A stretch of DNA of 39,085 bases, taken from positions 1 through 39,085 of IMG/VR virus record IMGVR_UViG_3300033232_000081. One strand, written 5' to 3'. Positions within the stretch are counted from its first letter, which is position 1. The number at the start of each line of letters is the position of its first letter. This document shows positions 1-39,085 of this stretch, piece by piece. The stretch comes from a virus. Its lineage: Duplodnaviria > Caudoviricetes. Below the pieces are notes generated by a model. That model worked only from the letters and a program-made list of their open reading frames with translations, ran no database searches and had not been told where the DNA came from. The translations under genes and the position numbers were made by a program.

Positions 1-160
1 GAGAAACAAGAGTTAAATCTGCTAGTGTTTTTGTGGTATATAATGCTCCATCTGGTTCATAGATTGTTAGTGTTAATGTAGTAGGATTTGTAAGAATTCC
101 ATCAGAATCTCTAACCGTAATCTGACAGACTATTGTTGTTCCTCTAGCATATTTTGTCAT
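1..160 (-). CDS. Partial ORF running off the window edge, probable virion structural protein (beta-rich)
   Basis: Read manually: ATG at 160 after a GGAGGA SD; MTKYARGTTIVCQITVRDSDGILTNPTTLTLTIYEPDG..., open to position 1. Confidence 0.55.
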   Translation of the reverse strand, partial: MTKYARGTTIVCQITVRDSDGILTNPTTLTLTIYEPDGALYTTKTLADLTLVS

Positions 161-287
161 TATTTATCCTCCAATTCCCCAGACATTCTATTCGAATCTA
201 TGAGTGTTCCATATAATTTCGATGTCAAGACAATGATGGAATTAAATTGAACTTGATTGGGCTGTGCTATGTTCATCTTAAAAAACC

Positions 288-605
288 TCACTTAACTTTT
301 GCTTTTGTTTTCATATCCTCAACAAAGATACCCCATGTATTAATTTCATCTTTTGTAATTTTACCTGTAATTATTTTTCGTATTAATGCTATCTCGTCGT
401 TAACATCATATTTGTCACGAATCATTGCATCTATTAATGTCTTCTCATTAGTATTATTAACCTCGACATACTCATAATCAAAACTGATTGATGGTTCGCC
501 TGTAAACTCATCAACCTTTTCAACTTGAATTATATTATATCGAAACTGTATTTTGCCTGCGGACTTTTCGAATTGTTTTGGATATGTATTTGAATTTCCT
601 TTCAT
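288..605 (-). CDS. Hypothetical 105-aa protein directly downstream of the DGR RT
   Basis: ORF with GAGGT SD; does not resemble the four-helix Avd by eye; function unknown. Confidence 0.6.
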   Translation of the reverse strand: MKGNSNTYPKQFEKSAGKIQFRYNIIQVEKVDEFTGEPSISFDYEYVEVNNTNEKTLIDAMIRDKYDVNDEIALIRKIITGKITKDEINTWGIFVEDMKTKAKVK

Positions 606-689
606 TGTATAACCTCAAGTTAATGTGTATTGAATGTTTGTTTCCTTTATTGTATCATAATAAGGTATATATTTAGTATAATAGATATT

Positions 690-1745
690 TTATATTCGTA
701 CTGTATCTCTCAATGGATTACTAATATCAGTGGCTATGCATATATCTGACACAATATTATGAATTGAATTATTTAAATATCTAGTTTTTAGATTGTAACA
801 ATTTGCTGGTTTCATCCAACCATCATAGCTCATTATTTGATTAACAATATTACTATGCTTTGGTTGAACTGTGTTTATTTTTACAATAGTATGTTTGAAT
901 TTTGTAGATATTGATTTTCTTAATAATGTATAATCATGAAAAAATCTATATCCCAAAAAGTCAATTCCTCTAATATCGACTGAAAACACTTGCCAATTAT
1001 CTTTAAGTTTTAAGTTTAATTCAGATTCAATATAATTAGTTGCAACTACTCGCAAATCAGCAAGATGTGCTTTATCTGAATCTAAAATTACAATATCATC
1101 ACAATACCTAAAATAATATTTACACTGCATCTGCTCTTTCATATAGTGGTCAAACCCAGATAAATAGATATTCCCAAAATATTGACTGAGATAATTCCCA
1201 ATTGGTACACCCTTTGTTGAATCTATTATTGTATCAAGTATCCACAATACATCAGAATCTTTTATCTTTGTTCTGATAATTGATTTCAATATGTCATGGT
1301 TAATTGATGGATAAAATTTACGTACATCCATTTTTAGACAATATTGTGTATTTTCTCTATCTATTAATGCGCGTTTAATACGATTTACACCTTTGTGAAC
1401 ACCTCTGTTTTTTAGAGATGAATATGTATCAGTAATTAATGTTTTCATCCAAATTGGTTCAAGTATTTGTACTATGCAATGATGAATTATTCTATCTGGA
1501 AAATATGGTAGTTTGAATATTTCTCGTTCTTTGCCATTATCTAATTTAATATATGTTATGTATTTAGAATTTACAAATGTTTTATTTTTTAGCATATCTT
1601 GGATACGTAATAGATATTTTTCAGAATTGGCATTAACCATTTGCACTTCATGGTAATGGGCTTTACCTCGTCTAGCATTTATATGCGCTCGATAGATATT
1701 ATCCAAGTCATATATTTTCGTGTATAGATTTCCATATCGTTTCAT
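690..1745 (-). CDS. DGR reverse transcriptase
   Basis: RT motifs KEREIFKLPYFPDRIIHH, YCLKMDVRKFYPSI, GVPIGNYLSQ, FRYCDD, GIDFLGY; 351 aa with no maturase or endonuclease domain; adjacent TR/VR pair. Confidence 0.97.
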   Translation of the reverse strand: MKRYGNLYTKIYDLDNIYRAHINARRGKAHYHEVQMVNANSEKYLLRIQDMLKNKTFVNSKYITYIKLDNGKEREIFKLPYFPDRIIHHCIVQILEPIWMKTLITDTYSSLKNRGVHKGVNRIKRALIDRENTQYCLKMDVRKFYPSINHDILKSIIRTKIKDSDVLWILDTIIDSTKGVPIGNYLSQYFGNIYLSGFDHYMKEQMQCKYYFRYCDDIVILDSDKAHLADLRVVATNYIESELNLKLKDNWQVFSVDIRGIDFLGYRFFHDYTLLRKSISTKFKHTIVKINTVQPKHSNIVNQIMSYDGWMKPANCYNLKTRYLNNSIHNIVSDICIATDISNPLRDTVRI

Positions 1746-1873
1746 AATTATTTCCTGTCTTGATTTACCTCAGAGCATTCGAATCATTTCTGACCTACTA
1801 ACACCTATGAGATTTATGTTTTGTATTTTGGCAAGAGCCATGGTTTTAGTATTCAATTTTATATATCAAGACA
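1746..1873 (-). ncRNA. DGR RNA 3' spacer between TR and RT
   Basis: 9-bp inverted repeat (1756-1764 / 1865-1873) closes the spacer onto the TR 3' end; contains GGCTCTTGCC and GTTAGTAG segments resembling other DGR spacers (recalled, not searched). Confidence 0.55.
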
Positions 1874-1987
1874 AACGCGAACTGATATTAACATTGACAT
1901 TCGAAGATGTGTTATTCGCATTCGTATAGAACGTACCTGCATTCGCACCGTTATTCGCATTACTACCTAGTTTGAAAACACGCCAAC
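1868..1987 (-). repeat. DGR template repeat (TR)
   Basis: Ungapped 120-bp match to 2061-2180; AAY-rich, reads WRVFKLGSNANNGANAGTFYTNANNTSSNVNVNISSRLS. Confidence 0.97.
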
Positions 1988-2055
1988 TGGTGAATACCTC
2001 AACCAAAATATTATCTTTATTGTTTTTTATTATCACCTCTCTCTAATTAATGTTA

Positions 2056-5000
2056 TTAATAAGACAAACGCGAACCGACATCAACACTGACAAACGAAGA
2101 TGCGCAATACGCAGCCGCAGAGAACGCACCCGCAGCCGCACCGCGACCCGCATTACCACCCAGCAAGAAAACACGCCAACCTGTAGATTGCCAGTAATAA
2201 TCAGTTATTTTAGTTGTACTAGTTGCCCCTACACTTGCAGGTAAGAATCCATTTGAAATTTGTTGCAGTGTATTCTGATACCCATCGGTTGCCACTAATG
2301 TTACTCCAAGATTTGTGTAATTTGTTGCAGTATCATCTGCAAAATCAGTACCAGTATTTGAAATATATGGAACATTATTATTGATATTAATTCCATCAAC
2401 CCATTTCCAAACATTACCATAGAAATTTTCAATGCCTCTATAACTCATATATGCAGCATCAGTATTACCACCAATATTTCCAGTTCCGTTACCATTAATA
2501 TTGGATTTACCACACATTCCAATATACGAGCCAGCTGTCCATGTACCGCCACTCAATTGAGTTCTTCCCGCTCCAATCACAGACTGTGAATAAAATGAAC
2601 CATATTCAATAACGTACAATAACTGAATTGCACTTTTTAAACTATAATATTGTTGTAACCACTCAATACCTCGCTGCGCTGCCATGCCTCTAAATTCTGC
2701 TCTGGTTTCATTTGTTTTTGGATATTCTCCAGACAATGAACATAATTTATCACCTGCCGCATACAGATTAGCAGTAATATCAGCAGGTGCTACCATTGCT
2801 CCAGCAGATGCATCGTACATCGAGCCTTCATATGCACCCATATATCGATAATCAACTTCTACACCATTTTTTATGAATGCGGGATGAACTGTAAACCCGC
2901 CTGCAATAATTGGACTTATTTCCCATGTATGCGAAGTACCAGCATATCCATATTTATAATAGAATTTAGGGATTTGCACCATCACTTGTCCTTGTGGATT
3001 ATCAATGCCAGCAACTCCAGCACCAAGATGTGCAGTACAAATCTCAAATGTTTCACCAAGTGCCATTATATTGGCATCAAGTGACAAGACATTATCAGAA
3101 TCTTTTGCTGTAATTAACGCATATGTATCATCGGTTGTATTATGAATATATCTTCCAACATAATCAGCTGCAGCCAGAGTAAAAACACCAACATCTGATA
3201 CTTTATTTGCAGTTCCCACATCATCTGTACCTATTTCAAACGGAGCAACATCATCACGATTATATCCATTTATAAAGTAATTAATAGTCCCATTATCTTT
3301 CAAAAGGCATCTCTTCATAGATGCCTGAATTGGAATCAAAGCATTAACAGGACTAACATTGAGAGGTTGTCCTGCCAATGTGCCTGTTCTTGCATAAGTG
3401 TCAGCCGATTCATCCCAAGATAACCCGTATGCCGTATTATAAATATCGGACACAAATGCTTTCTTTAAATTCCCTGTATCGCTTGCATCACTAATAAGAA
3501 CATAATCAGTACCAACTGCTGTGACTGCTGTCTTACCAGTAATGGCTGTTTTATTAACTGTCAAAGAAGTTGCACCAGTTACATCGCCAGTGTGTGTAGC
3601 ATTTGTAACTTTTGCTGTATTGGCTACGATTTCATCGAATTTAGCCTTCGTAAGCAAGCCAGCTCTTGTTGCACTTGCAGATACTAATGTTGCATTAGTC
3701 CCATCAGATGAATTTACATCAACTGTTGTTACAGTTGCAGTGCCTTCAGATAGATTAGTTGTTACGTTGGTCTCTTTTGCTGTATTCAGATTAATTGCAG
3801 TCCTATTTTCCTGCAATGCTGCTTCAACATTTACTGCTGTTATAATTGCGCCTGCATCAGCGATTGGAATATCTACTGCACTCACCTGTGTAGCACCTGT
3901 ACCCCAATCAACCATCGTATCCTTGATTTTGCTTGCTCCAATTACTGTTGCACCATCCCCTGTACTTGTAACATCTCCTGTGTGATTTGGATGAACATAC
4001 GCATTAGCACCATCTGCAACATTAATAATCGTGCGAACATTTGCTGCAGTCAAATCCTCAACATTACCAGTTGCAGCAGTAACCCTTCCCTTTATTGTAG
4101 CAGTAGCAATCTGTGACAATTTGGCGTTTGTTACAGCATTGGCTGCTATGGTTTGTACTCCGTCAGCAACTGAGGTCACATCTCCTGTATGATTTGGATG
4201 AACATAATTGTTAGCACCGTCTGCAACATTCAAAAGAGATAATGCTGTTGCTTTTGACAATACTTCTGGTACTCCAATTTCTGCTGTATTTCTACCAATC
4301 AAGGATGCTGTTGCCATATCCGCCATTTTAGCAAGAGTAACTGCTTTGTCAGTTATAACTGTTGCACCATCCCCTGTAGATGTCACTGCACCACTATGAT
4401 TTGGATGAACATAGTTATTTGCATTTGTTGCAATCCCATCAAGTTTTGTTATTTGTGTTGATGTTGCTAATCCATTCTGTGCTGCGGTTGCTGCCTGAGT
4501 TGCAACTGTTTGTTGGTCTAATGTCAAGTGATGATAATCATTTGCTGCGCCGCCTTGAATACCACCTAATTCATTATGATTTGCTACAGTCGAAGCTGCA
4601 AACTCATGAACGTGTGCATCCTGAATTGATATTATTGTATTTGATGTTGATTTTACAATAATTTTTGCAATTAATTCTCCCATCACATCTAAATATGGAT
4701 GTGTTATTCCTGAAGGAATTGCTTCTTGTGCTGCTGCTAAATTACCATTTTCATATCCATATTTGATATAATAGTAGCCATCAGCAGTCACATATAACCA
4801 CTGAACACTATATGAATTAGAAGACATAGTTCCCAATACAGCAGTCCCTGCATTGTATTTTGTAGTGTCAATGGCACTAGCAGAAGCATCATCGATTACC
4901 CATGCAGCACCAGCATCATTATAATGTATATACGTAAATGTGTCAGTCCCAGAAGTATTTAATGCTGGAGTTGTCAATCTATTATGACCAAAATACCATA

Positions 5001-5880
5001 CGCCAGAAGTTACTCCTAAATCCAATGTTGCAATTTTAGATGCGACTGATCCTGAAATATATGTGAATATATCTCTCTCTATTAATCTCTCGTGTTCTGT
5101 TCGTGTTAAATTTGGAACATGAACACCGTAACTTGCAATATGTGTGCCAGTAGTATTAGAATAAACACGTCCAATAGGGAACATTGTATTTATCCCAATT
5201 GCATTTCTATTTGTTGTTGCCTTAACAATAGGATTTCCGACATTATAATCAACATAAATATAATTCATTGATAGTGCAGTCAACAAAAGACCTGTTGTTG
5301 CCTCAACTTCAAATGATACTGTTGTTCCAATCTCAGAATCAGTTGTCTTAATAATCCCCTTACCTGCCGAAACATTCACATGAGTTGCATCAACTCCAGC
5401 ACTTATTATAAATCCATCAATGATGCCTGAACTCTGAACAATATTAAACCAGTGCTGTGCATTATGATGCGTTGGTGTTCCAATAACTTCAAAATTTACT
5501 GTACTCGCATCTTGTTCATGTGCACTATTTGCTTTTCCATCAAGGATAGTTTGAATGCCATAAGTCGCATCATTGAAATGACCTGCCGTGATGAGCATTG
5601 CTACTGTTTCCCCAGAAGTATGTGCAGAAGCCGATGTACCTTCTTGTGCTCGCACAATTGTTAAATTGTCACCGGTTCTTCCTGTACAATGAACAATTTC
5701 CATTCCAGTATCATTGCCAGGATTACTGTATATAGATTTATTCCATATCGTTAATCTGAATGGAAAGGTAGATGGAAATTTAGTTCCATCTCCCGCTGTA
5801 ACAGGCAAAGTGCTCGCATCAATTGCCAATATACCATTTAATAATGATTCTACATTATTTTTATATATGAATCCTGACAT
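2056..5880 (-). CDS. Tail fibre / receptor-binding protein with C-terminal CLec (Mtd-like) domain; DGR target
   Basis: 1274 aa, A/T/G-rich; N-terminal fibre anchor (EIV..TGRTGDNLTIVRAQEGT); SYRGIENFYGNVWKWVDG CLec signature; VR at C-terminus. Confidence 0.9.
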   Translation of the reverse strand: MSGFIYKNNVESLLNGILAIDASTLPVTAGDGTKFPSTFPFRLTIWNKSIYSNPGNDTGMEIVHCTGRTGDNLTIVRAQEGTSASAHTSGETVAMLITAGHFNDATYGIQTILDGKANSAHEQDASTVNFEVIGTPTHHNAQHWFNIVQSSGIIDGFIISAGVDATHVNVSAGKGIIKTTDSEIGTTVSFEVEATTGLLLTALSMNYIYVDYNVGNPIVKATTNRNAIGINTMFPIGRVYSNTTGTHIASYGVHVPNLTRTEHERLIERDIFTYISGSVASKIATLDLGVTSGVWYFGHNRLTTPALNTSGTDTFTYIHYNDAGAAWVIDDASASAIDTTKYNAGTAVLGTMSSNSYSVQWLYVTADGYYYIKYGYENGNLAAAQEAIPSGITHPYLDVMGELIAKIIVKSTSNTIISIQDAHVHEFAASTVANHNELGGIQGGAANDYHHLTLDQQTVATQAATAAQNGLATSTQITKLDGIATNANNYVHPNHSGAVTSTGDGATVITDKAVTLAKMADMATASLIGRNTAEIGVPEVLSKATALSLLNVADGANNYVHPNHTGDVTSVADGVQTIAANAVTNAKLSQIATATIKGRVTAATGNVEDLTAANVRTIINVADGANAYVHPNHTGDVTSTGDGATVIGASKIKDTMVDWGTGATQVSAVDIPIADAGAIITAVNVEAALQENRTAINLNTAKETNVTTNLSEGTATVTTVDVNSSDGTNATLVSASATRAGLLTKAKFDEIVANTAKVTNATHTGDVTGATSLTVNKTAITGKTAVTAVGTDYVLISDASDTGNLKKAFVSDIYNTAYGLSWDESADTYARTGTLAGQPLNVSPVNALIPIQASMKRCLLKDNGTINYFINGYNRDDVAPFEIGTDDVGTANKVSDVGVFTLAAADYVGRYIHNTTDDTYALITAKDSDNVLSLDANIMALGETFEICTAHLGAGVAGIDNPQGQVMVQIPKFYYKYGYAGTSHTWEISPIIAGGFTVHPAFIKNGVEVDYRYMGAYEGSMYDASAGAMVAPADITANLYAAGDKLCSLSGEYPKTNETRAEFRGMAAQRGIEWLQQYYSLKSAIQLLYVIEYGSFYSQSVIGAGRTQLSGGTWTAGSYIGMCGKSNINGNGTGNIGGNTDAAYMSYRGIENFYGNVWKWVDGININNNVPYISNTGTDFADDTATNYTNLGVTLVATDGYQNTLQQISNGFLPASVGATSTTKITDYYWQSTGWRVFLLGGNAGRGAAAGAFSAAAYCASSFVSVDVGSRLSY
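2061..2180 (-). repeat. DGR variable repeat (VR) at the 3' end of the tail fibre gene
   Basis: Encodes WRVFLLGGNAGRGAAAGAFSAAAYCASSFVSVDVGSRLS; 27 differences from TR, all at TR adenines. Confidence 0.97.
3940..4422 (-). repeat. Three 23-aa internal repeats in the tail fibre shaft
   Basis: AN(N/A)YVHPNH(S/T)G(A/D)VTSxxDGxxxI at 4354-4422, 4147-4215 and 3940-4008, with a 207-bp (69-aa) period. Confidence 0.85.
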
Positions 5881-5881
5881 G

Positions 5882-6049
5882 TTACGCCACCTTTTTACCG
5901 AAATAATAACCTAGAATAATCATTAATGGTTCTGTTGGAAATGTCACTGTTCCATCAATGATAGATTGATATGCCATAACTCCAAGAGTAATCCCTACCA
6001 CTCCAAGTGCCAATATTTCATCTGTATTTTCTGTCAGCAATTCTTTCAT
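5882..6049 (-). CDS. Small two-TM membrane protein, holin-like
   Basis: Likely start ATG 6049; hydrophobic ILALGVVGITLGVMAY and LMIILGYYFG, basic C-terminus. Confidence 0.55.
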   Translation of the reverse strand: MKELLTENTDEILALGVVGITLGVMAYQSIIDGTVTFPTEPLMIILGYYFGKKVA

Positions 6050-6054
6050 AGTAA

Positions 6055-6216
6055 TCACACCCATACTGCTGTCATCATTATTGAACCATTTCCAAGTTGT
6101 ACCGTAGTAATAGCAGAGAGTGTAGTTACTCCTAATGCCACATACCATGCCGTTGGTGCTGTACCTGCTATCATCTCACCAGTCGTAAATATTTTTGAAC
6201 TCACTGCAACTGCCAT
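6055..6216 (-). CDS. Small hypothetical virion protein
   Basis: ATG 6216 preceded by GAGGTGA SD; 53 aa. Confidence 0.55.
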   Translation of the reverse strand: MAVAVSSKIFTTGEMIAGTAPTAWYVALGVTTLSAITTVQLGNGSIMMTAVWV

Positions 6217-6254
6217 AATTATCACCTCAAAAATAAAATAGATGAGGTTTATCC

Positions 6255-6716
6255 TCATCCCTTAACCAATAGAAGTTGTAAAACTCCTTCACCTGTTCCA
6301 GTTTTTGAACCAGAATTAGTCAATGTAATAACATCGCCTTCTGCTACTGCGGTCTGAAGCAATGTCAAACTCTGTCTATATCCCGTTTCTTTGCTTGCTG
6401 CCGATGCGACTTCATCAACAAAATAGTCAACATCATCAGTTCCAACAATGACCTTACCAACAGCAATATTCACACCAGCATCTGCGCTTGAAGCCTCAGT
6501 AAATACAAAGTTTGCTTCTGATATTGTATATGCCCTATCTGCCACAAATACATATTTAGTTGATGCAGCACCACTAAGGTCTACTGGCACTTGACTTGAA
6601 ACACAAATTGTTTCAAAGTCTGTTTGCATCTCATCAAGGATATGTGCTATTGATTTAGTTCTTCCAAGTGGAACTGTTCTACTATGGAGATTTACTCCGC
6701 CTGCATCTTTAGTCAT
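6255..6716 (-). CDS. Virion structural protein (beta-rich, decoration or head-fibre-like)
   Basis: 153 aa in the operon after the major capsid gene; composition typical of virion proteins. Confidence 0.55.
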   Translation of the reverse strand: MTKDAGGVNLHSRTVPLGRTKSIAHILDEMQTDFETICVSSQVPVDLSGAASTKYVFVADRAYTISEANFVFTEASSADAGVNIAVGKVIVGTDDVDYFVDEVASAASKETGYRQSLTLLQTAVAEGDVITLTNSGSKTGTGEGVLQLLLVKG

Positions 6717-7003
6717 TAATTACCACTTTTTATCCCTTCGCTTATGTCTTTTTCTGCCTGTGTTGACATTCCCGTTCTTTTTCGTGCCATCTTAACTGGT
6801 TCGGGAATTGGAATTGTCGATTCCATTTCTCTTTCAGCATCTTTTCCGTCAGGAATAAATGTGCTGCCCGATTTGCACAAATTTAGTCCTTCATAAGATG
6901 GAAGTTCCAGGACTTCGCCTGGACCTACCGTATGAACTGTTCTTTGTCCATCTATCTTCTGAATGACCACCTCATCTCTTGACGATGTGTTCTTTACTCG
7001 CAT
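6716..7003 (-). CDS. Hypothetical protein of the head module
   Basis: Likely start ATG 7003 after AGGTGG SD; stop overlaps the next start. Confidence 0.55.
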   Translation of the reverse strand: MRVKNTSSRDEVVIQKIDGQRTVHTVGPGEVLELPSYEGLNLCKSGSTFIPDGKDAEREMESTIPIPEPVKMARKRTGMSTQAEKDISEGIKSGN

Positions 7004-7011
7004 GATACCAC

Positions 7012-7281
7012 CTATACTATCATGACAAGCATAACACATTCGGCTGCAGATGGTCCGGTTCCAATAGTTACAATATTTGTACTGTAATCTACTGCAGATG
7101 GAACTACACCCTGTGCCGCTGTCATTACAATTACACCACGGATAGTTCTACCGTATGGTGCAATTGTGGTTGTCAAATTTACTGTATCCGCTGCCGTCAC
7201 CGATGCCACACTAACACTCAAAAGTGTCATGTTGCATGATGGTGTCACTGGATTAGATGATGTTACTGCTACTAGTGCCAT
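7012..7281 (-). CDS. Putative capsid decoration protein
   Basis: 89 aa, V/T/A-rich, immediately after the MCP gene, GGAGG SD. Confidence 0.55.
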   Translation of the reverse strand: MALVAVTSSNPVTPSCNMTLLSVSVASVTAADTVNLTTTIAPYGRTIRGVIVMTAAQGVVPSAVDYSTNIVTIGTGPSAAECVMLVMIV

Positions 7282-7292
7282 AATTTGCCTCC

Positions 7293-8297
7293 TTATTCAA
7301 TTCCGTATATCTGTGCCATGCCTTCAGGGAACCGATTAATGAGAGTTCTATATGATTTCAAGAAGAATTTCTCACCATCTTCGGTCTTTGCAAGTTTCTC
7401 AAATGTGACATCTTGCAATACTCTCTGTTCAAGCATATTAGTATCCACAACCAATATTCTCCTTGCTGTAGTTGCAGTAGGCATGAACTGACTGACTACA
7501 ATCGGAATCTTACCAACAACTGTGCTCAATGTCAATGCATCAAGACCCCATGCAAAATTCTGGAATGGATTTACATACCTAACGTAATCCATCATCTGAT
7601 TCTCAAGATTCAATGCAGTGTACGCATCCGTGATAATCAAATTAGGTTTGCCCTTATTTGAAAATGCATCTGCCACCGCAGTCTTGACATCAGTCAATGC
7701 TACTGCAGTACCTGACATATTAGTATTGTTGCTTGTACACAATTTGATTAATCCGTTTGGCTCCAGAGGATATGTTGCAGTATCCCCATTAATCAGAGAG
7801 CTTTCAATCTCTTCATTCATAGTCTGAGTCTTATTCAGAACTTCCTGTCTCATACTATCAATGAAATGCCTGCTACCAGAATCTGCCACACCCGTAACTT
7901 TGCCAGTAACTCTGACATACTTGATTGTGCTTGATGCGAGTTCAGTCGTATCATCACTCTCAGTGAGTGCTGCCTGTTCTGTGCCCCATGTTCCACCGCC
8001 TCTTGCAGTAATCCTATAGTAATTAGCAGTTGTACCAAAATTTGTAACTGTTGGAATCAAACCCTTGACAGGTGTCATTCTCCTAGTAATATCAGTTACC
8101 TTTTGGTCATATGCTAATGGAGTCATTGCATATCCCGCTGCTCCACTTGCCGCACCAACATTCACTGCTTTCGTAAATGTTTCAGCACCAAAAATTCCGT
8201 TCATTGGGTCATCGATGATTGTCTCATCTCGCATTGAACCAAAACTCTTTTCATATGCATCTGTCACATTGACATCCGCGTATTTCATGAAACTCAT
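7293..8297 (-). CDS. Major capsid protein (HK97 fold)
   Basis: 334 aa after protease and scaffold genes; EIESSLINGD...EPNGL, GKIPIVVSQFMP, FEKLAKTEDGEKFFL patterns. Confidence 0.88.
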   Translation of the reverse strand: MSFMKYADVNVTDAYEKSFGSMRDETIIDDPMNGIFGAETFTKAVNVGAASGAAGYAMTPLAYDQKVTDITRRMTPVKGLIPTVTNFGTTANYYRITARGGGTWGTEQAALTESDDTTELASSTIKYVRVTGKVTGVADSGSRHFIDSMRQEVLNKTQTMNEEIESSLINGDTATYPLEPNGLIKLCTSNNTNMSGTAVALTDVKTAVADAFSNKGKPNLIITDAYTALNLENQMMDYVRYVNPFQNFAWGLDALTLSTVVGKIPIVVSQFMPTATTARRILVVDTNMLEQRVLQDVTFEKLAKTEDGEKFFLKSYRTLINRFPEGMAQIYGIE

Positions 8298-8299
8298 TA

Positions 8300-8722
8300 T
8301 TACACCTTTATCCCGTATGCTTTCGCAATTGCCGCATCAAGATAACCAGTGCCGGCATTCTTTTCAATGACAATTCCGATATCACCATCTTTGACGCCCT
8401 TCATGAGTGGGCTCTTTTCTAATACATCCAATCTCGTATCGCTATCTGCTTTCAAACTAGCAACAGCATCATCAACCATTTTCTGTATCTTCTCTTCAGG
8501 ACATTTCAATTTGTTATCCTCTTCTTTATTATTAGAAAATTCTTTCAGAATATCAATTTCTGCTGTCAATTTCTCAATAGATGTTTCAAGACCTTGAATA
8601 GTCTCTGCCATCTGTTCTTGTTCTGTGCTTGTTGCTTTCTCAAACAACTCCTCTACTTTTGTCAATTTCTCCATAAGAGCACCATACTCTTCAGGAGAAA
8701 TTGACTCGTCTTTGGTATCCAT
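8300..8722 (-). CDS. Putative scaffolding protein
   Basis: Acidic coiled-coil protein between protease and MCP; likely start ATG 8722 (AGGAG SD); ORF track extends to 8809. Confidence 0.65.
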   Translation of the reverse strand: MDTKDESISPEEYGALMEKLTKVEELFEKATSTEQEQMAETIQGLETSIEKLTAEIDILKEFSNNKEEDNKLKCPEEKIQKMVDDAVASLKADSDTRLDVLEKSPLMKGVKDGDIGIVIEKNAGTGYLDAAIAKAYGIKV

Positions 8723-8839
8723 ATTTCTTGGTCTCCTGTATAATATATCATGCCACACTTGTAGCAATGAACAATAATTTGTCTCCGCCTCAGCATCATT
8801 GACATTCACTATTATGTTAATACTTTAACAATGTTATTA

Positions 8840-10003
8840 TCATTTTTTATTAAATAATTTATTAAGTTGTTCTTTTGAAATTAAATGGTCACCATCATGT
8901 ATCCTTCCAATTAAATCAAATTTTAAATTATTTCTTACAATAATTTCTTTTTGACTTTGTGATAAATCATCATAGAATACAAAATCTTTATTATGTGGTT
9001 TATAATCTTTATATGACCCTTCAGTTAAATCATGCTTAACTTTAGAATCAAATAGTTCATCCATTTTATTAACTTTTTGTGCTATTTGCTCCTTACTTGT
9101 CCTATGCCCCTTCTGACCCGAGCCAACTCCACCCTTAATAAAAGAGTCGGCACTTTCTAAAAACTTATTTACTTTCATATATATTTCTCCATTTTCATAA
9201 ATGAACTTATCAAGGATAGGTGTTTTGATTAAGCGTCTAGATATCGCATTTTCAAATTCTTCCACCGATAACCATTTACCCGCTTTCAATGATTGGCTTT
9301 CATAGGATGCTCTTGAAACTGGATTACTCATCTTAATCTTTTCACCTTTTAGTGCTGCAATCTTTTTATCGTTTTCTGCCATCGCTTGTAATAATGGGCT
9401 CTTTCGGGAATTCTGTCCAGGTCCGGAACTTTTATGCCCCTTCTGCCCACTCCCTACACCACCCTTCTCGTATGGGCAATTGCCACTTTCACATGCACTT
9501 TTCAGAACTGTGAAGAATGCTCCGCTCGCACTGGGAACATCAACTATACTGGTTTCAAGCCAACTCTTAACAAAGATAGTACCATTAACTTTTTTTAGTG
9601 CTTTGCCACCGATACTGAATCCCTTATAGACACCATTTTTAATGCTGTTCCACATCCATCCTGGGACATGTTCTTTTTCAATTTTTGCTACCAGATATGG
9701 CTTCTCCCCAAAACTAGTAACATGTTCTTTCCCTTCACTATCAATATATTTCTCAACGACAGTCCCGATAGCACCTCGCCATTGTGGCGCTTTATCGTGC
9801 ATGAACCGAATGATAGGATTCTGCATATAAGTCTTAAAGACATTTCTTAGACTGTCCATGTCCATATTTTCATTATCATGGTCTAAATCAGGATTGCTTG
9901 CCTCACCGGCAATATACATAACACTATCATTGATTCCACTCAATTTCTCGAATGTCATCCCGTAATCCCAATCAACCTCATTCTCAATCATTTCATCGCT
10001 CAT
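8840..10003 (-). CDS. Prohead maturation protease (HK97/assemblin-like) with C-terminal cargo extension
   Basis: DLDHDNE, FMHD (His), GFSIGG (Ser), ETSIVDVP; two KGGVGSGQKGH motifs follow the catalytic domain. Confidence 0.88.
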   Translation of the reverse strand: MSDEMIENEVDWDYGMTFEKLSGINDSVMYIAGEASNPDLDHDNENMDMDSLRNVFKTYMQNPIIRFMHDKAPQWRGAIGTVVEKYIDSEGKEHVTSFGEKPYLVAKIEKEHVPGWMWNSIKNGVYKGFSIGGKALKKVNGTIFVKSWLETSIVDVPSASGAFFTVLKSACESGNCPYEKGGVGSGQKGHKSSGPGQNSRKSPLLQAMAENDKKIAALKGEKIKMSNPVSRASYESQSLKAGKWLSVEEFENAISRRLIKTPILDKFIYENGEIYMKVNKFLESADSFIKGGVGSGQKGHRTSKEQIAQKVNKMDELFDSKVKHDLTEGSYKDYKPHNKDFVFYDDLSQSQKEIIVRNNLKFDLIGRIHDGDHLISKEQLNKLFNKK

Positions 10004-10140
10004 CTTCTTTCACCTTCCTTAGTGATAGTTTCTGATTCACCAAAAACTATTTCTGCTTCTTCCTCAGACATTGTATCAAATATCGCAACAGAACTTATGG
10101 GTGTTCTACCATTCTCATCTGAGATGTTTATTTTTCTCAT
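10000..10140 (-). CDS. Small acidic protein (46 aa), not in ORF track
   Basis: MRKINISDENGRTPISSVAIFDTMSEEEAEIVFGESETITKEGERR; ATGA overlaps at both ends; GGAGGT SD. Confidence 0.6.
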   Translation of the reverse strand: MRKINISDENGRTPISSVAIFDTMSEEEAEIVFGESETITKEGERR

Positions 10141-11318
10141 GATTTTACCTCCCACATTTCATCTAAGAAAGTTTGAATATCTCCACCATCCTTAATAAAC
10201 TTTGAAAGTGACATCCAACTGGTAGACTTCTTTGTTGGTAACTTTGCTCTTATTACAACATCATCACCAGTAAGTTTAATACCATTCCCAAAAATAGTTA
10301 TCTCATTTTCTGGGTGGTGTGTGTTGTCACCAGTTGCTTTATAATCCAATGCTACATTATTCTTATACTTATCATATGGAATTTTCAACATAACATTAGT
10401 CTTCGAATCAGTACCTCTTGCTGTTTTCTGATTACGAACACCTGCATACCACTTGCCCAATGGTTCGCTTTCACTGGTACTAAAAAGTTTATTATCTAAT
10501 AATGCTTCACCATTTAAAACAATGCTCTCAACCAATGCCTTTGCCGACTTCATATTAGTTTCACCCCTATAGATAAAATCTGTGTGGTGATTCCTGTTAG
10601 TTTTTCTAGATGCTTTCATCAACAAATAAAGTGGTGCTTGATATAAATCCGTTTCGTTTAAATTACCCGATACAATCTCCTGCACCGCCTCACCTATTAT
10701 TGATACGCTATCTGCATTTCCAGAATACCACGAGTAAGAAACAAGTGACGGAATAATATCGGGCATATCTTTAACCCGCTTCAACAGCATCCTTGTTGAA
10801 TATTTTCCTTTACCTTCGATATTCTCTAAAATTGGCTCATATGTATCATAAAACTTTATATTATCTTTAATAGAATTATAGTTATTCATTAATAAATTAT
10901 ATTCTTTCTTAATGCCACTATTATAAACTAAATCTGAAAATATATCTGCTCTACCTTCTTCCTTCATGCTTTCAACTGTCTCTTCAACTTGCTTTTCTGG
11001 TACAGAAAGACTTATGCCTTCTTTCTCCAAAATAAACCTTCTGCCTTCTACTTTTACATTATGAGAAACCAGTGTTCTATTATCATTCTCCACAGTTATG
11101 GTAAATGTTCCTTCTGCAGCATTAACATTGCTTATGCCTTCATTAGAATATTTGTTCTTTCTAAAATTAACCAGACCATCCATCAAATCCTTATTTGGTA
11201 GTTCCCTTGCAGTCCGATGCCCCTTAATTCCAGACCCAACTCCACCTTTAGAAATATCATCTCGCATTCCATGAAGCCAGTTATCATTTACATCATTTAG
11301 TTCTGGTGAATCTCTCAT
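10137..11318 (-). CDS. KGGVGSG-tagged protein with C-terminal ADP-ribosyltransferase-like domain
   Basis: IYRG...FSTSES...ENEI matches the R-S-E ART triad; motif near the N-terminus. Confidence 0.7.
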   Translation of the reverse strand: MRDSPELNDVNDNWLHGMRDDISKGGVGSGIKGHRTARELPNKDLMDGLVNFRKNKYSNEGISNVNAAEGTFTITVENDNRTLVSHNVKVEGRRFILEKEGISLSVPEKQVEETVESMKEEGRADIFSDLVYNSGIKKEYNLLMNNYNSIKDNIKFYDTYEPILENIEGKGKYSTRMLLKRVKDMPDIIPSLVSYSWYSGNADSVSIIGEAVQEIVSGNLNETDLYQAPLYLLMKASRKTNRNHHTDFIYRGETNMKSAKALVESIVLNGEALLDNKLFSTSESEPLGKWYAGVRNQKTARGTDSKTNVMLKIPYDKYKNNVALDYKATGDNTHHPENEITIFGNGIKLTGDDVVIRAKLPTKKSTSWMSLSKFIKDGGDIQTFLDEMWEVKS

Positions 11319-14011
11319 ACTAATTCAACTCCAACATTAATCTTTCCGCTCTTCGACATAACGATATGTTCTTGTTGTTCCCAGAAACGATTTTTGACAT
11401 AATCGTGTCCTATTGAAACTTCTGGACTTAATAAAATATTTTTAATATCAAATGATTTCGATACTACTGCTCCTCCACCCACTGAAAACTCTTTAGCAAA
11501 GAAATCTGCCTTTGTTTTATCTGTTGACCAGCTGCTAAGACTATACACATCAATATCTGCCTTACCATCAGCCATCCTTACTTCTAATGCCTCCCTGGCA
11601 CCTTTATCCAACCCTCTATATAATGTAACCTTACCATCTGGATACTTCCTTCTAAGCATTTCCTGAGTAATAGAATAAATCTTCTTAACTCCAACCTTAT
11701 TATTCTCAGTTACTCCAACATCCTCGTGCTCTTTTTTTAACGGTCTTGACATCTCACTATTCAATCCAACTGATTCAGTAGCAATCTTATCCATTATATC
11801 CATGCTTGTTCCAGAATACCAAATTGCTACCATATCATAATTATCAAAAGTATATCTATCCTTGATATCTTGTCTCTTCATATCAAGAACATCCTTAAAC
11901 TCCTTCACTAACTGTCCCTCGCTCATCTTCTTCAACTTCTCATGATATGCAGTCCTATGTCCTTTAATCCCCGACCCAACTCCACCTTTAACTATACTAC
12001 TCGAATACTTCTCATACAGATTTTTAATATCTTTCGATACTGGTAATCCTTTTTTTAATGCACTTGCAATATCTGCTTTATGGTCACTATAAGTATATGA
12101 TGGGAACTTTTTAAGTGCTTCATTAAAAGTCATTTGCCAAGTATATTGTTTTTCTGTAGTAAATGGAAACTTCTCAGCAATGGACAATGCTTCTTTCCAA
12201 TTCTTACCACTCTCAATTGCACTAATAAAATTGTATGGTGCAGGATGTTTCTTACTCATCTTAACTTTATTCCAATCATAAACTGCTTTTGCTTCAGCTA
12301 CAAATTCATGTAAATTTGCAAATGCACCATTCATACCAATTCCAGCAACATCCTTGAAAACATTACTATCATATATTTCCCAATAATTATCCGGTGTTAT
12401 AATTCTCTTTTCCCACCTATGACCTTCTTCATGTCTTAGTATATGTGCTCTTGTATTAGTATTATGTGCAAAAAACTTATTATTTAATTGTATTTTACCA
12501 TTTGCTAACAATTGTGCCTCTTCCGTTCCAGAATCACCACCAAATACAAAACCACTTGGTATATTATTAATAAATTGTTTAAGTGTTACTTCAGATAAAA
12601 ACTTAATCTGAATATCATCCAATCCATAAACTTCAGGAGAACGCGAATCAGTAATATTCGCCTGCCTACCTTCAACAGATGTAGTATATGCACGTAATCT
12701 CTCAGTCAATGATAATACTTTTGACTGTGCAGTCGTATGCCCTTTAATCCCTGAGCCAACTCCACCTTTCTCAACATTGAATCCTTCGCGCATTTTTGTT
12801 AAATTATTTAATTCATCTTGGAATGATTTAAGTTCTTTTACATATTCGCTACCATCACTAAGAAGTTTTATTTTAGTTACATTTCCTGATTTACCAGAAA
12901 CTTCAAATTTAGAACCTGGGAGCAATACATTCTCATCAATGCCCATTACTGTCGCATCCACTAAGACAGAACCTTTCGGGACATCAAGTTCAAAAACTTC
13001 ACCATATCTTTTTGCTCTTTCAAAATCAGGTGTTGCTGACCGTGCACCTCTTGCTTCAAAAGTTTCTCCGACTTTCATATTACTAAACTTCTCACCCCTA
13101 AGCCCAAAGAAAACTTTCTTGTTTTCTTTTGTTTTATATTCTTCTCGTGTTGCAAATTTATATAAATCATCAAGATGATGGACAATCTCTACTTCTTTTC
13201 CTCTAGATGCTCTTCTTCTAAGCATATCTCTATAATCTGCATCTTTTAAATCTTCCCAAAAAGCGCCCATCGATAAAGGAAGTTGGCTTGTATCTGTCCT
13301 ATGCCCCTTAATTCCACTCCCAACACCGCCTTTCAAAACATCAATGATAGGTGATTTGAAGATTTTTGCTTCCTTTTGTGCTTTTGTACCATCATACATC
13401 TGCCCAGTAATTAATATTATATTTTCAGGTAAAACCTTTAAAGGTCTTGCTGTACACCTGTCGTTTGGTCTCATCGGTGGCATCATATAATGTGTTCCAG
13501 TTTCTGGGTCAATAAATGGTTCATCAACTTTCACAATCTGACCATACATTCTTTTACTGTCATCTGCAGTTCTCTTGTTTCCAATAGCAGCATTCCACCA
13601 CATCTTGTAATTAGCAACATTACTAGTAATCCAGGCATCATTCCGTCCGGTATTAACCGCAGTCATAACCTCTGTTCGAACCAACCTCTCGGTCTCCCAC
13701 TCTTTCATTCCGGCAAAATCATCTCTAACTCTTTCCATCAAGGATGGTATAGATTCTCTCAAGGATATCCCCTCGATGAGATGTTCTTTCAGATTACCAA
13801 TAATTCTATCTTTAGTGCCCTGTGATAATAACATTATTCTATTTTCTAACGCATCGATGGTAAACTGGTCCTGTGGTTCAATAAATTTACCCAACGTCTC
13901 TTTTTGACCCGCTTTCATACCATGCCAATATCCTTGTGTGACAATGTTTCTCAATATAGAACGCAATGTCTCAAAATTCAATTTCGCAAGTAACAGGTCG
14001 ACATCAATCAT
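11315..14011 (-). CDS. MuF (SPP1 gp7-like) minor head protein fused to ART-like, zincin and ART-like domains
   Basis: ERLVRTEV...PPMRPNDRC MuF core; SATPD..DVPKGS..ENVLLPGSKFEV; HEEGH..EFVAE; LYRGL..SSWSTD..QQE; three KGGVGSGIKGH linkers. Confidence 0.85.
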   Translation of the reverse strand: MIDVDLLLAKLNFETLRSILRNIVTQGYWHGMKAGQKETLGKFIEPQDQFTIDALENRIMLLSQGTKDRIIGNLKEHLIEGISLRESIPSLMERVRDDFAGMKEWETERLVRTEVMTAVNTGRNDAWITSNVANYKMWWNAAIGNKRTADDSKRMYGQIVKVDEPFIDPETGTHYMMPPMRPNDRCTARPLKVLPENIILITGQMYDGTKAQKEAKIFKSPIIDVLKGGVGSGIKGHRTDTSQLPLSMGAFWEDLKDADYRDMLRRRASRGKEVEIVHHLDDLYKFATREEYKTKENKKVFFGLRGEKFSNMKVGETFEARGARSATPDFERAKRYGEVFELDVPKGSVLVDATVMGIDENVLLPGSKFEVSGKSGNVTKIKLLSDGSEYVKELKSFQDELNNLTKMREGFNVEKGGVGSGIKGHTTAQSKVLSLTERLRAYTTSVEGRQANITDSRSPEVYGLDDIQIKFLSEVTLKQFINNIPSGFVFGGDSGTEEAQLLANGKIQLNNKFFAHNTNTRAHILRHEEGHRWEKRIITPDNYWEIYDSNVFKDVAGIGMNGAFANLHEFVAEAKAVYDWNKVKMSKKHPAPYNFISAIESGKNWKEALSIAEKFPFTTEKQYTWQMTFNEALKKFPSYTYSDHKADIASALKKGLPVSKDIKNLYEKYSSSIVKGGVGSGIKGHRTAYHEKLKKMSEGQLVKEFKDVLDMKRQDIKDRYTFDNYDMVAIWYSGTSMDIMDKIATESVGLNSEMSRPLKKEHEDVGVTENNKVGVKKIYSITQEMLRRKYPDGKVTLYRGLDKGAREALEVRMADGKADIDVYSLSSWSTDKTKADFFAKEFSVGGGAVVSKSFDIKNILLSPEVSIGHDYVKNRFWEQQEHIVMSKSGKINVGVELV

Positions 14012-14122
14012 CTAATTCCTCTGCCTATAAATCTTACCACACTTCTCGCACTTCTTCCAATTTCCAAAAGTATTATCTGGTCCCTTATGCACTTTTCCAG
14101 CACTACCACACACCGGACACAT
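14012..14122 (-). CDS. 36-aa zinc-ribbon peptide, not in ORF track
   Basis: MCPVCGSAGKVHKGPDNTFGNWKKCEKCGKIYRQRN; exactly fills the portal-MuF gap. Confidence 0.6.
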   Translation of the reverse strand: MCPVCGSAGKVHKGPDNTFGNWKKCEKCGKIYRQRN

Positions 14123-14125
14123 TTA

Positions 14126-16123
14126 TTATTCCCCTATCATACTTTCTATAAAATTATTCAATTTCACAATATCGTCGTCTTTATTCTTATCTTTAATAGT
14201 CATCTCTTCACCAACACCACCCTTTGCTATATCAGGATACATTTCTTTCAAATTATTCTCTAATTCTTTTTGAACTCGTTCCCAATACTCTTTTAACTTC
14301 TTTTCGCCATCGTCTTCAATCTTCTTTGTCATCACATGCCCATCTACCACATCCGGCGCCATAGCAAAACCCGCTTCACCACTCACAGCACCAACATTAA
14401 CCGCCTTCCTAATTTCAATAGGAATATTCTTAATCCCTAATTTTCTAGCAATTATTAATCTGTGCTTCCCTTCAGATAGAACACCAGATTTTAATTCTTC
14501 TTCTGTTACTGGTATCGGGTCAAATCGCCCATTTTTCATTCCAGATTCAATTCGACTCATTGCTTCATCTGTTCTTTTCTGACTCATATCGCCAGGATAA
14601 GCATATTTTGCGCGCATCTTCCAAGCATCTTCCAAACTTATAGTCGTGTGCCCCTTAACTCCAGACCCAACCCCGCCTTTCTCAACAAACCCACCATCAT
14701 CTTCGTCCTCTGTAGTATCCCCAGTATCACCGAAAGGATTCCAATCACCAAACATATCGTCTTCCTGCCCCTCTTGACCACCACCACCACTACCTTCAGC
14801 AAATGGCATATCAAACTTTTTGTCATCAAGGATATGCTCACCATCACGTTCACGTAGTTCATTGATTGCTACTTTACCGGAACGAATATAGATTTCATCT
14901 ATTTGCGCCTGTTTCATTTTATCTTCCAGGTCCAACGATGTTTTGAACTTGAAACTAACATCAGGATATTTTTTCCATACTAAATCCCGATTAATAACAT
15001 CTTCAATTAATTTTAATAGCGGTCTAATTGCCCGACTCTTATGAATGTTCATCTGTTGCATGCCAGTCGCGCGATTCAAATCCTCAGTCCATCCAATCTC
15101 GCTAGGCGCAATCTTAAAAATACTCAATACCAATTTAGCAAACCATTTCTGCCCATCCAACCACTGCATCTGTTGGGGATTAAATGGGAATCCCTGAACT
15201 TTGACTCCACCACCAGTAACTAACCAGCGTCCCGCCTTCTTCGGTCCCTGCAGATTCTTTTTATATTCAGCCGCTTTCAATCTTAACTCATTAACATCCT
15301 TGATGTCAGGATGGTCAATCTGTCCACCGATAAACAGCCCATTCTCCCACAACTTAGAATTTGCCTCAGTACTGTCCATCAAATAATTAACGATATCCTT
15401 GACAATCTCCAATCTACTAGTCCCATACATTCCGCGACTATTCGGTCTAGTCCTAAAATACATTACCTCATCAACACTAAACTCTGTGGGAATCCCACTT
15501 GGATTTAACCAACTATATTGCCAAAATCTCTTCCATCTTCCACCGATACTAGAACTCTCAATCATGAAACTTCTGCCATCTCTCACACTCAAATCAATGA
15601 CATCGTTTGCACCCTTCTTCAATTTACCCGTTTCACCATCAAAGTCCTTAAGTCCGAAAACCTTCAATATTACTCCAGCATCATACCATTCCAAATCCGG
15701 AATCATCTCAGCCAGACAAACACTAAAACTCTCTTCACTTGGCAAATTCTCAAAGAACATTCGCATATCATTGATAGCCTTTTCATTACCAACTTCTCCC
15801 CTCTCTAACTTCTTTCTAGGAACAATATCCCATTCGGCGCTAGTAATCGCATCAACTTTTGCGTCTATACAAATCTGAACCCATACACTCTTTTCAAATT
15901 GCTGTAATTCATTATAATCAATATTCCTTGGTCTGCCATAAGGAGGATTAAGCCAATACTCTTCGGTCATAACACCTTTCAATGCCTGACCTCTATTGCC
16001 CTCGTCGAAAACAGTAATACTTTGTACATCTGCACGTGGTATAATTTCTTCAGCGCGCACCAATCTATAGTTACCACTAGCCACTCTTCTGATTGGCTCA
16101 ACAAATGTACTTATTATACTCAT
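14126..16123 (-). CDS. Portal protein (HK97-type) with C-terminal extension containing a ParB/Srx-like domain
   Basis: WVQICID, YGTSRLE, FKIAPSEIG, INELRERDG portal motifs; the extension contains DPIPV..LSEGKHRLIIARKLGIKNIPI; likely start ATG 16123. Confidence 0.9.
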   Translation of the reverse strand: MSIISTFVEPIRRVASGNYRLVRAEEIIPRADVQSITVFDEGNRGQALKGVMTEEYWLNPPYGRPRNIDYNELQQFEKSVWVQICIDAKVDAITSAEWDIVPRKKLERGEVGNEKAINDMRMFFENLPSEESFSVCLAEMIPDLEWYDAGVILKVFGLKDFDGETGKLKKGANDVIDLSVRDGRSFMIESSSIGGRWKRFWQYSWLNPSGIPTEFSVDEVMYFRTRPNSRGMYGTSRLEIVKDIVNYLMDSTEANSKLWENGLFIGGQIDHPDIKDVNELRLKAAEYKKNLQGPKKAGRWLVTGGGVKVQGFPFNPQQMQWLDGQKWFAKLVLSIFKIAPSEIGWTEDLNRATGMQQMNIHKSRAIRPLLKLIEDVINRDLVWKKYPDVSFKFKTSLDLEDKMKQAQIDEIYIRSGKVAINELRERDGEHILDDKKFDMPFAEGSGGGGQEGQEDDMFGDWNPFGDTGDTTEDEDDGGFVEKGGVGSGVKGHTTISLEDAWKMRAKYAYPGDMSQKRTDEAMSRIESGMKNGRFDPIPVTEEELKSGVLSEGKHRLIIARKLGIKNIPIEIRKAVNVGAVSGEAGFAMAPDVVDGHVMTKKIEDDGEKKLKEYWERVQKELENNLKEMYPDIAKGGVGEEMTIKDKNKDDDIVKLNNFIESMIGE

Positions 16124-16146
16124 ATTATCAGTCCATATCAAATATT

Positions 16147-16207
16147 ATACTAGGATTTTTATCTTTCGGTTCATCTGCCAGGAACATCGCCATCACACTA
16201 CTCCAAA
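16147..16207. repeat. Direct repeat copy 1 (orphan duplicate of the terL 3' end)
   Basis: 59/61 bp identical to 16549-16609. Confidence 0.95.
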
Positions 16208-16222
16208 CTCCCTATCTCAATC

Positions 16223-16528
16223 CTACTTCTTAGGTCTATTTTCAAAATCATATTTCGCTTTTCTCTTTTCTTGTTCCTGTTTTGCAAATTCTGAGTGCAA
16301 ATCAAGTAGTGCTCCCATCTTTCCCCAAGTCTCAGTGCTCCAAGTTTTAGTCTGTTCCTTGTCTTCCATCAAATTCTTAAGTGTCTTCACCATATCAAAA
16401 TGATTTATATCACCCTTTGAATCTCTAGCCACGGTTCTGTGACCCTTCTGACCCGATCCAGGACCACCCTTCATGAAAGAATAAATAGACTCTTCCAAAT
16501 TCTCAATTCTATTTCTTAGTTCACTCAT
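16223..16528 (-). CDS. Small KGGPGSG-tagged protein inserted between terL and portal
   Basis: FMKGGPGSGQKGHRT motif; flanked by the 61-bp direct repeats; ATG 16528 (track start TTG 16537). Confidence 0.75.
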   Translation of the reverse strand: MSELRNRIENLEESIYSFMKGGPGSGQKGHRTVARDSKGDINHFDMVKTLKNLMEDKEQTKTWSTETWGKMGALLDLHSEFAKQEQEKRKAKYDFENRPKK

Positions 16529-16529
16529 C

Positions 16530-17999
16530 TTAATCAAACTCCATTATCATACTAGGATTTTTATCTTTCGGTTCATCTGCCAGGAACATCGCCATCGCAT
16601 TACTCCAAAAAGCATCACCGTGCCCTTCATCAGTCTCAACCGCTTTCAAATTATTATCAACCTGTAACATCACATCAATCTGACGTTGGTCGTTTATCAA
16701 GGATATGTGTTTCTGACCTATTTTTCGTTCCAGACACGATGCCATTGCCTGATTCATTTTTTTGCTAAATGTAATTGGCTCCATCCATGATGGCAATTCA
16801 CCACGTTCTGCTAATATCTCAAATTCTCCTCTCGTATTATCATACCCGACAACATCAATCATTAATTGTTCTTTCAACTTCTTGACTCTACCCAACTGAA
16901 TATTATAATCAATGCCATCCCAGAACATTTGATATCGTTGAACCGCCTTACTACCAACCATCTCGAAAACACTGAAATGACTGGGATGCCGTTTCTTGCC
17001 CAAATCCCATCCGGCAAATACATTATTATCTGTATTCAACTGTTTAACATTCTCAATCTCATTAGCCACTTCTTCCAACTGCGCCCGCTTAAAGAATGCA
17101 TCCTCACTCCGTATCGGAGAACACATATATTCCTTATTGAATCCCTTCTCCAATATTTCTTCTTGAATCTGCAACAATCGATGATATGGAAACATGTTTG
17201 GCCATACGACCGTCTTTTCTTTCCAATTCAAGATTGCCGGCTCTCTGCTCCAAAAGAAACCATCATTCGTTTTACTCTTAACCCGCCCTCTCTTCTTTAT
17301 CTGAAAGAACAAATCATTATCGTCTTGCGGAGTTCCCGCTAAATGCAGTTCACCGCCCTCCTGTGGCAAACTCATAATATCTTCAAAGAAAACTTTTGTA
17401 ATAGTATTAATAATTGTCAAATTCAACGGATTCTTCGGGTCAGCCAAAATATCATCACAAATCACAACCCGTGGATGTCGACCCCTCTTAAATCCACCTA
17501 TCCCTGCCGGAGTAACAACAAATTTAATCCGACCTAACTTATCCCAGCTGTAACTCAAATGAGTATCAGCAACGGTTAAATCATAAATATCATTGAAGAA
17601 TATATTCTTTTTTATCAACTGCTTAATATTACCTGTATGATATGACGCCATCGTTTCATTATAACTCAAATAGAGACATTCAAAACTATTATCCTGACAC
17701 CTAAATAACTTCCACATCACATAAGCATAAAAAGTAGTACTCTTCAAATGCTTCCTTGCACACAATCTCGCAGTCAATTTATTAGTCTGCAATTCATATG
17801 CCCATCTTACCATATGAGGTGCTGGCACCCAACATCCTTCAGGTGGATTCGTCCAACTCCCATCACTATTCCCGTCCCACTTTTTAAAACTCAATGGAAA
17901 CACATATTGCACAAAATATGGAAAACTATGATATGCTCTCCTTGCTGTATCTATCATCCATTCTAAATCTGTATCATCGATGATAGGTTCATCATTCAT
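16530..17999 (-). CDS. terL: Terminase large subunit
   Basis: ARKHLKST (variant Walker A), KRGRHPRVVICDD (Walker B), GTPQ motif III, GWDLG and HGDAFW RNase H-like nuclease motifs. Confidence 0.92.
   Translation of the reverse strand: MNDEPIIDDTDLEWMIDTARRAYHSFPYFVQYVFPLSFKKWDGNSDGSWTNPPEGCWVPAPHMVRWAYELQTNKLTARLCARKHLKSTTFYAYVMWKLFRCQDNSFECLYLSYNETMASYHTGNIKQLIKKNIFFNDIYDLTVADTHLSYSWDKLGRIKFVVTPAGIGGFKRGRHPRVVICDDILADPKNPLNLTIINTITKVFFEDIMSLPQEGGELHLAGTPQDDNDLFFQIKKRGRVKSKTNDGFFWSREPAILNWKEKTVVWPNMFPYHRLLQIQEEILEKGFNKEYMCSPIRSEDAFFKRAQLEEVANEIENVKQLNTDNNVFAGWDLGKKRHPSHFSVFEMVGSKAVQRYQMFWDGIDYNIQLGRVKKLKEQLMIDVVGYDNTRGEFEILAERGELPSWMEPITFSKKMNQAMASCLERKIGQKHISLINDQRQIDVMLQVDNNLKAVETDEGHGDAFWSNAMAMFLADEPKDKNPSMIMEFD
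16549..16609. repeat. Direct repeat copy 2 (within the terL 3' end)
   Basis: 59/61 bp identical to 16147-16207. Confidence 0.95.
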
Positions 18000-18001
18000 A
18001 A

Positions 18002-18352
18002 TTAACACATGCATCCTGTTGTATCGTGGGTACAAAATTGTTTCGGCTTAAGGCATCCTCGGCATAAAGAACCAACATAATCCTGCCCCTCTTCAATCTC
18101 CGCTACCTTCTCATATACCGAATCAAAAATATGCGATTTACACGGATATAAATATCCATGCTTATCCTTGATAATCCAATCATCCTTAATAGCAATCATA
18201 TCCCCGTTAAAAGTATGACAAATAAAAGTATCATTAATAAATGAATATGCATCTTGATAAATATCAAGTTCTCTCTCTATTTTCCAGGCACCATTATAAG
18301 TGCCGTCGAATTGAACAGCATCAATAATTACTGGCTTCTCTTTAAATTTCAT
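18002..18352 (-). CDS. Conserved phage protein (KPVIIDAVQF...YPCK..IF...YE, PGDYG-like family)
   Basis: Recognisable widespread phage motif; function not established. Confidence 0.7.
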   Translation of the reverse strand: MKFKEKPVIIDAVQFDGTYNGAWKIERELDIYQDAYSFINDTFICHTFNGDMIAIKDDWIIKDKHGYLYPCKSHIFDSVYEKVAEIEEGQDYVGSLCRGCLKPKQFCTHDTTGCMC

Positions 18353-18975
18353 TCTGTTTCCTCCACACTTGCTTCAGATATAATAGTTATTTCAGGATTC
18401 TCCTGGCTTATTTTCTGCAGAAGAATACCCATATTAATTTCAATTTTCCGCTCTACCGCATCAACGGTATTAATTCCATTCAGTAAATTATGCTTTAATT
18501 TTATTGCTTCCATCACATTACTAGGCGTTACCTGTTCTAGAATTAATGGTCCCTGCTGTATTATAGTATCAAGCAATAATACATCATCCATTATTCTATT
18601 TCCCGTTGTTCCGGATTCTATCAAATTTGTAGCCATTTGGGAGGTCAAACATTTGCTGCTCGGAGAGGGTGTCGCTACAACTTTTTGCATCATTGCTTGA
18701 TTAGAAACTTTTAATTTATCAGGACTTTTCATAATGTCAATTTCATCAATCGCATCAACTTCAGCACGCATCTTCTCTATCAAAACTTTATCATACACAT
18801 CGCGGGCTTCGGTTAATATCAAATGTTTTTTATGGCTATATATATTCTGAGTATTCAAATTTATATGCCTATACATATTAACAATTCTGTTAACACCAAC
18901 ACCCATCTTAATATCTCGTTCAATTGCTCGTCTCAATCCATCATCAAGACCACAAATTTTACACGGATTTACCAT
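18349..18975 (-). CDS. Putative terminase small subunit (Zn/HTH N-terminus)
   Basis: CKIC...HKKH with an HTH-like segment; upstream of terL. Confidence 0.55.
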   Translation of the reverse strand: MVNPCKICGLDDGLRRAIERDIKMGVGVNRIVNMYRHINLNTQNIYSHKKHLILTEARDVYDKVLIEKMRAEVDAIDEIDIMKSPDKLKVSNQAMMQKVVATPSPSSKCLTSQMATNLIESGTTGNRIMDDVLLLDTIIQQGPLILEQVTPSNVMEAIKLKHNLLNGINTVDAVERKIEINMGILLQKISQENPEITIISEASVEETE

Positions 18976-18981
18976 ATTTCT

Positions 18982-19046
18982 CAACTATAATCCAACTATA
19001 ATAAACTCTAATCAACTATAATAATCCAACTATAATCAACTATAAT
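18982..19046. repeat. Tandem CAACTATAAT decamers (5 exact, 1 degenerate)
   Basis: Copies at 18982, 18993, (19003), 19013, 19027 and 19037. Confidence 0.9.
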
Positions 19047-19048
19047 AA

Positions 19049-19324
19049 TTATTTAACCATAATTTTTCGCAAAAACCCAAATCTCTCACTCACATCAATC
19101 TTCCGCAAATCCTTAATCCTAATACCTGGTCGTAACTTCTTCACCAAATCGAACCAAACACCAACACCCATTTCCATCAATTTCTGTCTGCTTCCATCAT
19201 TCTCAACTAGCCCACAACTATCACAAAAAAACCAACCCTCTTCATCTTTATCCCAAACCAATCTACCCACACAGCCACCACACTCAACACATATACCAAA
19301 ATCTCGATTATTAATACGTATCAT
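19049..19324 (-). CDS. TFIIB-type zinc-ribbon protein
   Basis: CVECGG..LVWD..EG.FFCDSCGLV; likely start ATG 19324. Confidence 0.6.
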   Translation of the reverse strand: MIRINNRDFGICVECGGCVGRLVWDKDEEGWFFCDSCGLVENDGSRQKLMEMGVGVWFDLVKKLRPGIRIKDLRKIDVSERFGFLRKIMVK

Positions 19325-19541
19325 CGATGATGTGCTCAAAATTAGATATTGTATTCCCTTCAAACCAATCCTTGGATGGTCATACAGGTTTCTCGCATCC
19401 AAACCCCTTGGTGTACAAATTATTGCGTTACACTAATATATATTTTAATCATATATATAACTTTCCATTTCATGCGCAAAAATAAAGAAATTCCACCCAA
19501 TTATAAATTAATTCAACAAACTCATAAAATATGCGCCCAAA

Positions 19542-19599
19542 TTTTAATTAAACCCCCTATTTTAATTAAAATTTAATTAAAATCAGTACTTTAATTAAA
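19542..19599. repeat. 58-bp perfect direct repeat, copy 1 (four TTTAATTAAA palindromes)
   Basis: Identical to 19846-19903. Confidence 0.95.
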
Positions 19600-19845
19600 A
19601 TTTCAACACAACAATGCCTCGCCCAACGTCGATTTCATTTTTCAAATTTGCTTTATTTGCTATGAAATAAAATTTCTGGGAAAACATATAATTACATAAA
19701 TGCAATTATTAAATCTGTATGAAATACTTTATGGAGTTGCCACATTATACGTTTTCTCTTTTTTTTTAATACATAGGTAAATAAATATATATAATATATA
19801 TAATAAAAGTAAACCATGTATGGTCGACGTCACGAAAATTTCCCG

Positions 19846-19903
19846 TTTTAATTAAACCCCCTATTTTAATTAAAATTTAATTAAAATCAGTACTTTAATT
19901 AAA
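19846..19903. repeat. 58-bp perfect direct repeat, copy 2
   Basis: Identical to 19542-19599. Confidence 0.95.
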
Positions 19904-19987
19904 GGAATTCCACACAATAACACACATAACATAATAACATAATAACATATATATAATATAACAACATATATGATACGAGGTACAATT

Positions 19988-20137
19988 ATGTCAAAATCTA
20001 AAATAATATACGTTACAATCTCAATTTCAGAGGAGTTGAGACAACGACTTTTCGAACATAGAAAACTTCGCACAGATACATATGATACAATAATAACAAA
20101 ATCATTAGATGCACTAGACAAGGATATGATATATTGA
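19988..20137 (+). CDS. Small ribbon-helix-helix-like DNA-binding protein (49 aa), not in ORF track
   Basis: MSKSKIIYVTISISEELRQRLFEHRKLRTDTYDTIITKSLD; GAGGT SD; stop overlaps the next start. Confidence 0.7.
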   Translation: MSKSKIIYVTISISEELRQRLFEHRKLRTDTYDTIITKSLDALDKDMIY

Positions 20138-21495
20138 CGCAAATACTATACACACAAGAAGAATACGATGAATTAAAAGAAAAAGAAGAAATCGTAAAAG
20201 AAATATATAAACATAAAGAACCACATATGACAGTTGACGAATTCAACAATATGATGAAGAAAGTCGAAGAATATAAAGATTCAATCAGTGTGGATTCAAT
20301 CGTAACAACAACAATAACTCAAAACATTTCAACACCATCCTCGATAATACCATATATTGAACCACCATCGAAAAAGGAAACATCTGCAGAATTAGATGAG
20401 CGCGCATTAAAAATATTATCAGAAAATCCCATGGAATTTCTTTTATCCGAAATCCATAAAATTGTTCCTGGAAATCAACTAATATCAAGGATGCTCATTA
20501 TTGGCTTCATGTCAATGCATCCAAAAATAGATATCAAACTTCATCAATTAATAACGGGAGCATCCGGCAGAGGAAAATCATATGAAATACATCAATGTTC
20601 TAATATATTACATCCAATTTACAAAATACCGTTTGAACACATTTCACCAAAAGCCTTAAACCACTATTGTGAAGATGATGGTTCTGGTGGATGCACGGAA
20701 GATGGCACACCCATACCAGGAATTATAAAAAACAAATTACTCTACCTAGACGATATCGAAGAGAGCGACCTACCCATCCTAAAAATTCTTGGAAACAACG
20801 ATGGCAAAGAACCGTCAGGATTATCAGTTGCAAATCACAAACTCATAAAATATAATTGGGATGGATATCCACTAACAATCTGTTCAAAAGTATCACTCCC
20901 CGAAAACGACGAAGACGGGCAAATTCGCTCTCGCTACCTAATATATGGAATTGAAGAATCCCCCGAACACACAAAACAAATCACTGATAAAATGTCGCTT
21001 AAAAAGTCATGTTTGTCACCACCAAAAGATGATAAAATCGACCCAGTGTGCATCAGAATAACACATCATTGTCTTGCAAATACAGCAATCAACTCTATAA
21101 AATCAAGAAAACCAATACCATATCCCATTAACATTGAACCACGAAATCTAAATTTTTATCTTGCGATGTGTCAAGGATATGCTCTACTCAATCACAAAAA
21201 TAGAAAAATACATAACGGCACACTAATAATAGACCAAGCCGACATAGACTACATAAACAAACTATGGGAAGAAATCTCAGTATACAATACCGTATCATTG
21301 ACAACATTAGAAAATAGAATACTTTCAACATTAAAACCAGTTACTGCCCCTCGCTCTCGAGACCAAACAATTCCAGGAATGAAAGAACTGGGCTTCGGTT
21401 CACAACCAACAATATCCGCAGCACTCGATAAACTCGAATCGCTTCAAATAATAGCACACATCGGAAATCGACCAAAAGCATACTACCTACTATAA
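20134..21495 (+). CDS. AAA+ ATPase with C-terminal winged helix; putative replication initiator or MCM-like helicase
   Basis: GASGRGKS Walker A, LLYLDD Walker B, IRSRY arginine finger, SQPTISAALDKLESLQII wHTH. Confidence 0.7.
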   Translation: MTQILYTQEEYDELKEKEEIVKEIYKHKEPHMTVDEFNNMMKKVEEYKDSISVDSIVTTTITQNISTPSSIIPYIEPPSKKETSAELDERALKILSENPMEFLLSEIHKIVPGNQLISRMLIIGFMSMHPKIDIKLHQLITGASGRGKSYEIHQCSNILHPIYKIPFEHISPKALNHYCEDDGSGGCTEDGTPIPGIIKNKLLYLDDIEESDLPILKILGNNDGKEPSGLSVANHKLIKYNWDGYPLTICSKVSLPENDEDGQIRSRYLIYGIEESPEHTKQITDKMSLKKSCLSPPKDDKIDPVCIRITHHCLANTAINSIKSRKPIPYPINIEPRNLNFYLAMCQGYALLNHKNRKIHNGTLIIDQADIDYINKLWEEISVYNTVSLTTLENRILSTLKPVTAPRSRDQTIPGMKELGFGSQPTISAALDKLESLQIIAHIGNRPKAYYLL

Positions 21496-21623
21496 TGACA
21501 CAAAGACTCCGAAAATGTTGTCCGAAATGCAACTCTCTTAATCTCTACAGAAACAAAGAGAAAATATACAAATGTCGTATTTGCTACCACGAAACAAAAA
21601 CACCAGCAACAAAAATGCATTGA
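21495..21623 (+). CDS. 42-aa zinc-ribbon peptide, not in ORF track
   Basis: CPKC...CRIC; TAATG coupling to the upstream gene. Confidence 0.6.
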   Translation: MTQRLRKCCPKCNSLNLYRNKEKIYKCRICYHETKTPATKMH

Positions 21624-21648
21624 TATGATTGTATAAAGGTGGATGTAA

Positions 21649-22047
21649 ATGAAAAAGCACGTAATGGCAATAACATACAAACCAAAGATTATCCCAGTCT
21701 TAGATAATAGTTGTTTCCAGACTATACGCAAAGGGCGTAAAGTGTCGGTTGGTGACTCAATATTATTCCATGGTTGGATTGGAAAACCTTATCGTTCAAA
21801 ATGGTCATGGGAGAAGCGAGTAAAAGTAACAATGACGACCTCTATTATTGTGTTTGATGAAGGGATAAGTATAATAAATAAAGAAGGTGAAATTGGACCG
21901 GTCGCGCACTGGTCGGGAGACTACTGCGACAGATTGGCAAAGGAAGATTTCATCGAGCCTGCAACTGGGGAAGAACTTAAAAACGTTTTGTTTGGATTGA
22001 ATGGGAACCCATCTGCAAAAGAAGAGTATCAAATTATACGTTGGTGA
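21649..22047 (+). CDS. ASCH/PUA-like domain protein
   Basis: QTIRKGR.VSVGD, LAKEDF and C-terminal IIRW match the ASCH pattern. Confidence 0.65.
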   Translation: MKKHVMAITYKPKIIPVLDNSCFQTIRKGRKVSVGDSILFHGWIGKPYRSKWSWEKRVKVTMTTSIIVFDEGISIINKEGEIGPVAHWSGDYCDRLAKEDFIEPATGEELKNVLFGLNGNPSAKEEYQIIRW

Positions 22048-22163
22048 GTTCATGTCCATGAGACAATCAAGGTTCAACTACGGACATCTGAAGAAGTCCG
22101 CTTGCGTTGAAGTTATGGAGAGTAAAACATGAATTTAAAAATCAATATATTTGTAAAATAACA

Positions 22164-22245
22164 ATAAAAGAATAAAATAATTAAAATACCAAAAACTATT
22201 TATACTTTTAAACCATATATAGTATTGTAAGTAAGTACCTTACAA
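22164..22245 (+). promoter_or_regulatory. Archaeal BRE/TATA promoter cassette with downstream TTGTAAG-N7-CTTACAA palindrome
   Basis: CCAAAAAC-TATTTATA; 40/42 bp identical to 23067-23108. Confidence 0.7.
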
Positions 22246-22255
22246 CAAAGGAGAA

Positions 22256-23062
22256 ATGAAAGAAATGACAAAATTTACAGACAACAATAATAAAATGTAT
22301 GAAATTGAATTTATCGAAATACATGATAAATTTAATGGCATAATTCAAGGAAGTTTTGAACTTCGTGTATTAAAACCATTCCTGGCAGCATCAAAATTTG
22401 TAAGCGGAGACATCCGGAAAAAAGAAGGAATTAAAGGCATCAATTTCTACAAAAACACGGATGTTGCAATTGCAGCATGCAAATTACAAAATCGTACAAA
22501 ACAAGATGTCCTTTTTTCATTGTCTCCAAACGCAATCAAATACATCAATGATTGCACCGAGGCAGCAATACAAGAATTAAAAAAACAGGCTGAAACCAGG
22601 ACCATCAAAAACTGGGTATGGGCAATCGGTGGAGACACTGGTAAATTATATATTTCAACAGATGATATTAGTTCTATTGAGAAAAGAATGCGTCCTGTCC
22701 TCACTTCTATTGAATATTATATAGAAAATAATCAACACAGAATAGAAAATCTTGAAAAATATAGCCACAAATGCAGCAGAGATACAGCATTATATGCGCC
22801 AGATGGCTGGAATGTCATCTCAAACGATGACCTAATGACAATATATAATCAACTGAAATCAGAGGATACACTTCAAGAACAACAGAAAGAAGACACTACT
22901 AAACATATCTTCGAAATGGCAAAACAAACAGGAGAAAAACAAATTATCAGACAATGGTCTGAAGAATGCAACGACCCAAGAGAAGAATGCGACATTGATA
23001 ACATTATAGAATATGCAATGCCAGACGGCAGCACAAAAACAGAACGCTATCACTCATGGTAG
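22256..23062 (+). CDS. Hypothetical early protein (268 aa)
   Basis: ORF with AAGGAG SD behind a promoter cassette. Confidence 0.7.
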   Translation: MKEMTKFTDNNNKMYEIEFIEIHDKFNGIIQGSFELRVLKPFLAASKFVSGDIRKKEGIKGINFYKNTDVAIAACKLQNRTKQDVLFSLSPNAIKYINDCTEAAIQELKKQAETRTIKNWVWAIGGDTGKLYISTDDISSIEKRMRPVLTSIEYYIENNQHRIENLEKYSHKCSRDTALYAPDGWNVISNDDLMTIYNQLKSEDTLQEQQKEDTTKHIFEMAKQTGEKQIIRQWSEECNDPREECDIDNIIEYAMPDGSTKTERYHSW

Positions 23063-23066
23063 AAAT

Positions 23067-23114
23067 ATAAAAGAATAAAATAATTAAAATACCAAAAGTT
23101 ATTTATACCTATAA
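23067..23114 (+). promoter_or_regulatory. Archaeal BRE/TATA promoter cassette, copy 2
   Basis: CCAAAAG-TTATTTATACC; repeat of 22164-22205 and 29595-29618. Confidence 0.7.
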
Positions 23115-23160
23115 GTCCTATATATAATTGTAATATCTTAAAAAGAAGGAGAGAAAGAAA

Positions 23161-23454
23161 ATGCACGTAATGTCACAATTCACCAGAGAAGAAATAGAGG
23201 AGATGTATAGGGATGATGTAGCAACTAGAGAAAATCTTCGTGTTGCAATCACAGACCAATTACAAAACGATTCATCGAGAAATGAACTCCCATCATTGAA
23301 TGACATCCTTGATGAATGTGCAAGAAGCCACATTGAACATTATTATGATGGTGAAGATGGAGAAATCCTCGCTGTCAGATATGAATCTGGCACCATATTC
23401 TATAATATAGGATTAGATAATAGACTACACGAGGTGGATTCATCATGTCAGTAA
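23161..23454 (+). CDS. Hypothetical acidic protein (97 aa)
   Basis: ORF with AAGGAG SD behind a promoter cassette. Confidence 0.65.
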   Translation: MHVMSQFTREEIEEMYRDDVATRENLRVAITDQLQNDSSRNELPSLNDILDECARSHIEHYYDGEDGEILAVRYESGTIFYNIGLDNRLHEVDSSCQ

Positions 23455-23741
23455 TAATTGTCTCCAGACATCCGGCGGCAGTACGCTGGATACATTCAAG
23501 AGGGTACAACGGTGAGATTGTAGAACACTTCACCGGAAACGCCAATCCTGGCGACATAGTAATTGGGATATTACCCATCCCACTTATCCAACAAATATTA
23601 TCTGCCGGAGCAGAATTCATTCTCCTAAGTTTGCCCTCAATTGCATTCAGTGAGCGCGGACAGGAACTATCCATCGAAGAGATGGAAGCAGCAGGTGCTG
23701 TATTACATAGAGTTGTATCTATAGAAATGGAGCAAGTATAA
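23445..23741 (+). CDS. csx16: Csx16 (Cas_VVA1548)-like protein, putative cOA ring nuclease
   Basis: VSRHPAAVRW, EH...GDIVIGILP, RGQELSIEEM...GA match the Csx16 family pattern. Confidence 0.8.
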   Translation: MSVIIVSRHPAAVRWIHSRGYNGEIVEHFTGNANPGDIVIGILPIPLIQQILSAGAEFILLSLPSIAFSERGQELSIEEMEAAGAVLHRVVSIEMEQV

Positions 23742-23879
23742 ATGACACGAACAACCGAATTGAACACATTAATATCACAAATGTGCAGTAATATGGAAAA
23801 TTGTTCTGATTGTGAATTCAATCAGAATGAACCTAATTCTTGCAAACTCAGCAAAATTAAAAAAATATTGCAGGAATAA
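23742..23879 (+). CDS. 45-aa Cys-rich peptide, not in ORF track
   Basis: MTRTTELNTLISQMCSNMENCSDCEF...SCKL; GGAG SD. Confidence 0.5.
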   Translation: MTRTTELNTLISQMCSNMENCSDCEFNQNEPNSCKLSKIKKILQE

Positions 23880-23915
23880 ACCTTCATTATTGGAACGAAT
23901 TTATAAAAAACTTCG

Positions 23916-23978
23916 GTTGGTTAGGACAGGAATCCTGTCGAGGTCTAAATAATGTGGGTTCAACTCCCACGACCAACA
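23916..23978 (+). ncRNA. Minimal tRNA-like element (acceptor stem, T arm and one hairpin)
   Basis: GTTGGTT/GACCAAC stem plus A discriminator; GTGGG-TTCAACT-CCCAC T arm; GACAGG-AAT-CCTGTC hairpin; no 7-nt anticodon loop. Confidence 0.6.
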
Positions 23979-24181
23979 TTAACATATCACGAATCCTAAT
24001 AAGATTCTTCGCAAAATCTCATAAAATTTTCGTGATATGTTTATAATCATAGTGTGTTCAAAAATCAATTAAATGATTAAAATGGAAAATTGAAACGTAA
24101 ATTGTCAATACAACATCTACGAAACAACACAAATATAACACACTATGATTTAACAGTAATAATGAAACAGGAGAATAAACA

Positions 24182-24322
24182 ATGAAAATAAATGCAGCAT
24201 TCGTCATTCATGGCGAGTTAGAAACACTTAATGAAATAGAAAACTTCATAAATAATACAGACGCACAAATAATCTATCAGACAACAAGTGCAGGAAAACT
24301 TTTCATAGAGGAACAACAATGA
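24182..24322 (+). CDS. 46-aa hypothetical protein, not in ORF track
   Basis: AGGAG SD; ATGA overlap with the next gene. Confidence 0.55.
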   Translation: MKINAAFVIHGELETLNEIENFINNTDAQIIYQTTSAGKLFIEEQQ

Positions 24323-24837
24323 TGCAAAAGAATAAAGAAATAGCAGATGCATATGACGAGCACATAGAACATGAAGGTATCGAAGAGATGGAATCCTTCA
24401 TGGTTGCCCGAGAAAACCAACACACCAAGGATAGGATACTCAAAGAAAATCGCCAATCAGAAGATACTAATCTTCTTTTGGAAGAAGCAATAGATGCTTT
24501 ACCTATCCTCGATGCAGAAATCAAAATTCTTCAAGCCAAACAAAAACAATACAAAAGTTTAATCCTATCCTCGATAGAACCATCTGAAACCCACGATGGC
24601 AAAACCACTCAAGTATTTATCAAACCTGGTGCTCTTCGATTCTCTCATTATTCAGACACCAAAACAATCCTTTCAACAATAGTAGAATCTGATGTAGCAG
24701 TATTAGATTGCATAACCTTCAACCGTACAATAATCAACCAGCATATCAAGGATGGTAGATTGCCTTCAACAATTTCCCTTCTAGAAGTAAAGAATCAAAT
24801 CTCACCGACCCTTGTCTTCTCCCCATTACAGGAGTAA
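24319..24837 (+). CDS. Hypothetical protein with coiled coil (172 aa)
   Basis: ORF in the early operon. Confidence 0.65.
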   Translation: MMQKNKEIADAYDEHIEHEGIEEMESFMVARENQHTKDRILKENRQSEDTNLLLEEAIDALPILDAEIKILQAKQKQYKSLILSSIEPSETHDGKTTQVFIKPGALRFSHYSDTKTILSTIVESDVAVLDCITFNRTIINQHIKDGRLPSTISLLEVKNQISPTLVFSPLQE

Positions 24838-24859
24838 TCAAACTAAGAAAACTTAAATG

Positions 24860-24875
24860 CCAAAAGGTATATAAA
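24860..24875 (+). promoter_or_regulatory. BRE/TATA-like promoter of the replication operon
   Basis: CCAAAAGG-TATATAAA about 50 bp upstream of ATG 24926. Confidence 0.55.
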
Positions 24876-24925
24876 ACATTAAAACAATATAAATATTGAA
24901 AGCAATCGCTTTCAGGAGTAAAAAT

Positions 24926-25105
24926 ATGACAGAAAACAACATTCTAACCGAAGAACTTATTGTGGAATCTCTCGGATACTTGAAAGTACCGAAACGATTT
25001 AAAGACAAATATCCAGACTGGAAAGACAAAAGTCCATTGGCAACAATGATAGAAACACCAGACAGCATAAAATTAACATATATCTTTTCGAAAGAGGCAG
25101 AATAA
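24926..25105 (+). CDS. Small protein, possibly an AbrB/SpoVT-like regulator
   Basis: VESLGYLKVPKRFK resembles the AbrB G.l.iPk motif; AGGAG SD. Confidence 0.45.
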   Translation: MTENNILTEELIVESLGYLKVPKRFKDKYPDWKDKSPLATMIETPDSIKLTYIFSKEAE

Positions 25106-26236
25106 ATGACGACCACAGAACAACTTATGAAAGCGAAACCGCCGGCAGATGTAATTGCCGAACTAAAAGAATTTGAAGCATCAATGAAAATTCCGTTTGC
25201 CACCATTAAAACGGAATTCTATAATATCTTAATTCAGCCATACCTGTCCCAGTTCGAGAACACTGATGATAGGTGTCGTCAGGCGTCAAAAATTCTCCTG
25301 GCGCAATTTGCAGACAAATTATCATATCAAACTGCAGAAATGGAATTCAAGATAATTGACTTCACTAGTATCAAAACAAAAACTAAAGAAGTTGAAAAAG
25401 AAGACCCAATCACGCACCAGATGATAACTGCCATTGAAGAAAGACACATGGCGAAAATATTTGGAATATTTGCAGGTACCGGAGATGACAATGCTTACAC
25501 AACCAAACTAGGAATTGTAACCTGTTGGGATGATGCGTGTCAGGTTCTTCAAAATATTGAGCGTGATGGAACATACACAGGAAAATTCGGAATCAAAGAA
25601 TTCGATTCATTCTATGCATTATCGCTAAATGATTTCATAGAATTTGAACCCACAAAATTAGATATTCCGCCAATCAGGGATATGATTACAAACTTTTTCA
25701 CACCAGTATCAGTGAGTGAAGCAGAATATAATATGACGGACGGATTCAACGACTACAGACTGGTAAAAGGCAGAATTCAGTCATCTAAAATTGCCCTTTC
25801 AAAGAAAGGCAACAATTTAGGATACATAACATTGATTGATGATAATGCAACAATTCAGGAAATCAAATCTGAACAAGCATCAAAACTTTCAATCATGTTT
25901 AACGATTCACCAGAATTTGCCACAAGATTTTCAACTGGCTCTGAAATATATGTTCTAGTTCAACTTTCAACTAGTGAACAATATGGCATATCTGCGTTTG
26001 GACAATTGGTAATTCCCATTATTGGAATCCCAGGAAATTCTACATTGTCTGCCACAAAACCTATCCCTGCCCAACAGCCTGCAACACAAAATGCAATTCC
26101 TTCTGAGACACCAGTACAACAGCCAATCATTCCAACTGAAGGAATCCCTGAAGGGAACGCAAGCATATCGGAAAGCAATCCTACGCCCGAAACTAAAACA
26201 GAAATTCCAAAACCAGAAGAAATAGCAGGGTGGTAA
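25106..26236 (+). CDS. Putative ssDNA-binding protein (RPA-like, OB folds)
   Basis: GIVTCWDD and LVKGRI..SKKGNNLGYITLID OB-like segments; P/Q-rich disordered tail; replication operon context. Confidence 0.55.
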   Translation: MTTTEQLMKAKPPADVIAELKEFEASMKIPFATIKTEFYNILIQPYLSQFENTDDRCRQASKILLAQFADKLSYQTAEMEFKIIDFTSIKTKTKEVEKEDPITHQMITAIEERHMAKIFGIFAGTGDDNAYTTKLGIVTCWDDACQVLQNIERDGTYTGKFGIKEFDSFYALSLNDFIEFEPTKLDIPPIRDMITNFFTPVSVSEAEYNMTDGFNDYRLVKGRIQSSKIALSKKGNNLGYITLIDDNATIQEIKSEQASKLSIMFNDSPEFATRFSTGSEIYVLVQLSTSEQYGISAFGQLVIPIIGIPGNSTLSATKPIPAQQPATQNAIPSETPVQQPIIPTEGIPEGNASISESNPTPETKTEIPKPEEIAGW

Positions 26237-26270
26237 CTCACCCCTCTCTTTTAATATATAGGAGAAACTT

Positions 26271-27260
26271 ATGGCAATATCTGCAGCACCACAACAAAAG
26301 AAAACAAAGAAATCTAATATCCAGCCAATATCAGCATCCGACCTAAAATCATCGCCTGTATCTGTAGCAATGATTGGACCAGCGGGTTCTGGAAAATCAT
26401 ACACGGTAATATCCTTGATTGACCACCTAATCTCACTTGGTTTAACACCAGAAGAAATCCACATTGAATACATCGACCTTGATGCAGGACTCGTAGACAT
26501 ATTAAATCAAATATCCTTTCCTGAATCATACTTATCCTCGATAACATATACACTCTGCACTAACTTCTATGATGTAGAAGATGCAACAGAACAAGCATAT
26601 GCTCGACTAGAATCACACAAAGAACAATATGGATTAATGGGATGTTATATCTTTGTTGATAATATGGATAAAGCATGGGAATTTGCCCGCAATGATGTAT
26701 GTGAAGCGATTTATGGTATGACGATGACTGATAAAATGAAAGATGCGCGAGCATCACAAGAAAGGGCAAAACGTTCTGGAGCAAAAGGACAAGGTGTTTT
26801 CAATCAGCAACTTGACTACGCAATAATTAATCCGCTTCACAACGATTGGGCAGAATCATTCAAAACATGTGGTTACAACTTTGTATGGCTATCACCTTGG
26901 CACTATGTAGATGTCAAAGATGCAAATGATAAAGTAGCAGGAGTAGAAACAAGATTCGGTCAGAAAGCAAACGACCTTCGGGTATCATACATAATCAGAA
27001 AATACTTCGACGATAAACTAGTACGACGAGCCGACTTCATAAAGTCACGTTCAACACAAGCACTTCCAAAAGGACTTAAAGATGTATCATGGTCTGGACT
27101 ATTCTCAGAACTAGAAAAACTCGCATCAATTGAGCAACGAGAACGAGAATCAAAAATGCTAACTCGAACCTTTCCCACATTACCAACACAACCCACACCC
27201 GACGAAGTAAACACCCAAGTCGAAGTAGAAGTAATAACAACAAGCACAGACGATTGGTAA
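26271..27260 (+). CDS. RecA-superfamily (AAA_24/Sak4-like) ATPase
   Basis: GPAGSGKS, YIDLD, IFVDN; adjacent to the SSB-like gene. Confidence 0.7.
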   Translation: MAISAAPQQKKTKKSNIQPISASDLKSSPVSVAMIGPAGSGKSYTVISLIDHLISLGLTPEEIHIEYIDLDAGLVDILNQISFPESYLSSITYTLCTNFYDVEDATEQAYARLESHKEQYGLMGCYIFVDNMDKAWEFARNDVCEAIYGMTMTDKMKDARASQERAKRSGAKGQGVFNQQLDYAIINPLHNDWAESFKTCGYNFVWLSPWHYVDVKDANDKVAGVETRFGQKANDLRVSYIIRKYFDDKLVRRADFIKSRSTQALPKGLKDVSWSGLFSELEKLASIEQRERESKMLTRTFPTLPTQPTPDEVNTQVEVEVITTSTDDW

Positions 27261-27282
27261 TTATAAACTATGAGGTAAAACA

Positions 27283-28092
27283 ATGTTCACATTAAATACA
27301 ACAGCAGAACAATTAAAAGAAATGCTATCCTTGATGAGTCTTCCATCATCTAAATATGGACCGCTCTTCGACCCGATAGCACCAACCTTCACACCAGAAG
27401 GTCAAGCACATCTAATGACAAAAGATAAAGGAACTTTCCAGATATCAAAATTCTCATCCCTATCCCTATCAGGGATAGATGCACCAACAAAAATTCCACT
27501 TCGAGCGTCAAAAATACTTTCATATCTTGACCTCTACTCCGGAACTGATGCAATATCACTTATCTATGACGATATCCAAAAAGAAATCAGAATCATAGAC
27601 CTTGCTGAAGGAATCAAAGATGATGTCACTATCCCGTCAATCAACACAAAAGAAGTCTACACTACATTTGATGAACTTCCAATCATCCTCGATGATGATG
27701 AAAGACCACTCTTCAAGAAAGGCACATTGAAACCAGACATATTAATGACGCTTGATGTATCAATACTTCAGTCTCAAATTAAGAAAGCCGACAAAGTAAA
27801 TGTTGACCCGAGAATCTTCTATCTCGAATTCCTTGACAACAACAAACTCATTACAAAAGTTGGCGACCCTAACTCCCGAGACAAAGACCGAATCAAATCT
27901 GAGACCGAGGTCGTATCCATAACTAAACCCGCGGGCGAATGTAAATGTGCATATGCACTCGGATTCGAAGAAGTCATATCAAATATATTTGGACAAATTG
28001 AAATCGTCACTTTAAACGAAGGACCAATATGGATTGAATATTCGACCGAAACATCAAAATCATGTTATCTTCTTGCACCAGCCATATTATAG
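27283..28092 (+). CDS. pcn: PCNA-like sliding clamp
   Basis: 269 aa, two-domain size; C-terminal GPIWIEY...YLLAP; RFC subunits and PolB nearby. Confidence 0.75.
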   Translation: MFTLNTTAEQLKEMLSLMSLPSSKYGPLFDPIAPTFTPEGQAHLMTKDKGTFQISKFSSLSLSGIDAPTKIPLRASKILSYLDLYSGTDAISLIYDDIQKEIRIIDLAEGIKDDVTIPSINTKEVYTTFDELPIILDDDERPLFKKGTLKPDILMTLDVSILQSQIKKADKVNVDPRIFYLEFLDNNKLITKVGDPNSRDKDRIKSETEVVSITKPAGECKCAYALGFEEVISNIFGQIEIVTLNEGPIWIEYSTETSKSCYLLAPAIL

Positions 28093-28106
28093 AGATAGAG
28101 ATAACA

Positions 28107-28529
28107 ATGTTTGATACAATCGACATGGGGCGAATCAGAGTATCTGAAATTGCCCCATTAATCAAAGGAACCGATTTTGAATTCCTATACGGTGAGGCAA
28201 ACGATGGAATAGGATATTGCGCCTTCAAATATAATAATATACACCACCATACTATAGCAGTGACAGTAAGAACATCCCACAATACCTACATAAAAATAAA
28301 TCCAAAACTCATCAAAGGAAACCAAGAACGTTGTCTTGAACACGAAGTTGACCATAAACTAATACTAGCATTCAACTGGAACAAAACAAGAAGCATATAC
28401 CAAATCCCGAACCATCATATCCTTGATTGTATCAGTAGTATAACATCAACTGGCCATCTTGTATTCAGAAAATCTCTACTGGATTTCAAATTAGAAAATC
28501 TAAATGACAAAATTATTAAACTTCTCTAA
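28107..28529 (+). CDS. Hypothetical protein
   Basis: ORF in the operon, likely start ATG 28107. Confidence 0.55.
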   Translation: MFDTIDMGRIRVSEIAPLIKGTDFEFLYGEANDGIGYCAFKYNNIHHHTIAVTVRTSHNTYIKINPKLIKGNQERCLEHEVDHKLILAFNWNKTRSIYQIPNHHILDCISSITSTGHLVFRKSLLDFKLENLNDKIIKLL

Positions 28530-28534
28530 TAAAT

Positions 28535-29587
28535 ATGAAACCAATATTAAACTTTTTTGAAACGCCTCGCGCAATGGGCAATCCATTCCAGAAGATTGTT
28601 CATACACAAAAAGAAATAAATGAATTCATAGAATCCAATAACGGAAATAATCCCGTATTTACATCGCACAATTCTTATCCCACTTTTCAAAACAATGAAC
28701 CATATCAAGTAAACATTAACAAATTATTTATTGACCTTGATTCCAAAAAACCAGAAAATGCTCTCATTGATGCTAGAAAACTTGACCAATTTTGCATCGA
28801 TAACAATATTCCAAATTACTCTGCATTCTCTGGAGCAAAAGGATTTCACATCTATATCCTTCTAAGACCACAAACATACATAATATCACAATATCTAAAA
28901 GACGCCACAAAATCAATCCATATATGGCTAAAAAACAATCTCTCACTTAGAACTCTAGATTTAACTGCTGCGGAACCAAAACGACTATGTAGAGTCTGGT
29001 ACACAAAACATTCTATCCTAAATAAAAAAACAGGTAAACAAACACAGAACGACAACTATTGCTATCCACTAACACGTGAACAATTACATACATGGAATAT
29101 AAAAACAATCATAGAGCGCAGCAAACGACCTCAAATTATCGCGCCTACAAGGTTTTCTAACACCACCTCATATATAACCATTGACGAATTCATAACAAAA
29201 TTCGACATTAACACAAAAACCATCCTTGATAATCAATCTATAAATTTCATATCATCGATAATGCCATACAAACCAGTTACAGACGAATTCATAACAAAAA
29301 TACTTCCACGACCGTGCATCCATTCTCAAATAGTACACAATAATAATCCACCTCATTCAATTAGATTTGCGGCAGTAATACAACTCAAACAATTAGGATA
29401 CGACCGCAAATGGATATTTGATTTTTTCCAGGCGCGTAATTATATGGATTCACATAATAAATCCACCTGCGCATATCAAATAAATCATATCTTTGACCAC
29501 ACACCCGTATACAAACATCCAACCTGTGCTACACTTATAAAAGATGGTCTTTGTATTGGACAAAAGTGTAAAAAGTATTTTACATAA
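28535..29587 (+). CDS. Archaeo-eukaryotic primase, PriS catalytic domain fused to a PriL-CTD-like Fe-S domain
   Basis: FIDLD, FSGAKGFH, RLCRV; C-terminal RPCI..HSIRF..PTC..LC..KC. Confidence 0.85.
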   Translation: MKPILNFFETPRAMGNPFQKIVHTQKEINEFIESNNGNNPVFTSHNSYPTFQNNEPYQVNINKLFIDLDSKKPENALIDARKLDQFCIDNNIPNYSAFSGAKGFHIYILLRPQTYIISQYLKDATKSIHIWLKNNLSLRTLDLTAAEPKRLCRVWYTKHSILNKKTGKQTQNDNYCYPLTREQLHTWNIKTIIERSKRPQIIAPTRFSNTTSYITIDEFITKFDINTKTILDNQSINFISSIMPYKPVTDEFITKILPRPCIHSQIVHNNNPPHSIRFAAVIQLKQLGYDRKWIFDFFQARNYMDSHNKSTCAYQINHIFDHTPVYKHPTCATLIKDGLCIGQKCKKYFT

Positions 29588-29594
29588 TTAAATA

Positions 29595-29654
29595 ACCAAA
29601 AGTTATTTATACCTATAAAACAATATAGTATTGTAAGTAAAATGACTTACAATA
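29595..29654 (+). promoter_or_regulatory. BRE/TATA promoter cassette, copy 3, with TATTGTAAGT-N6-ACTTACAATA palindrome
   Basis: 24 bp identical to 23091-23114; downstream ATATAGTATTGTAAGTAA shared with the 22164 cassette. Confidence 0.7.
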
Positions 29655-29696
29655 AAGGAATAAACAAAATGATTCAATATTTAGGAGAGATTTAAA

Positions 29697-29897
29697 ATGC
29701 AAAACGCTAAGAATTATAGAAATAAACAAATAGAAAGATATACAGGATTTAGTAAACATGGTTTAGTTATGGAACTAATCGGTCATTCTGGGACAAATGA
29801 ATATAGAAAACTTATGAATAAAAATAAAAAAGAACTTGTTAATCTTACTGTAGATAAACATATTGAAGAAATAAAATATATTAAAAATCAAAATTAA
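29697..29897 (+). CDS. Hypothetical basic protein (66 aa)
   Basis: AGGAG SD, behind a promoter cassette. Confidence 0.55.
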   Translation: MQNAKNYRNKQIERYTGFSKHGLVMELIGHSGTNEYRKLMNKNKKELVNLTVDKHIEEIKYIKNQN

Positions 29898-30003
29898 CCA
29901 TTCTAAAGAACGGCGACAGAGCGTTGATCGAAGTGGTCTGCAAGGATTGCGGCAGCCCTCTTTTTTATAACGGGGCATAAACATAACCAACAGAGGAAAT
30001 AAT

Positions 30004-30354
30004 ATGAAATTACAACGAAAACTATCAAACGGAGATTGGAGTAATATTGAGGAAAACAATGTTGACCAGTTTTTAACCTGGGCAATAAATTTTGAAAACG
30101 ACATGGCAGTAAGATTGAATACTCCTAAAATGACCAGAGAAGAGTATATAGAAAAATTACAGTCAGGCGGAAAACTTAATTGGGATTGTGATTGGTATGC
30201 ACAGATACGGGATGCAGATGCAATTAAACCAGTCGTGGAAAAAACCGTTGAAATGGTCAAATGCTCATGCGGACATACTGTATCAAAAATATCAGTGATG
30301 CATGCTAGCCTGGGTACATCTTGCCCAGACTGTTACGATAAATTGTCTTATTAA
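30004..30354 (+). CDS. Hypothetical protein with C-terminal zinc finger
   Basis: CSCGH...CPDCYD. Confidence 0.65.
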   Translation: MKLQRKLSNGDWSNIEENNVDQFLTWAINFENDMAVRLNTPKMTREEYIEKLQSGGKLNWDCDWYAQIRDADAIKPVVEKTVEMVKCSCGHTVSKISVMHASLGTSCPDCYDKLSY

Positions 30355-30368
30355 AAAGGAAGTTTAAA

Positions 30369-30650
30369 ATGCCAAGAATTGTTAATATAAATAATGAACA
30401 CGGTTCATTAATATCCTGTCCGAAATGTGGAAACCATACCACATTTAAAGCATTATCTGAACAGATTGATAAAGATACTGATGTGGTTTGGGTTGAATGT
30501 GGCGTATGTGGATTCGACCCAACCGAAAACAAAACAAGTTATAGATTAAAAGATGTTTTCGGTGGTACGACTGATAATAATGTTTTTGCTGCATTACAGT
30601 GCTGGACCGAGGCTATAATAGAATCAGACAAATTTAAGGTGAAATTATGA
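30369..30650 (+). CDS. Zinc-ribbon protein
   Basis: CPKCGN...CGVCG. Confidence 0.65.
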   Translation: MPRIVNINNEHGSLISCPKCGNHTTFKALSEQIDKDTDVVWVECGVCGFDPTENKTSYRLKDVFGGTTDNNVFAALQCWTEAIIESDKFKVKL

Positions 30651-31255
30651 TAAGGATTGACTCAAGAGAGGATGGTGCCACAATTGTGGCATTTAAAAAT
30701 GCGTGTCATAAAATAAAAATTGATACTCTGGAATCTGGGGATATTGTTCAAGGCGAATATGCCATCGAACATAAGAAACCTGCAGACTTCTGGCAATCAC
30801 TAAACGATGGTCGTCTCTTTTCTCAAATTGAAAAGATGAGCCTAAATTTCAAAGCCTTTGCGATTGTAGTATCAGGAAATCCCGAAGATATTTTATATAA
30901 TAATGTGGGAATTGGTGCAATATCTTCATGTATAGTTAGAGGAGCGCCCATAATTTTCTGCAAGAATTTGTCTACTACCGTTAAGGTGTCACTAGCATTA
31001 TTAGAAAAATGGAACGACGGAAAGAATAGAAATTTTAATCCGTCAATTAACAAGAAATTAACCAAGGATGCGCAACTCAACATCATTACTGGAATTCCAA
31101 ATATAAGCGAAGTCGTCGGTAACACATTACTAAATCATTTCGGTTCTATCAGGGATATTTGCAATGCCTCGATTGATGAGTTGAAAGCGGTTCATGGTGT
31201 TGGAGATGTAATAGCAGTGAAGATATTCAACTCCCTTAATTCTCCGAGATGGTAA
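30647..31255 (+). CDS. XPF/Hef (ERCC4) structure-specific nuclease with tandem HhH
   Basis: IDSRE, LESGD, IEHKK..DF..S..DGRL..Q; GIPNI and VHGVG HhH motifs. Confidence 0.9.
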   Translation: MIRIDSREDGATIVAFKNACHKIKIDTLESGDIVQGEYAIEHKKPADFWQSLNDGRLFSQIEKMSLNFKAFAIVVSGNPEDILYNNVGIGAISSCIVRGAPIIFCKNLSTTVKVSLALLEKWNDGKNRNFNPSINKKLTKDAQLNIITGIPNISEVVGNTLLNHFGSIRDICNASIDELKAVHGVGDVIAVKIFNSLNSPRW

Positions 31256-31256
31256 C

Positions 31257-31463
31257 ATGAGTAGAAAACCTGAAATGTGGACTGACGAGGAATTGAAAAT
31301 ATTAAAAATAGAATATCCGTGGGAAGACATCCCACAATTAGCAAATAAACTCAATAAAAGTGTTTATGCAATCAAAAATAAATCCAGCAACCTAAGTATA
31401 TTTCGATATCCTCTAAATCTTAGAAGAGGAATTAAATCAGGTGAATTAAATGAAAATGTTTGA
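31257..31463 (+). CDS. Small HTH (Myb/SANT-like) DNA-binding protein
   Basis: WTDEELKILK..Y...LANKLNKSVYAIKNK. Confidence 0.7.
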   Translation: MSRKPEMWTDEELKILKIEYPWEDIPQLANKLNKSVYAIKNKSSNLSIFRYPLNLRRGIKSGELNENV

Positions 31464-32397
31464 AAACATAGATGAGAAATATAAACCAACAAGGATATGT
31501 GATATTGTTGGACAGCCACACGTCACGAGGAGAGCACAAAACTATATTAATAAAGGTCAAATGGGACATCTTCTCCTTGCCGGACCGCCTGGGACTGGCA
31601 AAACATCGTTAGTTCATGCTCTCGCCCATGAGTTTTATGGTATACATTGGCAAAAAAACTTGTCTACATTTAATGCGAGCAAAAATCGTGGAATCGAATT
31701 CATAAGAGGAACTATTGCAGACCTCACATCAATCGAACCCATCGGAGCTGCATTTCAAATTATCTTCCTTGACGAAGCAGACTCATTGACTCCAGATGCG
31801 CAAGGGGCTCTCCGAGAAATTATGCAGGCACACACAGCAACAACAAAATTCATTTTAGGTTGCAACTACATAAATAAACTTATTGACCCTATCCAAGACA
31901 GATGTAGAATATTCCGGTTTCGACGTCTTCCTCCAGAAGCCATAGAACAAAAATTAATAGAAATTGCTAAACTTGAAAAAGCATCTTTTACACCGGAAGC
32001 ATTATCATGGATAGGTTCTCATTCAAACGGCTCTCTTCGAACTGCAATAAATCACCTATCAACATATATACAAGAAAGCGAAACTATCACTCTTGACATG
32101 GTCCAGGACGATATGCCAATAGTAGACAACACCGATTCAAAAGCAATCCTTGATGCTGCACTTCGAGGCGACATCAAAACATATGAAGAGCGCCTATTCA
32201 TGCTCTATTACGACAACGGATTTGCATCAGAAGAAATTCTCGATAGCATACTATCCTTGATAGATACATACAATTTCACAGCAGCACAACGAAAATCGCT
32301 AATCTATCTAATCGGAGAATATAACTGGCGTATTTCTCAAGGTAGTAACGAACTACTTCAAATGCGATGTTTCTTAAGACTACTGGAGACAATATGA
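31450..32397 (+). CDS. rfcS: Replication factor C small subunit (clamp loader)
   Basis: EKYKP, GPPGTGKT, NASKNRGI, FLDEADSLTPDAQGALR, IQDRC. Confidence 0.95.
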   Translation: MKMFENIDEKYKPTRICDIVGQPHVTRRAQNYINKGQMGHLLLAGPPGTGKTSLVHALAHEFYGIHWQKNLSTFNASKNRGIEFIRGTIADLTSIEPIGAAFQIIFLDEADSLTPDAQGALREIMQAHTATTKFILGCNYINKLIDPIQDRCRIFRFRRLPPEAIEQKLIEIAKLEKASFTPEALSWIGSHSNGSLRTAINHLSTYIQESETITLDMVQDDMPIVDNTDSKAILDAALRGDIKTYEERLFMLYYDNGFASEEILDSILSLIDTYNFTAAQRKSLIYLIGEYNWRISQGSNELLQMRCFLRLLETI

Positions 32398-32597
32398 AAT
32401 CTAAAATAAAAATAATAAATAATAAATGTGATGGATTATATAGTTTCTATTGTTGTGGAATAAACTACGGATATTTTTGTAATCAGAAAAGCGCCGAAAA
32501 TGCTGCAATAAATATGAAGCACGATGATAAATTACCAATAATTATTTCATTAGGATTTATAGAACATAAGAAATTTATTACGACAATTTGGGTGTAA
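32394..32597 (+). CDS. Small hypothetical protein
   Basis: AT-rich ORF, GGAG SD, ATGA overlap with the rfcS stop. Confidence 0.45.
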   Translation: MKSKIKIINNKCDGLYSFYCCGINYGYFCNQKSAENAAINMKHDDKLPIIISLGFIEHKKFITTIWV

Positions 32598-32599
32598 CA

Positions 32600-34873
32600 A
32601 TGAATATACCAATAATAGCAGAATCAAAAGTAATCAATAATCGTCAATATATTAGTATATGGAATGAAGGTAAAGAATCATTAATTGACCCACCTTTCCT
32701 CCCGTACATACTCGTAAAGAAACAAGTTAAACTTACTGTCGAGCCAGCACTAGTTGAACAAATAACTGTAAAACCTCTCTCCACACTAAAAGAAGAAAAG
32801 TGGTATAAATATTCATTTCCGAATACAGAATACTTGAAGAGCATAAATAAAAGTATTCTTCAATCTCGTTTTGATATGGCAAAAATTCAAAAATTGTTCG
32901 CTGAAACAAAAATAGAATTTCGAGAACGCATTCTAATTGACCAACCAGATTGGTTTAAACAATTTCCACAAATAAAAAATCCTGCACCATTCTGGTTTGA
33001 TATTGAAACAGCCACAAAAGACGGTGCAGACCTTCAAAAAGTGATATCGATTGCATATGCTGGACCTGACAGAATAATTCATTCAAAACAAATATCATAT
33101 ACTGCCCCAGATTCAGACGAAAAAGAACTCATAATGTGGTTCTTCCAAGCCATCAAGGATATTGACCCTGACATTATTGCCGGATATTATATGAAAGATT
33201 TTGATTTTACATATCTATTTAATCGTTCTGTTCAACTCGGAATTAATTATCAGACTATTGCTAGAAATAATTCTGTAATCTACTACAATGAAGGGAAATA
33301 TATAAAAATGAAAGTGGGTGGTAGAATCCTATACGATATCCTTGATAGCGTCAAGGGCGACCAAACACTATTCGGCATCAAAAGTAGAGGATTAAAATCA
33401 TTTGCAAAGTGGATGAAATTTGAAAACGTAATAGAAGAAGATACATCTAGTACAATCGATATTCCACTCGATAAATTAAAAGAATACAATGAATCCGATG
33501 TGCTTCAAACTATGAGAGCATATGATATATATTTCAACAACATAATTACTCAGGCTGAAATGTTCGGAGTTCCTCTCAACATGATTATGGAATCCACATC
33601 ATCATTTCTAGCAAATATATTTCAAGGTGTTGGAATTCATAAACGAGGTATAATTAGTAATGGTACTAATTCTCATAGACACCCAGAAATATTTGCCCGT
33701 AGCGGTGAAAAAGATTCAAAATATCAAGCAGCATATGTAGACATCTATAAAACAGGACACTTCGAAAAAGTCTGGAAAATAGATTATAAAGGACTGTATA
33801 ATTCAATTGAAATTACTGCTAACATATCCCCAGATACAACCCGCATTGTTCGATATGAACCATTCAATGCTAATGGATTCAAATTCGAGAAAATCAATGA
33901 TACAATTCTATATCATATCCCAGATACAAATATAAATAAAGTTGTGGTCATCGAAGTTGATAATAGTTTTGATGGATTACTAAGAGTCGAATTAAAAAAG
34001 ATTCGTGATGCAAGAACAGAAATTAAAAAGCAAATGAAAACTTGTACACCAGAAGAATTGCCTCGACTAGAATCACAACAGTGGAATTATAAAGTGCTCG
34101 CTAATATCCCATCTGGATATAACGGAACATCGTTTTGCCAGTGGGGCGACATCTCGGTATCCATTCTAACCGTTGGGATTGGAAGAGTTCTTATCAAGGA
34201 TACGCTTGAACATATCGCAAAAATATATGGAGATATATCGATTGAAGTTGATACCGATGGTGTCTATACCAGCGCCTGGGTGGACGTTAACTACCTGAAT
34301 AAATATCTAGAAAATCGAGTAAAAGAATTATTTGGGGTAACCAATGAACTTGAACTAGAATTGGAAGAGTTTAATCAAGGATATTTTATAAAAATGAAAA
34401 ACTACATCCTATATTCAACTAAAGGCGACCTCATCATACATGGAGCCGCACTAAAATCAAGCAGACAACCACACTGTTTTGACAAATCTCTAGAACTATT
34501 AGCAAAAACTGTTCTACTTCAAAATACATCAATCAAGGATACAATTCAGACAATCCTCGATATTGATAATTATTCTAGAAAAGATTTGGTACTTAGGACC
34601 ACATTAAATAAGCCACCATCGCAGTATTCAGCATCTTCATTCTGGGGAAAACTTATAACACAAGCAGAAAATCTTAATATGCCTATGAAAGAAGGTACTC
34701 AAATTGAATACATAAAATGTACATACGGATATCAACTCACCCGCACCGTACAATCAAAGCGCGAAGTAGATACAACCTATTATCAGACATTGCTAAAGCG
34801 CCTAATCACAAATTTTGGACTAGAAAAAGAATTGCTAGAAAAGAATACTCAAACATTAGATGAGTGGGTATAA
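32600..34873 (+). CDS. polB: Family B DNA polymerase
   Basis: ExoI FDIE, ExoII FDFTYL, ExoIII YNESD; polymerase motifs DYKGLYNS, KVLAN..SGY, DTDG, KNY; C-terminal QTLDEW PIP box. Confidence 0.95.
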   Translation: MNIPIIAESKVINNRQYISIWNEGKESLIDPPFLPYILVKKQVKLTVEPALVEQITVKPLSTLKEEKWYKYSFPNTEYLKSINKSILQSRFDMAKIQKLFAETKIEFRERILIDQPDWFKQFPQIKNPAPFWFDIETATKDGADLQKVISIAYAGPDRIIHSKQISYTAPDSDEKELIMWFFQAIKDIDPDIIAGYYMKDFDFTYLFNRSVQLGINYQTIARNNSVIYYNEGKYIKMKVGGRILYDILDSVKGDQTLFGIKSRGLKSFAKWMKFENVIEEDTSSTIDIPLDKLKEYNESDVLQTMRAYDIYFNNIITQAEMFGVPLNMIMESTSSFLANIFQGVGIHKRGIISNGTNSHRHPEIFARSGEKDSKYQAAYVDIYKTGHFEKVWKIDYKGLYNSIEITANISPDTTRIVRYEPFNANGFKFEKINDTILYHIPDTNINKVVVIEVDNSFDGLLRVELKKIRDARTEIKKQMKTCTPEELPRLESQQWNYKVLANIPSGYNGTSFCQWGDISVSILTVGIGRVLIKDTLEHIAKIYGDISIEVDTDGVYTSAWVDVNYLNKYLENRVKELFGVTNELELELEEFNQGYFIKMKNYILYSTKGDLIIHGAALKSSRQPHCFDKSLELLAKTVLLQNTSIKDTIQTILDIDNYSRKDLVLRTTLNKPPSQYSASSFWGKLITQAENLNMPMKEGTQIEYIKCTYGYQLTRTVQSKREVDTTYYQTLLKRLITNFGLEKELLEKNTQTLDEWV

Positions 34874-34880
34874 TTTTAAA

Positions 34881-34896
34881 CCAAAAAGTATTTAAT
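34881..34896 (+). promoter_or_regulatory. BRE/TATA-like promoter upstream of the MTase
   Basis: CCAAAAAG-TATTTAAT. Confidence 0.45.
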
Positions 34897-34920
34897 GTTT
34901 TAAAATAATATAAGATAACT

Positions 34921-36297
34921 ATGAGGAACAATATGTTAGAAAATGAAATATTTAATTGTGATAGTTTAGAATTTCTAAAAAAGTTTCCGGACTACCATTT
35001 TGATTTAAATTTCTCTGACCCTCCATATGGACTTGGTTCTGAAATAATAATTGATTCAAATGGAAAACCAAATTATTCTAAATTAAGTGATATTACAAAT
35101 GACTGGAAAATGCCAGATGGTGAATATTGGGAAGAATGGTTCAAGGAATCATTCAGAATTTCTAAATACGGTGGTAGAGTAATAATGTTTGGCATGGACA
35201 GACAACTCTTATTATTCAAATACTATGCAAAATTAGCAGGATTTTCAGAACAACAATCACTGTATTGGTATTTTATATCTAATTTTCCCAAATCTAGCAA
35301 TTTAAGTGCAAATATTGATAAAAATGCCGGCATTAAAAAAGATAGAATACAAATACGCGATTTTACTAATAATAATATAAGTTATGGTGAATATAAAGGG
35401 TTTGTTGATAGTAGATTTGAAAATAATAATATACCAATAACAGATTTAGCAAAAAAATATGCTGGATACAAATATTCAATCAGTCCATTGAAACAGACTA
35501 ATGAAACTATTATGGTATTTCAAAAACCATATAAATATGATTCATGTCTTCATGATACAATTAAATATGAAGATGGTGACAAAGAATGCTCTTGTGGTGC
35601 ATTAAATATTAATAATGGTAGAGTACCAACAGACGATAAATTAAATCAAAAGTTGACAATTAATAAAGGCACGGATATACTAAAATTTAGTAAAAGTAAA
35701 TTTAGAGGTTCAATCAATGATGATTATTTGTATGGTCGTTATCCAAGCCAAACATTTGTTGATTTGGATTGTGCAAATATCCTTGATTCACAAGCCGAAT
35801 CTAAATCAGATAATGAGATGGATAAAATATTTAAAAAAGATTCAAATACAAATTTTAACGGCAAAGGTGAATGCTCAAAAATACTTCATACCTGTAGATA
35901 TGAAACAGGTGAAATGGATTTGTATATATTTGATTCTAAAGTTAACAAACGCGAAAGAAATGATGGATGTGAAAATATTGAACAATTAGATGATTCAAAT
36001 ACATCACACAAAAATATTCATCCTACATTAAAACCAATATCACTTAATCATAAAATATTAGAATTATTTAAAACACCAAATAATCAAACAGTGATATATC
36101 CATTTGCAGGTGCTGGTTCTGAAATAATTGGTGGCATTGAAGTCGGGTTTGACAAGTGGTATGCATGCGAAATAAATTCAAAATATATTGAAATCGCAAA
36201 TGAAAGAATCAAACACTGGGATTACAAAAACGAAATAAAACAGAAAAAGATATCTATCATTGTTAATACGGATAAAGCACTAAGTGAGTGGATGTAA
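34921..36297 (+). CDS. Orphan amino-DNA methyltransferase (N6A/N4C, beta class)
   Basis: DPPY near the N-terminus; HPTLKP and PFAGAGS near the C-terminus. Confidence 0.9.
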   Translation: MRNNMLENEIFNCDSLEFLKKFPDYHFDLNFSDPPYGLGSEIIIDSNGKPNYSKLSDITNDWKMPDGEYWEEWFKESFRISKYGGRVIMFGMDRQLLLFKYYAKLAGFSEQQSLYWYFISNFPKSSNLSANIDKNAGIKKDRIQIRDFTNNNISYGEYKGFVDSRFENNNIPITDLAKKYAGYKYSISPLKQTNETIMVFQKPYKYDSCLHDTIKYEDGDKECSCGALNINNGRVPTDDKLNQKLTINKGTDILKFSKSKFRGSINDDYLYGRYPSQTFVDLDCANILDSQAESKSDNEMDKIFKKDSNTNFNGKGECSKILHTCRYETGEMDLYIFDSKVNKRERNDGCENIEQLDDSNTSHKNIHPTLKPISLNHKILELFKTPNNQTVIYPFAGAGSEIIGGIEVGFDKWYACEINSKYIEIANERIKHWDYKNEIKQKKISIIVNTDKALSEWM

Positions 36298-36298
36298 A

Positions 36299-37303
36299 AT
36301 GAACTATCTTGGAAACGAACAAGCAGTCACAATTTTTGACCAATATCTCAATCAATTTGGAAAAGAGAAGAATCGTGGCTTATTGCTTGTTGGTCGTCCT
36401 GGAATCGGCAAAACATTCTTGACTGCAACAATGGCTGAGAAATATGGATTAGAATATGATATTTTCAATGCTTCTGCCAAAAGGAGAAAAGAGGAAATCA
36501 AAAGAATTTATCTCCATACTCAGATGAAAGACTCCCGATTAATCGTTCTAGATGAGTGCGAGGGAATGAAGACCGCCGACCTCAAGAAACTAATTCAGAA
36601 ATCTAAACATCCAATAGTTCTCTGCAGCAACTTCATCGAAAGTATCGATTACTCAATAAAACAATTATGCCAGGTAATATCAATATCCAGACCACCGTGG
36701 TGGACATTCAAACAATACATGATAGAATACTCCACTAACCAAAATATTCCAATCGATACACCTATCCTTGATGGCTTAGCAAAGATATGTCAATCATATC
36801 GACATGCACAACGATTAGTTGAAGACCCAGATGATGAAGGAATTCCTGATTCATTATCAGAAATTGACCAAGTTGAATTATCTCTTCGAGGGCATCGAAT
36901 ACCACATTTTAACATGTCTCCCGATAAACTCATCAACTGGATTAATGATAATTCCAATGACCCAGACACAATTTCTAGAGCCGACATCATGTTAGAATAT
37001 TCTTATCTCAACTCATATCGATATTGGAAATATGCATACGGACTCCTCAACACCATCCGAAGTAATCAGCAAGTCTCATTTCCATCATCTTTCATCCGAA
37101 TGGGAAAAGTAAAGAAAGCACACAATGACTCCTCATCAGACATAGTAGCATCAGGAGCAGCAATACTCCTAACAGAATCCGACTTCGATACTATCCTTGA
37201 TGAGATAGACACAGAATATTCGCATATCATTGATGTTGAAGAAGATAAGATATTTGTAGATGAGCCTGTACCAGTAATAGCAGACATGGAGGAATGGATA
37301 TAA
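36299..37303 (+). CDS. rfcL: Replication factor C large subunit
   Basis: GRPGIGKT, FNASAKR, LDECE, PIVLCSN; acidic tail ending DMEEWI. Confidence 0.85.
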   Translation: MNYLGNEQAVTIFDQYLNQFGKEKNRGLLLVGRPGIGKTFLTATMAEKYGLEYDIFNASAKRRKEEIKRIYLHTQMKDSRLIVLDECEGMKTADLKKLIQKSKHPIVLCSNFIESIDYSIKQLCQVISISRPPWWTFKQYMIEYSTNQNIPIDTPILDGLAKICQSYRHAQRLVEDPDDEGIPDSLSEIDQVELSLRGHRIPHFNMSPDKLINWINDNSNDPDTISRADIMLEYSYLNSYRYWKYAYGLLNTIRSNQQVSFPSSFIRMGKVKKAHNDSSSDIVASGAAILLTESDFDTILDEIDTEYSHIIDVEEDKIFVDEPVPVIADMEEWI

Positions 37304-37566
37304 TGAAGAAAATTGGAAATGAATTATTGAAAATTTATACCGAAGAATATCAGTACGATAAATGTATTGAAGAACTTGCAGAATTGATTGTGGCACTCAG
37401 CCATAAAAAACAAAACCGTACCTATAATAGTATAGTATTGAATGAAATTGCGGATGTTGAAATATGTCTCGAAACAGTCAAACTGCTCTTAAATGATGCT
37501 GGAAATTATAATCAAATACTCAATGATAAATTAATAAGAATTAGACAACGTGAAGGATTGATTTGA
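37294..37566 (+). CDS. MazG-like nucleotide pyrophosphohydrolase
   Basis: IEELAEL...NEIADV. Confidence 0.8.
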   Translation: MDIMKKIGNELLKIYTEEYQYDKCIEELAELIVALSHKKQNRTYNSIVLNEIADVEICLETVKLLLNDAGNYNQILNDKLIRIRQREGLI

Positions 37567-37901
37567 TGGTCAGTGCGAAAAAGACTGGAAAGGATTTTGA
37601 AAAGCGAGTAGCAGAACGACTTGAATGTTGGGGAGCAGATTGTAGAGTAGTACCTTTTAGTGGTGCTGGAAAATATGAAAAAGGTGATATTCAATCAAGG
37701 ATATGTGGAATTGATTTCTTGATTGAATGTAAGAAAACGAGAGGAAAAGAGTCATGGACATTAGAACGAACAATGTTGGAAAAGATTGAAATGCAAGCAA
37801 AGAATGAGAACCGAGAACCATTACTCGTATTTGGATTCAATCATTCAAAACTATATTGTACTCTCCCATTAGAACAATTATTGAAATTATTATATAGGTG
37901 A
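37563..37901 (+). CDS. hjc: Holliday junction resolvase (Hjc-type PD-(D/E)xK)
   Basis: GKDFEKRVA, SGAG, GDI, IECKK. Confidence 0.85.
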   Translation: MMVSAKKTGKDFEKRVAERLECWGADCRVVPFSGAGKYEKGDIQSRICGIDFLIECKKTRGKESWTLERTMLEKIEMQAKNENREPLLVFGFNHSKLYCTLPLEQLLKLLYR

Positions 37902-37904
37902 TAA

Positions 37905-38126
37905 ATGAGAATAAATATAGCAGTATTAGGTTCAATCAGTGGAATGTTAGGAGCAACTTTTGTAGCAATAGAAAAACCATTTTGGGCTAATATAATATGG
38001 TTTATTGGAAATCCGCTACTAATATATCACAACTATAAAATACACGAGAAAGCACAAATGTATATGTTCGCATATTATATTGTATGCGCAACATTCGGAA
38101 TAATTTATCATTATATAGGAGAATAA
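37905..38126 (+). CDS. Small three-TM membrane protein
   Basis: Three hydrophobic segments; PnuC-fragment-like pattern. Confidence 0.6.
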   Translation: MRINIAVLGSISGMLGATFVAIEKPFWANIIWFIGNPLLIYHNYKIHEKAQMYMFAYYIVCATFGIIYHYIGE

Positions 38127-38129
38127 AAT

Positions 38130-39083
38130 ATGTTTCCAGATTTAAAAGATACAGATGAAGAGTTTTTAAATGGTGCAGTTCGGTCACTATATCAGATATT
38201 TGAAAGAAAATATGATGGTACTGCAGCAATGATATCTATCAAGGATGGTAAATTGACTATTTATGGCAGAGGAATATTAAAAGACGGTAGTCAACAGGAT
38301 TATACTGAAAAGTTTCCTGAATTACGAGATGAAATAATTAAGGGATGGTTTGATGATTGTGAAGTATTGGGCGAGATTGTGGTCTTTGAAGACCATGACC
38401 AAGAATCATTTAATATGCTTCAATCCAGAACAAATAGAACGACAGACATCGAGAAATATGCTGAAAAATATCCTGCAACATTCATAGCATTTGACATCAA
38501 AAGTTATGGTGGAAAGAATCTTGAAGATGTTCCATTCCGCCATCGAAGACGAATGTTAGCCGATTTAATACCAAAAATTCCATTTGTCATGATTATAAAA
38601 CAATATGATACACCAATAGATAAATCATCATTGATAATACAAATGAAAGAAAATAATTTTGAAGGCATCGTCATCAAAAGCGGTGGTGCAAACTGGGGTA
38701 AACAACAGTATAAATTTAAACCTGTATTAACAGAAGATGTGTTTTGGGATGGAGAATTTGTTCCTGGAAAGGGAAAGAACGAAGGACTAGTAGGTAGTCT
38801 TATTTGCTATCAATATGTTAATGGTTCAAAAATGGAAGTTGCAAAAGTTGGCGGCGGCATCAATGATATTCTTAGACGAGAATTGACCAGAATGGTAAAC
38901 GAGAAACTTATTACGAAAGATAAACCACAGACTATTGAAATCCAGGCACATGAACTATTAAAGTCTGGTAAAATGAGATATCCGCAATTTATTCGGTTCC
39001 GGTCTGATAAATCAGCAAAACAATGTACTCGAATCCTACAAGTTAATATTGATAATAATTCTGACCTGAATAAATGGATATAA
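38130..39083 (+). CDS. lig: ATP-dependent DNA ligase (compact)
   Basis: KYDG, LGEIV, FDI, EGIVIK, KFK, RYPQF..R.DK. Confidence 0.93.
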   Translation: MFPDLKDTDEEFLNGAVRSLYQIFERKYDGTAAMISIKDGKLTIYGRGILKDGSQQDYTEKFPELRDEIIKGWFDDCEVLGEIVVFEDHDQESFNMLQSRTNRTTDIEKYAEKYPATFIAFDIKSYGGKNLEDVPFRHRRRMLADLIPKIPFVMIIKQYDTPIDKSSLIIQMKENNFEGIVIKSGGANWGKQQYKFKPVLTEDVFWDGEFVPGKGKNEGLVGSLICYQYVNGSKMEVAKVGGGINDILRRELTRMVNEKLITKDKPQTIEIQAHELLKSGKMRYPQFIRFRSDKSAKQCTRILQVNIDNNSDLNKWI

Positions 39084-39085
39084 TC

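What the first reader, a model, noticed from the sequence alone, without database searches (positions are those of the whole stretch)
9098..16471. A 13-aa KGG(V/P)GSGxKGHx(T/S) tag repeated across five head proteins: candidate protease-released virion cargo system
Seen: eight full copies, at 9098-9136 and 9428-9466 (protease), 11211-11249 (393-aa ORF), 11951-11989, 12731-12769 and 13295-13333 (MuF), 14642-14680 (portal) and 16433-16471 (small ORF), plus a partial KGGVG at 14210-14224. Codon third positions differ between copies, so selection appears to act on the peptide. Every copy is preceded by hydrophobic-X-K (YEK, FIK, ISK, IVK, VEK, VLK, VEK, IAK, FMK). Each full copy starts a different, unrelated segment, and the motif was not seen outside the head module. 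Established: the HK97 prohead protease cleaves after Lys, T4 gp21 processes internal head proteins at a short consensus, and MuF proteins carry toxin domains. Inference: the viral protease cuts at phi-X-K|G inside the prohead and releases about 8 cargo polypeptides sharing the neo-N-terminus GGxGSGxKGH. That terminus could be an ejection, packaging or DNA-binding tag, and its coding DNA could serve as a homology handle for shuffling cargo. I recall GGPGSG-like peptides in other phage head proteins, but I know of no description of this as a system.
Basis: partly seen in the sequence, partly recalled or inferred. Interest (0 to 1): 0.92.

Follow-up and report, generated by a model that had tools for sequence, protein, structure and literature searches.

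The report
Portable N-terminal tag on virion cargo
This virus, likely of an archaeon, repeats one short glycine-rich peptide at the start of eight swappable segments in its head proteins, and across many viruses the peptide follows whichever residue the virus's own head protease is predicted to cut after, so it likely becomes a free N-terminus that would tether released cargo enzymes to the packaged DNA.

Summary
Observation confirmed: eight KGG(V/P)GSGxKGH copies and one remnant, all in head genes, conserved as peptide rather than as DNA. The tag is widespread: 437 sites in 198 viral groups. The residue before GG is uniform within a virus (0.90 of pairs, 0.30 shuffled) and follows the prohead-protease family: K with XkdF/S78-like, D with DUF2213, L/A with a divergent DUF2213 clade, H with His-ending S78, L/I-x-E with T4 gp21-type. 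Where readable it matches the residue ending the protease's own domain. SPP1-like phages with no detected prohead protease carry the tag directly after the start Met, on small basic proteins; five terminase small subunits do too. The working unit is therefore likely a free N-terminal GGxGSG arm. Cargo here: three predicted ADP-ribosyltransferases, a zincin-like, a ParB-like and three small modules, which swap among relatives. Cleavage is strongly inferred (about 0.85); DNA tethering and ejection are weaker (about 0.5). Nothing was tested experimentally. It works like T4 IP/Alt processing and polyvalent MuF proteins, but the conserved peptide lies after the cut. Ten literature searches found no description. 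This scan noted GGPGSG before in two other phages.

The parts
9098..9136 (-). Tag copy in the protease ORF, after FIK (K290); starts an 85-aa small module
9428..9466 (-). Tag copy in the protease ORF, after YEK (K180), 12 residues past the protease domain end; starts a 97-aa module
11211..11249 (-). Tag copy after a 24-aa leader in the 393-aa ORF
11951..11989 (-). Tag copy starting MuF module 3
12731..12769 (-). Tag copy starting MuF module 2
13295..13333 (-). Tag copy starting MuF module 1, just after the MuF core
14210..14224 (-). Remnant tag (KGGVG) at the second portal insertion site; relatives L011 and L033 carry a full tag plus cargo at this position
14642..14680 (-). Tag copy in the portal tail, starting the ParB-like insert
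16433..16471 (-). Tag copy (GGPGSG form) after a short leader in the small ORF
8840..10003 (-). Prohead protease, XkdF family; His69 and Ser130 (predicted catalytic) and the domain-ending Lys168 are invariant in 11 of 11 aligned sequences; carries two tagged modules
   Evidence: PF14550 E 7.5e-6; alignment; model matches T4 gp21 5jbl, E 6e-4, prob 1.0
8300..8809 (-). Probable scaffold protein with four phi-X-K|small sites
   Evidence: position between protease and capsid genes, homologues in relatives; role inferred
7293..8297 (-). Major capsid protein; predicted maturation site K43|A44, a K|A seen in all relatives whose printed stretch reaches it
   Evidence: PF17236
10137..11318 (-). Stand-alone cargo gene: leader + tag + predicted ADP-ribosyltransferase fold (lead only)
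   Evidence: Atlas features 0.94, TM about 0.5, under the bar for naming a family; homologues P0002 and P0003
11315..14011 (-). MuF minor head protein with three tagged modules
   Evidence: PF04233 residues 74-188
12770..13330 (-). MuF module 1: predicted ADP-ribosyltransferase
   Evidence: Atlas TM 0.70 to PF03496, meets the bar for a name
11990..12766 (-). MuF module 2: zincin-like, from the HExxH motif and a downstream Glu only
   Evidence: sequence; no homologue; fold uninformative
11315..11986 (-). MuF module 3: DRAT-like ADP-ribosyltransferase; found in other carriers in relatives
   Evidence: PF07357 E 5.5e-6
14126..16141 (-). HK97-type portal with an extended, cargo-bearing C-terminal tail
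   Evidence: PF04860
14405..14677 (-). ParB-like insert: tag + about 79 aa ending in IRK, placed at a native K|A site that tagless relatives also have
   Evidence: 3 of 20 homologues hit ParB_N, below the cut-off
14355..14404 (-). Portal-tail peptide resembling the predicted mature N-terminus of the capsid protein; ancestral in this clade, not cargo
   Evidence: repeat D4, 76% over 58 nt
16223..16537 (-). Small cargo gene (ATG at 16528): leader + tag + 69 aa; absent between TerL and portal in relative L020
16138..16207 (.). Copy of a 70-nt direct repeat (93%) of the TerL 3' end, flanking the small cargo gene
16540..16609 (.). Original of that repeat, inside the TerL 3' end
16530..18035 (-). 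Terminase large subunit (untagged)
   Evidence: phrog_38

Best explanation
The peptide is likely a portable N-terminal arm: the virus's prohead protease would cut portal, MuF, itself and two small precursors after hydrophobic-X-Lys during head maturation, and each of eight released modules would then begin with GGxGSG, which is predicted to tether it to the packaged DNA so that it is kept in the head and would enter the host with the genome. Shown: the repeats, their protein-level conservation, their position at module borders, the match between the preceding residue and the protease family across viruses, the Met-start form, and module swapping. Inferred: cleavage (about 0.85), retention in the mature head (about 0.7), DNA as the partner and co-ejection (about 0.5). 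The cargo would act at the start of infection, like T4 Alt.
For: (1) The residue before GG (P1) is the same in 0.898 of 1112 within-virus site pairs, against 0.299 shuffled (max 0.384 in 300 shuffles); 308 sites in 69 multi-site groups. (2) In the P1-agnostic scans, 14 of 14 groups with a K-clade (XkdF/S78-like) protease have P1=K and 0 of 32 with a DUF2213-like protease do; GTDB contigs repeat this: 17 D+DUF2213, 2 K+K-clade, 2 L/A+divergent DUF2213. (3) The protease's own domain ends in the same residue: D in the D clade, RAA/RTA in the L/A clade, K in the window's clade, H in two S78 proteases. (4) T4 gp21-type S77 was found in 2 of 48 records, both with P1=E; 13 of 17 E sites have L/I at P3, the published gp21 rule L/I-X-E (PMC9026906, passages). 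(5) Tagless relatives have a plain K|A at the portal site where the window inserts tag+cargo+K. (6) 114 sites read M-GGPGSGR, 84 with a Shine-Dalgarno-like sequence and no upstream in-frame ATG; 68 are small closed ORFs (median 67 aa, 28% K+R, net +15), 4-5 per genome within SPP1-like head modules. No S78 or XkdF protease was found in 5 such records, two of them complete. Met removal before Gly (established) gives the same N-terminus. (7) Five about 170-aa Met-start carriers are terminase small subunits, PF05119, proteins that act on DNA. (8) 74 of 81 long-locus groups have a head marker nearby. (9) 16 of 150 scanned modules are ARTs, the commonest class among the 30 with a hit.
Against: No cleavage, virion or binding data exist. 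Net charge of the first 20 residues is only +1.0 on average, and the window's form lacks the GRP seen in 190 of 437 sites. The same cargos occur without the tag (0 of 34 ParB-like homologues). P1 is mixed in some groups (L039 K/L/M, L222 A/G/C, L100 H/N, L018 K/R). 50 of 102 groups had no protease identified, and 6 of 8 E-type records have no S77, two of them 93-100% complete. Related viruses are not independent, so the Fisher p of 4e-12 overstates the case. phi-X-K|small alone occurs at background rates in non-head proteins. The terminase likeness may be convergent, and 13 of 29 small-ORF groups showed no head marker with one seed set. One of the five SPP1-like records has a ClpP-like gene in its head module, and the DUF2213 search there had no positive control.
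Confidence: 0.6

Rival explanations
1. Cleavage is real, but the freed arm binds a head protein (capsid interior, portal channel or an ejection pilot) rather than DNA, acting as a loading or ejection-order signal.
For: Gly/Ser/Pro-rich, weakly charged core; a conserved His in 63% of sites is unusual for plain electrostatic binding; Met-start forms have no leader, so the tag itself could be the loading signal.
Against: The tag persists across very different capsid and portal families (SU10_MCP, Gp23, Phage_cap_E, Phage_capsid_4; HK97- and SPP1-type portals), where DNA is the evident common partner; it also heads terminase small subunits.
Confidence: 0.2
2. The tag is only a flexible prime-side linker that makes the site easy to cut and has no role after cleavage.
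For: Gly-rich sequence exactly at P1'; the region after the protease domain is modelled at low confidence (pLDDT under 50 for residues 159-201).
Against: Native sites (K|A, K|S, D|S) lack it; conservation runs to about 20 residues in 240 of 437 sites; it is kept right after a start Met where there is nothing to cut; alternative tags start with Tyr or Phe.
Confidence: 0.1
3. The arm works in the infected cell: it stabilises or addresses the injected module, or is itself a decoy or phosphate-binding nest (GGPGSG equals the start of the adenylate kinase P-loop).
For: GGPGSGK is the adenylate kinase glycine loop (PMC6517553, one passage); cargo classes are host-directed.
Against: The Walker A Lys is replaced by N (53%) or R (28%) among sites kept after excluding GSGK[ST]; hosts appear to span archaea and many bacterial phyla (record titles), which makes one host receptor unlikely.
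Confidence: 0.06
4. The repeat is a DNA recombination handle in uncut fusion proteins.
For: P0004 joins the leader of the 393-aa ORF to the MuF module-3 cargo at the tag; copies are 64-81% identical to a reference copy over 47 nt.
Against: Synonymous sites are at background and two Ser codon families are used; the preceding residue tracks the protease family; the small cargo gene is flanked by a repeat of the TerL end, not of the tag.
Confidence: 0.04

Closest known systems
T4 internal proteins IPI-III and Alt, with capsid targeting sequence and gp21 processing (PMC9026906, PMC7411985; passages read)
   Same: Cargo, including an ADP-ribosyltransferase, is loaded into the prohead as a precursor, cut by the prohead protease at a short motif and ejected into the host; the window's protease model matches gp21; two cargo genes here have short leaders.
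   Different: The T4 conserved signal lies before the cut and is discarded; here the conserved peptide lies after the predicted cut and would stay on the cargo. Most cargo here is fused in series to portal, MuF and protease, the two leaders are not alike, and the tag crosses protease families.
Phage polyvalent proteins (Iyer et al. 2017, PMC5512222; passages read)
   Same: Multidomain virion proteins with ART, zincin-like MPTase and ParB-like domains fused to MuF or portal, proposed to be injected and proteolytically split.
   Different: In the passages seen, processing is ascribed mainly to embedded MPTases, with assemblin-like peptidases noted only briefly; no shared border peptide or match to prohead-protease specificity appears. 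Its supplementary alignments were not seen.
MuF polymorphic toxins (Jamet et al. 2017, PMC5576092; passages read)
   Same: MuF domain with variable C-terminal enzymatic extension, hypothesised to be delivered with the DNA.
   Different: Three modules in series rather than one; no small gene after MuF that could be an immunity gene; 'cleav' and 'motif' occur 0 times in that paper's main text; the tag also marks portal, protease and stand-alone cargo.
Pfam DUF7211 (PF23847), a 25-position peptide family of unknown function
   Same: Short peptide directly after the same genome-specific residue (H or D) as the GGPGSG tag in the same viruses.
   Different: Different sequence; the GGxGSG tag has no Pfam, NCBIfam or PDB entry in the searches made.

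Membership tests
HK97-fold tailed virus with XkdF-type prohead protease | Terminase, portal, prohead protease and HK97-type capsid genes in one module | tested here: met
HK97-fold tailed virus with XkdF-type prohead protease | Intact His/Ser catalytic pair | tested here: met
   H69 and S130 invariant in 11 of 11; catalytic role inferred from the fold
T4-type CTS cargo system | Shared N-terminal propeptide that targets cargo to the core | tested here: not met
   the two leaders in the window differ; six of eight tags are internal; the conserved part follows the site
T4-type CTS cargo system | Cut by the prohead protease at its own consensus | tested here: inconclusive
   strong covariation but no biochemistry
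T4-type CTS cargo system | Present in virions and ejected into the host | not testable with these tools
   no isolate or proteome
Phage polyvalent proteins | Two or more biochemically disparate domains in one virion-linked polypeptide | tested here: met
   MuF + two ART + zincin-like module; portal + ParB-like module
Phage polyvalent proteins | Architecture varies between close relatives | tested here: met
MuF polymorphic toxin | MuF domain plus variable C-terminal toxin domain | tested here: met
   PF04233 and PF07357; variable tails
MuF polymorphic toxin | Adjacent cognate immunity gene | tested here: not met
   the next gene overlaps the MuF stop and is another tagged cargo ORF
AT-hook (consensus recalled) | Arg-Gly-Arg-Pro core | tested here: not met
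   RGRP in 4 of 437 sites, GRP in 190, neither in the window's tags
Walker A P-loop | GxxGxGK[ST] inside an NTPase fold | tested here: not met
   position 7 is I, Q or V in the window's tags and no NTPase domain surrounds them

The most novel reading that the evidence does not exclude
Tailed viruses of bacteria and archaea share an undescribed N-terminal address code: a free GGxGSG arm (and a few interchangeable peptides such as DUF7211) that ties any protein to the encapsidated genome for co-ejection. Viruses with a prohead protease expose it by placing their own cut residue in front; viruses without one put it after the start Met. It would mark injected effectors from sequence alone and serve as a portable loading tag.
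Probability: 0.4. Interest if true: 0.92.

Novelty: new variant of a known kind. Interest (0 to 1): 0.8.

Why it matters
How most tailed viruses keep chosen proteins inside the head and deliver them with the DNA is open outside T4 and a few giant phages. The tag makes this testable with a 13-20 residue peptide. It gives predicted domain borders and mature N-termini for hundreds of candidate injected effectors, 120 of 150 of which have no Pfam match, so it is a way to mine anti-defence and host-takeover proteins, including for archaeal viruses. It also yields predicted specificities for prohead protease families: XkdF after K, DUF2213 after D, a divergent DUF2213 clade after R/K-x-L/A, and His-ending S78.

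Tried and rejected
tblastn of two 23-25 aa tag peptides against cultured phages found nothing (the low-complexity filter may mask them), and a PDB sequence search with one found nothing. Three cultured phages reached through protease similarity (StAshley, AB434P2, Polewnik) carry no tag in the 18-kb regions read. No relative of the capsid protein was found in GTDB contigs or cultured phages, and none of the polymerase in cultured phages, so the host is inferred only from PriL, RFC and Hef/Xpf hits. No sequencing run was listed (no evidence either way). The single-sequence fold of MuF module 2 was useless (pLDDT 36) and it has no homologue. PDB and NCBIfam searches of the cargo modules gave nothing. 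A paper on minimal phosphate-loop peptides was not held, so that idea rests only on the kinase-loop identity. No complex prediction was run: the tag is under 30 residues and DNA cannot be the partner. Rows dropped: L269 and G-preceded GTDB hits were treated as chance; 6 GTDB loci gave no in-ORF site; 18 loose matches (132 to 114) were removed from the Met-start count; L081 was left out of the Pfam check; 2 of 50 handles did not appear as separate records. AT-hook and Walker A membership were rejected.
Full report
Setting. The window is a 39-kb linear IMG/VR record, estimated 37% complete. It encodes a tailed-virus head module on the minus strand: terminase, portal (PF04860), MuF (PF04233), an XkdF-family protease (PF14550), a probable scaffold and an SU10-type capsid protein. 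Replication genes resembling archaeal PriL, RFC and Hef/Xpf point to an archaeal host; no provirus or cultured relative was found.

Observation. All eight copies and the remnant are at the stated places and nowhere else in six frames; the reversed control pattern gives 0 matches. Third codon positions are at background (0.44 against 0.40) and both Ser codon families are used, so the peptide is under selection. The protease model matches T4 gp21; His69, Ser130 and the domain-ending Lys168 are invariant in 11 of 11 aligned sequences. The capsid protein has K43|A44 at a position where relatives also show K|A. By itself hydrophobic-X-K|small is common in any protein, so a comparative test was needed.

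The preceding residue follows the protease. This gave 437 distinct sites in 198 groups: K 199, D 101, L 47, A 31, E 17, H 10, R 8, F 7, N 5, others 12. Within a virus the residue is the same in 0.898 of pairs against 0.299 shuffled; P2 and P4 show far less agreement. Local HMMs found a protease in 52 of 102 groups with loci of 4 kb or more; 21 of these proteins were checked in Pfam, 18 with a protease-family hit. Outside the K-anchored scan, 14 of 14 XkdF/S78-like groups have K and 0 of 32 DUF2213-like groups do. The DUF2213 proteases split into a clade whose own domain ends in D (tags after D), a clade ending RAA or RTA (tags after R/K-x-L/A) and one ending IRN (tags after N or H). Two S78 proteases ending in H go with H tags and a canonical S78 goes with an R tag. 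T4 gp21-type S77 occurred in 2 of 48 records, both E-type, and 13 of 17 E sites have L/I at P3, the published gp21 rule (PMC9026906, passages). GTDB contigs replicate the pattern: 17 D, 2 K and 2 L/A groups with the expected protease, 10 tagged groups with none found, and 26 of 32 same-residue pairs. Against this: several groups are mixed, 6 of 8 E-type records lack S77, and kin are not independent.

Modules are inserted and swapped. Tagless relatives run straight from the acidic portal linker into K|A; the window inserts tag + ParB-like module + K there, L032 and L019 insert a different cargo at the same site, and L011 and L033 carry tag + cargo at the second site where the window has only the remnant. 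P0004 has the leader of the 393-aa ORF, the tag and the MuF module-3 cargo; P0002 has another leader, the tag and the 393-aa cargo. The small cargo gene is flanked by a 70-nt, 93% repeat of the TerL end and is missing in L020. The window's cargos are three predicted ARTs (the 393-aa one is a lead only), a zincin-like module (motif only), a ParB-like module and three small modules. Of 150 modules scanned (out of 260 of 110 aa or more), 30 hit Pfam, 16 as ARTs, others as zeta kinase, PI3/4-kinase-like, topoisomerase IB, 2H, SUKH and CdiA-C. 74 of 81 groups with loci of 9 kb or more had a head marker (some marker seeds were not Pfam-checked).

The tag is not obligatory for a cargo. P0003, P0005, L020 and L030 carry the same cargos behind other short basic peptides that also follow a K, and none of 34 ParB-like homologues examined (of 42 found) has any of the tags sought. 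In tagged genomes, QPRD-type, WTxEAR-type and DUF7211 peptides follow, at or within two residues, the same genome-specific residue. Several interchangeable arms appear to exist.

The unit is likely a free N-terminus. Two sites with Met directly before the tag led to a scan for M-GGPGSGR: 135 stretches, 114 strict sites, 84 with a Shine-Dalgarno-like sequence and no upstream in-frame ATG. 68 are small, very basic ORFs, four or five per genome, interspersed in head modules with an SPP1 portal, MuF, a DUF4355 scaffold and a capsid gene. 16 of 29 such groups had a head marker, none had an internal tag or an XkdF/DUF2213-like hit. Five records, two complete, had no S78 or XkdF protease; one had a ClpP-like gene; the DUF2213 search had no positive control. 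In the two complete genomes 4 of 4 and 4 of 5 pattern matches lie in the head module. Five of 14 longer Met-start proteins tested are terminase small subunits. Removal of Met before Gly is established biochemistry, so cut and uncut routes converge on the same terminus. This argues against a mere linker.

Mechanism. Shown: repeats, borders, covariation, Met-start form, swapping. Inferred: the protease cuts after the lysines in the prohead; leaders and acidic linkers leave; each module keeps the arm. DNA is the most economical partner, because the arm spans unrelated capsids and portals, heads very basic mini-proteins and heads terminase small subunits. The support is indirect: mean charge of the first 20 residues is only +1.0 against -0.5 upstream, and AT-hook and Walker A tests fail. 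I put cleavage at 0.85, DNA tethering with co-ejection at 0.5, and the account as a whole at 0.6.

Comparison and novelty. It works like T4 IP/Alt processing and is a member of the polyvalent-protein class (PMC5512222, passages), with a MuF-toxin-like architecture but no evident immunity gene (PMC5576092, passages). It is not a T4 CTS, which precedes the cut and is discarded (PMC7411985, passages). PMC7824862 (passages) treats XkdF as a probable head-processing peptidase. Ten searches, two with the motif letters, found no description of the tag; subscription papers and the supplements of these papers were not seen and could mention it. That HK97 protease cuts after Lys is recalled, not checked. 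Two earlier notes of this scan saw GGPGSG in other phages; in the lines shown, neither reports the protease covariation or the Met-start form. I rate it a new variant of a known kind, interest 0.8.

Noticed in passing
window 690-5880 (minus strand): Diversity-generating retroelement: reverse transcriptase 690-1745, template repeat 1868-1987 and variable repeat 2061-2180 at the end of the 1274-aa tail protein; within the repeat the differences fall at template adenines.
   Followed up: partly
window 14355-14412 and 8119-8176: The portal tail carries a copy of the predicted mature N-terminal arm of the capsid protein after its own K site; kept in relatives, and in L032 and L019 it ends a separate downstream ORF. 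It may fill the capsid-arm site at the portal vertex.
   Followed up: partly
window 16138-16207 and 16540-16609: 70-nt, 93% direct repeat of the TerL 3' end flanks the small tagged gene, suggesting recent insertion or easy excision.
   Followed up: partly
L393, L451, L420, L524 (G051-G053, G049): SPP1-like phages with 4-5 different small, very basic ORFs, each starting with Met plus the tag, placed between head genes; candidate DNA-condensing core peptides.
   Followed up: partly
L404, L410, L423, L426, L432: Terminase small subunits (PF05119) that begin with Met plus the tag.
   Followed up: partly
L239 group (L010, L022, L236) and L228/L229: Viruses with 21-27 tag sites per group, up to six in one protein, almost none with a Pfam match.
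   Followed up: no
L030, L031, L027, L032 protease N-termini; P0002: A Cys-containing leader of about 35 aa ending in K precedes the protease in relatives and the ART cargo in P0002; a candidate true capsid-targeting propeptide.
   Followed up: no
L251:6067-7503 and L222:4977-6560: Related proteins just upstream of the capsid gene in viruses with A or C before the tag; possibly an unassigned prohead protease family.
   Followed up: no
window 3941-4423: Three 69-nt repeats at 207-nt spacing inside the tail protein gene.
   Followed up: no
window 28535-39083 (plus strand): Archaeal-type replication cluster: primase, Hef/Xpf nuclease, RFC small subunit, PolB, methylase, AAA ATPase, ATP-dependent ligase.
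   Followed up: partly
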